Source: Candidatus Sulfurimonas kebritensis (GTDB lineage: Bacteria; Campylobacterota; Campylobacteria; Campylobacterales; Sulfurimonadaceae). From it: DNA of 64,000 nucleotides. Below the pieces are notes generated by a model that ran no database searches, was not told the DNA's origin, and saw nothing but the letters and a program-made list of their open reading frames with translations. Position numbers and translations under genes: made by a program. Positions 1-64,000 of this stretch are shown piece by piece. How positions within the stretch are numbered: the stretch's first letter is position 1; each line of letters opens with the position of its first letter. The stretch lies in contig JBEWQA010000004.1 in the NCBI GenBank assembly GCA_047689515.1, positions 157 through 64,156 on the forward strand. Reading direction: 5' to 3'.

Positions 1-280
1 TGATCTCCGCTAGATCCATGGTCGCCTTGGTAGCGTAGATCTTACCTTTAAATCCCTCTTTGACAAGTTTGGGTATGCGTCCGACGTGATCAAGGTGGGC
101 ATGGGTGAGTAAAATATAGTCTATCGAGGAGGACTCAAAATAAAAAGCCTCTTTGTTTTTCTCCTCTTCCTCCCCTTGAAACATACCGCAGTCAACCATG
201 ATTTTGACACCTTCAACTTCTAGTACATGGCACGAGCCTGTTACCTCTTTTGTTGCACCGTAAGATCGTACTGTTGCCAT
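1..280 (-). CDS. MBL-fold metallo-hydrolase (beta-CASP / RNA-metabolising type), N-terminal part only; the gene continues past the window edge
   Basis: Own translation of the minus strand from ATG at 278-280: MATVRSYGATKEVTGSCHVLEVEGVKIMVDCGMFQG...ILLTHAHLDHVGRIPKL (HxHxDH zinc motif). Absent from the ORF track because it is open at the edge. Confidence 0.75.
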   Translation of the reverse strand, partial: MATVRSYGATKEVTGSCHVLEVEGVKIMVDCGMFQGEEEEKNKEAFYFESSSIDYILLTHAHLDHVGRIPKLVKEGFKGKIYATKATMDLAEI

Positions 281-384
281 TGGAACACCTTTTTATATAG
301 AGTAATGGATCAATTATACGCCTATTTTTATTAAATTAAGTCTAAAAGAGTTTATTGGGTATAATTAGGTTAAAAAAGGCTTTT

Positions 385-1749
385 ATGGCTACGAAAAACT
401 TCTCCAACTTACCCCTCGCTCCATCGATGATTCAAAATCTTGATACGATCGGTTATACACAGATGACTCCGATCCAAGCTGAAGCACTCCCTTTGATCTT
501 AGAGGGGAAAGACCTTCTGGCACAAGCAAAAACAGGCAGCGGAAAAACAGCTGCTTTTGGGATAGGGTTGCTGCACAAGCTCAATGTGAAAAAATTCAGG
601 GTACAGTCACTTATACTGTGTCCCACAAGAGAGCTCGCCGATCAAGTGGCAAAAGAGCTGCGGCTCCTTGCAAAATTTCAACACAATATCAAGGTCTTGA
701 CACTATGCGGCGGAACGGCATTTGGCCCGCAGTATGGCTCGCTTCGTCACGGGGCACATATAGTTGTGGGGACTCCCGGACGGGTACTAAAACACCTCAA
801 AAAAGAGAGTCTTTCTCTGGATGATTTGGAGACTTTAGTGTTTGATGAAGCGGATCGTATGCTCGATATGGGCTTTATAGAAGAGATCGATGAGGTGCTT
901 GAATTTGTACCAAAGCAAAGACAAACACTGCTGTTTTCTGCAACCTATACCGATGAGGTAACAGAAATATCTCAAAGGGTGCAAAACGATCCTGTTTTTG
1001 TAAAAACTATCACACAGGAGGCGGCAAACAAGATCGAAGAGTCGTTTTATCTTTGTGAGCATAAACTCCCGACACTTTTAAACCTTTTTGCAAAATATAA
1101 GCCTGAAAATGTGATCCTCTTTACAAATACCAAAAGCGAAGCAGATATCGTAGCAGAGGAGCTGCGGCGTTGTGAAGTTGATGCTCTGGCACTTCACGGG
1201 GATCTTGAACAGTATGAGCGTGACGATGTACTTGTACAGTTTATCAATAAAAGCTGCCGCGTACTCGTTGCAACCGATGTAGCAGCCCGCGGACTTGATA
1301 TAGATGATCTTTCTATGGTGGTAAACTACGATCTTCCCCATACTTTAGAGACTTATACCCATAGAATAGGGCGGACGGGACGTGCAGGCAAAGAGGGATT
1401 GGCCGTCACACTTTATACAGATAACGAAGAGGAGAAACTTCAAGAGTATAAAAAGAGGGGCAGAGGTTTTTATGATGCTTCGAAACTGGATGAAGTTGAT
1501 GAATTTACGATGCACGCTACACATGCCACTTTGGTGATCGAGGGTGGTAAAAAGCAAAAACTTCGTGCCGGTGATATACTCGGTGCATTGGCTCGTGATG
1601 TGGGGATCGACGCAGATGCGATCGGCAAGATCGCTATCTACGATCGACAAAGTTATGTGGCTATCAAACAAGACCAGCTCCAAAAAGCATATAACGGATT
1701 AAAAAATACAAAAGTAAAAGCAAAACGTTTCTCTGTGTGGGTATTGTAA
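385..1749 (+). CDS. dbpA: ATP-dependent DEAD-box RNA helicase, DbpA-like
   Basis: Walker A AQAKTGSGKT, DEAD box (VFDEADRM), SAT, HRIGRTGRAG. C-terminal DbpA-type RNA-binding tail (GGKKQKLRAGDILGAL...IGKIAIYDRQSYVAI). The ORF opens at TTG 355; ATG 385 with an upstream AAGG is preferred. Confidence 0.85.
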   Translation: MATKNFSNLPLAPSMIQNLDTIGYTQMTPIQAEALPLILEGKDLLAQAKTGSGKTAAFGIGLLHKLNVKKFRVQSLILCPTRELADQVAKELRLLAKFQHNIKVLTLCGGTAFGPQYGSLRHGAHIVVGTPGRVLKHLKKESLSLDDLETLVFDEADRMLDMGFIEEIDEVLEFVPKQRQTLLFSATYTDEVTEISQRVQNDPVFVKTITQEAANKIEESFYLCEHKLPTLLNLFAKYKPENVILFTNTKSEADIVAEELRRCEVDALALHGDLEQYERDDVLVQFINKSCRVLVATDVAARGLDIDDLSMVVNYDLPHTLETYTHRIGRTGRAGKEGLAVTLYTDNEEEKLQEYKKRGRGFYDASKLDEVDEFTMHATHATLVIEGGKKQKLRAGDILGALARDVGIDADAIGKIAIYDRQSYVAIKQDQLQKAYNGLKNTKVKAKRFSVWVL

Positions 1750-1792
1750 AAACTTTTTATCACTTTTAGAATAATTGTGGTATGATAATCAT

Positions 1793-4222
1793 ATGGGAAC
1801 AGTATTAAAAATTTTAATAGTATTACTGGTTTCAAGCTCCTTGTTTGGAGCCAAAGAGAAGGTGACTTTACAGCTGGAGTGGTTACACCAGTTTCAATTT
1901 GCCGGTTACTATATCGCTAAAGAGCGAGGGTATTATGATGCCGTCGGCTTGGATGTAACTATAAAAGAGATAAAGCCCCATACGGATGTGGTTGGGGATG
2001 TGACTACGAAAAAAGCTGAGTACGGAATAGGTCGTTCCACTTTACTGATAAATCGTGCAGAGGGAAAGCCCATTATACTTTTGGGTGCTATCTTTCAGCA
2101 TTCCCCCTCCGTACTTCTTACTACAAATCCTAAAATAAAAACTCTTAAAGACCTCAATCATAAAAATATAATGATCACCAATGATGTGGCCAGCGGTGCT
2201 ACGATCAAAGCGATGCTCCTCTCTAAGGGTGTGATGTATGACAATATCAATTTTCAACCGCACAGTTTCAAGTTGCAAGACTTAATAGATGGTAAAACAG
2301 ATGTTATGGCCTCTTATCTTTCCAATGAACCCTTCTTTTTAAAACAAAAAGGGATCCCGTATAAAATATTTGATCCGACAGATTACGGTTTTGATTTTTA
2401 CGAAGATATACTTTTTACGTCCGAAGAGGAACTAAAAAATCATCCAAAACGTGCAGAGGCTTTTTATAAAGCTTCTATAAAAGGGTGGCACTGGGCTTTT
2501 GAACATATAGAAGAGACTGCAAAAATTATACATGATAAATACAACTCACAAAATAAATCTCTTGAAAGTCTCATTTTCGAAGGAAAAGTGCTACAAAAAT
2601 TAGCACTCAATCAAAAAGGAATTATCGGGCATATCAGTATGAAGCATATTGAGAAGATTGTTGATGTGTATAGAGTAACGGGGCTTTTAAAAGATCACTA
2701 TGATTTTACACCCTATATCGATCCGTTGGGATTTAATAAAAAGCACCTGAAAATTGGTGTCTTAGCAAAAAGAGGAGATAAAAAAACTTTAGAGAGATGG
2801 AAAGCTTTAGCAAAATATCTAAACTGTAACTTAGAGAGGTATCACCTTGTGATAGAACCGCTCTCGTTTGATGAGATGCAGGAGCAGATAAAAAATAAAA
2901 GTATAGATTTTTTACTTGTAAATACTGTGAATTATGTACAGTTTGAAAATAAGTACGGAATCTCCAGAATTGCTACTTTGACAACCAGGGGTACAAAAGG
3001 GAATGCTTATAGCCAGTTTGGTGGTGTTATTTTTACAAAAATAGACTCCCAAATTAAAAACTTGCAACAGATCAGCGGTAAAAGTTTTGCCGCTGTAAAT
3101 AAAGACTCTTTTGGCGGATGGATCATGGCGTATGAACTTCTGCATGATAAAGGTATTGAAAAGGATGATATAAAGCTTACCTTTTACAATACCCATGATG
3201 CGGTTGTTCATGCTGTTTTAGAAGCAAAAGCAGAGATCGGAACCGTGCGAACCGATACCCTAGAGCATATGGCGATGGAGAAGAGGATCGATCTGGATAA
3301 AATAAGAATCTTGGAGCCGAAAAATTATAAAGGATTTCCTTATATTGTCTCCACAAAACTTTATCCGGAGTGGCCGCTTGCAAAGTTAAACCATGTACCT
3401 GAAAAAGTTGCAAAAGAGGTTATGAGGGCACTGATAAAAATGCCCGAAGATTCTGATGAAGCTATAAAGGCAGATATAGGGGGCTGGACAGTCCCTCTTG
3501 ACTATTCACCTGTCCACGATGTGCTCAAAAAGCTGCAACTGCAACCTTACGAACATACCAAAATCACTATTATGGATGTTGTGAAAGAGTATGCTTGGTG
3601 GATTGCCCTTTTTATCGCTTTTGCTATAGGGGGTGTTATACATTTTTTCTATCTAAAAAAGATAAACCGAGAACTTGACAATAAAGTTCACGAGAGAACA
3701 GAGGCGTTGTATGAAGCAAATCAACGGTTAAAAGAGTATGCACATACGGATGCATTGACCGGGATACATAATCGTGGATATTTTATGAAACTGGCAGAAA
3801 AACTTTTTCAAGTGGCTAAACGTAACAATACACCCCTGCAGGTACTCTCCCTCGATATCGATCACTTTAAAGAGGTGAACGATACCTACGGTCACCAGGT
3901 GGGGGATGAGGTGTTAAAACTCTTTACAGATACAATAAGCGGACTTTTAAGAGAGAGTGATATATTTGGACGTGTCGGCGGTGAAGAGTTTGTTGTCTGT
4001 TTGCAAAATACAAATCATCAAGGTGCCTCTACATTGGCTAAAAAGATTCTCAAAGAGATAGAGTCTCTCGAGTATACAAACAGTGATGGAGTGAAGCTCT
4101 CTTTTACCGTGAGTATCGGTCTGGCAGAATTGCAAAATCAAGAGAGCCTCTCAGAGTTGTTAAAAGAGTCCGATCAGGCCCTTTACAAAGCAAAAGATAG
4201 CGGGCGAAACTGTGTGAGATGA
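1793..4222 (+). CDS. Periplasmic-sensor diguanylate cyclase (two solute-binding-like domains, TM, GGDEF)
   Basis: Signal peptide MGTVLKILIVLLVSSSLFGA. NMT1/SsuA-like then PhnD-like binding domains, one TM helix (WWIALFIAFAIGGVIHFFYL), GGEEF active site with a RESD I-site 5 aa upstream. The ORF opens at TTG 1775; ATG 1793 is preferred. Confidence 0.85.
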   Translation: MGTVLKILIVLLVSSSLFGAKEKVTLQLEWLHQFQFAGYYIAKERGYYDAVGLDVTIKEIKPHTDVVGDVTTKKAEYGIGRSTLLINRAEGKPIILLGAIFQHSPSVLLTTNPKIKTLKDLNHKNIMITNDVASGATIKAMLLSKGVMYDNINFQPHSFKLQDLIDGKTDVMASYLSNEPFFLKQKGIPYKIFDPTDYGFDFYEDILFTSEEELKNHPKRAEAFYKASIKGWHWAFEHIEETAKIIHDKYNSQNKSLESLIFEGKVLQKLALNQKGIIGHISMKHIEKIVDVYRVTGLLKDHYDFTPYIDPLGFNKKHLKIGVLAKRGDKKTLERWKALAKYLNCNLERYHLVIEPLSFDEMQEQIKNKSIDFLLVNTVNYVQFENKYGISRIATLTTRGTKGNAYSQFGGVIFTKIDSQIKNLQQISGKSFAAVNKDSFGGWIMAYELLHDKGIEKDDIKLTFYNTHDAVVHAVLEAKAEIGTVRTDTLEHMAMEKRIDLDKIRILEPKNYKGFPYIVSTKLYPEWPLAKLNHVPEKVAKEVMRALIKMPEDSDEAIKADIGGWTVPLDYSPVHDVLKKLQLQPYEHTKITIMDVVKEYAWWIALFIAFAIGGVIHFFYLKKINRELDNKVHERTEALYEANQRLKEYAHTDALTGIHNRGYFMKLAEKLFQVAKRNNTPLQVLSLDIDHFKEVNDTYGHQVGDEVLKLFTDTISGLLRESDIFGRVGGEEFVVCLQNTNHQGASTLAKKILKEIESLEYTNSDGVKLSFTVSIGLAELQNQESLSELLKESDQALYKAKDSGRNCVR

Positions 4223-4503
4223 AAGTTGCAGTAAAGCACGGGGACCTTATTGAGGAGCCAGCCTCTTTTATAGTAAACGCTTCCAATACGGAACTGACGT
4301 TGGGGAGTGGAGTTTCAAAAGCATTTAGAGACAGCTGTGGTGGAAATTATTTTCAGCAAATACTCTTCGAAGTAAAAAAAGAGTACTTAAAGGATCATCC
4401 CCGTATCGAACAAGGTGATGTTTTGCTTTCAGGAAGTGGAAATTGTAAAAACTTCAAGTATGCTTTGCATGCGGCTTGGACAAATACAAAGTATTTGAGA
4501 TGA
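4219..4503 (+). CDS. Macro-domain-like protein, short (94 aa) and probably truncated or decayed
   Basis: N-terminal macro-domain pattern (HGDLIEEPASFIVNASNTELTLGSGVSKAF...ALHAA). It stops far short of the usual ~150-180 aa. The start ATG overlaps the stop of the upstream GGDEF gene (ATGA). Confidence 0.45.
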   Translation: MKVAVKHGDLIEEPASFIVNASNTELTLGSGVSKAFRDSCGGNYFQQILFEVKKEYLKDHPRIEQGDVLLSGSGNCKNFKYALHAAWTNTKYLR

Positions 4504-4580
4504 CAAAAGAGTTTTTTGAACATCAGAGCACTGCGTTTGAGTTAGAGGTAGTTATCATGATCCATTCCAGGGAAGATTTT

Positions 4581-5213
4581 TTAGAGTTTACCCAGTAAGC
4601 CTTCATCCGATAAAATCTCATAAAAACGTTCAGCCATCACTTTGTAGCCTTTATCGTTAGGGTGAATTCTGTCACTTTTAAGTTGGTTACTTCCCAAAAT
4701 ATCACTGAGTACGTCTTCAGCAAACATAAGTTTATACTCATCTGCAAGAACTTCATATTGTGACAGTGCAGACAAACCCAATAAACCAAAATTAGGAACA
4801 GCGACAAGGAGTACTTCAGCACCATTGTTTTGACTTAGAAGTATCATTTGGCGAAGGTTCTCTTGTAGTTGGTGCATCGATTTTCTTCGCAATATATCGT
4901 TACCCCCGTGACAAAGTATGACCACCTGAGGCTTATACTGTCGAAGCAACTCTGGAAGCCGCTTTAAACCATCAGCAGAAACTTCTCCCGATATACCGGC
5001 ATTAATAACCTTTATGCCACTCAGACGTTGCAGTTGTGCAGGATAACCCTTGCCTCTAGATGCTCCGTATCCGGCAGTCAAGCTGTCACCAAAAGCAAGG
5101 ATGATTGCTTCTTTGGATAAAGGGTGTTTATCTGTATCATCTCCGCTTTTTACAAAGATTATCAGTACTGTTAGAAGCCCTAAAGAAAAAAAGAGAAGAC
5201 GGGTAATATTCAT
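4581..5213 (-). CDS. Secreted SGNH/GDSL hydrolase (TesA / arylesterase-like)
   Basis: Signal peptide. SGNH blocks GDSLTAGYG, GGNDILR and DRIHPN, arranged as in E. coli TesA. Confidence 0.85.
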   Translation of the reverse strand: MNITRLLFFSLGLLTVLIIFVKSGDDTDKHPLSKEAIILAFGDSLTAGYGASRGKGYPAQLQRLSGIKVINAGISGEVSADGLKRLPELLRQYKPQVVILCHGGNDILRRKSMHQLQENLRQMILLSQNNGAEVLLVAVPNFGLLGLSALSQYEVLADEYKLMFAEDVLSDILGSNQLKSDRIHPNDKGYKVMAERFYEILSDEGLLGKL

Positions 5214-5316
5214 GTGGTTTTCACTCTCCTTTTATTTGTATATATAGATTATATAATAATCCAGCTATAATACCATACTCGTTTGTATCTGCCCGAGATA
5301 TTTTTTAAGGACATTC

Positions 5317-5973
5317 ATGTTATCTTCTATTACCATTAAGCGCAACAACCATTGGTTGTATCACTCTGAACCTTCACGTAAGCAAGAGATGTTGACACAA
5401 CTCATTTCACATTATGCCGACAAGTCCATCCTCATTGCCGTTTCACAGCAGGATAACCTCTCGCTTGAAGAGGCTGAAAATATTACCGTTATGACCGATG
5501 ATGAAATCATGGTTGCAGATGCGCAACAGTTTGATCTCATCATCCATGCTGATCTTCCTGTAAAAGCCCTGCATTACATTAAGCGTTTGTCATGTGCCAA
5601 AGAGCTTTCAATTGGGCTGCTGCTTGCAGAGGAATCACAACTGCTTTACCAGATCGAAACTTTATTAGGTCGGACGATTCCGCAAAAATACCTAGAGGGT
5701 TTTGAACCTGTTAAAACTCTAAACAGTTCGCAACGTGATCAAAAACCACGTGGTGATAAGCGTCGTCAGCGTAATCATCATAAAGACGGGACAGTCCGCA
5801 CTGAAGAAGAGCGTGCAGAGTATCAGTCTCGCCGTGCCCAATCCGGAAAAAAACACAAACCTTTTGGTAATAAAAAAAAGTATGATAAAAAAGAACGTTC
5901 CGACAATAAATTTGCACAACCGAAAAGAAAGCCGCGTACAATTAAGATAAAAACCTCGAAAAAAGTTAGATGA
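5317..5973 (+). CDS. Hypothetical protein: degenerate helicase C-terminal (RecA2)-like domain plus a highly basic K/R-rich tail
   Basis: SILIAV (motif IV-like) and FDLIIHADLPVKALHYIKRL (like VINYDLP...YIHRIGR, but with motif VI degenerate). No RecA1 domain. The last ~85 aa are Lys/Arg rich. Confidence 0.45.
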   Translation: MLSSITIKRNNHWLYHSEPSRKQEMLTQLISHYADKSILIAVSQQDNLSLEEAENITVMTDDEIMVADAQQFDLIIHADLPVKALHYIKRLSCAKELSIGLLLAEESQLLYQIETLLGRTIPQKYLEGFEPVKTLNSSQRDQKPRGDKRRQRNHHKDGTVRTEEERAEYQSRRAQSGKKHKPFGNKKKYDKKERSDNKFAQPKRKPRTIKIKTSKKVR

Positions 5974-7069
5974 TATATGCGATCTCGGCTTGAGAGCCTA
6001 AACGCATTGGCGGTCCCCAAAAACCTATCCCCGAATTTACATAGATTTTGCCGCCATAGTCTAGTGTATGCAGCCCTTTAAGGTATGGTTGTTGTAACAT
6101 CACCAGGTGGTTAAACGGCCAGAGTTGTCCGCCGTGAGTATGTCCGCTGAGTATCAGTTCAGGAGTGAAACTGCCGAGGTTTTCGATCGACTTTGGCTGG
6201 TGAGAGAGAAGGATCGACGGGTATCTTTTATCCGCTTTGCTAGAAGCTTGAAAAAAGTCAGGCTCGAGTACCCCTGTCCGATAGCCGAATATATCGTTTA
6301 CCCCTACGATATTGACTTTAAGTGGCTCTATAGTCACTGCATCGTTAAGGAGCAGTTGTATCTTGGTTTTGGCCCGGATAAAATCGATAATCTTATAAGG
6401 GTTATGAAAATACTCATGATTGCCCAGTACCATATAGATACCGTACTTTGCATCTATCTTATTGAGTTCCAAGACTATATCGGAGATATATTCGATCTCG
6501 GTATCGATCAGATCACCCGTGATAATTACAAGATCGGGCTTGAGATAGTTTATCTTCTCTACACTGTGTTTGACATAGTTTTGATCGATCAGTCCGCCGA
6601 TATGCAGGTCACTGATCTGCACAATTGAAAAATCAAACAGTTTTGCTTTGATTACATTTACTACCGGTTCTTTACTTCCCTCGTAGATTCCCGCTGTCAC
6701 ATAGGAGGTGGCAAGTGCCATAAGGGCTCCGTCACCGCTTTTTTTTATAAACTCCCTGCGTGAGCGCTTGAGACTTTTGAGTGATTTGTGAAAGAGATGG
6801 AGTATCTCGTGAAGGAGTAGATACAAAAGCAGTACAAAAGAGATACCGATCGACGTAGAGGAGAGGTATGTAAACCGGTAGGGGAGTATATCACTGTAAC
6901 GTACTAAAAAGTAGGAGAGGTTGAGTATAAAGTTAACTACCAAAAACAGGGTGAAAACATTTTTAAACTTTTGGACCACTAAGAGTTTACGAACTACCCT
7001 CAGGTAGAAAAGTGCATGGACGGATAAGAACAGTAATGAGAGTGCAGCAAAAAATATCATTGTTTTCAT
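5966..7069 (-). CDS. Membrane-anchored metallophosphoesterase (calcineurin-like, YaeI/YkuE type)
   Basis: N-terminal TM helices followed by SDLHIGG, GDLID, GNHEY and GHTHGGQ motifs. Confidence 0.85.
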   Translation of the reverse strand: MKTMIFFAALSLLFLSVHALFYLRVVRKLLVVQKFKNVFTLFLVVNFILNLSYFLVRYSDILPYRFTYLSSTSIGISFVLLLYLLLHEILHLFHKSLKSLKRSRREFIKKSGDGALMALATSYVTAGIYEGSKEPVVNVIKAKLFDFSIVQISDLHIGGLIDQNYVKHSVEKINYLKPDLVIITGDLIDTEIEYISDIVLELNKIDAKYGIYMVLGNHEYFHNPYKIIDFIRAKTKIQLLLNDAVTIEPLKVNIVGVNDIFGYRTGVLEPDFFQASSKADKRYPSILLSHQPKSIENLGSFTPELILSGHTHGGQLWPFNHLVMLQQPYLKGLHTLDYGGKIYVNSGIGFWGPPMRLGSQAEIAYII

Positions 7070-7109
7070 ACCTGCATTTTACTATAATTGTTTCTAAAAA
7101 AACAGAGCT

Positions 7110-8195
7110 ATGGAACCTTTTAAAAATATATACAATACAAATGAGATAACAAGACTTGCAGACGAGATAAAAGCGATCGATGCTGCATTTTCTAAAGAGC
7201 AGTTTATAAACTCTTTACTCAACGACTCCTGGGAGCAAAAAGAGTTAAAAGAGCGAATGCGTGCGATCTCTTTGTCTTTAGGGAAGTTTTTACCTGAGTA
7301 CTTACAAGCACTGGAGATATTAAAACAAGTACATGGCAAGTTTAACGGGCTTTTCCATACGGTATTTCCCGATTTTGTAGAGGTGTACGGTTTAGGGTAT
7401 TTTGAGGAGTCGATCGAAGCTCTAAAACTTTTTACGCAAAATTTTTCAAGCGAATACGCAGTACGCCCGTTTTTGATAAAGTATCCACAGTTGATAGAGA
7501 CCTTTCAAGAGTGGGCACAAGATGAGAACGAGCACGTAAGAAGATTGGCAAGTGAAGGGTGTAGACCTCGACTTCCTTGGGGGCAAGCACTTCCTGAGTA
7601 TAAACAGGACCCGTCAAAAGTTTTAGAGGTTTTGGAGCTGCTTAAAGATGATCCGAGCAGGTATGTGCAAAAAAGTGTTGCAAACAACCTAAACGATATC
7701 TCAAAAGACAATCCCGAGATCGTAAAAGGGGTGTTTCAAAAGTGGTACGGTATTTCAAAAAACAGAGACTGGATCGTAAAACATGCTGCACGCACACTCT
7801 TAAAAGCAGGGGATAAAGATGTACTCAAACTCTTTGGATATTCGGCAGAAGGGATAGAGATCTCTAATTTTACACTCGATCAGAGTGTTCATCTCAATGA
7901 GCTGCTTAATTTTTCATTTAAAATATTTTCTAAAAAAGCTCTGGGAAAACTGAGGATCGAATACAAACTGGGACTCCTAAGACAAAAGGGGAAGAGAAAC
8001 TATAAAGTGTTTAAGATATCTGAACGGGATATAAACACACAAGAGATAACTATAAACAAAGCACACCATTTTAAAGAGGTAACTACGAGAAAGTATTATG
8101 ATGGGGTACAAACACTTACGATCGTAGTTAACGGTAAAGAGTTTGCAACGAAAGAGTTTCAGCTCCTGATCGACGTAGCAGTCAAGAAGATATAG
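7110..8195 (+). CDS. DNA alkylation repair protein (AlkD-like HEAT-repeat family)
   Basis: Family-typical VRRLASEGCRPRLPW and YVQKSVANNLNDISK segments. Confidence 0.7.
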   Translation: MEPFKNIYNTNEITRLADEIKAIDAAFSKEQFINSLLNDSWEQKELKERMRAISLSLGKFLPEYLQALEILKQVHGKFNGLFHTVFPDFVEVYGLGYFEESIEALKLFTQNFSSEYAVRPFLIKYPQLIETFQEWAQDENEHVRRLASEGCRPRLPWGQALPEYKQDPSKVLEVLELLKDDPSRYVQKSVANNLNDISKDNPEIVKGVFQKWYGISKNRDWIVKHAARTLLKAGDKDVLKLFGYSAEGIEISNFTLDQSVHLNELLNFSFKIFSKKALGKLRIEYKLGLLRQKGKRNYKVFKISERDINTQEITINKAHHFKEVTTRKYYDGVQTLTIVVNGKEFATKEFQLLIDVAVKKI

Positions 8196-9049
8196 TCTTT
8201 CCCTGTAATAGTCACACGAAACTTTTTTTGCTGCAGGTATTTTTTGCAAAATACGACATCTTTATAGAGGTTCGACATCTCCGAATAGTTGTAGTTTCGC
8301 ATCATCGCCCCGTAGATCATCTCACCATCGATCCAGCGGCAGTTCGGAAAACCGAGTATCAGTGCACCCGTAGGGCTGAGCTGGTTTTGAACGATCGACA
8401 TCAGTGTTTCGTTGAGGTTGAGATTGGAGCTTTGCAGGGTACCTATGGAGATGATAAGGTCAAACTCTCCAAGATTTAAATTATTGAGCTCTTTGATATC
8501 GGCTTGGAGAAACTTGACATTGTCATACCCTTGAAAACTTTTTCTTGCATCTTCGATCGCCGAATCACAATAGTCGATCCCCAAAAGTTCCTGTTCTGCA
8601 AAGTTTTGAGAGAGTTTTTCAACTACATGAAATTCATCCCCTTTGTTTACTCCGAGGTTCAGTACCCGTTTTCTCTGAGCAACTTTTACGTTTTTAAGTG
8701 CTTGAGAATAGTGGTAGATAAATGCAGTTGCCTCGTTTTTGTCGAGCTCTGCAAATATCGACTCTGCTCCGTACTTCTCCTCTTTGTCAGCACCGATAGC
8801 ATGGAAGCTGTCGGATGAGAGCTTTTTGTAGCGCATAACTATAAACTGATCATCGAGTATTTGCGGGGTGAGCATCTTGCACTTGAGAAGGTGGGCGAGA
8901 TCGAGCCAGGTCTTATAGGAGTGCTTGGAGTTTTCGAGATCGGGATTGTAAACTTGAAATTCGATTATCTCATGAGCTTTGAGTTGTTCTGTCTTTTCTT
9001 GAAGGAGTTCCAGAGTATCTATAAGGGGCTTTGAGTATAAATTTAACAT
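8159..9049 (-). CDS. Class I SAM-dependent methyltransferase
   Basis: Motif I-like VLNLGVNKGDE and LGIDYCDSAIEDA. Its 3' end overlaps the convergent alkD-like gene by 37 nt. Confidence 0.65.
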   Translation of the reverse strand: MLNLYSKPLIDTLELLQEKTEQLKAHEIIEFQVYNPDLENSKHSYKTWLDLAHLLKCKMLTPQILDDQFIVMRYKKLSSDSFHAIGADKEEKYGAESIFAELDKNEATAFIYHYSQALKNVKVAQRKRVLNLGVNKGDEFHVVEKLSQNFAEQELLGIDYCDSAIEDARKSFQGYDNVKFLQADIKELNNLNLGEFDLIISIGTLQSSNLNLNETLMSIVQNQLSPTGALILGFPNCRWIDGEMIYGAMMRNYNYSEMSNLYKDVVFCKKYLQQKKFRVTITGKDYIFLTATSIRS

Positions 9050-9146
9050 AAAAAGGATTATACAAAAAAATATCTCAATGAAGATTAAACATGTTGATAA
9101 AATTTTGATACAATAAGCAAAATTTATAATATTAGGCCGAAAAAGA

Positions 9147-10982
9147 ATGAATGAAAATATAAGTTTTTATAAATTTATGCATAAGCAGGTATTAGTGGTT
9201 ATAGCTTTATTGGCAGGGACCGCACCGGGTTATATTGTTACCGGATATTTGTATACAAATATGGTTGTAGAGGTGTTATGGTTTTTAACTATCCTTGCAG
9301 TCTCTGTATATGGCTACATGCTTTATGTAAGATATAAACACTGTGTAACGATGGGGCAGCAAAAAAACTGGCTCAGCAAAGTACGCTGGTTTATGTTTGT
9401 CTACTTTTCCCTCTGGACTATAATGTTTGTCTATTATGTACTGCATGACACAATAGATATGCATTATATGGCGATTGCTACACAGCTTGGCTGTACCGTT
9501 GTAGCTGCAACGATCTTGGCATCACAAAAAAACCTGGTTATCTCAACTGTTACATCGTTGATGTTACCGATTACGATCTATTTTATCATGGTTGGTTCGG
9601 TCTATAGCGATATTTTGGCAGTTTTTACACTGGTTCTGAGTATAGTGTTACTCTATGCAGCGAAAAATACACATGAGTATCTTGTCAAAAGCAGATTTCA
9701 AGCATATCATGACTATCTGACGCGACTTGGTAATAGAAGATACTTCATTGAGGTGTTGGAGAACTCGGTAAAAGAGAACCGTGACAGATTTACATACCTG
9801 CTGCTTATAGATCTTGATCACTTTAAAACAATCAACGATACGTTGGGACATGATATCGGAGATCAGCTGCTTATCGAAGTGTCTCAGCGTATGACAAAGC
9901 TCTCTGTAAAAGGGAAACATTTTGTTGCGCGTTTAGGCGGAGATGAGTTTTGTATACTGAGTCAGGGGTTTGAAACAAACGATGCGTGTTTAGAAGATGC
10001 CCGAGAATTTTCCAAGGAGCTTCTAGAGACGATCAAGCAATCGTATACTATTGAAGGGAACCATCTCTTTATCAGTTCAAGTATCGGTATTAGTATTATA
10101 AACAATCCAAAACTTCAAGCCAACGAGTTTTTAAAAGAGGCGGATATCGCCATGTATGAGGCAAAAAACAATGGCAGAGACGGGATCATTCTCTTTAACG
10201 ATGAACTGTGTAAACTGATAGAGGAGAAGCTTGATATCGAGAGACATTTACACTTTGCCGTAGATAGAAATGAGGTAAAACTGCAGTATCAGCCACAGCT
10301 TAACGGCAAAGGGAGAGTTATCGGTTGTGAAGTGCTTGCACGTTGGCATAACCATGAACTCGGCTTCGTAGCACCTGATGTATTTATCCCGATAGCTGAA
10401 AACACCGGTTATATCATTGAACTTGGTGAGTATATCTTAGAGCGTGCCTTGCAATCTCTTGTGAAATGGGATCGCAGCGGGATTAAACTCGGTCAGATAT
10501 CTGTTAATATAAGCATGAGACAGTTTTTAGATAACGGTTTTGTTAACATGGTGGAAAAACTGTTTGATCGTTACAATATCTATAGTTTTAAAACACAGGT
10601 GGTGTTTGAGATCACTGAAACAAGTACGTCGGACAACCTTAAAAAGATCATCGATGTGATCAATACACTCAAAACTTTTGGGATAAAGTTCTCGATGGAT
10701 GATTTCGGTACGGGATACTCCTCGCTCAGTTATCTTCGTGAGATACCTATAGATGAGCTCAAAATCGACAAGTCGTTTATCTCAGAACTCGACGATGAAC
10801 AGCAGGCATTACTAGTAAAAAGTATTATAGAGATCTCAAGAAATATGAATCTCTCGATTGTCGCTGAAGGGGTTGAAGAGAAGTACCAAAAAGACTTTTT
10901 AGAGGAGCTGGATTGTGATCTGTACCAAGGGTACTATTTCCACAAACCGCTTGATCAAAAGGATTTTGAAGCTCTGTTTTAA
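9147..10982 (+). CDS. Membrane GGDEF-EAL protein (diguanylate cyclase/phosphodiesterase)
   Basis: About 5-6 N-terminal TM helices. GGDEF (RLGGDEF). EAL domain motifs EVLARW, EITE, DDFGTGYSSLSYL, KIDKSFI. Confidence 0.9.
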   Translation: MNENISFYKFMHKQVLVVIALLAGTAPGYIVTGYLYTNMVVEVLWFLTILAVSVYGYMLYVRYKHCVTMGQQKNWLSKVRWFMFVYFSLWTIMFVYYVLHDTIDMHYMAIATQLGCTVVAATILASQKNLVISTVTSLMLPITIYFIMVGSVYSDILAVFTLVLSIVLLYAAKNTHEYLVKSRFQAYHDYLTRLGNRRYFIEVLENSVKENRDRFTYLLLIDLDHFKTINDTLGHDIGDQLLIEVSQRMTKLSVKGKHFVARLGGDEFCILSQGFETNDACLEDAREFSKELLETIKQSYTIEGNHLFISSSIGISIINNPKLQANEFLKEADIAMYEAKNNGRDGIILFNDELCKLIEEKLDIERHLHFAVDRNEVKLQYQPQLNGKGRVIGCEVLARWHNHELGFVAPDVFIPIAENTGYIIELGEYILERALQSLVKWDRSGIKLGQISVNISMRQFLDNGFVNMVEKLFDRYNIYSFKTQVVFEITETSTSDNLKKIIDVINTLKTFGIKFSMDDFGTGYSSLSYLREIPIDELKIDKSFISELDDEQQALLVKSIIEISRNMNLSIVAEGVEEKYQKDFLEELDCDLYQGYYFHKPLDQKDFEALF

Positions 10983-11311
10983 GGGTTGAGTTTACAACCT
11001 TTTTTGAGCTTTGGAATATCGAGATCGAGGTAGCTGATCTCTTCTAAAATCTCTTGGCGAAACTTGTCAAGAGGGGAGCGGATCGAGTAGTATGCCCAGC
11101 GCCCGTCACGTTTTACTTTTAAAAAACCGCCGTCTTTTAAGATCTTGAGATGCCTTGAGATGCGTGACTGTATCATATCAAATGAATTTTCCAGATCACA
11201 TACACACACTTCACCGTTTTCGTAGATAAACCTGAGTATCTTTACTCTGGTTTCATCGTTGATAGAGCCGATCGTTTGTAAAAATATTTCCATAAAAGTA
11301 GTGTAGCACAA
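10979..11311 (-). CDS. ArsR/SmtB-family transcriptional regulator
   Basis: Winged-HTH pattern CVCDL...SRISRHLKILKDGGFL. An alternative start is Met7 at 11293. Confidence 0.8.
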   Translation of the reverse strand: MCYTTFMEIFLQTIGSINDETRVKILRFIYENGEVCVCDLENSFDMIQSRISRHLKILKDGGFLKVKRDGRWAYYSIRSPLDKFRQEILEEISYLDLDIPKLKKGCKLNP

Positions 11312-11429
11312 GAAAACAAATGCATAAAGATATGTTGATGTAAGGTATTTTGAGAAACTCTTGTCAAAATACGCAAAAAATGTTCCAACTCTTACTAAAC
11401 TTTTAGTTTTCTTTTCTTACAATAAGCCC

Positions 11430-11675
11430 ATGAGAATAGATAAATTTTTAAATGCAGTAAATATAACAAAAAGACGATCAGTTGCACAAGATATGATTGC
11501 AAACGGGGTGGTTTTGATCAACGATGCCGTAGCAAAAGCGAGCAAAAATGTTGAGATTGGAAGTATCATTACGATCAACTATCTCAAAGGGGCAAAAAAG
11601 TATAAAGTTTTGCAGATTCCCACTACAAAATCGACACCAAAATCAATACAACACGAATATATAGAGGAACTATAA
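11430..11675 (+). CDS. S4-domain RNA-binding protein
   Basis: MRIDKFLNAVNITKRRSVAQDMIANGVVLIND is an S4 motif. The ORF opens at 11361, but Met24 (11430) gives the typical S4 N-terminus. Confidence 0.7.
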   Translation: MRIDKFLNAVNITKRRSVAQDMIANGVVLINDAVAKASKNVEIGSIITINYLKGAKKYKVLQIPTTKSTPKSIQHEYIEEL

Positions 11676-11677
11676 AG

Positions 11678-12664
11678 ATGAACTACGAAGAGGCAAAGGG
11701 AGCATTTACGAAACTGTTTGAGCATCAGATGGATGATGCTCAAATGAAAACTTTTTTAGAGAGCATCGTTCTTGATGAGACGACACCTGTCGAGGAGATA
11801 GCAGCGGCAACTGAGGTGATGCGCTCTTATGCGATCAAACTCCCTGTTTCAGAAGAGACCAAAGCAAAAGCGATAGATATCGTAGGGACGGGTGGTGATA
11901 AGATAGGAAGTTTTAACATCTCCTCAACCACTTCGATTCTTACTGCATCTTGTGGTGCTACGGTTGCCAAGCACGGGAACCGCTCAATCACGTCTAAAAG
12001 TGGAAGTGCAGATGTACTTGAAGCTCTTGGAGTGAACCTCTCTTTGGGGATAGAGCAAAATGCAAAGTTACTCGAAGAAGCGGGATGGTGTTTTATGTTC
12101 GCACAAAACCATCACCCTGCGATGAAGTTTATCATGCCTATTAGAAAGTCGATCCCGCAAAAGACTATTTTTAATGTCTTAGGCCCACTTACAAACCCTG
12201 CTGAGATCAGCAAGTATATGGTTGGAGTTTTTGATAAAAGTTTTACGACCAAGATGGCTGAAGCTCTAAAAATGAACGGGGCTACATCTGCACTCGTTGT
12301 AAGCTCGAAAGAGGGTATGGATGAGATCGGTATCAGCGATATTACCTATGCGACAAGACTTGAAGCCGGTGTAGTTACAGAGTTTGAGATCGATCCGCAA
12401 AGTTACGGTTTGAAACTCGCTCCGCTAGAGGCTATAAAAGGCGGTGATGCAAAAGAAAATGCAAAAATAATGCTCGATATTTTTAACAATACGGCAACAG
12501 AGGCACAACGTGATATCGTCTTATTTAATACCGCGGCATCATTGATGGTTGACGGTTTGGCAAGAGATATCCAAGACGGATTAGAGATGGGACGTGAAGC
12601 CTTGGCAAATGCAAGAGCGAAGAAAAAACTAAAACAGATCGTAGAGATATCAAACAAACTATGA
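11678..12664 (+). CDS. trpD: Anthranilate phosphoribosyltransferase
   Basis: GTGGDKIGSFNISS and KHGNRSITSKSGSADVLEALG signature. Confidence 0.92.
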   Translation: MNYEEAKGAFTKLFEHQMDDAQMKTFLESIVLDETTPVEEIAAATEVMRSYAIKLPVSEETKAKAIDIVGTGGDKIGSFNISSTTSILTASCGATVAKHGNRSITSKSGSADVLEALGVNLSLGIEQNAKLLEEAGWCFMFAQNHHPAMKFIMPIRKSIPQKTIFNVLGPLTNPAEISKYMVGVFDKSFTTKMAEALKMNGATSALVVSSKEGMDEIGISDITYATRLEAGVVTEFEIDPQSYGLKLAPLEAIKGGDAKENAKIMLDIFNNTATEAQRDIVLFNTAASLMVDGLARDIQDGLEMGREALANARAKKKLKQIVEISNKL

Positions 12665-13080
12665 GTGAAAAAGTATACAGAGTAGGGCTGGACCAGTTAG
12701 AAGAGGTGGTCTCGGAGTTTTTAGAGAGTTTTTCCGAGGGTGTTGTGATCCTAAAGGGTAATCTTGCCGCGGGAAAAACAACCTTTGTAAAAACAGTGGC
12801 AAAACTCAAAGGGATCTGTGATGATGTGACATCACCCACCTTTTCCCTGCAACAATGTTACGGGGAGGATACCTACCATTATGACATCTACAATAAAGGG
12901 CTTGACCATTTTGTAGCACTCGGAATGTTAGAGGAGCTTGAAAAAAAAGGTCTGCACTTTATAGAGTGGGGGAACGATGAGTTGGAGAAGATCTTGGATG
13001 CTGCAGGTTTCGATGTGGCGACGATCGAGATAGAGAAGATTTCAGATGAGAAAAGAGAATATACAATATGCATAAACTAA
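12661..13080 (+). CDS. tsaE: tRNA t6A37 biosynthesis ATPase TsaE
   Basis: P-loop [12 protein letters not shown] and SPTFSL. 4-nt overlap with trpD. Confidence 0.85.
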
Positions 13081-13790
13081 AAGCGGTTGATTTAAAAAAG
13101 AGTATTAAAGATCTTAACATTGTAAAAGGGATCTCTTTAGAGGTAAACAGCGGTGAGGTTGTAGGGCTTCTCGGACCAAATGGAGCGGGAAAAACGACAA
13201 CCTTTTATATGATCTGCGGACTTGTAGCTGCGAGTGACGGTGAAGTGTTTTTTGATGATAATGAGCTTACGGGAATGCCGCTGCACAAAAGAGCACTTAA
13301 AGGGATCGGGTATCTGCCTCAGGAAGCATCGATCTTTAAAGATCTCAGTGTTGAAGATAACTTGCTTATCGCCGCACAGGTGGGAATCAAAGAAAAACAT
13401 AAACAAGAAGAGCGAATAGAGGAGCTTTTGGATATGTTCAACATCGAGCCGATCCGCTACCGTAAAGGGGTATCACTCTCCGGGGGTGAACGTCGTCGTG
13501 TCGAAATCGCCCGTGCACTTGTAAACCATCCGAAATTTCTGCTTCTTGATGAACCTTTTGCAGGGGTTGATCCGATCGCAGTTATGGATATACAAAAAGT
13601 TATCCACCAGTTGGTATCGTACGATATCGGTGTACTTATCACCGATCACAATGTTCGTGAAACCTTAGACGTATGTGATCGCGCGTATGTTATCAAGTCG
13701 GGTGAACTGCTCGCAAGCGGAACAAGTGATGAGATCGGACAAAACGAAGATGTCCGTACACACTATCTCGGCGAACATTTTAAACTCTAA
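13068..13790 (+). CDS. lptB: LPS export ABC transporter ATP-binding protein
   Basis: Walker [10 protein letters not shown], signature LSGGERRR, C-terminal YLGEHF. Position immediately upstream of rpoN. Confidence 0.9.
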
Positions 13791-13798
13791 GGAAAAAT

Positions 13799-15073
13799 TT
13801 GGCAGTTTTACGACAAACCCAAAGTGTTGAAACCAAACATAAACTCTCAAATACACTGAGAAACTGGCTTCCGATCCTCCACTCGAGTCTCTCCGATCTG
13901 GGTGAGGCGATGGAGCCTTTTGTAAATGCCAATCCTGTTGTAGAAGTTAAGTCGGGTTATGAAGAGGATTTTGAAAAAAAGATCCCAAAAAAGATCTTCT
14001 CAGGTCATGTCAGCAACTCCAGAACCGAACAGATAGAGGCACTCACCGTACAGTCAAAAAGTTTGTACGAAGTGTTGGATGAACAGCTTGAAGCACCTCT
14101 GTTTCCAACACCAATCTCTCAGGAGATCGCACAGTATGTAGTGGCAAATCTGGATGAAGACGGCTACTACGAAGGGGACACCGATGCGTTTTGTCAAGAG
14201 CATGCCATCACAACAGATGCTTTTGAAAAAGTGCGTCAACGATTTTCATATATAGAGCCTTTAGGGATAGGGGCACTAAACCTGCAAGAGTCATTTTTGT
14301 TTCAGCTCGATAATTCTGAGATATCTAACGAAGCATATCCTCTGGCAGTGGAGATGATCAATGATCTTCCAAATATTCACAGCTACTTTAAGAAAGAGCA
14401 TTTTCAAGAGGTGATGCATGTCATCTCTACATTTAAAAATCCGCCAAGTATAGAGTATCAGGAGGATTCCAGTCATGTAGTGCCTGATCTGATGATCTAC
14501 TTTAACGATGAGGATCAGATCGAGGTAAAACTCAACGACTCCTACTACCCTTCGATCGAGATCGATAACGCTTACGGTGTCGAGCATGAGTTTATATCGC
14601 AGAAGATCAAAGAGGCTAAGTCTCTTGTAGATGCTTTGGAGATGAGAAAAGCGACCCTTTATAAAGTAGGGCTGATGATCGTTGAGTATCAGTACGACTT
14701 TTTTATAGGCGGGCAGGTGATGCCGCTCACGCTTAAAACATTAGCAGATGAGTTTGGGCATAACCCCTCTACGATCTCCCGTGCGATAGCAAACAAGTAT
14801 ATAGCCTGCGATCGCGGTGTGTATGCTATGAAAGAGTTTTTTACCACGGCTATCGATGAAGATGTAAGTAATGCGGCGATCAAAGAGTTTCTCGTTGGAC
14901 TTGTCAAAGAGGAGAGCCGTGAGAAACCTCTAAGCGATATGAAGCTTTTAGAGCTGATCCAGAACAAGTTCAAAGTCAAAATGGTCCGCCGTACGATCGC
15001 AAAATACCGAAAACAGCTCAATATCGCAGGCTCGAGTGAGAGAAAAAAACTCTATCAGTTGGGACACGCTTGA
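13799..15073 (+). CDS. rpoN: RNA polymerase sigma-54 factor
   Basis: C-terminal RpoN box VRRTIAKYRKQL and HTH STISRAIANKY. TTG start after AAGGA. Confidence 0.92.
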   Translation: MAVLRQTQSVETKHKLSNTLRNWLPILHSSLSDLGEAMEPFVNANPVVEVKSGYEEDFEKKIPKKIFSGHVSNSRTEQIEALTVQSKSLYEVLDEQLEAPLFPTPISQEIAQYVVANLDEDGYYEGDTDAFCQEHAITTDAFEKVRQRFSYIEPLGIGALNLQESFLFQLDNSEISNEAYPLAVEMINDLPNIHSYFKKEHFQEVMHVISTFKNPPSIEYQEDSSHVVPDLMIYFNDEDQIEVKLNDSYYPSIEIDNAYGVEHEFISQKIKEAKSLVDALEMRKATLYKVGLMIVEYQYDFFIGGQVMPLTLKTLADEFGHNPSTISRAIANKYIACDRGVYAMKEFFTTAIDEDVSNAAIKEFLVGLVKEESREKPLSDMKLLELIQNKFKVKMVRRTIAKYRKQLNIAGSSERKKLYQLGHA

Positions 15074-15813
15074 GTATAAAAGAGCTGCTCGATCGAGAGG
15101 TTGCATCACGTAACCGATACGACGAGGTGTGTGAGGAGAGACTCGATCCCATCATAGTCGCACGAAAATACAATGATGAAACGATAGCCCTTATCTGCTC
15201 CCTATTTGCTTATGGAAACGTCAAGCAGATCGTGAAGTTTCTGGAATCACTCGATTTTTCACTGTTGGAAAAAAGCGAACAAGAGATACAAACCTCCTTA
15301 TCAAACCATTACTACCGTTTTCAAAAGAGTGAAGATCTGATCGCATTTTTTATAGCACTCAAACGTTTAAAGCAAGAGTGTAGTTTGGAGGATGTTTTTG
15401 TGGAGATGTATACCAAAAACAACTCTGTGATAGATGGTATAAACGGGATCGTGAAAAAACTGCACGAGCTCTATCCGCATACTTCGCAGGGGTATAGCTT
15501 TTTGATCGGAAAAATAACTACAAAAACAAAAGGCAGCGGAGCACTTAAACGCTGGATGATGTGGCTGAGATGGATGGTGCGCTCGGACAATATCGATCTG
15601 GGACTATGGAGCAGGGTAGATAAAGCGGATCTAATTATCCCTCTTGATACACACACTTTTAACGTGAGTAAAAAACTGGGTTTACTAAAGCGTAAAACCT
15701 ACGATCTCCAAGCTGCGATCGAACTCACGGAGACTCTTAAAGAGTTTGACAAAGAAGATCCGTTAAAATACGACTTTGCTTTGTACCGCTTGGGACAAGA
15801 GAAGATCGTATAA
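15070..15813 (+). CDS. Conserved hypothetical protein, TIGR02757/DUF2400-like
   Basis: Size, the PLDTHTFNVSKKLGLL segment, and a 4-nt overlap with rpoN. The family name is assigned from memory. Confidence 0.5.
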   Translation: MSIKELLDREVASRNRYDEVCEERLDPIIVARKYNDETIALICSLFAYGNVKQIVKFLESLDFSLLEKSEQEIQTSLSNHYYRFQKSEDLIAFFIALKRLKQECSLEDVFVEMYTKNNSVIDGINGIVKKLHELYPHTSQGYSFLIGKITTKTKGSGALKRWMMWLRWMVRSDNIDLGLWSRVDKADLIIPLDTHTFNVSKKLGLLKRKTYDLQAAIELTETLKEFDKEDPLKYDFALYRLGQEKIV

Positions 15814-15822
15814 GGGACACGT

Positions 15823-16269
15823 TTGGAATTTTTAATACACTTTCACCTCATGGCAGCTATGGCTTGGATCGGTGGATCTATCTTTATGTTTGTTTTGGGA
15901 GTGTCGCTGCGAGATAAAAAACGTCAGCAAGAGGTGTATCCAAACATAGGTCCGATCTTCGGTTATTTTGAGCTTGTATCGCTTGTGATCTTACTCATTA
16001 GTGGTATCCTCATGGCAGACAATGCAGGGCTAATTTCTGCACTTTTAGAGGGAAGTTCTGCTCCGATCGATGAAGTATTTATCAACAAAATGGTTTTGGT
16101 ACTCTTTGTCGTACTCTTTACTATTTTACACTTTGTAGTGGCGATGAAAACAAACGGCAAATGCCGTACGAAACTGCAAAACTTCCTTTCAAGAAGCTCT
16201 TCACTCATGATCCTTCTGCTTAATCTTGTAGTCCTGCACTATGCGATTATTCTTCGCAGTATGCTATAA
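15823..16269 (+). CDS. Small integral membrane protein (about 4 TM helices, CopD-like HxxxxxxWxGG motif)
   Basis: HLMAAMAWIGGSIFMF plus three further hydrophobic helices. Confidence 0.5.
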   Translation: MEFLIHFHLMAAMAWIGGSIFMFVLGVSLRDKKRQQEVYPNIGPIFGYFELVSLVILLISGILMADNAGLISALLEGSSAPIDEVFINKMVLVLFVVLFTILHFVVAMKTNGKCRTKLQNFLSRSSSLMILLLNLVVLHYAIILRSML

Positions 16270-16340
16270 GTAATATTTTCTGTTTTAATTCAACCTAAGT
16301 AAGTTTTCCCTACAATGATGTAAAAATATAGGGAAACAAA

Positions 16341-18224
16341 ATGAAACAGATACTATTTTTGCTTATTCTTTTTAATACTTTACTACTGTCTGAGACGATC
16401 ACAAATGAAACATCGGAACCTATGTTGTGTCAAGTCAACTATCCTGCCATCTTTGAAAAAGAGTTAGTCCATAACATTGAACAAAGAGTGATGGTTCAAA
16501 AGAAAGAGGAGTTTAGCCTTGTCTTGCAACCAAAGAGAAGTCTTCAAAAGGCTAGAAAGGGAAGTGTCGTATGTTTTAACAGCTTGCAAAAAATATCGGT
16601 ATATAGCAACGGTATAAGGACTGAAAGCGGTAGATATTTTGAGAATTTTAAAAAGGAGCAGGAGGCGTTTGACATCGGTATCTATGCCAATGAAAACAGG
16701 GAGTTTGTAGAGGCAAAATTTGGGATCCATCGTAAATGTACATCTTTGGAGGAGGGTGAGTACTGCCAACTTAGAAACGGTTTAGATATTTTGTATACAA
16801 AAAGGGGGCGTGTCAAAAAGTTGTTAATTTACGGGCAGGCTCTTTACGATCTCGACTTTCAAGCCGGGTCATTTCACAAGATCAAAGCCGGTCGTAATCC
16901 ATTGGGACTATGGGTCGCAAAAAAGAACAAAAAGCTTGTCAGTGCAAAACCAAGCTTTCAATCTAGCAATGCAATAGTGTGGAAAAACCCTCACAAATAT
17001 ATAAAAAGTATAGTTCTTACGGCAAAAAACGGTCATCTTAATCTTTACAATTATAGGTACAAAAAAGAAGATCAAAAGAAAAAAACACCAAAAGATCAGC
17101 TAGGAGCAATCGAAGTGGAGTACCTACTCGATGATGCAGCGTATAAAAAGCATCAGGCTTCACGCCCTATGCCGCAAACATCTTTTCCGACACATAACCG
17201 TATAGATAAAATAGACTTGCCGAAAAAGGCAAAGAAAACCTGGGGTAAATATCTCAATCCCAAAAACAATATACCGATAAATAAGTTTAAAGCGTTTTAC
17301 ATAGATACAAACCACCCCAAAAAGCTGATCGCAAGTGAGATCGTAAATAAGGTTGCCGTAAACTATCCATGGAAAGATTTTCACAATATAGATGCAAAAA
17401 ACTTTGGTGGATACTGGGTTGGAAACTTTATTTTTAAGGAGACGAAAGAGCAGGAGTTAAGTGTCTCACAAAGCTGGGCAAGAACCCGTGTCATCATAGA
17501 CGGTATGGTTGTGTATGAAGGTGGAAGCAATAAAAAGTTTAAACATAAGTTTACAAAAGGGAAGCATAAAATAGAGGTAGAGTATGTTAACAACTGGCAT
17601 ACGGTAGGTTTTATGTTTACAATGAAGGATAAGGAGAAGCTTTACTCGATTGGCGAGATTCAAAAAGAGTTGCAGCAAAAAACGTCAAAAAACAGTGTCG
17701 TAGTATTTGCAGGGGCTTATGAGAGCAAACGAAAAGATCAAAGTATAACGTTAAAACTGGCAAGAAGCAAAAAACCGGTAGTACTGGTTTTAAACTCTTA
17801 CGATGCCGTGCGCTGGATCATAAAAAACCCATACAAAGTGAAGCTCCAAGCTATCGTTTACGCAGCGCATAAACCTGGTGTCGAGATTAGCGGAAAGAAC
17901 ATAAAGTCGATTCCTCTGTACCATTCTAAAAGAGCTATAGGCGCTTATAAGATGAAAAGAAGTTGTACCTGTGTAAACGGAGGGGCAGATTTTCACTGTG
18001 AAGGTATAGAACCTTTAAAAGTATTGCAAAATATAGAAAATGTGATCGGAAAAAAAGTTTTTGGTTACAGTGTTGCTTACGGTATGGAAACGGTTATTTT
18101 GCCAAATACATTGATAAACAAGAAAAAAATAGCAGAGTTTAAACTGGCACAAAAGCAAAATGAACAAATGCGTAAAAGCTGTCAAAGACAATCCAATCCC
18201 GATTTTGAAAAGATGTTTGAGTAG
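16341..18224 (+). CDS. Secreted hypothetical protein with a PA14-like beta-sandwich segment
   Basis: Signal peptide MKQILFLLILFNTLLLS. The segment FGGYWVGNFIFKETKEQELSVSQSWARTRVIIDGMVVYEGG...KGKHKIEVEYVNNWHTVGFMFTM resembles PA14. Confidence 0.55.
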   Translation: MKQILFLLILFNTLLLSETITNETSEPMLCQVNYPAIFEKELVHNIEQRVMVQKKEEFSLVLQPKRSLQKARKGSVVCFNSLQKISVYSNGIRTESGRYFENFKKEQEAFDIGIYANENREFVEAKFGIHRKCTSLEEGEYCQLRNGLDILYTKRGRVKKLLIYGQALYDLDFQAGSFHKIKAGRNPLGLWVAKKNKKLVSAKPSFQSSNAIVWKNPHKYIKSIVLTAKNGHLNLYNYRYKKEDQKKKTPKDQLGAIEVEYLLDDAAYKKHQASRPMPQTSFPTHNRIDKIDLPKKAKKTWGKYLNPKNNIPINKFKAFYIDTNHPKKLIASEIVNKVAVNYPWKDFHNIDAKNFGGYWVGNFIFKETKEQELSVSQSWARTRVIIDGMVVYEGGSNKKFKHKFTKGKHKIEVEYVNNWHTVGFMFTMKDKEKLYSIGEIQKELQQKTSKNSVVVFAGAYESKRKDQSITLKLARSKKPVVLVLNSYDAVRWIIKNPYKVKLQAIVYAAHKPGVEISGKNIKSIPLYHSKRAIGAYKMKRSCTCVNGGADFHCEGIEPLKVLQNIENVIGKKVFGYSVAYGMETVILPNTLINKKKIAEFKLAQKQNEQMRKSCQRQSNPDFEKMFE

Positions 18225-18287
18225 TTTGTATTCTCTTCTATGCTAAAATTCGCTTTTGAAAAATTGATAAAAAACAAAGAGGAATAG

Positions 18288-19085
18288 ATGCAAAAAAGAG
18301 TTCAAAATTTTGTTGAATTAGACAGTTTTAAAAACTTTATAATAGGTTTGATTATTCTAAACGGTATCACTATGGGGTTTGAAACCTCACAAGAGCTCAC
18401 TTTAAATTACGGCGGGGCTTTTGAGTTGTTTAACAACTTTGTAATTACGGTGTTTACGATCGAGATCTTGTTGCGAACATATGCATACAGAGTGGCATTC
18501 TTTAAAGATGCGTGGAGTATATTTGACTTTATTATAGTTGCTATTTCATTAGTGCCGGCAAGTGCAGGGTTTGGAATCTTCAGAATCCTCAGAGTATTAA
18601 GACTCTTTAGACTTATAACGGTAGTGCCGCAGATGAGAAAGATTGTCGCTGCTCTTTTGGGCGTGATCCCGGGAATGCTTTCAATCATAGGGCTTATGGG
18701 GCTGGTCTTTTACATTTTTGCGATCATGGCGACCAATCTTTATGGAGAGAAGTTCCCGCAATGGTTCGGCGATCTTGGAGCCTCTTTTTATACACTGTTT
18801 CAGGTTATGACCTTAGAGTCTTGGTCTATGGGAATAGTGCGTCCTGTTATGGAGGTACATCCAACTGCTTGGCTTTTTTTTATACCATTTATATTTATAA
18901 CCACGTTTGTAATGATCAACTTGATCGTAGCTGTAGTTGTAGATGCTATGGCGGTGTTAAATCAAAATGAAACAGAAACGATAGTGGAAGAGTTACACCA
19001 TACTGATGAAGTGGTGCACTACGACATGAAAGAACTTCATCGTGAGCTCAAAGAGATCAAAGCTCTTTTGAAAAATCAAAACTAG
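18288..19085 (+). CDS. Bacterial voltage-gated sodium channel (NaChBac/NavAb family)
   Basis: S4 with [23 protein letters not shown]. Selectivity filter [16 protein letters not shown]. Near-colinear with my recollection of the NavAb sequence. Confidence 0.9.
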
Positions 19086-19647
19086 GTATTTTTGGTCTGC
19101 TGAGGGGAGTGAGGGGATCGAAAGTGATCTCTTTATCACTTTCGATTGTTGTCTCTGCAAGCTCTAAACTCCCACCCTCTAAAATCTTTATTCTCAGACC
19201 GCCTCTCCCTTTCATAAGTTTATAGGTTTCTTTTGCGATTACGGCATTCATCCATGTACAGGGTGCACAGTGTGCTATCCCTTCGCAAAGAACACCACCC
19301 AGATAAAACTTTTTTCCAATCAGAGAATTAAGATGGATACCGCTTATAACTATGTTTCGGCGGAACAGTTTCGGATCTGCTTCAAAGCCCAGTTCTTTTG
19401 AAATTTCATCGATCACTTCGGCTGAGATGAGTGTGATCGGGTATTTTGAAAACTCAAATCGGTCACCCTCTAGTCCCCGATCTTTATGGAGGTTTATCTG
19501 TGCATGTTCAAGAGTTTGTGCATCGCCTCCGTCAAACTTTTCTCTTGTAAAGTAGTTGTGCTCAGGTGATGTAAAAATATGATGGATAAAAACTGGATAT
19601 GAATGGTTATACATCTTTGAAGTATAGCATAGATAAGGTATAATCAA
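19057..19647 (-). CDS. MOSC domain-containing protein
   Basis: [15 protein letters not shown] and the conserved Cys region [11 protein letters not shown]. The start may be the internal Met at 19614. Confidence 0.75.
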
Positions 19648-19651
19648 ACCA

Positions 19652-21877
19652 ATGAAAAATATCTCTAAAAAACGATTAAGACTCGATATTGCCGGAGTGG
19701 TGCAAGGTGTCGGGTTTCGCCCTTTTGTATATCAATTAGCACTTGAACACTCTTTAGCCGGATATGTATTAAATAACGGTGAGGGTGTTGTTATAGAGGT
19801 TGAAGGACTAGATAGTTCTATAGAGAATTTTTTAGAAGAGCTGCAGGAGAAACAACCTCCGCTCTCTCGAATAGATACTATAGATATACAAACTCTTGAG
19901 TTCCAAAACACACAAGATTTTTCAATTCTCCGTTCAAAAGAGACAGATGCCACCGCAATGCTCTCGCCAGATATTGCAATATGCCAAGATTGTGCCGATG
20001 AGATGAACGATCCCACAAATAGACGTTATAAGTACCCCTTTATCAACTGCACAAACTGCGGCCCGAGATACACCATCGTAAACGCTTTGCCCTATGATCG
20101 CAAAAATACCTCAATGCAAAGTTTTGAGATGTGTGAGGCGTGTCAAAAGGAGTATAACGATCCCACAAACCGCCGTTTTCATGCACAGCCGATCTCCTGT
20201 TTTGATTGCGGACCTGCATTAAACCTCTCGATCGATGCATTTGTGGAGCATATCAACGATGGCAAGATCGTAGCTCTAAAGGGGATTGGGGGCTTTCACA
20301 TTATCTGTGATGCTACAAACGATCAAGCACTCAAGCAACTCCGAGAACAGAAGAGGCGTCCGAGTAAACCTTTTGCGGTGATGTTTTCAACTCTTGAAGC
20401 GATCAAAAAGGTGGCGGATCTCAGCGAAAAAGATGAGGAACTGATCCTCTCAAAAGAGCGTCCCGTAGTTATAGTGGCTAAAAAAGAGAACAGCTTTTTA
20501 TCCGAACTTATAGCGCCAAACATAGACAGAATAGGTGTCTTTTTACCATACACCCCTTTGCATCTGCTCCTTTTAGAACAGCTTGACAGGCCTATAGTTG
20601 CCACAAGTGCAAACTTGGGGGATGAGCCGATCATCACTCATGAAGAGGAGCTGTTTAAAAAACTTCCCTTTATAGCTGAGGCACTCTCACACGATCGGGA
20701 GATACTTAATGCCTGTGATGACAGTGTGGTTTGCAGTGTCGCAAACAAGCAGGTGTTTTTACGACATGCCCGTGGATTTGCACCACAGAGTTTTCATCAA
20801 AAAAGAAAAACTGCTAAAAAAGTACTTGCACTCGGGGCACATCAAAAAAGCACCGTTACCCTCGCATTTGAAAACACTATGGTCCTCTCTCCCCATATCG
20901 GCGATTTGAATTCACTGGAAGCTTTTGAGTACTTTTTGCGAACTTTAGATACATTTGAGAGAGTGTATGACTTTAAACCCGACATCATTGTGTGTGACAA
21001 ACATCCAAACTATGAAACTACCAAATGGGCCAAGAGTTATATTGTTAAGCATAAAGGGGTGGAGCTGATCGAGGTGCAGCACCATTATGCACATGCACTG
21101 GCGTGTATGGCTGAGCATAATTTGGAGGAGGAGGCTTTAGCTTTTTGTTTTGACGGTACAGGATACGGAGATGACACTACTTTGTGGGGCGGTGAAGTAC
21201 TTCGTGTAACGCCAAATAAGTACAAGCGGCTTTATCATCTTCAGGAGTTCTCACTCTTGGGGGGAGAAAAAGCGGTAAAAGAGCCTAAGCGTATCGCTTT
21301 GTCTCTGCTTTTTGAGTGTTATAGCAAAGAGGAAATTGTGCAGATGGACAATGGGGTCGTAAACTCTTTTTCCAAAAAGGAGATAGAAAATTATCATCTC
21401 ATCCACACAAAACAACTCAACTCCCCTAGAAGCAGTTCGATCGGGAGACTTTTTGACGGCGTTTATGCTTTGAGTGGTAATCTTCAAGAGTTAAGTTATG
21501 AGGGTGAAAGCGGGCTGATCGTAGAGCGATATGCACAAGAGCATAGAAGTGGGGAGAGTTATTCGTATACAATCAATGATGATGTTATAGAGTTTAAAGA
21601 GATGGTTGCAGAGATTTTAAACGAAAAAGAGCACTCTGTGATCGCATCAAAGTTTATAAATACACTTGCAGAGATAGTGCTTACGATCGCACTCAAACAT
21701 CAGGAACTTCCTGTAATACTAAGCGGCGGTGTGTTTCAAAACAAAACTTTGCTTGAAAAAATTGTTGCGCTATTTGAGCAAAACAGTATACGCTACTATT
21801 TTCAAACCAAAACAGCGATCAATGACGGCGGTATATCTTTTGGGCAGGCATATTATGCATTACACAGAGAAAAATAA
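19652..21877 (+). CDS. hypF: [NiFe]-hydrogenase maturation carbamoyltransferase HypF
   Basis: Acylphosphatase N-terminus (GVVQGVGFRPFVY), two CxxC-x18-CxxC zinc fingers, YrdC-like and Kae1-like domains. Confidence 0.95.
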   Translation: MKNISKKRLRLDIAGVVQGVGFRPFVYQLALEHSLAGYVLNNGEGVVIEVEGLDSSIENFLEELQEKQPPLSRIDTIDIQTLEFQNTQDFSILRSKETDATAMLSPDIAICQDCADEMNDPTNRRYKYPFINCTNCGPRYTIVNALPYDRKNTSMQSFEMCEACQKEYNDPTNRRFHAQPISCFDCGPALNLSIDAFVEHINDGKIVALKGIGGFHIICDATNDQALKQLREQKRRPSKPFAVMFSTLEAIKKVADLSEKDEELILSKERPVVIVAKKENSFLSELIAPNIDRIGVFLPYTPLHLLLLEQLDRPIVATSANLGDEPIITHEEELFKKLPFIAEALSHDREILNACDDSVVCSVANKQVFLRHARGFAPQSFHQKRKTAKKVLALGAHQKSTVTLAFENTMVLSPHIGDLNSLEAFEYFLRTLDTFERVYDFKPDIIVCDKHPNYETTKWAKSYIVKHKGVELIEVQHHYAHALACMAEHNLEEEALAFCFDGTGYGDDTTLWGGEVLRVTPNKYKRLYHLQEFSLLGGEKAVKEPKRIALSLLFECYSKEEIVQMDNGVVNSFSKKEIENYHLIHTKQLNSPRSSSIGRLFDGVYALSGNLQELSYEGESGLIVERYAQEHRSGESYSYTINDDVIEFKEMVAEILNEKEHSVIASKFINTLAEIVLTIALKHQELPVILSGGVFQNKTLLEKIVALFEQNSIRYYFQTKTAINDGGISFGQAYYALHREK

Positions 21878-21878
21878 G

Positions 21879-22412
21879 ATGAAAAAAAAAGTTGCACTGA
21901 TCGGTTCGGGAAATATCCTTTTTAAAGATGAAGGCTTAGGTGTTTATATAGTAGAGTATATAGAAAAGAACTACGATTTTTCTGCACCTGTAGATATTAT
22001 AGAGGGTGGCAGTTTAGGGCTTAGGCTGATGGAGCTGCTTCAAGAGTATGAGGAGGTGATCATCGTCAACACCGCTTCGGAGAAAAACAGAGTCCCGGGA
22101 GAGATCATTGTTAAGACGACCGAACAGTTTTTAGAGGGGGAGCAAGTCAAAAAGACAGCAGGTGAAGTGGAGATCGCCGAGATGCTGCAAGTATGTTCAC
22201 TAGAGGGCAATTCAGCTAAAACAACAGTTGTAAGCATAGTCCCCAACGATATCCTCTCGGTAGAGGCGGGAGTAAGTGAGGTGCTAAGAGAGGAGTGGGA
22301 AAAGTATATCCAAACACTGCTCGAGCAACTTGAATCGCTTGGTGTTGCAGCAGAGCAAAGAGAAAATTGTATAGAATTAGATGAGATAGTAAAGAGTTTA
22401 TTTAATTCTTGA
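21879..22412 (+). CDS. Hydrogenase maturation endopeptidase paralog (HybD/HyaD fold) lacking conserved metal ligands
   Basis: GNILFKDEGLG N-terminus. The Asp62-equivalent is Asn (IIVNTAS) and the protein contains no histidine. The ORF track extends to 21729 inside hypF; ATG 21879 follows 1 nt after the hypF stop. Confidence 0.75.
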   Translation: MKKKVALIGSGNILFKDEGLGVYIVEYIEKNYDFSAPVDIIEGGSLGLRLMELLQEYEEVIIVNTASEKNRVPGEIIVKTTEQFLEGEQVKKTAGEVEIAEMLQVCSLEGNSAKTTVVSIVPNDILSVEAGVSEVLREEWEKYIQTLLEQLESLGVAAEQRENCIELDEIVKSLFNS

Positions 22413-22450
22413 TACAATATTAGGAATGGTTATAACAAAAGGGGTGTATT

Positions 22451-24877
22451 ATGAGAGTTGTTATTATCGGTGCGGGGATCGCAGGTGCTCATATAGCAAA
22501 CAAGTTAATCCAAGAGGATATCTCCCTTGATATAGTGCTTTTAAGCGATGAGGCATACCCCTCATATGACAGGATCCATCTATGCCGTTTGATAGAGGAG
22601 TCTGATGATCTTAACGATATAAAAATCTCACTCCACCCCAAAATAAAACTCGAACTCCGCCAAAAAATCACGACGCTTGATCGAGAAAACAAACGGGTTA
22701 TGACACAAGATGCGATGTATGGTTACGACAAGCTGATCATCGCTACAGGCTCTACTCCGATCACACTTTTTGATATAGAGGAGATTGCAAACGCCGCTGT
22801 TTTTAGAAGTGCGAGTGACTGTAAAAAGATCCACGATGGTGTTGCAGGCAGAGAACCGGTCATAGTAGGAGCAGGCCCCATAGCCCTGGAGCTTCTCGAT
22901 ACACTCAATGAGATGCCGGATGTAAAGCATGTCACACTTCTTGTACGCTCCAAAGCGCTTTACAGCAAAGACCTCTCAATCGATGCTATCAAAACCATAG
23001 AGGAGTCATATACCGAAAAAGGGAAGATCTCGATATCTTACGAGGATGAGATCGTAGATAAAACTATTCAAAACTCTGAGATAACTTCACTCCAAACCAA
23101 AAAATTAACAATCGAAAACCCTTTTGTGATCTTTGGAGTAGGGATCCGACCAAATATAGATATATTTCGGGATGTATTGCGGGCAAATAAAGGGCTGCTT
23201 ACAAACAACTTTATGCAAACCGAAGATGAAGATATCTATGCGGTGGGGGAGTGTGCCGAAGTGGAAGAGTTTAACTTTGTAGCGGGTCATGTAAAGGCGT
23301 GTACACTGCAGGCTGACTGTGCAATCGCTCACATCTTAAACCTGGAGAAAAAAGAGTTTACCCGTGAGATAGATATAGATATGCTTAAAGTTGGGAATTT
23401 CGATCTTATAGAGGTACGATCCCCTGACTTTTCGAGTGAATATGAAAAGGTTTTGATTACCTCCAAAAAAGAGAATCGGATCGATGAATATTTTTTAAAT
23501 AACGACAAACTGACCCGCTTTATAGGGATCAACTCCAATGTAGATGTAGGTTACCTTGAAAACTTGATGCAAAACGGCGAGAAAGTAGATGTGAACTATC
23601 TCTATGAAAACAGAGTTGTCGGTGAGCGGGGGAGACTTGTATGCAGCTGTGAGCATGTGTATCATCAAGACCTTGTAGATATAGTTACACAAAGCGGTAT
23701 CGGCTCCTTTTCTGAACTGGCAGATTTTTCCCAGGCGGGTCGTGTATGTGGAAAATGTAAGCTGATGGTTGAAGATATCATCAAAGATTCACAAGAGCTC
23801 ATAGACCCAAATATGGTGAAAAAAACCCCTGAAGAGATAGAACGCGAAAAAGAGATCGCAGCTGTGCAAAAGCGCATAGACAAGTTTAATACGCTGCACC
23901 CGAGAAACAATTTAGATGCAGAGAATCTAGAGAATGCCTTGGAATCTTTAGAGATCGAAAAGCATAAAGTCAACAGCTGGATCTCTATGATCACGGCAAA
24001 TATGCAGCTGCACCCTAACTTTGAAGGTGCAGTCAAAAAGGGGATCGAAACACTGAACCGTGTACCGATCATATGGCTGGAGTTAGCTGACTGCAGTGGA
24101 AATTCAGAGGCTTTTATAAAGTCGGAAAACCCTGCGATTGAGGAGCTGATATTTGACTATATTTCGCTTGATTATCATGAGCTTTTGATGACTCCAAGCG
24201 GGGATCAAAGTGAGACAGTCTTAGAAGATATCGTTAAAAACCAAAAAGGGGAGTATGTCCTCATTGTCGAGGGTGCTGTGCCTCTTGCGATGGATGGAAA
24301 GTATCTGCGGATCGGTCCAAAAGGTGAGACAGGTTTGGAGCTGCTGCAAAAAACAGCCAAAGATGCCGCACTCATTATGGCCGTGGGAAGCTGTGCGTTT
24401 GACGGGGGTGTGGTAGCTGCCGCACCAAATCCTACGGGAGCCGTTGGTGTGGCTGAAGCTCTGGGGCGTGATGATGTTATCAATATCCCCGGTTGTCCGA
24501 CAAACCCTGTCAACATCGTGGGAACACTGCTTTCGTACCTGATGTTTGAGGAACTGCCGCCGCTTGACGACTATAACAGACCTCTGTGGGCGTATGAGGG
24601 AAGAATTCATGACAACTGTGAGAGACGCGGACACTACGAACTTGGAGAGTTTGTAAAAGAGTGGGGTGACGAGGGTGCCAAAAAAGGGTACTGCCTCTTT
24701 GAGATGGGGTGTAAAGGTCCCTATGCAAATGCAAACTGTCCTACTATGAAATTTAACGGCGGAACCAGCTGGCCGGTTCAAGCGGGTCACGGTTGTATGG
24801 GGTGTGTAGAGGCAGGCTTTTTTGATAAGTTTGCGACTGAGAGAAAGTATGAAGAGGAAGTAGAAAATGAGTCTTAA
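22451..24877 (+). CDS. Fusion protein: NirB-like FAD/NAD(P)H oxidoreductase + BFD-like [2Fe-2S] domain + [NiFe]-hydrogenase small subunit (no Tat signal)
   Basis: VVIIGAGIAGA, VIVGAGPIALE and AVGECAE (aa 1-300). CSCEHV...GRVCGKCK (aa 398-436). Small-subunit ligands C548, C648, C682, H720, C723, C748, C754, C763, C782, C785 with D. gigas-like spacing. Confidence 0.85.
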   Translation: MRVVIIGAGIAGAHIANKLIQEDISLDIVLLSDEAYPSYDRIHLCRLIEESDDLNDIKISLHPKIKLELRQKITTLDRENKRVMTQDAMYGYDKLIIATGSTPITLFDIEEIANAAVFRSASDCKKIHDGVAGREPVIVGAGPIALELLDTLNEMPDVKHVTLLVRSKALYSKDLSIDAIKTIEESYTEKGKISISYEDEIVDKTIQNSEITSLQTKKLTIENPFVIFGVGIRPNIDIFRDVLRANKGLLTNNFMQTEDEDIYAVGECAEVEEFNFVAGHVKACTLQADCAIAHILNLEKKEFTREIDIDMLKVGNFDLIEVRSPDFSSEYEKVLITSKKENRIDEYFLNNDKLTRFIGINSNVDVGYLENLMQNGEKVDVNYLYENRVVGERGRLVCSCEHVYHQDLVDIVTQSGIGSFSELADFSQAGRVCGKCKLMVEDIIKDSQELIDPNMVKKTPEEIEREKEIAAVQKRIDKFNTLHPRNNLDAENLENALESLEIEKHKVNSWISMITANMQLHPNFEGAVKKGIETLNRVPIIWLELADCSGNSEAFIKSENPAIEELIFDYISLDYHELLMTPSGDQSETVLEDIVKNQKGEYVLIVEGAVPLAMDGKYLRIGPKGETGLELLQKTAKDAALIMAVGSCAFDGGVVAAAPNPTGAVGVAEALGRDDVINIPGCPTNPVNIVGTLLSYLMFEELPPLDDYNRPLWAYEGRIHDNCERRGHYELGEFVKEWGDEGAKKGYCLFEMGCKGPYANANCPTMKFNGGTSWPVQAGHGCMGCVEAGFFDKFATERKYEEEVENES

Positions 24878-26549
24878 AAAAATTGTTATCGATCCCATTA
24901 CGAGAATAGAGGGGCATCTGCGCATAGAGGTTGAGGTGGATGACAATAATGTAGTCCAAGATGCATGGGCGAGCGGACAGCTTTTTCGGGGCATTGAGAC
25001 GATCCTTAAAAACCGCGATCCAAGAGATGCAGGACTCTTGGCGGGTCGTATTTGCGGGGTGTGTACCAACTCCCATTTTCGCGGAGCTATCACTTGTGTA
25101 GAGGATGCATACAACCTTGAGATCCCTAAAAATGCGGAGATCATTCGTGATCTTATGGCTATGGCGCTTTTCATTCAGGACCACGTAGTGCACTTTTACC
25201 ATCTGCACTCACTAGACTATGTGGACGTAACGAGTGCTTTGAAAGCTGATCCGAAAATGACCTCAAAAGAGGCGCACAAGTACCATGAACAACCTTTTAG
25301 AAATTCCCATTCCCATTATGAAGAGACCCTTAAAAAGTTGGAGAACTTTGTCAAAAGCGGCAAGCTCGGCCCCTTTGCTAACGGCTACTGGGGGCATGGG
25401 GCATACAAGCTCACTTCGGAGCAGAACCTGCTTATGATCTCTCATTACCTTGAAGCGCTCAAGTTCCAAACCAAAATCTCCAAAGCGGTAGCGATCTTCG
25501 GTGCAAAAACTCCCCACCCGCAAACGCTTGTAGTGGGCGGAGTGACAAGTGTCGCAGATATGCTTAACCCGCAAAGAGTCAATGACTACCTTTTCATCAT
25601 GAAAGAGGCTAGAGAGTTTATACAGCGTGCCTATCTTCCCGATACAAAACTGCTTGCAAAAGCGTACCGCGAAGAGATAAAAGCGGGAATCGGAAGAGCC
25701 AACGGCAACTATATGTCCTCGGGCGGATACGAGTTTGAAGGGGAGCAAAAGCTCTTTAGTGAGGGGGTGATCTATAACCATGATTTTGAGAATGTCCAAG
25801 AGTTCGATCCCACAAAAGTTTCGGAGAAGGTGGATCGGGCATGGTTCAATGAAAACAGTGACGAAGAGGAGATAAACTACACCGACTTAAACAGCGACGG
25901 CACTTTGAAAACGGCAAAAAATGATGACAAATACTCATGGATTAAAGCGCCGCGCTATGAGGAGCAGACGATGGAAACAGGTCCGCTTGCCAGACTGCTG
26001 ATAAACTACTCAAAAAAGAATCCTCTTATCACTTCGTTTGTGGATGAGTTTTTGAAAGATACCGATCTTGAGCTCATCGATCTGTGTACATCTGTAGGAA
26101 GAAATGCCGCTCGGGCTATAGAGAGCAGTTATGTGTGTGAGTATATCTTCAAAATTGTCTCGGAACTGCTGCAAAATATAAAGTATTACGATACCGAAAC
26201 ATGGACGCAGTACAGCTTTGAGGCCTTAGAGAGTGAGACTCAAGGGAGGGCTTTTTTAGAGGTGCCAAGGGGAACACTTTCGCACTTTATAAACATAAAA
26301 GACGCGAAAATAGAGAACTACTCAGTGATCGCCCCGACAACATGGAACGCCACACCGAAAAACTTTGACGGGCTTCGAGGTGCTTATGAAGAGGGACTGA
26401 TAGGCGTAAAGATAGAGGACAGAGAAAAACCGTTGGAGGTTTTACGGGTGATCCACTCTTTTGACCCATGTCTAGCGTGTGCAGTGCATGTTATAGATGC
26501 AAAAGGGAAGGAGCTTGGAAGGTATAAGATCGCTACAGTGATGAGCTAG
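24867..26549 (+). CDS. [NiFe]-hydrogenase large subunit
   Basis: RIEGH, RICGVC (C63/C66), C-terminal DPCLACAVH (C535/C538/H541) followed by a 19-aa cleavable extension. 11-nt overlap with the small-subunit fusion gene. Confidence 0.95.
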   Translation: MSLKKIVIDPITRIEGHLRIEVEVDDNNVVQDAWASGQLFRGIETILKNRDPRDAGLLAGRICGVCTNSHFRGAITCVEDAYNLEIPKNAEIIRDLMAMALFIQDHVVHFYHLHSLDYVDVTSALKADPKMTSKEAHKYHEQPFRNSHSHYEETLKKLENFVKSGKLGPFANGYWGHGAYKLTSEQNLLMISHYLEALKFQTKISKAVAIFGAKTPHPQTLVVGGVTSVADMLNPQRVNDYLFIMKEAREFIQRAYLPDTKLLAKAYREEIKAGIGRANGNYMSSGGYEFEGEQKLFSEGVIYNHDFENVQEFDPTKVSEKVDRAWFNENSDEEEINYTDLNSDGTLKTAKNDDKYSWIKAPRYEEQTMETGPLARLLINYSKKNPLITSFVDEFLKDTDLELIDLCTSVGRNAARAIESSYVCEYIFKIVSELLQNIKYYDTETWTQYSFEALESETQGRAFLEVPRGTLSHFINIKDAKIENYSVIAPTTWNATPKNFDGLRGAYEEGLIGVKIEDREKPLEVLRVIHSFDPCLACAVHVIDAKGKELGRYKIATVMS

Positions 26550-27072
26550 GGTTATTAAACTTCTCGATCACATCGTTAAGAGATATAGCTGTATCATTTT
26601 TCGTAGCTGTTATATCTGACTCTTTTAAAATGCCAAGAAGTGTTTTTATGTACGTTTCAAATTGTGCGTGCAGTGTGTCGCTCAGACCTATCTCCATCTC
26701 GATCCTCTTGGGAACTATCCCTAGTACACTTGACTTGGGCAGCTCTTTTCCCATAAGCTCCAGGATCTCAAGACATTGCAAAGCACCTACAGCATGTGCA
26801 TCAGCGGAGTTGACTCCAAAGCCGTTTAACTCTTCTGCGGGGATATGGTAGATCGCCCCCGCTTCATCTTCGAGAGCAATAGTATCGAGAATGATAATGT
26901 GTTTATACTCGCTAAAGACATTGAGCAGATCCATCCCCTCGATACCGCCGTTGATGATATCTATGTTTGGAGAGAAGGTGTAATTGCTTTTTAGGTACTG
27001 CGTAGCATAAACGGCGATGCCGTCATCTTTTTGCAGAATATTTCCAACACCTAAAACGGCAAACTCTTTCAT
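26533..27072 (-). CDS. Hydrogenase maturation endopeptidase (canonical HybD/HyaD type)
   Basis: GNILQKDDGIA (D17), IIILDTI (D63), SADAHAVG (H93), corresponding to the HybD Glu16/Asp62/His93 triad. Confidence 0.85.
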   Translation of the reverse strand: MKEFAVLGVGNILQKDDGIAVYATQYLKSNYTFSPNIDIINGGIEGMDLLNVFSEYKHIIILDTIALEDEAGAIYHIPAEELNGFGVNSADAHAVGALQCLEILELMGKELPKSSVLGIVPKRIEMEIGLSDTLHAQFETYIKTLLGILKESDITATKNDTAISLNDVIEKFNNPSSSL

Positions 27073-27108
27073 GGATATTCCTCTGCTTTTATCTTGCTTT
27101 TACGTAAT

Positions 27109-27142
27109 GTAATATAAAATCATTTAAAATTAGATATATTAC
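27109..27142. promoter_or_regulatory. Candidate operator dyad GTAATATA-N18-TATATTAC between the hydrogenase protease and the nickel transporter/hypB operon
   Basis: Perfect 8-nt inverted arms read directly in the 89-nt divergent intergenic region. The AT-rich context raises the odds of a chance match. Confidence 0.25.
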
Positions 27143-27164
27143 TCCCCGTTATAAGGACTGTTTG

Positions 27165-27806
27165 ATGGAAACTGCTTATTTATTAATGCTTTGGTATGGT
27201 GTTTTGCATGCATTTGGACCAGATCACTTGACTGCCATAGCTGATTTTTCCATTGGAAAGTCTATGAAGAAAACGATGATAATCACTGTCATGTTTGCCT
27301 TTGGGCACGGGATTACACTGTTTGTATTTGCAAAAATATTACAAACCTACAACTTACCAGAAAACATCACCGGTTATGGGGATATAATAGCGTCAAGTGT
27401 CATCATAGGTATGGGTCTGTACCTTTTGTATATGGTCCTAGCAGATAAAATACACCTAAACAAACACGTACACGACGACAAAGAGCATATCCACATCTAC
27501 TTTGGCAAAGAGCACTCCCATAACAGCTCGTACGCTTCAACATCTGCATGGACGATGGGAGCGCTTATGGGGATAGGCGGTGTTCGCGGAATGCTTGTAA
27601 CCCTTGGAGTGTTAGAGAACCAAGTGATAGACTTCTCTATGGTGCTAGCTTTTGTACTGGGCGTGAGTATAATTTTTGTAAGTTTCGGTGCGGTGATTTT
27701 ATATATAAACAAAGAGTTTTTGACAAATCAAACAGATGTAAGAAGAGTGTTTGCAAGCGCGGGAATCATTTCGGTGGCAGTTGGTGCAAATATGCTTTTG
27801 GCATAA
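27165..27806 (+). CDS. Nickel/cobalt transporter (NicO/UreH-like) with a His-rich loop
   Basis: HAFGPDHLTAI signature in TM1. About 6 TM helices. Central loop NKHVHDDKEHIHIYFGKEHSH. Location directly upstream of hypB. The ORF opens at TTG 27162. Confidence 0.7.
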   Translation: METAYLLMLWYGVLHAFGPDHLTAIADFSIGKSMKKTMIITVMFAFGHGITLFVFAKILQTYNLPENITGYGDIIASSVIIGMGLYLLYMVLADKIHLNKHVHDDKEHIHIYFGKEHSHNSSYASTSAWTMGALMGIGGVRGMLVTLGVLENQVIDFSMVLAFVLGVSIIFVSFGAVILYINKEFLTNQTDVRRVFASAGIISVAVGANMLLA

Positions 27807-27827
27807 AAATTTAAAAGGATAATACAT

Positions 27828-28625
27828 ATGTGTGCAGATTGCGGATGCAGTATAACAGAGACAACTTCGGCAGAAGGGAATGAACATCATCACCATCATG
27901 AGCATAGTCATGACCATTCCCACGAACATCAGGCGGCTCACGAAACACTGCACCATAACCCGCAGTTAAATGACGCGAAAACGATCAGTGTAATTACAAA
28001 AATTTTAGATAAAAACAACCATGAAGCGGCACATAACCGCAGCCATTTTGACAACCATAATGTTCTCAGTATCAACCTTATGAGCTCACCCGGCAGCGGA
28101 AAAACTGCACTGCTTGAAAGCATGGCGGATATGGCTGATTTTAAATTTGGTGTGATCGAGGGGGATTTGGAGACTTCACGCGATGCCGATCGTATTAAGT
28201 CCAAAGGGATCCCCGCATATCAGATCCAAACAGGCTCAGCATGTCATCTGGACGCTTTTATGGTCCATAAGGGGTTGCATGATATGCCGCTTGATGAGAT
28301 CGACGTATGTTTTGTGGAAAATGTAGGCAATCTTGTGTGTCCAGCTTCGTATGATGTGGGCTCGCATCTAAACATTGTCCTTGTTTCAACCCCTGAGGGA
28401 AGTGACAAGATAGAGAAATACCCGGTGATGTTCCGCCAGGCTGATCTGATCCTGATAACCAAGATGGATCTGATCGAGCACTTTGATTATGACCTCGAAC
28501 ACGAGAAAAAAGAGGCAAGAAAAGTAAAACCCAATGTTGACATCCTAGAGGTGAGCATAAAAGACCCCGCATCGATCCAAAGAGTGATAGATTGGATCGA
28601 GTTTAAACGCAAGATGAGAATGTAG
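27828..28625 (+). CDS. hypB: Hydrogenase nickel-incorporation GTPase HypB
   Basis: N-terminal MCADCGC nickel site, His-rich stretch EHHHHHEHSHDHSHEH, P-loop SSPGSGKT, and a second conserved G-domain segment (ENVGNLVCP). Confidence 0.95.
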   Translation: MCADCGCSITETTSAEGNEHHHHHEHSHDHSHEHQAAHETLHHNPQLNDAKTISVITKILDKNNHEAAHNRSHFDNHNVLSINLMSSPGSGKTALLESMADMADFKFGVIEGDLETSRDADRIKSKGIPAYQIQTGSACHLDAFMVHKGLHDMPLDEIDVCFVENVGNLVCPASYDVGSHLNIVLVSTPEGSDKIEKYPVMFRQADLILITKMDLIEHFDYDLEHEKKEARKVKPNVDILEVSIKDPASIQRVIDWIEFKRKMRM

Positions 28626-28626
28626 C

Positions 28627-28917
28627 ATGTGCCTCTCAATTCCGAGCAAAGTAGTGGAGATAGACAAAGAGAGAAACGTAGCAACTCTCGATACTATGGG
28701 GGTTACTCGTGAAGCGGGCTTGGATCTGATGCAAGCTGGGGATGTAAAAGTGGGGGATTATGTACTTTTGCATATCGGTTTTGTTATGAACAAGATCGAT
28801 GAAGCGGATGCTCTGGAGTCTTTGAAAATTTATAGCGAGCTCATTGAGAAGATGGATGAAACTGAGAAAAAAACTCTGATCGAAGAAGATGATAACTGCC
28901 CTGATAGAGGCACATAA
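28627..28917 (+). CDS. hypC: Hydrogenase assembly chaperone HypC
   Basis: MCLSIPSKV N-terminus; 96 aa. Confidence 0.92.
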   Translation: MCLSIPSKVVEIDKERNVATLDTMGVTREAGLDLMQAGDVKVGDYVLLHIGFVMNKIDEADALESLKIYSELIEKMDETEKKTLIEEDDNCPDRGT

Positions 28918-30041
28918 TGAGTGAATTACAGCTAAAAGATCTCTATAAAGGTTTTAGAGCTCCAGAAGTGATTCAGGGTTTTGCAAAACTGATCGAAGAG
29001 GATGCAAAAAAACTTCCACATCCTATAAACATTATGGAAGTATGCGGCGGTCATACCCATACGATCATGAAGTATGGTCTTTTGCAGCTTTTGCCTGAAA
29101 ATATCAACTTTATTCACGGACCTGGTTGTCCTGTCTGCATCATGCCAAAAGAGCGGATCGATCATGCCTACATCTTAGCGATGCAGGAGGATGTGATACT
29201 GGTTACTTTGGGAGATATGATCAAAGTCCCCGGAAGCAAGGGAAGCTTGCAAGATGCTCGCGCAAAAGGTGCGGATGTGCGGTTTGTCTACTCACCTCTT
29301 GATACACTTAAGATCGCAAAAGAAAACCCCGATAAAACAATCATCTTTTTCGCCATAGGTTTTGAGACAACTACGCCTATGACTGCGGCACTTTTAGATG
29401 TCGTAGTGAAGCAAGATATTAAAAATATCTTTTTTCATATAAACCACGTAACGGTTCCAGAAGCGATGGAGCTTCTGCTTTCTGATAAAGAGTGCAGTAT
29501 CGATGCATTTTTGGGGCCAAGCCACGTCAGTGTTATTAGCGGGAGTCAGATCTATGAGAAGTTTCCCCGCGAGTATAAAAAGCCTGTAGTAGTTTCGGGT
29601 TTTGAGCCTGTTGATGTGATGGAGTCGATCTCTATGATTGTAAAACAGTTTGTCCAGAACAGATCTGAGCTTGAGGTGCAGTACAAACGTGCCGTAAACA
29701 GAGAGGGGAATGTGAAAGCACAGGAGTTAAATGATAGGTACTTTGAGAAAGCGGAGCATTTTCGGTTTAGAGGTTTGGGAGATATCCCTGAAGGGGGATT
29801 ACAACTTCGGGATGAGTACAGGGACTATAACGCAGAGGTGGTCTACAAAGACCTGCTTGGCAGCGAGCCGATTGATGATCACAAGCTTTGTATCTGCGGC
29901 GATATACTCAAAGGCAAAGCCAAGCCGCCGCAGTGCTCTATCTTTGGCACCCTCTGTAAACCAAGCTCGCCGATAGGGAGCTGTATGGTAAGCAGTGAAG
30001 GGTCGTGCGCGGCATATTATAAGTATGGAAATTTACTATGA
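28917..30041 (+). CDS. hypD: Hydrogenase formation protein HypD
   Basis: CGGHTH, GPGCPVC and FETT motifs. Start overlaps the hypC stop. Confidence 0.95.
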   Translation: MSELQLKDLYKGFRAPEVIQGFAKLIEEDAKKLPHPINIMEVCGGHTHTIMKYGLLQLLPENINFIHGPGCPVCIMPKERIDHAYILAMQEDVILVTLGDMIKVPGSKGSLQDARAKGADVRFVYSPLDTLKIAKENPDKTIIFFAIGFETTTPMTAALLDVVVKQDIKNIFFHINHVTVPEAMELLLSDKECSIDAFLGPSHVSVISGSQIYEKFPREYKKPVVVSGFEPVDVMESISMIVKQFVQNRSELEVQYKRAVNREGNVKAQELNDRYFEKAEHFRFRGLGDIPEGGLQLRDEYRDYNAEVVYKDLLGSEPIDDHKLCICGDILKGKAKPPQCSIFGTLCKPSSPIGSCMVSSEGSCAAYYKYGNLL

Positions 30042-31036
30042 ATGAGCAAGTAACTCTCTCGATGGGAAACGGCGGTGCAGAGAATAGTGAGCTGATCTCA
30101 AAAGTTTTTTACAAAGCGTTTGCAAACGAGATCTTGGAAAAAAGTGAAGATGCGGCGGTGATCTACGGCGGTGAACTGGCATTCTCAACTGACAGTTTTA
30201 CCGTCTCGCCGATCTTCTTTCCCGGCGGAGATATAGGAAAACTGGCAGTATGCGGAACCTGTAACGATCTTGCGATGATGGGTGCACAACCGAAGTACCT
30301 TACATGCTCCGTAATCATAGAGGAGGGGTTTTCTACTAAAGAGCTTGAGCAGATCGTAGAGTCTATGAAGAAAGAGCTGACGATTAACGGTGCCGTCGTT
30401 GTGAGCGGAGATACAAAAGTGGTTCCAAAAGGGAGTGTGGATAAGATTTTTATCAACACTACGGGGATCGGGGAGATCCAAAAAAAGGGGATAAGCGCAA
30501 ACAAGATCTCAGAGGATGATGCGATCTTGCTCTCTCGCGATATTGGTTGCCACGGGGCGACCATTTTTACAGCTCGCGAAGGGATCGAACTCTCGAGTGA
30601 TCTCCAAAGCGACTGTGCATCTTTGAGTGTACAAGTTGCAGCATTGATCGAAGCGGATGTAAAGATCACCGCTATGCGCGATGCAACACGCGGTGGTGTG
30701 AGTGCCGTACTCAATGAATGGGCAAAACAGTCAAACATCTGCATAGAAGTAGAGGAGGAGAGTATTCCGGTCTCGCAAGAGGTGTATGGAGTGTGTGAGA
30801 TGCTCGGTTTTGAAGCGCTGGATCTGGCAAACGAGGGCACCTTTCTTTTAGCGGTGGCAAAAGATGAAGCAAGCAAAGCGCTTCAGGTGTTGCAGCGTTT
30901 TGAGAACTCTGCAAATGCAGTTAAGATAGCGGATGTCACAAAAGAGTATGTCGGCAAAGTGGTGCTCAAAAGCGGACACGGTACAAAAAGATTTTTAGAG
31001 ATGCCAAGCGGTGAACTCTTGCCGAGGATCTGTTAA
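30038..31036 (+). CDS. hypE: Hydrogenase expression/formation protein HypE
   Basis: PurM-like fold, C-terminal PRIC motif, 4-nt overlap with hypD. Confidence 0.95.
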   Translation: MNEQVTLSMGNGGAENSELISKVFYKAFANEILEKSEDAAVIYGGELAFSTDSFTVSPIFFPGGDIGKLAVCGTCNDLAMMGAQPKYLTCSVIIEEGFSTKELEQIVESMKKELTINGAVVVSGDTKVVPKGSVDKIFINTTGIGEIQKKGISANKISEDDAILLSRDIGCHGATIFTAREGIELSSDLQSDCASLSVQVAALIEADVKITAMRDATRGGVSAVLNEWAKQSNICIEVEEESIPVSQEVYGVCEMLGFEALDLANEGTFLLAVAKDEASKALQVLQRFENSANAVKIADVTKEYVGKVVLKSGHGTKRFLEMPSGELLPRIC

Positions 31037-31055
31037 GTGTATAAAGGGGTGTTTT

Positions 31056-31397
31056 GTGCATGAGTACAGCGTAGTGCAGGCACTGCTCGATCAGGTAGAG
31101 GATCTTGCCACAGAGAATGAGGCTTCAAAGGTCACAAAAATAGTTACAAAAATAGGAGTGATGAGCGGCATAGAAATAGATCTGCTTGAGAGTGCATTTG
31201 ATACTTTTAAAGAACAGACAATATGTGAAGAGGCTGAACTTGTTGTACAAAAACAGCCGGTTGTCGTTCGATGCAATTCATGTAAAGAAGAGAACGCTTT
31301 AGAGAAAAACCACTACTGTTGCCCCCAATGTAAGTCTACAGATCTCAAAGTGATCGACGGGGAAGAGATGTATCTTATGAGTGTAACAATGGAATAA
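31056..31397 (+). CDS. hypA: Hydrogenase nickel-insertion protein HypA
   Basis: A GTG start gives the (M)HEYS nickel motif. Zinc site CNSC...CPQC. AAAGGGG sits 7 nt upstream. The ORF track opens at 31011 inside hypE. Confidence 0.9.
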   Translation: MHEYSVVQALLDQVEDLATENEASKVTKIVTKIGVMSGIEIDLLESAFDTFKEQTICEEAELVVQKQPVVVRCNSCKEENALEKNHYCCPQCKSTDLKVIDGEEMYLMSVTME

Positions 31398-31480
31398 AGA
31401 GCTCGTGAACAAGCTGCTAGCTGTGAAACTTCAAGATTTTTCGATATAATCACATTAAAATTAGAGTAAAAGGATAATTT

Positions 31481-31912
31481 ATGGAGTGCGAATTTCCGAC
31501 GGTAAATTCTAATATGGATGAAGTGAAAGAGATCTTTGACAGCGTAAAAACTATAGCGGTTTTAGGTTTGTCTCCAAATCCTGAAAAAGATTCCCATAGA
31601 GTAGCGGCTTATATGCAAGATCAAGGGTATAAAATAGTACCTGTTTACCCAAAAGAGGAGGAGATCCTCGGGGAAAAAGTCTACAGAAGTTTAAAAGAGA
31701 TCCCTTTTAAAGTAGATATGGTAAATATTTTTAGAAAACCGGATGCGCTTGATCCGATCGCAGATGCGTGTATAGAGCGTGGTGACATCGATGTTTTTTG
31801 GGCGCAAAAAGGTATAGTAAACAATGCAGCAGCTGAGAAAGCGGAAAATGCGGGTATGAAAGTTGTACAAAATCAATGTGCAATGGTAGACCATAGAAAC
31901 CTTTGCAGCTAA
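31481..31912 (+). CDS. CoA-binding domain protein (YccU-like)
   Basis: TIAVLGLSPNPEKDSHRVAAYMQDQGYKIVPVYP pattern. Confidence 0.75.
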   Translation: MECEFPTVNSNMDEVKEIFDSVKTIAVLGLSPNPEKDSHRVAAYMQDQGYKIVPVYPKEEEILGEKVYRSLKEIPFKVDMVNIFRKPDALDPIADACIERGDIDVFWAQKGIVNNAAAEKAENAGMKVVQNQCAMVDHRNLCS

Positions 31913-31921
31913 GGGATATCC

Positions 31922-33121
31922 TTGGTAAATTTAGAAACTATAAAACAAGCACAGAAACGCACAGAGGGTGTAGTTGTTAAAACCCCTCTTGCTTCTGCTC
32001 CATATTTAAGTGAACTGACAAACGCAAATATCTTTTTAAAAAAAGAGAATCTTCAAATCACCGGTGCCTTTAAAATTCGCGGAGCGTATAATAAAATAGC
32101 TTCACTCTCCGATACTGAGCGTTGTAAAGGTGTGATCGCTGCAAGTGCAGGAAATCACGCACAGGGTGTAGCACTCTCAGCACAACGTTTTGGGATCAAG
32201 GCAGTTATCGTGATGCCCGAATCTACACCGCTGACAAAAGTAAACGGTGTGAAATATTATGGTGCCGAAGTTGTACTGCATGGAAGCAACTACGATGAAG
32301 CGTACGGTTATGCGATCCGATATGCCGAGAAAAATGATCTCACTTTTGTCCACCCTTTTGAAGATGAGGATGTTATCGCAGGGCAGGGGACAGTCGGCTT
32401 GGAAATACTTGAGAACTGTGACAAGCTTGATGTCGTGATCGTACCTATTGGGGGCGGCGGACTTATCGCAGGAGTAGCGACGGCGATCAAGGCACTTTCA
32501 CCAACTACAAAAGTGATAGGAGTAAGTGCTAGCGGTGCACCTGCATTTAAAAACTCTTATGAGCTTAAAACTGCGGTAGATACTACAAAAGTACGCACAA
32601 TTGCCGATGGTATAGCTGTACGCGACACATCAAAGGTGACATTTGATTATGCGCTCAAGTATGTAGATGAAGTGATCAGTGTCGATGATGAAGAGATCGC
32701 AAGTGCAATTTTGTACCTTTTAGAGAAGCAAAAACTTGTTGTTGAGGGTGCCGGAGCAGTCGGAGTTGCGGCTCTTTTACACGATAAAGTAAAAGATATA
32801 AAAGATAAAAATGTAGCCGTAGTACTTAGCGGCGGCAACATGGATGTAACACTTTTATCTGTGATCATCGAAAAGGGTCTGATCAAGTCACACCGTAAAA
32901 TGAATCTTACGGTAACCTTGGTAGATAAACCGGGTTCATTGATGCGTTTTACCGAGATCTTGAACTCTTTAAGTGCCAATATAGTGCATATCGCATACGA
33001 TCGAACATCGATCTCATTGGACTACGGTGATGCAAATGTCACCGTCCATATAGAGACAAAAGGGAAAGAGCATCAAGATCAGATCACGCAAGCGTTAAAA
33101 TCGGAAGGCTATATAAGGTAG
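31922..33121 (+). CDS. ilvA: Threonine ammonia-lyase (short form with a single ACT-like domain)
   Basis: PLP-lysine motif GAFKIRGA, GGGGL loop, C-terminal regulatory domain. TTG start. Confidence 0.88.
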   Translation: MVNLETIKQAQKRTEGVVVKTPLASAPYLSELTNANIFLKKENLQITGAFKIRGAYNKIASLSDTERCKGVIAASAGNHAQGVALSAQRFGIKAVIVMPESTPLTKVNGVKYYGAEVVLHGSNYDEAYGYAIRYAEKNDLTFVHPFEDEDVIAGQGTVGLEILENCDKLDVVIVPIGGGGLIAGVATAIKALSPTTKVIGVSASGAPAFKNSYELKTAVDTTKVRTIADGIAVRDTSKVTFDYALKYVDEVISVDDEEIASAILYLLEKQKLVVEGAGAVGVAALLHDKVKDIKDKNVAVVLSGGNMDVTLLSVIIEKGLIKSHRKMNLTVTLVDKPGSLMRFTEILNSLSANIVHIAYDRTSISLDYGDANVTVHIETKGKEHQDQITQALKSEGYIR

Positions 33122-33125
33122 GGTA

Positions 33126-35255
33126 ATGGAAGCTGTCAAAAGTAAAAGTGTTGTAAAGCCTATAGTTTTATTAAAGTACTATGAAGATGACAACACTCTA
33201 TTAGTAGTAGACAGTGAAACTACTGTACGTTTTTTTGAAAACGATTCCCTCTCTTTAGATGGTGGTTTCAAAGCCGGTATTACGCATAAAAGCTACCGTA
33301 CAAACGTAGTTGCATTTAGTCAGGACAAACACTATCTTGCAGCTATTTCTGAAGATGACAGAGAATCACGACTTTACAATGCACATACAAAAAGGATGAT
33401 TGCCAAAGTTGATCGCCATCACGGGGAGGTCTCTTGTGTAGCTATAGACCCTATGAACAGGTTTATGCTTTCAGGCGGTGACGACGGGAAAATTTTTGCC
33501 GTAGATGTTAAAAGTGGCAAGCTAATGTTTACGCTTCCTTCCCATATCGATACTATCAATGATATTGCTTTTTCAAAAAACTCCAATTGGGTAGCGACTG
33601 CAAGTTACGACAGAAAGATCTCCGTATATAACCTTGTAACGATGACACCTAAAGAGAGGCTGCGATCACACAGCCCCCCTGTTATGAAGATAAAGTTTTT
33701 TCAAAAAAACAAACTGGTTAGTGTCGATAAAGATTCAAAAGCGATCATCTGGGATATCCACACAGGCAAGGTGCTGGCACGATTACAGGGTATCCATGAC
33801 GAGGTACGCCAGATAGTGATAAGCGGAGATGAAAAGTTTCTGTTTATAGGGACAAGCCTTGGGTATGTACTTGTGTATGATCTAAACACTTATGAAGCGG
33901 TAACTACAAGGTTTATAAAAATATCTTCGCCAATCACCGCTATGGAGTTTGATCCAAAAAACAACCATCTGATTATTGGGACTGAAGATGGGTTTTTGAT
34001 CTACTATGATATCTATGAAGGTTTAGACCAGATTAAAGAGCTGTTGAAAAATAAGCGTTTTGACGAGATCAATGAGGAGATTGAGAAAAATCCGATACTT
34101 AAATATACAGAAGTGTACGATCTAGTCTCAAATCTATGGGAAAAAACTCTTGAAAAAGCAAAAATAGCTTTGGAAAACGGTGATAAAACAAGAGCGGAAT
34201 TACTGCTTAATCAATTTAAAGAGATCCCGGTAAAGAACAAATTGATACAAAAACTCTTTAAAGACTATGCTCAGTACCCGAAGTTTATAGAGCTTGCCAA
34301 AAACGGTAAACTTGCCCTTGCATACTCCCTGGCAAACTCTTATCCGGTGTATAAAGAAACCAAGATCTATAAAGCTTTAGAGACAAAGTGGAAAACATCT
34401 TTTGCAAAAGCGCAAAAATTGATGCTCAACCCAAAAACCCTGCAAAAAGCCAGAGATCTTTTGATGCCTTACCGAGGTATTAGTGAGAAAACAAAGTTCA
34501 TTCAGGAACTTTTTAGCAAATCAAGCGTTTATATGAGATTTCGTGAGTCGATCTCCAAAAAAGATTTTAAAATAGCTATGCAGCTAATCAAACAAAATCC
34601 TTTCCTGACTGAACTGCCGGAATATACGACATTGATGAGTTTTGCAGATAACCTTTACTTTAAAGTGCACGAAGCACTCGATAAAAAAGACTTTAGTTCT
34701 GCGACGAAGCTTTTATCTGTGCTGAAGGATTTTGACGATTTTAAAGAGGAAGCGACAAACACTCTGAAAGATATAGAGATTAAGCAGAAGTTTTATCTGG
34801 CTGTTAAAGCAAACAATCTTGCAGATGCGTACGATGCAATGGCTGCACTAGAGGAATTGCAAGAGACGGAGCAGGGGAAAAAACTGCAGCGTCAATGGAA
34901 TGATGATCTGAGTATTGCAAATACATATGCCGTTAACGGTGATGTCTTAGGGGTGAAAAAAGCACTTGACAAATATATGGATATCCACTCAAAGTATATG
35001 GCTTTAGCTACCGTATTTTCATGGTGTTATATCTCACAGCTTGAAAGTGCTGTTAATCGTAAAATCAAGCAAAGCAGTATCGAAACAGGTATCAAAAATT
35101 ATCTCTCCCTCTTTGGAGAAACCGATCAGATCGATAATCTTTATGAGACCTTTAAAGAGAACTATCCTGAAACAAAACTCAACCTTGAACGTCTTCAAAA
35201 AGGTTCTCTCTCTTTATGGAGACCCTCTATGCTTGAAAAATCTATCTTAGAGTAA
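33126..35255 (+). CDS. WD40 beta-propeller protein with a long alpha-helical C-terminal domain
   Basis: Repeated WD-like blades in aa ~60-300 (GHxxxV...D...SGGDDGKI, SYDRKISVYNL, and others), followed by ~400 aa of helical, repeat-like sequence. Confidence 0.7.
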   Translation: MEAVKSKSVVKPIVLLKYYEDDNTLLVVDSETTVRFFENDSLSLDGGFKAGITHKSYRTNVVAFSQDKHYLAAISEDDRESRLYNAHTKRMIAKVDRHHGEVSCVAIDPMNRFMLSGGDDGKIFAVDVKSGKLMFTLPSHIDTINDIAFSKNSNWVATASYDRKISVYNLVTMTPKERLRSHSPPVMKIKFFQKNKLVSVDKDSKAIIWDIHTGKVLARLQGIHDEVRQIVISGDEKFLFIGTSLGYVLVYDLNTYEAVTTRFIKISSPITAMEFDPKNNHLIIGTEDGFLIYYDIYEGLDQIKELLKNKRFDEINEEIEKNPILKYTEVYDLVSNLWEKTLEKAKIALENGDKTRAELLLNQFKEIPVKNKLIQKLFKDYAQYPKFIELAKNGKLALAYSLANSYPVYKETKIYKALETKWKTSFAKAQKLMLNPKTLQKARDLLMPYRGISEKTKFIQELFSKSSVYMRFRESISKKDFKIAMQLIKQNPFLTELPEYTTLMSFADNLYFKVHEALDKKDFSSATKLLSVLKDFDDFKEEATNTLKDIEIKQKFYLAVKANNLADAYDAMAALEELQETEQGKKLQRQWNDDLSIANTYAVNGDVLGVKKALDKYMDIHSKYMALATVFSWCYISQLESAVNRKIKQSSIETGIKNYLSLFGETDQIDNLYETFKENYPETKLNLERLQKGSLSLWRPSMLEKSILE

Positions 35256-35344
35256 ATAAGTCTGAATTTTTAACATTAGATATAGCTAAGATTAAGTATA
35301 ATCCAAAAATTTTACACAATATAAATTATTTTAGGAGACTTTTC

Positions 35345-37042
35345 ATGCAAATTAGTGGCGCACAGATGGTTATCGAAGCACTAATCGCCGAGGGTGTAGA
35401 TACAGTATTTGGCTACCCCGGTGGAGCGATAATGAATGTCTATGATGAAATTTATAAACAAGATAAGTTTCAGCATATTTTGACTCGTCATGAACAAGCA
35501 GCAATTCACGCTGCAGAAGGATATTCAAAAGCTAGCGGAAAAGTCGGTGTCGCGATGATTACAAGTGGACCGGGATTTACAAATGCAGTAACAGGTTTGG
35601 CAGATGCTTATATGGATTCGATTCCACTTGTTGTGATCTCGGGACAGGTACCTATGAGTCTGATCGGAACAGATGCGTTTCAGGAGATCGATGCAGTCGG
35701 AATTAGCCGTTCATGTACAAAACACAACTATTTGGTAACGGATGCAAAAGATCTTCCTCGTGTACTTAAGGAAGCTTTTTATATTGCAGCTTCAGGTCGT
35801 CCGGGTCCTGTTCATGTTGATATCCCAAAAGATGTTACGGCTCAGCTTGAAGAGTTTGACTACGATATCGAACTAGAGCTTGAAACATATAAACCGACAA
35901 CAAAAGGGAACCCTCGCCAGATCAAAAAAGCGATGGAAGCGATCACAAACGCAAAACGCCCGCTCTTTTATCTCGGTGGCGGTGTTATCAACTCAAATGC
36001 AGACCAAGAGGTTAGAGAGCTGGTTCACAAAACACAGATACCTGTAGTAGAGACTTTTATGGCTCGCGGGACGCTTTCATATGATGATGAGTACCTTATC
36101 GGTATGCTTGGTATGCACGGTTCATACGCGGCAAATATGGCGATGAGTGAGACAGATCTTGTTATAGCGCTTGGTGCGAGATTTGACGATCGTGTAACGG
36201 GTAAACTTTCAGAATTTGCAAAAAATGCGGCAGTTATCCATGTTGATATCGATCCTGCAAGTATCTCTAAACTTGTAAATGCCGACTATCCGATCGTTGG
36301 TGATGTGAAGTCGGTTGCGACAGAGATGTTGGCACAGTCTGATAAAGTAGACGGCTCTAAGTATGAGTCGTGGAGAGAGACGATCCACAACTTTGATGCA
36401 CTGCATCCGCTTACATACCATGAAGATACAGAGAGAATCAAACCGCAATGGGTAATCGAGAGAGTCGGTGAACTTCTTGGTGACGATGCAAATATCTCTA
36501 CAGATGTTGGGCAGCACCAGATGTGGACTGCACAGTTCTATCCGTTTACAAGAGCACGTCAGTTTGCGAGTTCAGGCGGACTAGGAACTATGGGATTTGG
36601 TTTCCCTGCAGCGATGGGTGTCAAAGCGGCCTCTCCGGAGAAAGTAAGTGTCAACTTCACAGGTGACGGTTCTATTTTGATGAATGTTCAGGAGTTGATG
36701 ACGGCGGTTGAAAAAAAATTACCTGTTATCAATATCATCCTTAACAACAACTACCTTGGTATGGTACGCCAGTGGCAGACACTTTTTTACGATAAACGCC
36801 ACTCAGAGACAGACCTCTCTATGCAGCCGGATTTTGTAAAACTTGCAGAGTCTTTCGGTGGAATAGGGTACAGAGTAACTACAAAAGAGGAGTTTGACGC
36901 AGCACTTAAAGATGCAGTTGAAAAAGATGTAGTTGCATTTATAGATGTTGTAGTTGAAAGACTTGAAAACGTACTTCCGATGGTTCCTGCCGGAGGAAGT
37001 TTATTTAACATGATGTTACTAGAGAAAAAGGAGGAGAAGTAA
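35345..37042 (+). CDS. ilvB: Acetolactate synthase large subunit
   Basis: TPP enzyme: GYPGGA and the GDGS...NN TPP motif (FTGDGSILMNVQEL...NNNYLGMVRQWQ). Confidence 0.93.
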   Translation: MQISGAQMVIEALIAEGVDTVFGYPGGAIMNVYDEIYKQDKFQHILTRHEQAAIHAAEGYSKASGKVGVAMITSGPGFTNAVTGLADAYMDSIPLVVISGQVPMSLIGTDAFQEIDAVGISRSCTKHNYLVTDAKDLPRVLKEAFYIAASGRPGPVHVDIPKDVTAQLEEFDYDIELELETYKPTTKGNPRQIKKAMEAITNAKRPLFYLGGGVINSNADQEVRELVHKTQIPVVETFMARGTLSYDDEYLIGMLGMHGSYAANMAMSETDLVIALGARFDDRVTGKLSEFAKNAAVIHVDIDPASISKLVNADYPIVGDVKSVATEMLAQSDKVDGSKYESWRETIHNFDALHPLTYHEDTERIKPQWVIERVGELLGDDANISTDVGQHQMWTAQFYPFTRARQFASSGGLGTMGFGFPAAMGVKAASPEKVSVNFTGDGSILMNVQELMTAVEKKLPVINIILNNNYLGMVRQWQTLFYDKRHSETDLSMQPDFVKLAESFGGIGYRVTTKEEFDAALKDAVEKDVVAFIDVVVERLENVLPMVPAGGSLFNMMLLEKKEEK

Positions 37043-37518
37043 TGACGACTGATAATGCAAGGAGAGTAATCTCAGTTATCGTAGTTAATGAAGCGAGTGT
37101 ATTATCTCGTATTACCGATCTTTTCTCCGGTCGCGGGTATAACATCACCTCATTGACTGTAGCGCCTATCCCCGATAGTAAGTACTCACGCTTAACGATC
37201 GCAACCTTGGGATCGGTAAAAGTGATGGAGCAGATCACAAAGCAGTTGCATAAACTGATCCCTGTTCTTCGTGTATATGAGCATGAGGATATGGTTGAAA
37301 AAGAGATGGCAATGGTGAAGTTTGAGATCACTGAGAACTTAAGCGATATCAACACGATCTGTGAAGCGTATAACGGCAAGATCGTAAATGCCGGCGAAAC
37401 AACCGTGATCGCAATGGTTGCAGATGAGCCGAAAAGAATCGACAACTTTTTAAACTCTATGAAACGCTACAACCCAAAAGAGATCGTTAGAAGCGGTGCT
37501 GTAGCGCTGGAGAGATAA
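37042..37518 (+). CDS. ilvH: Acetolactate synthase small (regulatory) subunit
   Basis: ACT domain [21 protein letters not shown]. Start overlaps the ilvB stop. Confidence 0.9.
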
Positions 37519-37522
37519 GCCG

Positions 37523-38476
37523 ATGAAGTTAAGTGAAATTGCAGAGATAATCGGTGCTGAGTTTAGCGGAGCAGATTGCGAAATCAGCTCTATGAACACT
37601 TTAAAAGATGCATCTGAGAGTGAACTCTCTTTTATCGCAAACCGTAAGTATGTTAAAGATATGGCGGACTCGAAAGCCGCTGCCATTATCGTTGATGAGA
37701 AAACAAAAGAGTTTGTACCCGATGGTTCTGCCGCTTTAGTAGTGGAAGATACTTACTGGCAAATGGCAGTGCTTACAAAATATTTCGCTCCCCCTGTAGA
37801 GGATAAAGATGCTTTTGAGGCAGATGTCGGAGAGGGTTCTGATGTCGCTTTTGAAGCGGAACTCGCAGACGGTGCTACCGTTGGTGAGAATTGTATCATT
37901 ATGGCGGGTGCCTATATCGGTTCAGGCGTTGAGATCGGAGACAATACGATCATCTATCCAAATGTTGTGATCTACAGAGATTGTAAAATAGGAAGCAACT
38001 GTATCATCCATGCAGGGACAGTGATCGGAAGTGACGGTTTCGGTTTTGCTTCAAACAAACTGGGACAGCATAAAAAGATCTACCATATCGGAAATGTAGA
38101 GATCGAAGATGATGTAGAGATCGGTGCGAATGTAACGGTTGACAGAGCTGTTTTTGGTTCAACGAGAATCAAAAAAGGTGCACGTCTTGATAACCTTATC
38201 CAAGTAGCACACAACTGCGAAATAGGTGAGGGGAGTGTTTTTGCCGCTCAAACAGGTATGGCAGGATCGTCAATCATCGGGCGCAACAATGTTTTCGGTG
38301 CGCAAAGCGGTGTGGCAGGGCATTTAAGTACGGGAGACTTTAACACTTTTGCCGCAAGAAGCGGTGTGACAAAAACGATTTCAGACAGCGGTAAAACTTT
38401 TGCAGGTTTCCCGCTTATGGATCATAAACTCTGGTTAAAACTCCAAGGTCTGCTTTCCCGTTTACTAAAAAAGTAA
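37523..38476 (+). CDS. lpxD: UDP-3-O-acylglucosamine N-acyltransferase
   Basis: N-terminal LpxD domain plus left-handed beta-helix hexapeptide repeats. Confidence 0.9.
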
Positions 38477-38525
38477 ATAGATTCTAGGGTAAACTAATTT
38501 ACATAAGTAATTTAGGAGGTGTAAT

Positions 38526-38729
38526 ATGTCTATAACTATCCCTTTAAGCGGAACAACTAAAGGTGTTATCTCAGTAACAAAGATCGAAGAACCTTATGGT
38601 CCAAACACTGCAAGTGTTGCCAGTGTCGGTATCTCACTAGACGGCAATACTGAAAATCCGGAGTGGAAAGTACATATTCCAATAGATAATATCGATGAAG
38701 TGGTGACAGCTCTGCAAAAGTTAAAGTAA
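38526..38729 (+). CDS. Small hypothetical protein (67 aa)
   Basis: Strong RBS TAGGAGGT 6 nt upstream of the ATG. No recognisable motif. The stop abuts the start of the downstream permease. Confidence 0.5.
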   Translation: MSITIPLSGTTKGVISVTKIEEPYGPNTASVASVGISLDGNTENPEWKVHIPIDNIDEVVTALQKLK

Positions 38730-40022
38730 TTGATACACAGAAAGAGAGGTAAGAATCTCTCACTTTTAGAGCTTATCGCCATAGCACTCGGCGGTATGGT
38801 TGGAGGTGGGATATTCACAATACTTGGGATATCTGTTTCTCTCATTGGTGCTTATACCCCGATAGCTATTATTTTTGGCGGTATTTTTGCCCTCTTTTCT
38901 GCATATTCGTATGTTAAACTTGGTCTTTACTATAAAGATGAAGGTGCTGCATACTCTTTTTTGAAAAACACTTTTTCCTCTTCACCATTTATAGCATCCC
39001 TTATAGGCTGGTGGGTTGTCTTTGGTTATATCTCAACACTCTCTTTATATGCATATACATTCTCATCGTACGCTATCAGCGGATTTGAATTTGGAAACGA
39101 TGAAGTGATTAGAAAAGTGGTCGCGATGCTGGTGATAACTCTTTTTTCATTGGTAAATATATGGAGTGTAAAAGGGATGGGGAAAATTGAAGACCTTATG
39201 GTTTATACAAAACTTATCATACTCGTAGTGATCTCTTTTACACTTATAAACCATTCGAGCATCTCTTTGCCGACGTTGTTAGAGGATTCTCAAAATACAA
39301 CACTTTTTTCAATATTGATCGTCTCATCCATAACTTTTGTCGCGTATGAGGGATTTGAACTGGTGATCAATGCCGTTAAGGAGATGGAAAACCCGCAAAA
39401 AAACATACCAAGAGCAATTTATAGTGCTATTATGCTTGCAGTACTTATCTATGTGGTTATATCTGCAGGTGCCATTTTTGCAATCCCTTTTAAAGATATC
39501 ATCGCAAATCAAGAGTATGCATTAGCCGCCGGTGCTGACAACATTTTGGGACACATTGGCTCAGAAGTGGTTATCTTGGGAGCAGTGTTAGCGACAAGCA
39601 GTGCTATAAGCGGGACACTCTTCGGTGCTTCAAGACAGATGGCCGTGATCTCGGATGATGGTTACTTCCCTTCATTTTTATCAAAACGGAAAAACTCGAT
39701 TCCTATTTATGCCATTATCACTATGTCCTTTTTTGCATTTTTATTGATCCTGGTGGGTAACTTAGAGGTTATCTTAGAGTTTGGAAGTATTACGTTTTTG
39801 TTGGTCTCGATTTTAATGGCGTATGCCAACTTTAAAATAAGAGAAAAAACAGGGGCAAGCGCTCTTATCACTTTAATAGCATTAGTGAGTTTATCACTCG
39901 GTACTCTGTTAATATTTTATTATGAATACACTACTGAGGTGGAGCAGATATACTTTATAGGATTACTCTATATTCTCTTGAGTCTTTCTGCGTTTTTGTA
40001 TTCAAAATTTGAAAAAAATTAA
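38730..40022 (+). CDS. APC-family amino acid permease
   Basis: About 12 TM helices. N-terminal LLELIAIALGGMVGGGIF motif typical of APC transporters. TTG start. Confidence 0.8.
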   Translation: MIHRKRGKNLSLLELIAIALGGMVGGGIFTILGISVSLIGAYTPIAIIFGGIFALFSAYSYVKLGLYYKDEGAAYSFLKNTFSSSPFIASLIGWWVVFGYISTLSLYAYTFSSYAISGFEFGNDEVIRKVVAMLVITLFSLVNIWSVKGMGKIEDLMVYTKLIILVVISFTLINHSSISLPTLLEDSQNTTLFSILIVSSITFVAYEGFELVINAVKEMENPQKNIPRAIYSAIMLAVLIYVVISAGAIFAIPFKDIIANQEYALAAGADNILGHIGSEVVILGAVLATSSAISGTLFGASRQMAVISDDGYFPSFLSKRKNSIPIYAIITMSFFAFLLILVGNLEVILEFGSITFLLVSILMAYANFKIREKTGASALITLIALVSLSLGTLLIFYYEYTTEVEQIYFIGLLYILLSLSAFLYSKFEKN

Positions 40023-40046
40023 ATCCAAATATGTTATACTCATTTC

Positions 40047-40934
40047 ATGTTAAAAAATATACTGATCACAAGCCTATTATGCCTTTTTGTTTCACCTCTG
40101 TTTGCTGTTTCGTCTGAGAGTGCAAAAGCACCTGAGCAGATAAAACAACTCGATAAACCCCTTTATACACCCTTTGTTGAAAACTATATTCTCAACGAGA
40201 TCAAAACGCTAAGAGACGAGAATAGAAAACTGCGTGTAGATATGCATGAAACATTCACGAAAAAAGAGTTAAGTGTCTCAGATAAAGCGATAGAATATGC
40301 TACATCTACTATCAACAATATGTTTTATATTATCGCTGCAGCAACTTCAATTTTAGTATTTTTAGGGTGGAACTCTTTTCGGGATATCAATGAACGTATC
40401 CGTTTAACTGTCGATGAACGGATCAGTAAAGTGATCGATGAAAATGAGCAAAGGATGCAGTTAGTTGAAGAGGATCTGGAAAAACGATCGCATCAAGTGC
40501 TTAACAACCAGGCGGAGATTGCTAAAACAAATACCATCCACTCACTTTGGATGCGTGCAGGACTAGAGCAAACGCCGCATGGAAGAATAGAGATCTATGA
40601 TGAGATTTTAAAGATCAGACCACAGGATCCCGAAGCTATCAGTTATAAAGCTGATGCAGCACTTGACATGGGAGAAGCAAATTGGGCTCTGAGTCTTTCA
40701 AATCAGTCTATAGCCATCGATCCCGAATATCCAAATGCTTATTATCAAAGAGCCTGCGCATATTCGGCTTTAAAACTCTCAGATAATGCTATCGATGATC
40801 TTGAAAAAGCGTTGGAACTCAATGAGAACTATACCGATGAGATATTAAATGAAAAAGAGTTTGTAGAATTACATGAGAACGAGCGCTTTCAAAAGCTTTT
40901 AAACAGGTACCAAACTGAAAACCATGAATCTTAG
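40047..40934 (+). CDS. TPR-repeat protein with a signal peptide and an internal TM helix
   Basis: Signal peptide. TM helix MFYIIAAATSILVFLGW. C-terminal TPR-like repeats (NAYYQRACAYSALKLSDNAIDDLEKALELN). Confidence 0.6.
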   Translation: MLKNILITSLLCLFVSPLFAVSSESAKAPEQIKQLDKPLYTPFVENYILNEIKTLRDENRKLRVDMHETFTKKELSVSDKAIEYATSTINNMFYIIAAATSILVFLGWNSFRDINERIRLTVDERISKVIDENEQRMQLVEEDLEKRSHQVLNNQAEIAKTNTIHSLWMRAGLEQTPHGRIEIYDEILKIRPQDPEAISYKADAALDMGEANWALSLSNQSIAIDPEYPNAYYQRACAYSALKLSDNAIDDLEKALELNENYTDEILNEKEFVELHENERFQKLLNRYQTENHES

Positions 40935-41319
40935 TATAAACTCCGAAGATATCAGCCAAATCGCAATCGGTGCATTTGCTTTGGCAGTGCCTATCTCATT
41001 TTCCGAAGAGGCATGGAGGCTAGGGGAGACGCTGCCGATAGCTAATCTAGTGATAGTGTTTTTGCTCTCGATTTCATTTTTGGGTATTTATGCTTATTAC
41101 AGTGTATTTCAGGGAATGGTTTCAAACCGTTTACATATCTTTGTGTTGAGAATTTTTATCGCTTACTTTATAGCAGCATTGGTTGTTGCTTTAGTATTAT
41201 TGGCTTTAAATAAGTTTCCGTGTATCGATGAGCCGCTTATAGCTTTAAAGAGGATAATCTTGATCACGATGCCCGCATCGATGGGGGCTATTGTAGTAGA
41301 TAGTTTTGATAAGGAGTAA
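40924..41319 (+). CDS. Small integral membrane protein (DUF2391-like)
   Basis: Four hydrophobic helices. 11-nt overlap with the upstream TPR gene. The family name is tentative. Confidence 0.4.
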   Translation: MNLSINSEDISQIAIGAFALAVPISFSEEAWRLGETLPIANLVIVFLLSISFLGIYAYYSVFQGMVSNRLHIFVLRIFIAYFIAALVVALVLLALNKFPCIDEPLIALKRIILITMPASMGAIVVDSFDKE

Positions 41320-41331
41320 AGAGTTAAAAGC

Positions 41332-42501
41332 TTACGCTTTTAGCTCTTGGACATACTCTTCAATTCTTTTGATACCGTCTCTGATAGAGTTGATATCGGT
41401 TGCAAAAGAGAATCTAAAATACCCCTCGCTACCGAAACCTACACCTGGAACTACCGCTACATTTTTCTTCGCTAAAAGATCTTTTGCAAATGTAAGGGAG
41501 TCGTTGCTGACCTCTTTGATATTTACAAACAGGTAAAAAGCACCGTCAGGTTGTAAAACACTTAAACCGTCCACGTCGTTAAACAGTTTTACCGCTTCCC
41601 CGCGGCGTGCTGCAAACTCTTTTCTCATCATTTCGATATCTTTATCGGCTGAACCGTCAAGTCCTTTGATAGCTGCCATCTGTGTTACAGATGAGATGTT
41701 TGACGTACTTTGAGATTGGAGTTTTTTGGTCGCTTTGATAAGCTCTGTATCATTTGCTGCCATATACCCAAAACGCCATCCCGTCATCGCAACCGACTTT
41801 GAAAGACCGTTGATTGTAATAGTACGTTTAAACATATCTTCACTGATACTTGCAGCCGACGTAAACTCTCCGTCATAGACAAGTTTCTCATACATCTCAT
41901 CAGATGCAACCAAGATATCAGTCCCCTTTAACACTTCTGCTAAAGCTTCAAGTTCTGCTTTTGAGTAAACTGCACCTGTCGGATTTGAAGGTGTAGTTAA
42001 AATAAGCATCTTTGTTTTGTCTGTGATAGCATTTTTAAGCTGCTCGGGAGTGATCTTAAATCCTGTAGTATCTTGCGTTTCAATCTCTACAACATTTCCG
42101 CCGCAGTATTTTACAAGCTCAGGATAGGTTACCCAGTACGGAGCAGGAATAATCACTTCATCACCATCTTCGATAGTTGCCGAGAAGAGGTTAAAAAGTG
42201 AATGTTTCGCACCGTTGTTTACGATCACTTGGTTTGGTGCATAACTTAAATTGTTATCTCTTTTTAGCTTTTCGATAACTGCATTTTTAAGTGCAGGGAT
42301 ACCGTCAACAGCCGTATACTTGGTAAAACCGTTTTGGATAGCTTCAATAGCTGCGTCTTTGATCACTTGCGGCGTGTCAAAGTCCGGTTCCCCTGCGGAA
42401 AAACTAAGTATATCTTTCCCTTCGGCTTTTAGCTCTTGGGCTAGTGCCGTTATTGCCATAGTTATAGATTCAGATAGTGTGTTTATGCGATTTGTCAGCA
42501 T
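41332..42501 (-). CDS. Aspartate aminotransferase-family PLP enzyme
   Basis: SKSVAMTGWRFGY (PLP lysine). Colinear with class I aminotransferases. Occupies the position of aspB in the C. jejuni-like gene run. Confidence 0.88.
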   Translation of the reverse strand: MLTNRINTLSESITMAITALAQELKAEGKDILSFSAGEPDFDTPQVIKDAAIEAIQNGFTKYTAVDGIPALKNAVIEKLKRDNNLSYAPNQVIVNNGAKHSLFNLFSATIEDGDEVIIPAPYWVTYPELVKYCGGNVVEIETQDTTGFKITPEQLKNAITDKTKMLILTTPSNPTGAVYSKAELEALAEVLKGTDILVASDEMYEKLVYDGEFTSAASISEDMFKRTITINGLSKSVAMTGWRFGYMAANDTELIKATKKLQSQSTSNISSVTQMAAIKGLDGSADKDIEMMRKEFAARRGEAVKLFNDVDGLSVLQPDGAFYLFVNIKEVSNDSLTFAKDLLAKKNVAVVPGVGFGSEGYFRFSFATDINSIRDGIKRIEEYVQELKA

Positions 42502-42594
42502 TACAACCCTTTAGGTGAAAATGATCTGCAATTATACAAAGAATATCCTTAATTAGGAGTTCTTTTTTGAAGAATTTTAGAGTAAAAAATTTGT

Positions 42595-42609
42595 AAATAA
42601 TAATTATTT
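42595..42609. promoter_or_regulatory. Candidate Fur/PerR-family operator (perfect 7-1-7 inverted repeat AAATAAT-A-ATTATTT)
   Basis: Read directly from the sequence. The core AATAATnATTATT matches my recollection of the TAATAATnATTATTA box described for H. pylori Fur. It lies ~70 nt upstream of the ferritin-like gene and overlaps a plausible -35 for TATAGT at 42630-42635. Confidence 0.4.
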
Positions 42610-42677
42610 TCCTTTAAGTGGAATTGATCTATAGTTTTTATAGTTCATATACAACTTAAATACAAAAAGGAGAAGTT

Positions 42678-43193
42678 ATGGCTGTTCGTGGAAATTCAAT
42701 TATTAAAGGTGTAGAGATCGATGAAGTGGTTAAACTACTCAATAAGGCATACGCAGATGAGTGGCTTGCTTACTACCAGTACTTTGTAGAGTCGAAAGTT
42801 GTTAAAGGGATCATGAAAGATGCAGCGATAGCAGAACTTGATCAGCATGCAGCAGATGAGCTTCGCCATGCAAATATGTTGGCTGACCGTATACTGCAAC
42901 TTGGTGGAACACCGCTTTTAAGCCCAAAAGAGTGGTTTACTCATACAAACTGCGGTTATGAAACACCAAATAATTTTGATGTAGTGGCAGTATTAGACGA
43001 TGCAATCAAAGGGGAGCAGTGTGCTATCAGTACCTATTCAGATATTGCCGATCTTGTCAAAGACAAAGATATTATCACTTACAATATGGTCAATGAGATC
43101 TTAGCAGATGAAGTGGAGCATGAAGAGGATCTTCAAGCCTTGCACGATGATATCGCTGATTTTATAGAGAGTATAAAGTCAAATATGAATTAA
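42678..43193 (+). CDS. Ferritin-like di-iron protein (bacterioferritin/Dps-like, DPSL-type)
   Basis: Four-helix di-iron ligands: EWLAYYQY, ADELRHANML, and EVEHEED at the C-terminus. Confidence 0.65.
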   Translation: MAVRGNSIIKGVEIDEVVKLLNKAYADEWLAYYQYFVESKVVKGIMKDAAIAELDQHAADELRHANMLADRILQLGGTPLLSPKEWFTHTNCGYETPNNFDVVAVLDDAIKGEQCAISTYSDIADLVKDKDIITYNMVNEILADEVEHEEDLQALHDDIADFIESIKSNMN

Positions 43194-43891
43194 CTTTTCA
43201 TCGAGTTGATGAAAGATTCGTAGATATGTTCAAGTTCAAGGTCTTGATCGAGTACCTCTTTGTTATCTTTTACCAAGACATGTTCTAAAATAGCGACACG
43301 CTTGAGGAGGTACTCAAACATCTCTTTGTTGATATCAGGAAGCATATTGTGCATAAACGGATCTTTACATCTTCCTTTCTCAATTACATGAGCAGGGATA
43401 CCGATAGCAGTTGAGCAAGCAGGGACCTCTTTTACAACGACTGAATTTGCACCGATTTTTGCATCACGTCCAATTTCGATGTTTCCAAGTACTTTGGCTC
43501 CTGCACCGATAACTACGCCGCTTCTGATAGTAGGGTGGCGTTTGCCTTGTGTAAGTGAAACCCCTCCGAGTGTCACACCCTGATAGATCAATACATCATC
43601 TTCAATCACAGTAGTTTGACCTATCACTACACCTGTCCCGTGATCGATGAAGACGCGGCGGCCGATCTGTGCACCGGGGTGGATATCTATATTTGTCATA
43701 AGTTGTGCAAAGCCCATTAAAAAACGAGCCGTTCTTTTAAAGTTTGCATCGTAAAGTTTATGTGCTATTCTATACCATGCTACAGCCCAAACACCGGGGT
43801 AATTAAATAAGAATTCGACCCATGAACTCAGTGCTGGATCATTTTTGTATGCATTTGCAAAGTCTTCTTTAATTAGTGCGAAAATACCCAT
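43190..43891 (-). CDS. cysE: Serine O-acetyltransferase
   Basis: SATase N-terminal domain plus hexapeptide repeats (IHPGAQIGRRVFIDHGTGVVIG). Confidence 0.9.
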   Translation of the reverse strand: MGIFALIKEDFANAYKNDPALSSWVEFLFNYPGVWAVAWYRIAHKLYDANFKRTARFLMGFAQLMTNIDIHPGAQIGRRVFIDHGTGVVIGQTTVIEDDVLIYQGVTLGGVSLTQGKRHPTIRSGVVIGAGAKVLGNIEIGRDAKIGANSVVVKEVPACSTAIGIPAHVIEKGRCKDPFMHNMLPDINKEMFEYLLKRVAILEHVLVKDNKEVLDQDLELEHIYESFINSMKS

Positions 43892-43899
43892 AAATTACC

Positions 43900-45726
43900 T
43901 TAATATGTTGTTCTTAAATAACCATTTTGCTCGAGATATGTCTCAAGCTTTGAAAGTGTATCAAGTTTTTCTTTTTCTGTGATAAAACTGCTGTTTTTTA
44001 GATCACCTTTAAGCTTATTTAAAATCTTTTCTCTCGAATAACCGATGTCGCTGAGCACTTCAAGAATGTTTTTTGACTCTTTTTGATGTGTGATCTCATA
44101 GCCGTTATCATCCACTTTGATAGTGTATTCGTTTGGATGGACAAAGAGGTTATGCTGCATACCGAGTGTCTCTTGATATGCCCCCACATTGAAAAAAGCC
44201 AAAAAGTAATCCTCTTCGTCTATATTGATATCGTGCAGGTAAAGAGGTTTTTCGGGATTAAATTCGATCTCTCCGTCACTATCGCAGGTGATATCCCAAA
44301 GTGAAGCTGCCCGAAGCGGTGTTGTATTGAGATGGTGGATCGGCATCACCGGAAAGTGTTGTCCAAGTCCCCAATAATCGGGAAGCGATTGGAAAATGGA
44401 AGCATTGATCAAGTAGCGTTCCTGAAGCTGGCTTTGGAGTTGTTCCAGCTCATTCGTAGGATTGGAAGACTTAAGGTAGAGCGCTTTTTTGATGATATTG
44501 TGTACCAAGATTTCAGCATTTGACCTGTCTTCGAGATCGATGTAGCCCAGATCGAAAAGGGTAAAGAGTGATTCCATATGATCGAGTGCATCGTGAAGGT
44601 ATTCTATACAGTTGCCGTTGTTTAAAAGCTTATTGAGATCTCGTAGCTCCTCAACAAGAGGCGGGTTTATATCTTTAAAATTGAGGGATTTCTCTTGATA
44701 GTCCTGGGAGAAAAGCTCTAAAACGGGTGTAATAAGTACAGCATGGGAAGCTACGACAAAACGTCCCGACTCCGTAAATATATCGGGGTGTTCAACCCCT
44801 TTGGCATCCATAATCTCTCCAAGCAAAAACACAACGGAGCTTGAGAACTCATCAATAGAGTAGTTTCTTGCAAGCGATTCATGCTGATCATACTCTACCG
44901 CTAAACCGCCGCCGATATTGATATTTTTGAGTGCAGTCGCTCCCATCATTTTCAGTTGGGCATAGATATTGCCCGCTTCACGAAGCGCTTTTTTGATCGG
45001 AGCGATATCCGACATTTGTGAGCCGATATGAAAATGGATCATACTGAGGTTTTCTAAAAGCTCCGATTCTTTAAGTAGTTTGATTGCTTCAAGGATCTCG
45101 GTTGATGTGAGACCGAATTTTGAATCCATACCGCCGCTTTTTGCCCATATACCACTGCCGGCACTGTGAAGTCTAACTCGAATTCCGATATTTGGAATCT
45201 TGAGTGTTGATTTTTTTGCTACGGCTATGATCGTCTCGAGTTCATTGAGCCCTTCGATCGTGATCGTGATATTGTGGCCGCTTTGTGCGGCGATAAATCC
45301 AAGGGTGATCATCTCCTCATCTTTAAAGCCGTTTACGGTGATGTTTGCCTCTTTGGGTGTCTTCGCCATCGCGAGTATCAGTTCTGCTTTGCTTCCCGCT
45401 TCAAGTCCGTAGTTATATTTTTTTCCCTGAGTAGTGACAGATTCTACGGTTGCGGGGAACTGATTTACTTTGAGGGGGAAAACGGCTTGAAACTTCCCTT
45501 GGTAGTTGTTCTCTTCTATAGCTTTTTCAAAGTAGTTATAGAGGGTGACGATCTGCTTTTTTATAAGGTGTGGAAATCGCAGGAGGAGGGGGCCTCTGAT
45601 ATTGTCGGAGCGTATATCTGTTACGATCTTATAGAGTGAGGGCATCGACTTGTAGTTAAGTTTGATCTCTCCGTTTTCTATTAGAAAGTTTTTGTTTGCC
45701 CAGCGCTCAATACCAAAGTGTTTCAA
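43900..45726 (-). CDS. speA: Biosynthetic arginine decarboxylase
   Basis: 608 aa. PLP motif FPLKVNQ and GGGLAVEYD. Gene order cysE-speA-hisS. Confidence 0.9.
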   Translation of the reverse strand: MKHFGIERWANKNFLIENGEIKLNYKSMPSLYKIVTDIRSDNIRGPLLLRFPHLIKKQIVTLYNYFEKAIEENNYQGKFQAVFPLKVNQFPATVESVTTQGKKYNYGLEAGSKAELILAMAKTPKEANITVNGFKDEEMITLGFIAAQSGHNITITIEGLNELETIIAVAKKSTLKIPNIGIRVRLHSAGSGIWAKSGGMDSKFGLTSTEILEAIKLLKESELLENLSMIHFHIGSQMSDIAPIKKALREAGNIYAQLKMMGATALKNINIGGGLAVEYDQHESLARNYSIDEFSSSVVFLLGEIMDAKGVEHPDIFTESGRFVVASHAVLITPVLELFSQDYQEKSLNFKDINPPLVEELRDLNKLLNNGNCIEYLHDALDHMESLFTLFDLGYIDLEDRSNAEILVHNIIKKALYLKSSNPTNELEQLQSQLQERYLINASIFQSLPDYWGLGQHFPVMPIHHLNTTPLRAASLWDITCDSDGEIEFNPEKPLYLHDINIDEEDYFLAFFNVGAYQETLGMQHNLFVHPNEYTIKVDDNGYEITHQKESKNILEVLSDIGYSREKILNKLKGDLKNSSFITEKEKLDTLSKLETYLEQNGYLRTTY

Positions 45727-45727
45727 G

Positions 45728-46942
45728 TCAAAAATCCTCTAGTTTGACCATCTCTTCTGTTTTTGCTTCGAGGTCTTTGACCCAAACAGTGTTGTTTTCC
45801 AACTCATTCGTACCGATGACGCAGCAGTATCTGGCATTGACTTTATCGGCACCTTTGAGGTGATTTTTGAGATTTTTTCTTTTGTATTCGCAAGTGACTT
45901 TTTCGCTTGAGCGTTTTTTGTGCGTGAGTTCAAGCACAAGAGGCAGTGCCTCATCATCCATAGCACCCATATAGTAGCCCTCACGTTTATTCTCAGGCAT
46001 CTCGATAAGCTCTAAAAGTCTTTCGATCCCCATCGCAAAACCTACGGCAGGAGTTTCACGACCGTCTAAAAACTCTACAAGTCTGTCGTATCTTCCACCT
46101 CCTGCGATAGCGCTTTGGCTACCGATATTGTCACTGACAAACTCAAAAGCGGTTTTTGAGTAGTAGTCAAGCCCGCGAACAAGGTTTGTGTCGATCTCAT
46201 ACTCGATTCCACTGTCATCTAGGATCTTTTTGAGCTCTGTAAAGTCACTTTCACACTCTTGGCATAAACATTCTATCAGTTTTGGTGCATTTATGTAGAG
46301 CTCTTGACACGTCCCGTTTTTACAATCAAGTACACGGATAGGGTTTGTTGATTTTCTTCTTTTGCAATCATCACAGATCTGATCCTCGACACTCTCGATA
46401 AACTTGACAAGATCGTCGCGGTATTGCGGCATACAGTTATGATCACCCAAAGAGTTGAGTTGGAGTCTATAACCGATTCCAAGTTCTTTAAGGATATCAC
46501 TGATCATCATGATCATAGTAGCATCTTCATAAACAGATGCAACCCCGAAACTCTCACAACCAAACTGGTGAAACTGTCTCAGTCTCCCTTTTTGCGGTCT
46601 CTCGTAACGAAACATCGGGCCATGATAGAAGTATCTGTGGATCCCGCCTGCACGATCAAGTTTGTTTTGAATAAATGCACGGACAACGCCTGCAGTACCT
46701 TCAGGGCGCATACATACGTCGTTATCCCCTTTGTCCGTAAACTGATACATCTCTTTACCGACGATATCGCTTGATTCTCCTACCGAACGCTTAAAAAGAG
46801 CAGTCTCTTCCAGTATAGGTGTTTCGATAAAATGAAATCCGTAACGCTCGGCGACTTGCGTTGCGGTCTTTATGAAGTGTGTATATCTTCTGTAATCATC
46901 ATCATTTAAAATATCATTCATTCCACGAAGAGATTTAATCAT
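45728..46942 (-). CDS. hisS: Histidine--tRNA ligase
   Basis: Class II motifs (GMNDIL, RYERPQKGRLRQFHQ, GGGRYD). Confidence 0.95.
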   Translation of the reverse strand: MIKSLRGMNDILNDDDYRRYTHFIKTATQVAERYGFHFIETPILEETALFKRSVGESSDIVGKEMYQFTDKGDNDVCMRPEGTAGVVRAFIQNKLDRAGGIHRYFYHGPMFRYERPQKGRLRQFHQFGCESFGVASVYEDATMIMMISDILKELGIGYRLQLNSLGDHNCMPQYRDDLVKFIESVEDQICDDCKRRKSTNPIRVLDCKNGTCQELYINAPKLIECLCQECESDFTELKKILDDSGIEYEIDTNLVRGLDYYSKTAFEFVSDNIGSQSAIAGGGRYDRLVEFLDGRETPAVGFAMGIERLLELIEMPENKREGYYMGAMDDEALPLVLELTHKKRSSEKVTCEYKRKNLKNHLKGADKVNARYCCVIGTNELENNTVWVKDLEAKTEEMVKLEDF

Positions 46943-47012
46943 TTTCTGCCTTGCTTATTGGTATTTTTAAAAGTATGAAAGGATACCATTTTTATCTTTA
47001 TAAAATGTTTTA

Positions 47013-47591
47013 TTATTTATTGATATTAGTTAATATCTCTTCTGTAATACTCTCTATACTCTGTGTCGCATCTATTACTACAAGCTCGATTTGCAGGAGC
47101 TTGGCAGCTTTTACGATCGCTTTTTGTATCTCTAAAAGGTACTCGCTGCCGCGCAGTTCGATCCCATCAAGCTCTTTTTGAGAGAGTCGGTATTCGAGTT
47201 CCTCTTTTGTGAGTTTGAGTAAAAAAACTTTTTGGGGGTATGTATTGTTGGTTGCAAAGTTGTTCAGGTGTACCAGTTCCTCTTCGGCAATTTCACCGTG
47301 GATAAGTGCGTACGCCACTCCGCTGATGGCACTGCGATCGGAGATGATCATCTTACTCTTTATATTTGGCTCGATCACCTCTTTGCAATGCTCGGCCCGA
47401 TCGGCTAAGAAGAGGAGAAACTCCGCTTTTTTACTCTGAGCACGTGCAGAGAGGACAAGCTCTCTGATCTCGTGACCAAGCGGGGTAGCACCCGGTTCTT
47501 TTGTGATGATTGCATCAGGATAGGCTGATCTGAGGGCATCTATCTGGGTGCTTTTTCCTGCAGTGTCGATCCCCTCTATTGCAATGTACAT
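47013..47591 (-). CDS. tmk: dTMP kinase
   Basis: MYIAIEGIDTAGKSTQ P-loop. Confidence 0.9.
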   Translation of the reverse strand: MYIAIEGIDTAGKSTQIDALRSAYPDAIITKEPGATPLGHEIRELVLSARAQSKKAEFLLFLADRAEHCKEVIEPNIKSKMIISDRSAISGVAYALIHGEIAEEELVHLNNFATNNTYPQKVFLLKLTKEELEYRLSQKELDGIELRGSEYLLEIQKAIVKAAKLLQIELVVIDATQSIESITEEILTNINK

Positions 47592-48067
47592 GAGTTCATA
47601 CCTCTAATGATGCTTTGTACCTGAGATGGTAAAAGGTGATCGGTTTTTCCGTTGAATTTTAAAAGGTTTCGCACGATGGATGAGCTTACAAAAGCGTGAC
47701 TCAGTTTTGGCATCAGGTATACCGTCTCGATCGTATCATCAAGAGAGTTGTTAAGGTAACCGAGTTGGAGCTCGTACTCAAAATCGCTTACCGCACGCAA
47801 TCCCCGTATAAGTACCTTGGCATTGTGTTGGTTAGCAAGGTCAACGGTTAAGTTGTCAAAACCTATAACTTTTACACCCTCTATATGAGCCGTAGCAGCC
47901 TCAGCCATCTCTATACGCTCCTCTAAAGTAAACATCGGTTTTTTATCCACTGAAACTGCAACGGCTATAACAACTTCGTCAAACAAGTTTTTAGCGCGTT
48001 CGATAATGTCAAAATGTCCGTTTGTTATAGGATCGAATGTCCCCGGATAGAGTGCAATTTTATTCAT
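47576..48067 (-). CDS. coaD: Pantetheine-phosphate adenylyltransferase
   Basis: YPGTFDPITNGHFDII motif. Confidence 0.93.
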   Translation of the reverse strand: MNKIALYPGTFDPITNGHFDIIERAKNLFDEVVIAVAVSVDKKPMFTLEERIEMAEAATAHIEGVKVIGFDNLTVDLANQHNAKVLIRGLRAVSDFEYELQLGYLNNSLDDTIETVYLMPKLSHAFVSSSIVRNLLKFNGKTDHLLPSQVQSIIRGMNSCTLQ

Positions 48068-48070
48068 ATA

Positions 48071-48589
48071 TTATTCCCATCTTTTATATAAACTATTTTC
48101 GATTCCAAGCAGATCAAACCACTTTCCGATCACAAAGTTTTCCATATCTTCCAGAGTTTGCTGCTCAGAGTAATATGCCATTACAGGCGGTGCTATGATG
48201 ATCCCAAGAGCCGCAAGTTTTTGCATATTCTCTAAGGCTATAGCCGAAAAAGGGATCTCACGAGGTGCCAGCAGCAGCTTTTTTTGCTCTTTGATCATCA
48301 CGGCTGCACAGCGGGTGATCAGGTTGTCACTGATACCGCAGGCGATCTTGGCAAGTGTATTCATACTGCAGGGCGCTATGATCATAGCATCGATTCCAAA
48401 GGATCCTGAAGCTACGCTCGCCGAGATATCAGCATTGTCATGATAGATGACATTTTGCTCTTTTTCTAAAACAGTTTTTGAGTTCTCACTCATAATACAG
48501 TGTTTTTCAAATTTTTCAGGAAGCAGTTCCAAGGTTTTTAATCCCAGGTTTACTCCGCTTGCCCCGCTAGTCGCTACTACTATTTTCAT
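48071..48589 (-). CDS. ubiX: Flavin prenyltransferase UbiX
   Basis: MKIVVATSGASGVNLG and flavoprotein-fold conservation. Confidence 0.85.
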   Translation of the reverse strand: MKIVVATSGASGVNLGLKTLELLPEKFEKHCIMSENSKTVLEKEQNVIYHDNADISASVASGSFGIDAMIIAPCSMNTLAKIACGISDNLITRCAAVMIKEQKKLLLAPREIPFSAIALENMQKLAALGIIIAPPVMAYYSEQQTLEDMENFVIGKWFDLLGIENSLYKRWE

Positions 48590-49458
48590 CTTGTTTTTGC
48601 CTTGTTTTTTCCGGTCACTGTCACTTTGACCTTTTTTTTCTTGTTGGTTTCAACAAAGATACGATCACCCAAGGTGCCGTTTTGCAAAGCTCTTGCACTA
48701 AAGTTGATCAAGATAGAACCGTTGTGTAGGGTCACATTAATCAGTTCACCTCGTCTGATCAGTGTCAATGGCTCTACATCACGTTCTGTTAGCAGTGAGC
48801 CTTTCTCCATCTTGTGTTTGAGCTCGATACTGCCGTTTTTTATGCTTTGCAGCGGCATCGCTGTAAATTTTTCCAGAATTATACTATTTTTTGCCGTATT
48901 TACTCTAGAGAGCTCTGTATTTCTATCACAATCTTTTCTCAAAGTGAGTACAGGCAGTGAGGCCTTGAGTTTGTAATTAAAAAAGTATTTTCTATGATTA
49001 TCACTTTCTATAGCGACGATACCTTCGTTTGAGAGGTGCTCTTTTTTGCGGATCTCTATCGTATAGTTTTTAGGAAGTTTATCCATATAGTAGCGGGGTG
49101 AGATCTCCATCTTTTTAATGGTGATACTTTTATATTTTGATTTGTAGTGTTTCTCTAAAAAATCTCTGAGCCTTGCAGTGTCGATAGGGGAGATCTTATT
49201 AAACTGGATATAGGGATAGCGGGAGACGTAACCTTTTAGCCCGTGCTTTTCCAATATCTTGATTAGTTTTTTTGCCCTGATTCGCTTGATATGTTTTGTA
49301 TTTGAGAGGCGGAAGAGAATGCGATCCTCTTTTGCTGAGATCTCTTTTGCTATATCGGAGAGTTTAATTGTATCCTCTTGTACAAAGTAGTTGCGTTGCA
49401 GGTTTGCACTATAAAGGTTGATAGATATAAAAAGTGTCAATAGTATTTTGATAAACAT
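48586..49458 (-). CDS. flgA: Flagellar basal-body P-ring formation chaperone FlgA
   Basis: Signal peptide, SAF-like region, C-terminal ARALQNGTLGDRIFVET pattern. Same position next to ubiX as in C. jejuni. Confidence 0.75.
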   Translation of the reverse strand: MFIKILLTLFISINLYSANLQRNYFVQEDTIKLSDIAKEISAKEDRILFRLSNTKHIKRIRAKKLIKILEKHGLKGYVSRYPYIQFNKISPIDTARLRDFLEKHYKSKYKSITIKKMEISPRYYMDKLPKNYTIEIRKKEHLSNEGIVAIESDNHRKYFFNYKLKASLPVLTLRKDCDRNTELSRVNTAKNSIILEKFTAMPLQSIKNGSIELKHKMEKGSLLTERDVEPLTLIRRGELINVTLHNGSILINFSARALQNGTLGDRIFVETNKKKKVKVTVTGKNKAKTR

Positions 49459-49609
49459 AAAACTCTTACATTTTTGAAATTTTTATTATTTTACCATTTT
49501 CGAAGCTTTTCACCTAGTTTTGATGAAAACTTATTGTTCAAAGATTAGATTAATGTTTATTAATATATCATACTTGTATATCAAAAATATATCAAAAGAT
49601 GGAGTATAT

Positions 49610-50695
49610 ATGGGCCTTTTTAGTAATTGCGACGTAGAGAAAAACCAGATAAAACAGTTGCAAAATGAAAACACTCGGCTACAAAATGAAGTTGAAGAGT
49701 TAAAAGCACTTTTAGCGCAAAAGGAACAAGAGGAGACGACTCATAATGCTCCGACGGAAAATAAAGCGCATGATGAGATTGTCCAGATGCTTATGACTTC
49801 TTACAAAAGTGGCGTAGGATTTGTTAGAAACATTTTACAATCTACTGTCGATTCACTTGATGAAGCAGGCGATTTAAACGGTCGAACAAGTCGTCGCATC
49901 ACAACAGTGCAGTCTGAAGGTGACTCAATCAACCAGTCGATAGATCAGATAGCACAAGAGGCGATGAACCTCGATAACGGTGCATCCTCTTTGAACAACA
50001 GTGTCGCCTCTATAGGTGATATTATTAACCTTATTAAAGATATCTCGGATCAGACAAACCTTTTAGCTCTAAATGCTGCGATCGAGGCTGCCCGTGCAGG
50101 TGAACACGGGCGCGGATTTGCCGTGGTTGCCGATGAAGTGAGAAAACTTGCCGAGCGTACGCAAAAAGCGACGCAAGAGGTGGAGATCAGCATTAGCCAG
50201 CTCAAGCAAAACACTTCTGAGATCCAAGATATCTCAGAACTCTTTAGAGACAACACAAGCAAAATGACAGAGACTTTAGCGGTATTCTTTGAAGAGCTTA
50301 ATTTTGTGATTAGCAACTCCCAAAGAATTACCGAAATCACTTCAAATATCACAAACGAGATCGGTATCGGTAACGGAAAACTTGATCATATCTTGCTAAA
50401 ACTCTTGGCGTACAATGCGTTTATAAATGAAGAGAGCCCAGCGATAGGTGACGAACACAGTTGTGTATTTGGTAAATGGTTTGATGAAAACAAAGAGCAG
50501 ATCAAAAACGTACCAAATGCGATCAATAGCGTGTCGACACACCATGCAAATGTACACAACTCGATCAAAGAAGCTATCAGTTTATGGAAAGAGAAAAAGT
50601 TCGATCAAGCCGTAGAAAAAATGAAATCTGTTGAACACTCCAGTGAAGTAGGATTTGAAGAGCTTTATGATGCTTTTGTAAGTACACATCACTAA
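49610..50695 (+). CDS. Soluble methyl-accepting chemotaxis protein with a C-terminal CZB zinc-binding domain (TlpD-like)
   Basis: No TM helix. N-terminal coiled coil. MCP hairpin [37 protein letters not shown] motifs [11 protein letters not shown] and HHANVH. ATG 49610 follows AAGATGGAG; the ORF track opens at 49520. Confidence 0.85.
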
Positions 50696-50770
50696 ATAAC
50701 AATTTTTTATAATCTGTGCTATGATATGTAGAAGCGATATTTAGAGATACTTTCAAACAAAGGATCGAAA

Positions 50771-52486
50771 ATGGATAGTACACATAACCTTGTTGACTAT
50801 GAAAAAGAGTATGAAAAGTTTGCGTGGGATGACGTCTCAAAAGCTTTAGATTATCAGCAAGGCGGCGGGTTAAACATAGCCTATGAGGCTATCGACAGGC
50901 ACGCCGAAGGTAAAAACAGAGATAAAACTGCACTGGTGTGGCTCTCCGAAAAGGGTGAGCGGAAAACTTTCTCCTTTTTAGAGATAAAAAAATTCAGTGC
51001 AAAATTTGCAAACGTCCTAAAAACTTTGGGGCTTGCAAAGGGGGAGCGGATCTTTACCCTTTCAACGCGGAAGTATGAACTTTATATCTCCGCAATCGGG
51101 ATACTGAAAAACCAAAATGTGATGTGTCCGCTTTTTTCCCAGTTTGGCCCCGAACCGATACTCCAGCGACTCAGCAGCGGTGATGCCAAAGCTTTGCTTA
51201 CTACAAAAAGACTCTACAAGAAAAAAATTCTTCCTATTATAGATAAACTCCCGCAATTAAAATATATCATCCTTTTTGATGCCGATGACCACGAGAGTGA
51301 AAATATCTTGTCATACAGTAAATTGATGGCGGTTGCATCTGAGGATTTTACGATCCCTGAAACAGATGAAGAGGATATGTCAGTGCTGCACTTTACAAGC
51401 GGTACGACAGGGATGCCAAAGGGTGTGGTCCATGTGCATAAAGCAGTATATAATCATTATATCAGCGGCAAGTATGCACTTGATCTGCATGAAGATGATA
51501 TCTACTGGTGTACGGCAGATCCAGGCTGGGTTACAGGGACATCTTACGGGATCATTACCCCTTGGGTTCACGGTGTTACAAATATTGTCGATGAAGCGGA
51601 GTTTGACGCATCAAGATGGTACAAAACACTTCAAGATGAGAAAGTGAGTGTCTGGTATACCGCACCGACAGCGATCAGAAGACTTATGAGGATCGACAAC
51701 GAGCCTTTAGAAGAGTATGATTTATCTCATCTTCGTCTTATTTTAAGTGTAGGTGAGCCTCTCAACCCTGAAGCAGTCGTATGGGGTAGTGAAAAACTAA
51801 ACCTCCCTATACACGATAACTGGTGGCAGAGTGAAACAGGTGCGATCATGATCTCCAACTACGCTTCACAAACTATCCGTCCGGGTTCGATGGGAAGACC
51901 TCTTCCCGGCATTACAGCTACGATCCTGCGTCAAAATGATGATGGGAGCGTAACTGAAGTTACCGAGCCAAACGTGGAGGGTGATCTGGCTATAAAAGCG
52001 GGTTGGCCCTCTATGTTTAGGATGTATCTTCACAATCAGGAAAAGTACGACAAGTGTTTTAAAGACGGCTGGTATATCTCGGGCGATCTGGCTTATAGAG
52101 ATGAAGACGGCTATTTTTGGTTTGTCGGACGTGCGGATGATATTATCAAAACATCGGGACATATGGTTGGACCTTTTGAGGTAGAGAGTGCCCTGATGGA
52201 GCATGAAGCTGTAGCTGAAGCAGGGGTGATCGGTAAGCCTGATGAGATGATAGGGCAGCTTGTAAAAGCGTTTGTCTCTTTAAAACCGGGTTATGAGCCT
52301 AGCGAGGAGCTTATGCGAGAACTCATAGGTTTTGGGCGTAAAAAACTTGGAGCTGCCGTAGCTCCAAAAGAGATAGAGTTTCAGGAAAATCTGCCAAAAA
52401 CCAGAAGCGGTAAAATTATGAGACGTTTGCTTAAAGCCAGAGAGATGGGATTGCCGGAAGGCGATACTTCTACCCTTGAGTCGTAA
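50771..52486 (+). CDS. AMP-forming acyl/acetyl-CoA synthetase (Bacillus AcsA-like, ~570 aa type)
   Basis: AMP-binding motif [20 protein letters not shown]-terminal SGKIMRR. Confidence 0.8.
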
Positions 52487-52495
52487 AGGATTAGT

Positions 52496-53470
52496 ATGAA
52501 CTTAACCAAAGAAAAAGCAAAAGAGTATTATTCAAAAATGTTGCTTATCAGACGCTTTGAAGAGAAGTGTGTGGAGCTTTATTCGTCGCAGAAGATACGC
52601 GGTTTTTTACATCTGTATATCGGGGAAGAAGCGGTAGCCGTCGGGCTGCATGACGCTTTGGACGAAAATGATTCGATCCTCACTACTTACAGAGAACACG
52701 GTCATGCGCTGACAAGAGGTGTAAGTGCCAAGAGTGTAATGGCGGAACTCTACGGTAAGATTGACGGTTGTTCGCGCGGACGAGGTGGTTCTATGCACCT
52801 TTTTGATGCCAAAACCAGATTTTACGGAGGGAGTGCTATAGTAGGCGGAGGTCTCCCTTTGGCTGTCGGGATGGCTTTGGCTGACAAGATGCAAAACAAT
52901 ACCCGGGTAACTGTTGCTGTTTTCGGTGACGGTGCAGTTGCAGAGGGTGAGTTCCATGAAGCGCTTAACTTGGCCGCACTGTGGGAGCTTCCTATCCTTT
53001 TTGTATGTGAGAACAATGAGTACGCTATGGGTACTGCTTTAAAATATACAGAATCCCAAACAGAGATCTACAAAAAAGCGGAGTCTTACAATATCCATGC
53101 AAAACAGGTTGACGGGATGGATGTTTTAGAGGTAGCCAAGGCGGCACATCGTGCCGTAGAGGATATAAAAGATAGTTCAAAACCCGTCTTTTTAGAATGT
53201 CTGACTTACCGTTTTCGAGCACATTCTATGTTTGATGCAGAACTTTACCGTGAAAAATCGGAAGTGAAAGAGTGGAAAGAGAAGGGACCTTTAGTTATTT
53301 ATGAAGAGAGACTAAAAGAGCTTGGGTTGTGGTCTGAGATCGATGCAGAAGCGATCGAAGCAGAGGTACAAAAGGTTGTGGATGAGGCTGTAGAGTTTGC
53401 GGAGAATTCAGAGTTTGAACCGCTCGAAGATCTGAAAAAATTTGTATATTCGGAGGTGAGTAATGGCTGA
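52496..53470 (+). CDS. TPP-dependent 2-oxoacid/acetoin dehydrogenase E1 alpha subunit
   Basis: TPP motif [15 protein letters not shown]...[10 protein letters not shown]. The 324-aa length is closer to AcoA than to PdhA. Confidence 0.88.
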
Positions 53471-54443
53471 GACTACATACCGCGAAGCTGTAAGAGCTGC
53501 GATTGATGATGCTATGAGTGCCGATGAAAGAGTCTTTTTGATGGGTGAAGATGTAGGGCATTACGGCGGATGCTACGCTGTAAGTATGGGCCTTTTGGAG
53601 AAGTTTGGAGACAAACGGATCATAGATACCCCATTGAGTGAGTCCACATTTACGGGTGCCGGCATTGGTGCGGCACTAAACGGGATGCGCCCGATTGTAG
53701 AGATCATGACGGTAAACTTTAGTATGTTAGCCCTTGATCAGATCATGAACAATGCTGCCACGCTGATGCATATGTCAGGGGGACAGTTTAATGTCCCTTT
53801 GGTTATACGTATGGCTACGGGCGGAGGGAAACAACTCGGTGCGCAGCATTCACACTCGTTAGAGGGGTGGTATGCACATATACCGGGATTAAAAATACTT
53901 ACCCCTGCAACCGTTCAAGATGCTTACGATATGGTACTACTTGCTTTAAAAGATCCAAATCCGGTGCTTGTATTTGAAAATGCACTCCTTTATAACGATA
54001 AGGGTGATCTAGACAGAGATGCCAAAGCTCTGCCTATCGGCAAAGCAAAGGTGGAAAAAGAGGGGAAAGATGTAACGATCTTCACATATGGAATAAGTGT
54101 TTTCAAATCCCTAGAAGCAGCTAAAACTTTGGCCGAAGAGGAAATCGATGCGGAAGTGATTGATCTGAGATCGCTTCGCCCGTTGGATGATGAAACTATT
54201 ATGGCCTCTGTTGCCAAAACCCACAGAGTGGTTATAGTGGACGAGGGATGGAAAAGCGGCAGTTTATCTGCTGAGATTATGGCGCGTATAAACGAGCAGG
54301 CTTTTTACGAGCTTGATGCCCCGATGGAAAGGGTATGTACAGAGGAGGTCCCCCTCCCATATGCCAAGCATCTTGAAGATGCAGCCTTGCCGCAGTCTGA
54401 TAAAATAGTCGAAGCTGTTAAAAAAACGGTAGGTGCGTCATGA
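53463..54443 (+). CDS. 2-oxoacid/acetoin dehydrogenase E1 beta subunit
   Basis: Transketolase-like pyrimidine-binding and C-terminal domains ([15 protein letters not shown]). 8-nt overlap with E1 alpha. Confidence 0.9.
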
Positions 54444-55675
54444 GTGAATTTGTAATGCCGAGTCTCGGTGCGGATATGGAATCGGCTGTTTTGATGGAAT
54501 GGCACGTTAAAGAGGGTGACAGAGTCAGCAAAGGGGATGTGATAGCCGAAGTGGAAACCAGCAAGGGTGTTATAGAGATAGAGGTATTTGAAGAGGGGAT
54601 TGTAGAGAAGCTTTTGGTGGAGGAGGAGACTGAGTGTAAGGTTGGAACCCCTTTGGCGATCATAGCCTCAGATGCAGATAAAAGCGTAGAAGTAAAAGTA
54701 CAAGAACCTACATCACAAGAAGATGTTGAAAAACAGGAAGAACCAGAGCCTAAAAAAGAAAAACAAAAACTGGAGGTTCCACAAGAGAGTGAAATAAAGA
54801 TTGAAAACAGAGGTATAAAAGCCTCCCCTGCAGCGAGAAAAAAAGCTGAAGAGTTAGGAATAGACTTGGCAAAAGTAAGTCCAAAAGATGGTGTTATACA
54901 GCTTGCCCAGTTGGAGGGACTAGAGCCAAAAGAGGCAGAAACAGCTGTCACGGAAGAGGAAAAGCCAAAACCAAAAGCAGATACAAAAGCAGATACAAAA
55001 GCAGATACAAAAGATAGTATGCGCCAAGCGATAGCAGCCGCTATGAGCAAATCAAACGCTGAGATACCCCACTATTATCTCTCAACCACGATCAATATGA
55101 CCCCTGCGTTAGAGTACTTGGAGGAGTTAAATAGACAGCGGAGTATAAAAGAGAGGATACTTCCCGCTGCTATGCTTATATATGCAGCAGTACTGGCTTT
55201 AAAAGAGGTGCCTGAATTAAACGGATTTTGGGAGGAGGGTACGCTCCATACCGGTGAGGCGATACATCCCGGGATCGCAATAGCTCTTAGAAAGGGTGGT
55301 CTGATAACACCCGCACTGCTAAATGCAGATGTTAAGGATCTCAATGATATTATGGAGTCTCTCAGTGATCTGATAACAAGGAGTCGTGCAGGAAAACTTC
55401 GCTCAAGTGAACTGATGGCACAAACTATTACCATTACAAACCTTGGTGACTTGGGAGTTGACAGCGTCTATGGAGTTATCTACCCTCCACAGGTTGCCGT
55501 GATAGGTTTTGGAACTATTAAAGATGCCCCTTGGGCTGAGGGTGATGCCCTTTGTGTAAGAAAAGTGATGCAGGCAACATTGGCAGGTGATCACCGTGCT
55601 ACCGACGGACGAATAGGGGCACAGTTTTTAGAGAAGTTCAACCATATTTTACAAAATCCAAAGGAGATGTTATGA
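54440..55675 (+). CDS. Dihydrolipoamide acyltransferase (E2)
   Basis: Lipoyl domain with [12 protein letters not shown], subunit-binding domain [16 protein letters not shown], catalytic DHRATDG. Confidence 0.92.
54977..55012 (+). repeat. Perfect 3 x 12-nt tandem repeat (GCAGATACAAAA) encoding (ADTK)3 in the E2 inter-domain linker
   Basis: Read directly from the sequence: gcagatacaaaa gcagatacaaaa gcagatacaaaa. Confidence 0.9.
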
Positions 55676-55914
55676 CTAAAGAAGAGTTACAGCGCATGAT
55701 AGTACAAGCAATTTTGGAGATCGCACCCGATGTTGAAGAGGATGAAATAGAACTCAATGCAAATATTCAACGTTCACTGGAGATTGATTCGTTTGATTTT
55801 TTAAAGATACTTACTGCTATGAATGAAAAGACAGGTGTCGAGGTGCCTGAGGCCGATTATGCAAAAGTGGGCTCAGTCTCAGAGATGGCTGATTATATTT
55901 TAGGCAATTTATGA
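55672..55914 (+). CDS. Stand-alone acyl carrier protein-like protein (phosphopantetheine attachment site)
   Basis: 80 aa, acidic. LEIDSFDFLKIL with Ser40 in a DS-hydrophobic motif. ATGA overlaps with both neighbours. Confidence 0.7.
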   Translation: MTKEELQRMIVQAILEIAPDVEEDEIELNANIQRSLEIDSFDFLKILTAMNEKTGVEVPEADYAKVGSVSEMADYILGNL

Positions 55915-58637
55915 GTTTTAGATCTAAAGTTATACTCATTATCGGTTTTTTATTTGTTGTACTCAACGGTGCAGTTTATTACACGATAGAGAAAAATAAA
56001 AACGATAGGATCGATGCAAGTTTAGAGAGTCATTTAGATAAGCTTGAAACCCATTATGAGATAACTTTACAGCACCAAAAAACAATAGCAGATGCCGTTT
56101 ATAAAAGAACGATTATTCAAGATGATGTTATAGAGATTTTCTCTAAAGCGTGGAGAAGCAAGAGTAAAAAAGAGCGGGACCGATTAAGAGAGAAGCTTTA
56201 TAACAAGCTAAAGTTTCAATATGAAATTATGAAAGCAAAAGGTGTGCTGCAGTACCACTTTGTATTTCCAAATAATGTAGTTTTCCTTAGAATGCACAAA
56301 CCAAGCAAATATGGTGATGACCTCAGCAGTGTCCGTTTTGATTTTAGAGATACAAATGAGAAAAAGAGGATCAACAGGGGCTTGTCACCCGGACGTACGG
56401 CACATGCCTTTAGAAATATATACCCTTTATACGACAAAGACAATAATTATATCGGAGCACTTGATGTAGCATTTCCGAGTGAAGTTTTACAAGACAGTCT
56501 CACATCGATAAATAAGATACACACCCATTTTATTTTAAATAAGCATGTATTTGATGTGAAGGCATGGGATCGAGACGATATGGTTTTAAAATATCAGCCC
56601 AGTGCCGAAAACAGTGAGTACTTACTCACTATGACTAAAAACCATACCAAAGATCGATGTATAACTGATCTTTCTGAAAAACTTAAAAGTAAACAGGAGT
56701 ATATAAAAAACTCTATAGCAAAAGGGGAGCCGTTTAGTTTTTACTACAAGGACGAGACATGTCTGCAAGCAGTTGCCTTTTTGCCTATAAGAGACAGCAT
56801 TAGCGATCATGTAATAGCCTGGCTTGTCAGTTATGAACAAGATAGTTTTATCGCCAGAACTTTGCAAAACAGTTTGATTGAAAAGGTACTTTCGTTTTTT
56901 GTACTTTTGGTTTTAGCTTATTTTATCTATAGGATCGTTAACCAAAAAGAGATCTTAAACATTGAAGTACAAAGCAAAACAAAAGAGTTGCAGGAGTTTA
57001 ATCAAAACCTTGAGAAAAAAGTTAAAGATGAAGTTGATAAAAATATGCAAATCGAACTACAGCACTCAGCTGAAGTTGAAAACTATCTCAACAAAGAGAG
57101 ATACCTAAGGACTATTATGTCTACGGTATCGGATATCAACCAGTATCTGATTACGAAAGAATCACTCGATGAGTTGTTGCAGATAACTTGTGAGAGGTTT
57201 GTAAAGCAGCACTATTATGAGTTTTGTTACATCGGTATGATCGATGAGGGGAAGATAACTAAGAACTTTTTCTCCAAAGAGAACGAATTTGCAAAAGAGT
57301 TTATGGACATAGTGAAACTCTCAAGTGAAGACAAGTTTTCCAAGTGTCCCGTAAAAAGCAGTATAGAGAAAAACCACGAAATAATCATTAATGATATAAA
57401 GACTTACGATATAGATGAGACCTATAGAGAGTGGGCTGAACACGAAAAGTTTACATCCCTTTTAGCTTTTCCTCTCAAAAAAGACTCCTACTCCGAAGTT
57501 CTCGGTGTTATAGTGGTTTTTTCTTCAAGGGAAGAGGGGTTTGAGATCGAAGAGATATCGATGCTCGAGGAGTTAAGCGGAGATATCGGTTTTGCGATCA
57601 ACTCCTTTAGACAAAAAGATGAGATACAAAAGCTTCATAAACAGATGATGAGAAATTATGAAGAGACCATTTTGGGCTTTGTAAAATTGATCGAACAAAG
57701 GGATCCTTATACGGCAGGGCATACCACAAGGGTGGCAAAATACTCCAAGATGATAGCTGAAGAACTGGGATGCAAAAAAGAGGATATAGAGAAGCTTTAC
57801 AAAGCTTCGATCCTCCATGATATAGGGAAGATATCTACACCTGATTCGATCCTTTTAAAACCTTCGCGTTTGAACTCGCTGGAGTATGAGCTTATCCAAG
57901 AGCACGTGACGGTAGGGTACGAGATGCTTAAAAACATCAAGTTGTATAAAGACCTCGCCGAGATAATGCACTATCACCATGAGCGTTATGACGGCAAGGG
58001 GTATCCTAATGGACTAAAAGGGGAAGATATACCTGAACTCTCAGCTATTATGGGTGTTGCAGATGCTTTTGATGCGATGACCAGTACACGTATCTATAAA
58101 AAGCATAAAAGTGTCGAAGATGCGTTAAAAGAACTTGTAGAACTAAAAGGGACACAGTTTAACCCTCGGATCGTAGATATTGCTATAAAAGTTTTAAAAG
58201 ATGTTAAAACCGATACTGCGATAGATCAGAACCCGAAAACTGATGTTGAGGTTGAAAGACTGGCTTATTTTTATAAAGACTCTATGACGGGTTTATATAA
58301 TGAGAACTATTTAATGCTTCTTTTATATCAAAAAGACTTTAAAGAGCAGTACAAATACTGTACACTCTTAAATATAGGAGGGTATAAAGATTACCAAACA
58401 TTAAGTGAAATACTCAAATCACTCTCTATTGAACTTTTAGAGCAGTTTCATAATGTGATGGCGTTTAGGTATGAGGATGACAATATAGTCCTGTTTGCTA
58501 CAACCCAAGAGGAGATGGAGCTCTCGATCGAGTCGGTGAAAAAAGATCCAAGTATTGAGAAAAACGGGATCGGGATCAGTGATAAAGCGATAGATATACA
58601 ACAAAAAGAGTTCGAGTCCTTAGCTGATCTTTTTTAA
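55911..58637 (+). CDS. Sensor HD-GYP phosphodiesterase (N-terminal TM + Cache-like periplasmic domain + TM + GAF-like + HD-GYP + degenerate GGDEF)
   Basis: HDIGK and HHERYDGKGYPNGL. The C-terminal domain starts DSMTGLYNENYL, but the GGDEF position reads RYEDDN. Confidence 0.85.
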   Translation: MSFRSKVILIIGFLFVVLNGAVYYTIEKNKNDRIDASLESHLDKLETHYEITLQHQKTIADAVYKRTIIQDDVIEIFSKAWRSKSKKERDRLREKLYNKLKFQYEIMKAKGVLQYHFVFPNNVVFLRMHKPSKYGDDLSSVRFDFRDTNEKKRINRGLSPGRTAHAFRNIYPLYDKDNNYIGALDVAFPSEVLQDSLTSINKIHTHFILNKHVFDVKAWDRDDMVLKYQPSAENSEYLLTMTKNHTKDRCITDLSEKLKSKQEYIKNSIAKGEPFSFYYKDETCLQAVAFLPIRDSISDHVIAWLVSYEQDSFIARTLQNSLIEKVLSFFVLLVLAYFIYRIVNQKEILNIEVQSKTKELQEFNQNLEKKVKDEVDKNMQIELQHSAEVENYLNKERYLRTIMSTVSDINQYLITKESLDELLQITCERFVKQHYYEFCYIGMIDEGKITKNFFSKENEFAKEFMDIVKLSSEDKFSKCPVKSSIEKNHEIIINDIKTYDIDETYREWAEHEKFTSLLAFPLKKDSYSEVLGVIVVFSSREEGFEIEEISMLEELSGDIGFAINSFRQKDEIQKLHKQMMRNYEETILGFVKLIEQRDPYTAGHTTRVAKYSKMIAEELGCKKEDIEKLYKASILHDIGKISTPDSILLKPSRLNSLEYELIQEHVTVGYEMLKNIKLYKDLAEIMHYHHERYDGKGYPNGLKGEDIPELSAIMGVADAFDAMTSTRIYKKHKSVEDALKELVELKGTQFNPRIVDIAIKVLKDVKTDTAIDQNPKTDVEVERLAYFYKDSMTGLYNENYLMLLLYQKDFKEQYKYCTLLNIGGYKDYQTLSEILKSLSIELLEQFHNVMAFRYEDDNIVLFATTQEEMELSIESVKKDPSIEKNGIGISDKAIDIQQKEFESLADLF

Positions 58638-59983
58638 AGATAGCCGATGATCTCCGAGACGCTCGGGTGGGCATGGACTACGTCTCTTAGCTCATCTATG
58701 GTAAGTTTTTTCTCTACGGCAAAAACAAGCTCATGGATGATCTCTGTAGCTTCTACTCCTATTATAGCTGCACCGAGTATGGTGTAGTCCTCTTTTGAAA
58801 TAAGCACTTTTGCAAAGCCCGAATCATCTCCGAGTATTTTTGCTTTTGCATTTGCTTTGAAGTAGACTTTTTTGACCTCAACATCGATCGCTTTGTTTTT
58901 TGCATCGCTCTCTTTTAACCCGCAGCTTGCAATTTGCGGGTTTGTATATACGGTAGAGGGGGAGAGGTGAGGATTGGTCTTTGAGGTAGAGTTTATGATG
59001 TTGTAAGCGGCTATTTTAGCTTCTTTATACGCTGTGTGTGCCAGTCCCGGAGTATTTATGCAGTCGCCGAGTGCATAGATGTTTTTTTGTGCCGTTGCAA
59101 ATGTTTCATCCACCTCTATAAAACCTTTTGGATCAAGTTTTACATCTGTATTGTCTAGTTGCAGATGAGCTGTATTTGGTACACGTCCTGTTGCACTTAA
59201 AACTATCTCACTTTTTATACTCTGCTCTTCCTCTTGCGACCTAAGTGTAAGCTCGACTCCATCAACACCCTTTGTAACGCTCTCTACCGTAGTGGAGTCT
59301 ATCACCTCTATACCGCCTCTTTTAAACACCCGTTTAAGAGCCTTGGAGGTGTCTATATCTTCATTTGAGAGTATCTGCTCAGATCTTCCTATTAGTGTTA
59401 CTTTGACTCCAAAAGCGTTAAAAAAAGATGCCGCTTCACATCCGATCGCACCGCTTCCCACTATTGCGATCGATTTTGGAAGCGATTCAAGGGTAAAGAT
59501 TTCGTTGCTTGAGATGATCTGTTTGCCATCAAATGGTAAAAACTCCAACTCCCTTGGTTTTGAACCTGTGGCGATGATGCACTTTTCAAACTCGATCTTT
59601 TGCTGATCAACCACTATAGTATTGCGATCTGCAAATGCAGCCTCTCCGTAAAGCAGTGCAACCTTGTTTTGATCAAGCATCCATACTACACCGCTTCTGA
59701 TTTCGTCAATGAGTTCTGTAGTTTTTGTTTGCAGAGCTGTAAGGTCAAGCCCGTCATATTGCAGCTGCAGACCCGATTCTTGAAGATGATCTATCTTGGA
59801 TATATATTCGGCACTGTGAAGATAGTTTTTTGTAGGGATGCACCCGACGTTGAGACAGGTGCCACCGATCCTCTTTTTTTCTTTGTCAATGAGCAAAACT
59901 TTTTTACCAGCTTTACCAAGCTCTATAGCTGCCTGATAGCCTCCGGGACCTGCTCCTATCACTACTGCTTCATATCTATCCAT
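58634..59983 (-). CDS. lpdA: Dihydrolipoyl dehydrogenase (E3)
   Basis: VIGAGPGGY. Redox disulfide GGTCLNVGCIPTK. C-terminal HAHPSVSE. Confidence 0.92.
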   Translation of the reverse strand: MDRYEAVVIGAGPGGYQAAIELGKAGKKVLLIDKEKKRIGGTCLNVGCIPTKNYLHSAEYISKIDHLQESGLQLQYDGLDLTALQTKTTELIDEIRSGVVWMLDQNKVALLYGEAAFADRNTIVVDQQKIEFEKCIIATGSKPRELEFLPFDGKQIISSNEIFTLESLPKSIAIVGSGAIGCEAASFFNAFGVKVTLIGRSEQILSNEDIDTSKALKRVFKRGGIEVIDSTTVESVTKGVDGVELTLRSQEEEQSIKSEIVLSATGRVPNTAHLQLDNTDVKLDPKGFIEVDETFATAQKNIYALGDCINTPGLAHTAYKEAKIAAYNIINSTSKTNPHLSPSTVYTNPQIASCGLKESDAKNKAIDVEVKKVYFKANAKAKILGDDSGFAKVLISKEDYTILGAAIIGVEATEIIHELVFAVEKKLTIDELRDVVHAHPSVSEIIGYL

Positions 59984-59986
59984 CTT

Positions 59987-60838
59987 TTACTCCAGATATT
60001 GGTGTGCCATATAGCTGCTTCTTGTATACGGGGAGCTTTGTATATAGCGAAACCCCATATCAAGCCCGCTTATTTTGAGTGTTTCAAACTCACTCGGTTC
60101 TACATAGTTTACTATATTTTCATGCTTTTGTGTAGGTTGGAGATACTGCCCGATACTCAGATAGCGACACTCTACATCTAAAAGGTTTTGCATCAGCTCT
60201 AAAACCTCGCCGCGCTTTTCACCGAGTCCCAGCATAATAGCGCTTTTTGTAGCTACATTTGGATTGAACTCTTTGAGCATTTTGAGTACGTCAAGAGAGC
60301 GCTCGTATGAGGAGCCTTTTCGTATATGGTAGAGTCGGGGGATCGTCTCTAAGTTATGCCCTATGATATCTGCACCGCAGTTTGCTACCTCTTTGATAAG
60401 CTCCTCTTTTCCTTGCATATCGGGTATAAGAAGCTCTATAACAACTTTGTTCTCAAGTCCTTTGATCGCCTGAACTGTTTTACAAAAGTGCTCGGCTCCT
60501 CCATCTTCTAGATCGTCACGGGTGGGGCTTGTGATCACTACATGTTTGAGTCCCATCACTTTTACAGAGTTTGCTATGTTTTGCGGCTCATCTGCATCTA
60601 GGGGTTTGGGAGAGCCTTTATCTACCGCACAAAAGGTGCATCTGCGGGTACACTCCGTCCCCATTATCAGAAATGTTGCCTGTTTTTGCGCAAAACATTC
60701 GCTGATATTGGGACACATCGCCTCTTGACACACTGTGTTGATATTATGTTGTTCCAATATAGTTTCAAGCTCTTTATTTATAGTGAAATTGATCTTTTTT
60801 CGAAGCCACTCAGGCTTTCTTTTAAAGGTGTAAGGCAT
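59987..60838 (-). CDS. lipA: Lipoyl synthase
   Basis: CQEAMCPNISEC auxiliary cluster motif and radical-SAM CTRRCTFC. Confidence 0.95.
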   Translation of the reverse strand: MPYTFKRKPEWLRKKINFTINKELETILEQHNINTVCQEAMCPNISECFAQKQATFLIMGTECTRRCTFCAVDKGSPKPLDADEPQNIANSVKVMGLKHVVITSPTRDDLEDGGAEHFCKTVQAIKGLENKVVIELLIPDMQGKEELIKEVANCGADIIGHNLETIPRLYHIRKGSSYERSLDVLKMLKEFNPNVATKSAIMLGLGEKRGEVLELMQNLLDVECRYLSIGQYLQPTQKHENIVNYVEPSEFETLKISGLDMGFRYIQSSPYTRSSYMAHQYLE

Positions 60839-61613
60839 CTATATTCCATTCATCTTTGTCGTACTTCTGCTTTTGAAGCGTACCTATCTGTTTGAGTTCT
60901 TGTTGTGTGAAGCGATCCTCTATAAGCTCCACATCAAAACTCTCCATAAATGAGTGTATCATTAATTTTTTTAATTTTTCTTTTGTTAGAGATATGCCAA
61001 GCTTTTCAAGTGTAGTGATCGCACCAAGTTTTGGATCTTCTGCAAATATACCCTCAAAAAGTTCTGTATCTATTTGCAGAGGAATTGAGCCGTGTTGAAA
61101 AAGTGTCCCTTTGGTATACCGTTGTGCATTGCCGCCTATTTTTTTTGTGTCTATCGTAATGTCGTACGGTTCGTTTGAGGCGGTGCATATATTTGATTTT
61201 GAGATGTTGAGTTGTGCATCCTGGGCAAATTGTGGATCGAGTCCCAGCTTTCTATACAGATTGAGCAAAAAACTGCACAGATATCTGTAGCTCTCCTTGA
61301 CACCCAGATCGCCGAGAATATTTTGCGGCAGTATGAGCGAATAGGAGATATCCCCTCCATGAACCAAAACCCCGCCTCCCGTTAAACGCCGAGCATAAGA
61401 GAGTTTCTTTCGTTTTAGCTTGTTTAGATCAAGTGTATCGTGAGGCTTGCTAAAGCGTCCGAGGCTTATGGAATTGTCCCATTCATATAGCCTTAAAACA
61501 GGGATGCCACTCTCTATGGAGTTTTGAAGCAGCATCTCATCTACAGCCATATTGTATGAAGCACTCGCTGCAGTTGTGTCTAATAAACGAATTTTTTGTA
61601 TAATGGTTTGCAT
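60822..61613 (-). CDS. Lipoate-protein ligase / octanoyltransferase family protein (catalytic domain only, LipM/LplA-like)
   Basis: BPL_LplA_LipB fold: RRLTGGGVLVHG and KKIGGNAQR (catalytic Lys). At 263 aa it has no LplA C-terminal accessory domain. Confidence 0.8.
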   Translation of the reverse strand: MQTIIQKIRLLDTTAASASYNMAVDEMLLQNSIESGIPVLRLYEWDNSISLGRFSKPHDTLDLNKLKRKKLSYARRLTGGGVLVHGGDISYSLILPQNILGDLGVKESYRYLCSFLLNLYRKLGLDPQFAQDAQLNISKSNICTASNEPYDITIDTKKIGGNAQRYTKGTLFQHGSIPLQIDTELFEGIFAEDPKLGAITTLEKLGISLTKEKLKKLMIHSFMESFDVELIEDRFTQQELKQIGTLQKQKYDKDEWNIDALHL

Positions 61614-61646
61614 ATTACCGACTATTATAATGAATTAAGGTGAAAA

Positions 61647-64000
61647 ATGGAAAATTCAAGCTATGACAATTCGATCGAAGAGCTGTTAAACGAAAAAGTT
61701 TTTGATCAACAAGAAGCGGTGAGTACACTTACCAAAAGTTTGCTGCAATCAAGCCTGCTAAAGTCAAAGAAAAAGAAGGTAAGGGCACTCTTTACCTTTA
61801 TAGGACTGGCAAACAGCGGAAAACACTATCTTGCACGAATGCTTTTGGATGCAGATAAAGAGCTCGAAAATATAAAAACATTCAATATGGAGCAATACGG
61901 CGGTAATCTCTCTATGGGGATGGAGCAGTTGAGTCTGCCATCTATCACCTCTGAGGTGGTAGAGTTTGTCAAGGAGCACCCAAAGTCGATACTTGTTTTT
62001 GAAGATATCGAAAAAGGAGATTTTCAAACGCAGCTGGCTCTTTACTCGCTCTTTGGCGGCAATGAAGTAAACGATGTGGATTTTTCCAAAGTTGTAGTGG
62101 TTATGCTTACAACAAAGCTGGGATCTTTAGTGCAGAGACAGGACTTCAAAGAGCTGCAAACCTCCGATCCGCTTCAAGCGCATACATATCTTATGGAGAA
62201 ACTTGCACAAGAATCCATCATGGTAAACGGCGTAAAAGAGGAAGCATTTGATAAAAAACTGCTTTCACTTTTAAACGAACATACCGTTATACCGTTTAAC
62301 CGCCTTTCGTTGTCGGCACTTATCAAGATCGCAGCACGCACGATCCACGATATGTCGCACCATTTTGCAAAAGACTCCAAGCTCGAGATCGAATACTTAA
62401 ACTTTGACAAACTCGCAGCACTGCTGACCCTTTCACTCTCACCTTACATAAATGCAAGACATGTGATCAAAAAAGTGCCTGAACTAATATTTACACAAGT
62501 GTATGAAGCGGTGAAAAAAACGCCTAAACTTGAAGCGATCCATTTTGATGTACTTGATGATGCTGCAGAGTTTGTCAACAGTGTGCTTAAAGAGCAGCAC
62601 GCTTTTATCAAAAAGATCAGCCAACAACATATGCGTATCACTTTAGAGTGGGAGATCACCAAAGAGGGAAACAGTGTCACGTGTAAGATCAAAAATGCCC
62701 TTTATGCTAAAGAGAAGCTCTCGATCTTAACTCCTGATGCTCTGCATGTATCTGATGTAAACTTTTCTGATGTCGCAGGGCAGCAGAGGGTAAAAGATGA
62801 ACTCCAAGAGGTGCTTGCCCTTTTAAAAGAGCCACAGCGTCTCAAAGAGTTCGATATGACACCTCCAAAGGGGATGTTTCTCTATGGGCCTCACGGTATG
62901 GGGAAAAAGCTCCTGGCACGTGCTTTTGCCAATGAGATCGATATGCCTTTTATCGTTGTAAGCGGTGCCGATCTCTTCGATGCGGCGAAGATACACAAAG
63001 CTTATTCACAAGCTTTTGTTGCTGCACCTGCGATCGTACTTCTGGAAGATATAGATACACCCGGTGTTGTAAACGGGGTGATCTCGCTGATGAATACCGG
63101 TCCTGTTGCAGATGAACTCGATATGTTAAACGGGAGTTTTGACTCACCCGTTTTTACCATAGCAACACTCAGCAGTGTAGAAAATATCCCTGAAGAGCTG
63201 AGTAAAGCAGGGCGTTTGGATATACGTATAGAGGTGCCTAAGCTTGATATGGAAGCAAGACGCTTTTTCATAGAGGAGGTACTCAAAAAACCGCATGAGA
63301 AAAAGATTGATGTTGAGAAAGTTGTGCGCTATATCTCGGGACTCAGCGGAAACGAACTACAGCGTATAGGTCAAGAGGCTGCCTTGCAGGCTGCAAGAAA
63401 AGGGCTCAAAGAGCTCACTGAGGAGATACTCCTCGAGCAGATAAATATCATCAAGTACGGTACTAAGCTAGAGAGTAAACAGATCAGAGATATAGAAAAG
63501 TCGATGGCAAAAACAGCATACCACGAAGCGGGGCATGCCGTGCTCTCCTATGTATTGCTGCCTGATATCAAGATCGAACAGGTGACGGTTGCTCCTAGAA
63601 GCGAGAGCTTGGGCTTTGTCTCTTACCATAATGAGGAATATGTCGATGCAACCTCGAAAGAGGAGCTTTTCAATGATGTTTGTGTCCTTTTAGCAGGGCG
63701 TATAGCAAAAATGGAAAAGTTCGGAGAGGAGGGGATGGAAACGGGAGCTATCAACGATCTCGAAGTGGCAAGTCTGCAGGTGTATGCTGCGATCGCATTT
63801 TTTGGGATGGATGATGAGCTTGGATACCTTAACGTAAGCGGTGTTGAGTCGGCATATGACAGAAAACTTTTCTCAAGACGTATAGAGGAGCGGATGATTG
63901 CGTGGATCGAAGAGGCGAAACATAAAACTCAAAGAGAGGTGAAACGTCTATGGCCTGCGATCGAAGCGGTTGCAAAAAGACTGATCAAAAAAGAGGTGAT
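61647..64000 (+). CDS. TM-less FtsH-like protein: degenerate ClpB-D2-like module + degenerate AAA module + M41 peptidase (HEAGH); 3' end lies beyond the window
   Basis: Own translation, open to the window end. VFDQQEAV...FIGLANSGKH...LVFEDIEK, then GPHGMGKK...VLLEDID...AGRLDIRI, then YHEAGHAV...GAINDLEVAS. No hydrophobic N-terminal helices. Confidence 0.8.
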   Translation, partial: MENSSYDNSIEELLNEKVFDQQEAVSTLTKSLLQSSLLKSKKKKVRALFTFIGLANSGKHYLARMLLDADKELENIKTFNMEQYGGNLSMGMEQLSLPSITSEVVEFVKEHPKSILVFEDIEKGDFQTQLALYSLFGGNEVNDVDFSKVVVVMLTTKLGSLVQRQDFKELQTSDPLQAHTYLMEKLAQESIMVNGVKEEAFDKKLLSLLNEHTVIPFNRLSLSALIKIAARTIHDMSHHFAKDSKLEIEYLNFDKLAALLTLSLSPYINARHVIKKVPELIFTQVYEAVKKTPKLEAIHFDVLDDAAEFVNSVLKEQHAFIKKISQQHMRITLEWEITKEGNSVTCKIKNALYAKEKLSILTPDALHVSDVNFSDVAGQQRVKDELQEVLALLKEPQRLKEFDMTPPKGMFLYGPHGMGKKLLARAFANEIDMPFIVVSGADLFDAAKIHKAYSQAFVAAPAIVLLEDIDTPGVVNGVISLMNTGPVADELDMLNGSFDSPVFTIATLSSVENIPEELSKAGRLDIRIEVPKLDMEARRFFIEEVLKKPHEKKIDVEKVVRYISGLSGNELQRIGQEAALQAARKGLKELTEEILLEQINIIKYGTKLESKQIRDIEKSMAKTAYHEAGHAVLSYVLLPDIKIEQVTVAPRSESLGFVSYHNEEYVDATSKEELFNDVCVLLAGRIAKMEKFGEEGMETGAINDLEVASLQVYAAIAFFGMDDELGYLNVSGVESAYDRKLFSRRIEERMIAWIEEAKHKTQREVKRLWPAIEAVAKRLIKKEV

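What the first reader, a model, noticed from the sequence alone, without database searches (positions are those of the whole stretch)
22451..24877. [NiFe]-hydrogenase small subunit fused behind a NirB-like FAD/NAD(P)H-[2Fe-2S] reductase module: a candidate two-gene soluble H2:NAD(P)+ oxidoreductase
A single 808-aa ORF carries four parts.
- aa 1-~300: a two-Rossmann pyridine-nucleotide-disulfide-oxidoreductase fold (VVIIGAGIAGA, VIVGAGPIALE, AVGECAE).
- aa 398-436: a BFD-like [2Fe-2S] motif, CxC...CxxC (CSCEHV...GRVCGKCK). This domain order matches the N-terminal electron-input half of NirB/NasB nitrite reductases.
- aa ~455-535: a helical linker where a Tat signal peptide normally sits.
- aa 538-795: a complete hydrogenase small-subunit FeS domain, ending without a membrane anchor.

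The large subunit follows with an 11-nt overlap. The cluster has no cytochrome b, no HoxEFU-type diaphorase and no HyhBG-type subunits. By analogy with NirB run in reverse, electrons could flow H2 -> NiFe -> FeS relay -> [2Fe-2S] -> FAD -> NAD(P)+ within a heterodimer. That would be a much more compact solution than the group 3b/3d soluble hydrogenases. It could feed reductant directly to carbon fixation in a chemolithoautotroph. I cannot tell from memory whether this fusion has been catalogued or characterised.
Basis: partly seen in the sequence, partly recalled or inferred. Interest (0 to 1): 0.75.

Follow-up and report, generated by a model that had tools for sequence, protein, structure and literature searches.

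The report
Hydrogenase fused to its own NAD(P)H module
A Sulfurimonas bacterium, like about 80 related species, encodes a nickel-iron hydrogenase whose small subunit is joined in one protein to a flavin/NAD(P)H-binding reductase, so a two-gene enzyme inside the cell could pass electrons from hydrogen straight to NADP+; no paper I could search describes this, and surveys appear to count it as an ordinary membrane-bound hydrogenase.

Summary
Window 22451-24877 is one uninterrupted 808-aa ORF carrying Pyr_redox_2 (1-270), Fer2_BFD (396-445) and a [NiFe] small-subunit domain (548-795). The large subunit overlaps it by 11 nt, and hyp genes and two maturation proteases flank the pair. The window holds no cytochrome b or diaphorase.

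- **Conservation.** The same fused ORF plus large subunit occurs in about 80 species genomes of Campylobacterota. Every module is under purifying selection, and all FAD, NAD(P)H and Fe-S ligands are invariant in 71 orthologs.
- **Origin.** The "linker" is a relic Tat signal that has lost its twin arginines. The nearest unfused relatives are Tat-exported, cytochrome-b-linked uptake hydrogenases. The enzyme is therefore a group-1-type hydrogenase moved into the cytoplasm and given a NirB-like electron module.
- **Cofactor.** The NAD(P) site has an invariant Arg and no acidic residue, which suggests NADPH.
- **Correction.** The proximal cluster has three Cys plus Asn551.
- **Context.** In 19 genomes the genes sit directly next to an Ech-type hydrogenase operon.
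- **Literature.** No searched paper describes the fusion. Published surveys seem to file it as "membrane-bound group 1b".

Best reading: a cytoplasmic H2:NAD(P)+ oxidoreductase. This rests on sequence analysis only and has not been tested biochemically.

The parts
22451..24877 (+). Fused small-subunit gene (808 aa): FAD/NAD(P)H reductase, BFD [2Fe-2S] domain, relic Tat presequence and [NiFe] small-subunit Fe-S domain
   Evidence: Single ORF. Four Pfam domains. Intact orthologous ORF of about 800-820 aa in nearly all of the 80 genome loci with complete sequence.
22451..23350 (+). aa 1-300: two-Rossmann FAD and NAD(P)H binding domains (GxGxxA at 7-12, E34, GxGPxxxE at 140-147, invariant R166, GECA at 266-269)
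   Evidence: Pyr_redox_2 E 8e-38. pLDDT about 90. Foldseek TM about 0.8 to putidaredoxin reductase, BphA4 and TodA. Motif residues invariant in 71 orthologs. dN/dS 0.16.
23351..23635 (+). aa 301-395: beta-rich third domain of the reductase, equivalent to the C-terminal domain of ferredoxin and rubredoxin reductases
   Evidence: Aligned to 1xhc and 3klj through about aa 320-347. Covered by the roughly 400-residue Foldseek alignments. pLDDT 78-92. dN/dS 0.11.
23636..23788 (+). aa 396-446: BFD-like [2Fe-2S] domain with Cys398, Cys400, Cys433 and Cys436
   Evidence: Fer2_BFD E 2.8e-9, above the gathering score. All four Cys invariant in 71 orthologs. dN/dS 0.16.
23789..24064 (+). aa 447-538: helical linker. 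From about aa 470 it is a relic of a HydA-type Tat presequence whose twin arginine has been lost (RRDFMKW becomes KHKVNSW).
   Evidence: BLASTP against the presequence of a Tat-bearing HydA-like small subunit (L083): E 3e-9, 32% identity. HoxK aa 3-303, signal peptide included, aligns to aa 491-793. None of the distinct ortholog linker sequences printed has an RR. Predicted helices at 460-482, 490-500, 504-514 and 524-534. dN/dS 0.13.
24065..24877 (+). aa 539-808: [NiFe] small-subunit Fe-S domain. Proximal ligands C548, N551, C648, C682. Medial ligands C763, C782, C785 (3Fe type, WP motif). Distal ligands H720, C723, C748, C754. No C-terminal anchor.
   Evidence: Oxidored_q6 and NiFe_hyd_SSU_C. 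About 250-265 bits to group 1 small subunits in the PDB. N551 aligns to Cys20 of HoxK. Ligands essentially invariant. dN/dS 0.05. No membrane helix.
24867..26549 (+). [NiFe] large subunit (560 aa): RICGVC...DPCLACAVH motifs and a 19-aa C-terminal extension to be removed by the maturation protease
   Evidence: PF00374 E 7.7e-193. Sequence. 11-nt overlap with the fused gene. 470 bits to the D. vulgaris Miyazaki enzyme, against 154-161 bits to Huc and to HoxC (the regulatory hydrogenase of C. necator).
19652..21877 (+). hypF carbamoyltransferase
   Evidence: TIGR00143, 815 bits.
21729..22412 (+). HyaD/HybD-type maturation endopeptidase. This is the ORF as listed. The real start is probably near 21816, because the S. 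marina ortholog is 198 aa.
   Evidence: HycI Pfam and TIGR00072, with the match starting at about aa 55. S. marina synteny.
26533..27072 (-). Second HyaD/HybD-type maturation endopeptidase, on the opposite strand
   Evidence: TIGR00072, 120 bits.
27162..27806 (+). Conserved 214-aa protein of the hyp cluster, with no confident family (weak NicO-like hit)
   Evidence: NicO E 8e-4, below cut-off. No NCBIfam hit. 73% identical ortholog in the S. autotrophica hyp cluster.
27828..31397 (+). hypB, hypC, hypD, hypE and hypA maturation genes
   Evidence: Pfam and NCBIfam equivalogs.

Best explanation
The two genes encode a cytoplasmic [NiFe]-hydrogenase whose small subunit carries its own electron-output module, so that H2/H+ is coupled to NAD(P)+/NAD(P)H, probably NADP(H).

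Proposed electron path: H2 is split at the Ni-Fe site of the large subunit. Electrons then pass along the proximal (3 Cys + Asn), medial (3Fe-type) and distal (His + 3 Cys) clusters of the small-subunit domain, on to the fused BFD [2Fe-2S] cluster, then to FAD, then to the nicotinamide bound in the second Rossmann fold. This is the electron-input half of NirB run in the opposite direction.

Proposed origin: the enzyme descends from a Tat-exported, cytochrome-b-linked group-1-type uptake hydrogenase. That ancestor lost its twin-arginine motif, its C-terminal anchor and its cytochrome b, and gained the reductase in front of the old signal peptide, which now serves as a helical linker.

Likely role: it makes NADPH directly from H2 for biosynthesis and reverse-TCA CO2 fixation in sulfur-oxidising Campylobacterota, sparing reverse electron transport.

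Shown: the architecture, its conservation, the cofactor ligands, the loss of export and anchor features, and the relationship to group 1 enzymes. Inferred: the electron path, the NADP(H) preference, the direction and the physiological role.
For: - **Architecture.** One ORF with four domains and E-values of 1e-9 to 1e-38.
- **Not an artefact.** The same fused ORF, immediately followed by the large subunit, is found in 80 loci from GTDB species genomes: Sulfurimonas, Sulfuricurvum, Sulfurovum and Arcobacteraceae. It is also present in the S. autotrophica and S. marina isolates; in S. gotlandica the fused gene is present but about 2 kb of inserted genes separate it from the large subunit.
- **Selection.** dN/dS is 0.11-0.16 for the reductase, BFD and linker parts and 0.05 for the small-subunit domain.
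- **Cofactor ligands.** The FAD motif, E34, the NAD(P) motif, R166 and the four BFD cysteines are invariant in 71 orthologs; the Fe-S ligands are invariant apart from single exceptions at C682 and C785.
- **Reductase fold.** The model is confident for aa 1-390 (pLDDT about 90). It superposes on putidaredoxin reductase, BphA4 and toluene dioxygenase reductase with TM about 0.8. These enzymes exchange electrons between NAD(P)H and [2Fe-2S] ferredoxins.
- **NirB correspondence.** The NirB model matches aa 3-447, that is, its N-terminal FAD/NAD plus BFD half.
- **NADP(H) preference.** The end of beta-2 of the NAD(P) fold reads [I/V/L]-R-[G/S] with no acidic residue. It aligns with 'VTLIARSARVMRK' of PDB 5voh. 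From my own knowledge, 5voh is the engineered NADPH-specific oxidase TPNOX. It scores better than its parent sequence 5er0.
- **Cytoplasmic location.** The N-terminus is a Rossmann strand. The internal Tat relic lacks RR in every distinct ortholog linker sequence printed. There is no anchor and no cytochrome b in the window or in the S. autotrophica and S. marina clusters.
- **Catalytic type.** The large subunit has both Ni-binding motifs and a cleavable C-terminal extension, and dedicated proteases lie beside it.
- **Physiology.** Surveys credit S. autotrophica with a single group I/1b hydrogenase plus Hyc, and it does not grow on H2. Since it carries the fused enzyme, that single entry is most simply this one, though I could not scan its genome for a canonical HydABC. 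That would fit an enzyme that yields reductant but no proton-motive force.
Against: - There are no biochemical data.
- Cell extracts of S. autotrophica showed no H2-uptake activity (cited).
- The Fe-S relay was inherited from quinone-reducing enzymes. Its proximal cluster has only three Cys, and if it is a [3Fe-4S] cluster like those in Huc, the relay may be poised too high for efficient NAD(P)+ reduction at -320 mV.
- AlphaFold gave pLDDT below 50 for the small-subunit half and pTM 0.56. Nothing therefore shows that the BFD cluster can reach the distal cluster.
- The NADPH call rests on one motif.
- In 19 of 82 loci the genes sit directly beside an Ech-type operon on the same strand, which suggests the enzyme may work in a ferredoxin-linked scheme rather than alone.
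- In S. gotlandica the two subunit genes are separated by inserted genes.
Confidence: 0.6

Rival explanations
1. The same enzyme works mainly in the opposite direction in the cell. It would be an NAD(P)H-oxidising, H2-evolving redox valve that disposes of excess reductant.
For: The chemistry is reversible in the known NAD(P)-linked [NiFe] hydrogenases (groups 3b and 3d, established knowledge). S. autotrophica extracts showed no H2 uptake. Nothing in the sequence fixes the direction.
Against: The catalytic core derives from uptake-type group 1 enzymes. H2 evolution from NAD(P)H is thermodynamically poor except at very low H2. The hosts are chemolithoautotrophs that are short of low-potential reductant.
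Confidence: 0.13
2. The fused hydrogenase works together with the neighbouring Ech-type membrane hydrogenase as an H2-mediated link between the NADP(H) and ferredoxin pools. One form: both enzymes draw on H2 to supply the two reductants of the reverse TCA cycle. Another form: an internal H2 loop in which NADPH makes H2 and Ech uses the proton-motive force to push those electrons onto ferredoxin.
For: In 19 of 82 loci an echABCDEF-like operon lies directly next to the genes on the same strand, in two different arrangements. In most Sulfurimonas-type loci it follows the large subunit directly, with a 4-nt overlap in about half of them. In the Arcobacteraceae-type loci it lies upstream, about 0.4 kb before the fused gene as far as echE was mapped. 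S. gotlandica also has ech close by.
Against: Most genomes with the fusion, including this window and S. autotrophica at this locus, have no ech next to it. Adjacency may only reflect shared maturation or regulation. An internal H2 loop would lose H2 by diffusion.
Confidence: 0.1
3. The flavin does not serve NAD(P). H2-derived electrons reaching FAD instead reduce another acceptor such as a quinone (as in NDH-2, AIF or FSP1), O2, or a disulfide or polysulfide (as in CoA-disulfide or sulfur reductases), possibly using the invariant Cys45.
For: The fold family includes quinone, O2 and disulfide reductases. Cys45 is invariant in 71 orthologs and replaces the Ser of the flavin-proximal YDRxxLS motif. 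JGI annotates the protein as 'quinone-reactive'.
Against: The NAD(P)-binding fold is strictly conserved: G140, G142, P143, E147, R166. Cys45 does not align with the redox-active Cys of CoA-disulfide reductase, which aligns to Ile42. There is no second cysteine partner and no membrane-binding segment. The closest relatives are NirB-family and ferredoxin/rubredoxin reductases.
Confidence: 0.12
4. It is a non-energy-yielding H2 sensor or regulatory hydrogenase.
For: It is cytoplasmic and lacks a Tat signal. Cytoplasmic hydrogenases of other Epsilonproteobacteria have been proposed to be sensors.
Against: There is no signalling domain, and no histidine kinase was found among the scanned genes next to it. 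The large subunit keeps the C-terminal extension and its proteases, which group 2b sensors lack (established knowledge). The large subunit is only 24% identical to the sensor HoxC, against 39-48% to uptake enzymes.
Confidence: 0.03
5. The fusion is an assembly or frameshift artefact that joins two separate genes.
For: None, beyond the general possibility.
Against: The same continuous ORF occurs in 80 independent genomes, including complete isolate chromosomes. The junction region is itself conserved and under purifying selection.
Confidence: 0.01

Closest known systems
Group 1 periplasmic, cytochrome-b-linked uptake [NiFe]-hydrogenases (e.g. epsilonproteobacterial HydABC, D. vulgaris Miyazaki, R. 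eutropha MBH)
   Same: The catalytic core matches. The large subunit scores 400-570 bits and is 39-48% identical. The small-subunit domain is 42-48% identical, with the same distal and medial ligands. Even the Tat presequence is still recognisable. The Cys-to-Asn proximal motif (CxGN) is shared with the nearest Tat-bearing relatives.
   Different: There is no twin-arginine motif, no C-terminal anchor and no cytochrome b. A 450-aa FAD/NAD(P)H plus [2Fe-2S] module sits in front. The enzyme is therefore cytoplasmic and not quinone-linked.
NirB/NasB assimilatory nitrite reductase, N-terminal electron-input half
   Same: The same order of FAD Rossmann, NAD(P)H Rossmann, third domain and BFD [2Fe-2S]. 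TIGR02374 matches aa 3-447 to model positions 1-468. The YDRxHL(S/C) motif is shared (NirB sequence from my own knowledge).
   Different: The siroheme/[4Fe-4S] catalytic half is replaced by a hydrogenase small subunit. The proposed electron flow runs the opposite way. The NAD(P) site looks NADPH-type, whereas NirB's has the acidic residue typical of NADH (own knowledge).
Group 3d (HoxFUYH, 'soluble hydrogenase') and group 3b (sulfhydrogenase) NAD(P)-coupled [NiFe]-hydrogenases
   Same: The proposed overall reaction, H2 + NAD(P)+ <-> NAD(P)H + H+, in the cytoplasm.
   Different: The parts are unrelated. Those enzymes use an FMN diaphorase of the complex I type (HoxFU) or HyhBG subunits, with four or more gene products. 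Their large subunits are only distantly related: 80-104 bits to 5xf9 and ShyA. Here there are two genes and an FAD reductase of the glutathione-reductase fold.
Oxygenase-coupled NADH:ferredoxin reductases (putidaredoxin reductase, BphA4, TodA)
   Same: The best structural matches to aa 1-400, with TM about 0.8. These flavoproteins exchange electrons with a [2Fe-2S] protein.
   Different: Their [2Fe-2S] partner is a separate plant-type ferredoxin. Here it is a fused BFD-type domain, and the far end is a hydrogenase.
Group 2d 'Aquificae-type' cytosolic hydrogenase (Aquifex Hase III, S. denitrificans Suden_1437/1438)
   Same: A cytoplasmic, Tat-less [NiFe] hydrogenase in reverse-TCA autotrophs, proposed to supply reductant for CO2 fixation.
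   Different: It is a different enzyme. HydDB-based and tree-based surveys find no 2d enzyme in S. autotrophica, which does carry the fused enzyme. The papers read here mention no fused reductase for 2d.
Huc (group 2a) and cyanobacterial HupS small subunits
   Same: A non-canonical proximal cluster with only three cysteine ligands (own knowledge for Huc and HupS; for this protein).
   Different: They are only distantly related: 94 bits for the small subunit and 154 bits for the large subunit.

Membership tests
[NiFe]-hydrogenase, standard heterodimeric core | Large subunit with N-terminal RxCGxC and C-terminal DPCxxCxxH Ni-Fe ligands | tested here: met
   RICGVC and DPCLACAVH are present. PF00374 E 7.7e-193.
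[NiFe]-hydrogenase, standard heterodimeric core | Small subunit with ligands for proximal, medial and distal Fe-S clusters | tested here: met
   Distal H720/C723/C748/C754 and medial C763/C782/C785 are intact. The proximal cluster has C548/C648/C682 but Asn551 in place of the fourth Cys.
[NiFe]-hydrogenase, standard heterodimeric core | Maturation machinery: hypABCDEF and a specific endopeptidase | tested here: met
   All are present within 19.6-31.4 kb of the window.
HydDB group 1b (prototypical periplasmic membrane-bound uptake hydrogenase) | Large-subunit sequence falls in the 1b clade | tested here: inconclusive
   HydDB is not available here. The best PDB match is the 1b enzyme of D. vulgaris Miyazaki (470 bits), but 1c, 1d and 1e enzymes score 400-448 bits. 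A HydDB-based table lists one '1b' and no other uptake large subunit for S. autotrophica. By elimination that entry is the fused-type enzyme.
HydDB group 1b (prototypical periplasmic membrane-bound uptake hydrogenase) | Tat signal peptide on the small subunit (periplasmic export) | tested here: not met
   The presequence is internal, and RR is replaced by K-H/S/K in every distinct ortholog linker sequence printed.
HydDB group 1b (prototypical periplasmic membrane-bound uptake hydrogenase) | Cytochrome b (or c3) partner and a C-terminal anchor on the small subunit | tested here: not met
   No Ni_hydr_CYTB in the window or in the S. autotrophica and S. marina clusters. No anchor. The unfused relatives have both.
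HydDB group 2d (Aquificae-type cytosolic) | Large subunit in the 2d clade | tested here: not met
   This test is indirect. Surveys report no 2d enzyme in S. autotrophica, which has the fused enzyme. The large subunit is far closer to group 1 (400-570 bits) than to group 2a or 2b (154-161 bits). No 2d reference sequence could be fetched.
Group 2b regulatory (H2-sensing) hydrogenase | Large subunit without a C-terminal extension, plus a partner histidine kinase | tested here: not met
   A 19-aa extension follows DPCxxCxxH. No kinase was found among the scanned genes next to the pair. 24% identity to HoxC.
Group 3b/3d NAD(P)-coupled bidirectional hydrogenases | HoxFU(E)-type or HyhBG-type diaphorase subunits and a group 3 large subunit | tested here: not met
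   Neither occurs in the window. The large subunit gives only 80-104 bits to 3d and 3b references.
NirB/NasB nitrite reductase | N-terminal FAD/NAD(P)H domains followed by a BFD [2Fe-2S] domain | tested here: met
   TIGR02374 matches aa 3-447 to model positions 1-468. Pyr_redox_2 and Fer2_BFD both score above their gathering scores.
NirB/NasB nitrite reductase | C-terminal siroheme/[4Fe-4S] nitrite/sulfite reductase domains | tested here: not met
   No NIR_SIR hit. The whole-protein score of 147 bits is far below the 578 cut-off.
CoA-disulfide reductase / NADH oxidase / NADH peroxidase (single-Cys flavoprotein disulfide reductases) | Redox-active cysteine at the SFxxC(G/A)LP position | tested here: not met
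   In the alignment to B. anthracis CoADR (3cgb), that Cys aligns to Ile42. The invariant Cys45 lies three residues later, at the Ser of the NirB-type YDRxxLS motif.
NAD(P)H:[2Fe-2S] ferredoxin reductases of the glutathione-reductase fold | Three-domain fold with FAD and NAD(P)H sites | tested here: met
   Foldseek TM about 0.8 and rmsd 3.2-3.7 Å over about 400 residues, on a confidently modelled region. Binding motifs are invariant. Flavin content itself cannot be tested with these tools.

The most novel reading that the evidence does not exclude
The fused enzyme is a third, independently evolved way of wiring a [NiFe] hydrogenase to pyridine nucleotides, built from a periplasmic respiratory hydrogenase. 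Where it is operonic with Ech, the pair forms an H2-mediated, proton-motive-force-driven link between NADPH and ferredoxin. That link would explain how reverse-TCA Campylobacterota obtain reduced ferredoxin when growing on sulfur compounds without external H2. It would also mean that many '1b uptake hydrogenase' calls in vent and redoxcline metagenomes do not indicate respiratory H2 oxidation.
Probability: 0.12. Interest if true: 0.85.

Novelty: new variant of a known kind. Interest (0 to 1): 0.68.

Why it matters
If the enzyme does what its parts imply, four things follow.

1. It would be the most compact NAD(P)-linked [NiFe] hydrogenase known, with two genes instead of four to six. Its catalytic core comes from the robust group 1 uptake enzymes. 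That makes it attractive for H2-driven NADPH regeneration in biocatalysis.

2. It shows a clear evolutionary route by which a periplasmic respiratory hydrogenase was moved into the cytoplasm. The dead Tat signal remains as a fossil linker.

3. It affects ecological inference. These large subunits seem to be counted as "membrane-bound group 1b" in surveys of Sulfurimonas, Sulfurovum and Arcobacteraceae. Some predicted "hydrogen oxidisers", S. autotrophica among them, may only use H2 as a source of biosynthetic reductant, not as an energy source.

4. The recurrent operon link with Ech gives a testable lead on how reverse-TCA autotrophs balance their NADPH and ferredoxin pools.

Tried and rejected
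- **Split versions of the fusion.** None were found. The 600-aa variant P0122/P0292, which lacks the FAD Rossmann fold, is a decaying pseudogene: a separate Pyr_redox_2 fragment lies upstream, the large subunit is in three pieces, and a medial-cluster Cys has changed to Tyr.
- **Other fusions among the nearest small subunits.** Long relatives such as Helicobacter P0142 (808 aa) and P0130 (594 aa) carry extensions with no recognisable domain. P0132/P0288 is a small-subunit-like protein with an N-terminal Fer4 domain. It sits next to HdrA-like and FlpD genes with no large subunit, so it is not a hydrogenase of this kind.
- **Whole-chain AlphaFold2.** I ran it with 88 orthologs at 72% identity or more. 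The reductase was modelled well, but the small-subunit half fell below pLDDT 50 and pTM was 0.56. No coordinates are returned, so cluster-to-cluster distances could not be measured.
- **Fetching a group 2d reference.** I searched metagenome contigs for the published Suden_1437 primer and found no match. The Greening 2016 and Grote 2012 papers are not held. The Han and Perner supplement has no locus tags.
- **The disulfide-reductase reading of Cys45.** I set this aside as the main reading, because Cys45 does not align with the catalytic Cys of CoADR.
- **Literature.** Six searches combining hydrogenase, small subunit, fused/fusion, FAD, BFD, pyridine nucleotide, Sulfurimonas, Campylobacterota and Epsilonproteobacteria found no description of this architecture.
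- **Other hydrogenase genes in the window.** The Pfam scans found none.

Full report
**Observation.**
Window 22451-24877 (+) is one 808-codon frame without a stop. It has a Shine-Dalgarno-like AGGGG 8 nt before the ATG. Pfam finds four domains, all above their gathering scores:
- Pyr_redox_2, aa 1-270, E 8e-38
- Fer2_BFD, aa 396-445, E 2.8e-9
- Oxidored_q6, aa 548-695
- NiFe_hyd_SSU_C, aa 715-795

NCBIfam gives hydA (TIGR00391, aa 490-797, 368 bits). It also matches aa 3-447 to positions 1-468 of the 794-position NirB model.

The next gene (24867-26549, 560 aa) is a [NiFe] large subunit, with PF00374 at E 7.7e-193. It carries RICGVC and DPCLACAVH followed by a 19-aa C-terminal extension. It overlaps the fused gene by 11 nt.

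Around the pair lie hypF, two HyaD/HybD-type endopeptidases, a conserved 214-aa protein, and hypB, C, D, E and A. Pfam scans of 50 of the window's ORFs, covering most of the non-overlapping ones, found no cytochrome b, no HoxEFU-type diaphorase and no HyhBG-type subunit.

**Is the fusion real?**
The closest database proteins are full-length, about 805 aa, and share the same architecture. They come from Sulfurimonas marina (88% identity), S. sp. C5, S. gotlandica GD1 (75%), S. autotrophica (72%) and many metagenome-assembled genomes. The window shares gene order with the S. marina chromosome, so it comes from a close relative of that species.

I scanned one genome per GTDB species with an alignment of the N-terminal 540 aa. 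This returned 89 genomes, of which 80 loci are kept. They are Sulfurimonas, Sulfuricurvum, Sulfurovum and Arcobacteraceae, at 52-71% identity. In essentially all loci with enough sequence, the fused ORF is intact at about 800-820 aa and is followed directly by the large subunit. Two loci are broken (L052, L077). One contig labelled Flavobacteriaceae is probably misbinned.

An exhaustive HMMER search of 1.84 billion cluster representatives found only one further full-length representative (P0121, 63% identity) besides fragments. The fusion is therefore one narrow family, seen here only in Campylobacterota. It is not an assembly artefact.

**Constraint on the parts.**
I made a codon alignment of 71 orthologs and kept the 103 pairs with dS between 0.05 and 1.5. 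dS is close to saturation, so the ratios below are approximate.

| Region | Median dN/dS |
|---|---|
| FAD/NAD(P)H domains | 0.16 |
| Third reductase domain | 0.11 |
| BFD domain | 0.16 |
| Linker | 0.13 |
| Small-subunit domain | 0.05 |

The following residues are invariant in all 71 sequences:
- G7, G9 and E34 (FAD fold)
- Y39, R41, L44 and C45 of the YDRxxLC motif (D40 in 70 of 71)
- G140, G142 and E147 (NAD(P) fold; P143 in 70 of 71)
- R166
- G266 and E267
- The four BFD cysteines (398, 400, 433, 436)
- Every Fe-S ligand of the small-subunit domain, apart from single exceptions at C682 and C785

**The reductase module.**
AlphaFold2 models aa 1-390 with pLDDT of about 90. Foldseek places this part on putidaredoxin reductase, BphA4, toluene dioxygenase reductase and related ferredoxin reductases, with TM about 0.8 over roughly 400 residues. 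By sequence, the nearest solved proteins are the P. furiosus "NADH oxidase/nitrite reductase" 1xhc and the NirB-family rubredoxin reductase 3klj. These enzymes move electrons between NAD(P)H and a small iron-sulfur protein, which is what the fused BFD domain would be here.

The end of beta-2 of the NAD(P) fold reads [I/V/L]-R-[G/S], with no acidic residue. It aligns with "VTLIARSARVMRK" of PDB 5voh. From my own knowledge, 5voh is the oxidase engineered for NADPH specificity (TPNOX). It scores better than its NADH-specific parent 5er0. I therefore predict a preference for NADP(H), and this is inference only.

The invariant Cys45 does not align with the catalytic cysteine of CoA-disulfide reductase, which falls on Ile42. 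Cys45 instead occupies the Ser position of the NirB-type YDRxxLS motif.

**The linker is a dead Tat signal.**
The nearest unfused small subunits are about 45-50% identical. They are P0125 (a Bacillota metagenome-assembled genome), P0127, P0128 and P0131, and they align from about aa 465 of the fused protein. Three of these (P0125, P0127, P0131) are encoded in operons of small subunit, large subunit and cytochrome b.

The unfused relatives carry genuine twin-arginine motifs (TRRDFIRW, TRRELLKW, and NRRDFMKW in the Tat-bearing small subunit encoded beside P0127), and P0125 and P0131 carry a C-terminal hydrophobic anchor. P0127 itself lacks the twin arginine. Residues 474-539 of the fused protein align to the presequence of one such HydA-like protein at E 3e-9, with RR replaced by KH. 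The signal peptide of R. eutropha HoxK also falls inside its BLASTP alignment to aa 491-793. None of the distinct linker sequences printed from the 71 orthologs retains RR.

Taken together, the small subunit of a periplasmic, quinone-reducing uptake hydrogenase lost its export motif, its anchor and its cytochrome b. It acquired a reductase at its N-terminus. The N-terminus of the fused protein is a Rossmann strand, and the protein has no membrane-helix-like segment. It should therefore be cytoplasmic.

**The Fe-S relay.**
The distal ligands (H720, C723, C748, C754) and the medial ligands (C763, C782, C785, with the WP motif typical of a 3Fe cluster) are canonical. In the proximal cluster, the position of HoxK Cys20 is Asn551 in all 71 orthologs. 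The same CxGN motif occurs in the nearest Tat-bearing relatives. It was therefore inherited and is not tied to the fusion. Whether this cluster is [3Fe-4S] or an Asn-ligated [4Fe-4S] is unknown. This matters, because a high-potential relay would hinder NAD(P)+ reduction.

**Which hydrogenase group?**

| Comparison for the large subunit | Score or identity |
|---|---|
| D. vulgaris Miyazaki (group 1b) | 470 bits |
| Group 1c, 1d and 1e structures | 398-448 bits |
| Cytochrome-b-linked relatives | 43-48% identity |
| R. eutropha HoxG (group 1d) | 39% identity |
| Huc (group 2a) | 154 bits |
| HoxC (group 2b) | 161 bits, 24% identity |
| Group 3 enzymes | 80-120 bits |

It is thus a group-1-type enzyme.

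Published surveys agree indirectly. Han and Perner (PMC4584964) and Molari et al. (PMC10066037, Supplementary Table 5, classified with HydDB) list a single group I/1b hydrogenase and no group II/2d enzyme for S. autotrophica. That genome carries the fused enzyme. By elimination, the fused type is what they call "membrane-bound group 1b", and it is not the 2d cytosolic enzyme of S. denitrificans. I could not run HydDB or fetch a 2d reference.

S. autotrophica has not been shown to grow on H2, and its extracts showed no uptake activity. That fits an enzyme which yields reductant without proton-motive force. It could equally mean the enzyme is poorly expressed.

**Context elsewhere.**
In 19 of 82 loci, an echABCDEF-like group 4 hydrogenase operon lies on the same strand directly next to the genes. 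The arrangement takes two forms:
- In most of the Sulfurimonas-type loci it follows the large subunit directly, with the stop and start codons overlapping by 4 nt in about half of them.
- In the Arcobacteraceae-type loci it lies upstream, about 0.4 kb before the fused gene as far as echE was mapped.

Two different arrangements suggest selection for co-expression. Ech enzymes link H2 to ferredoxin and an ion gradient (established knowledge). The pair could therefore deliver NADPH and reduced ferredoxin from H2, or shuttle electrons between the two pools. This window has no ech.

**Mechanism and confidence.**
My best reading, at confidence 0.6, is a cytoplasmic H2:NAD(P)+ oxidoreductase with the path Ni-Fe, three Fe-S clusters, BFD [2Fe-2S], FAD, NAD(P)+.
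- Shown: the architecture, the conservation, the ligands, the loss of export and anchor features, and the group 1 ancestry.
- Inferred: the electron path, the nucleotide preference, the direction and the role in carbon fixation.

The rivals are the reverse direction (0.13), another flavin acceptor (0.12), an Ech-coupled scheme (0.10), a sensor (0.03) and an artefact (0.01).

**Novelty.**
Databases annotate the protein only as "hydrogenase small subunit" or "quinone-reactive Ni/Fe-hydrogenase small subunit", and once as "hyaluronate lyase". Six full-text searches found no description of the fusion. The library does not hold most subscription journals, so an earlier mention cannot be excluded. 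I rate it a new variant of a known kind: a [NiFe] hydrogenase with a previously undescribed, fused electron-output module.

Noticed in passing
L020, L023, L025, L027-L034, L039-L042, L051, L052, L069, L082 (e.g. L025 12072-16631; L040 3054-7591): In 19 of 82 loci an echABCDEF-like group 4 hydrogenase operon lies on the same strand directly next to the fused hydrogenase genes. In Sulfurimonas-type loci it follows the large subunit, often with a 4-nt overlap. In Arcobacteraceae-type loci it lies upstream of the fused gene. This window has no such operon.
   Followed up: partly
window 21729-22412 (+) and 26533-27072 (-): Two HyaD/HybD-type maturation endopeptidase genes flank a single hydrogenase gene pair. 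S. autotrophica has only one at this locus. The second may serve a hydrogenase encoded elsewhere in the genome.
   Followed up: no
window 27162-27806 (+): A conserved 214-aa protein sits between the hydrogenase and hypB. It has no confident family (weak NicO-like hit, no NCBIfam hit). It is 73% identical in S. autotrophica, and S. marina has two similar-sized unannotated (no Pfam) genes at the corresponding positions. It may be a nickel-uptake membrane protein.
   Followed up: no
L086 7480-11408: A decaying copy of the system. The reductase is split off as a 116-aa fragment, the remaining 604-aa fused protein has a medial-cluster Cys changed to Tyr, and the large subunit is in three pieces. 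This is a lineage that is losing the enzyme.
   Followed up: yes
L083 6660-11606: Two small-subunit genes lie in tandem before one large subunit and a cytochrome b. The first has a Tat motif (NRRDFMKW). In the second (P0127) the motif has degenerated to DDEKFIKW, and a Glu occupies the fourth proximal-ligand position.
   Followed up: no
L087 10001-22424 (S. gotlandica GD1): The fused gene and its large subunit are separated by about 2 kb holding a YjbR-like gene and a SulP transporter gene on the opposite strand. A P-type ATPase, a CLC channel and then echA and echB follow.
   Followed up: no
L089 4478-9074: A hydrogenase-small-subunit-like protein (P0288, 357 aa) has an N-terminal Fer4 domain in place of a signal peptide. 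It is encoded after an HdrA-like flavoprotein and FlpD, and no large subunit is nearby.
   Followed up: partly
P0142 (808 aa, Helicobacter saguini), P0130 (594 aa, H. cetorum): These Helicobacter small subunits carry 200-420 aa C-terminal extensions in which Pfam recognises no domain.
   Followed up: partly
L061 (contig JAOZVI010000184.1): A 3.7-kb contig binned as Flavobacteriaceae carries the fused gene at 58% identity. It is the only non-Campylobacterota label among the 80 loci and is most likely a binning error.
   Followed up: no
P0024: One ortholog, from Helicobacteraceae bacterium CG2_30_36_10, is named 'hyaluronate lyase' in NCBI. JGI names the family 'quinone-reactive Ni/Fe-hydrogenase small subunit'. 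Both names are misleading.
   Followed up: no
window 16341-18224 (+) and 33126-35255 (+): A 627-aa ORF has no Pfam family. A 709-aa protein carries an N-terminal WD40 beta-propeller and is conserved at the same position in S. marina.
   Followed up: no
window 50771-55675 (+): An AMP-binding (acyl-CoA synthetase-like) gene is followed by E1-alpha, E1-beta and E2 genes of a 2-oxoacid (acetoin or pyruvate type) dehydrogenase complex. This is unexpected in a reverse-TCA autotroph that uses ferredoxin-dependent oxidoreductases.
   Followed up: no
H1, plasmid NZ_CP041407.1 (Sulfurimonas paralvinellae, 49.8 kb): A Sulfurimonas plasmid carries a hydrogenase small-subunit and large-subunit pair (46.5% identity to the window large subunit), with two matching places in the record.
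   Followed up: no
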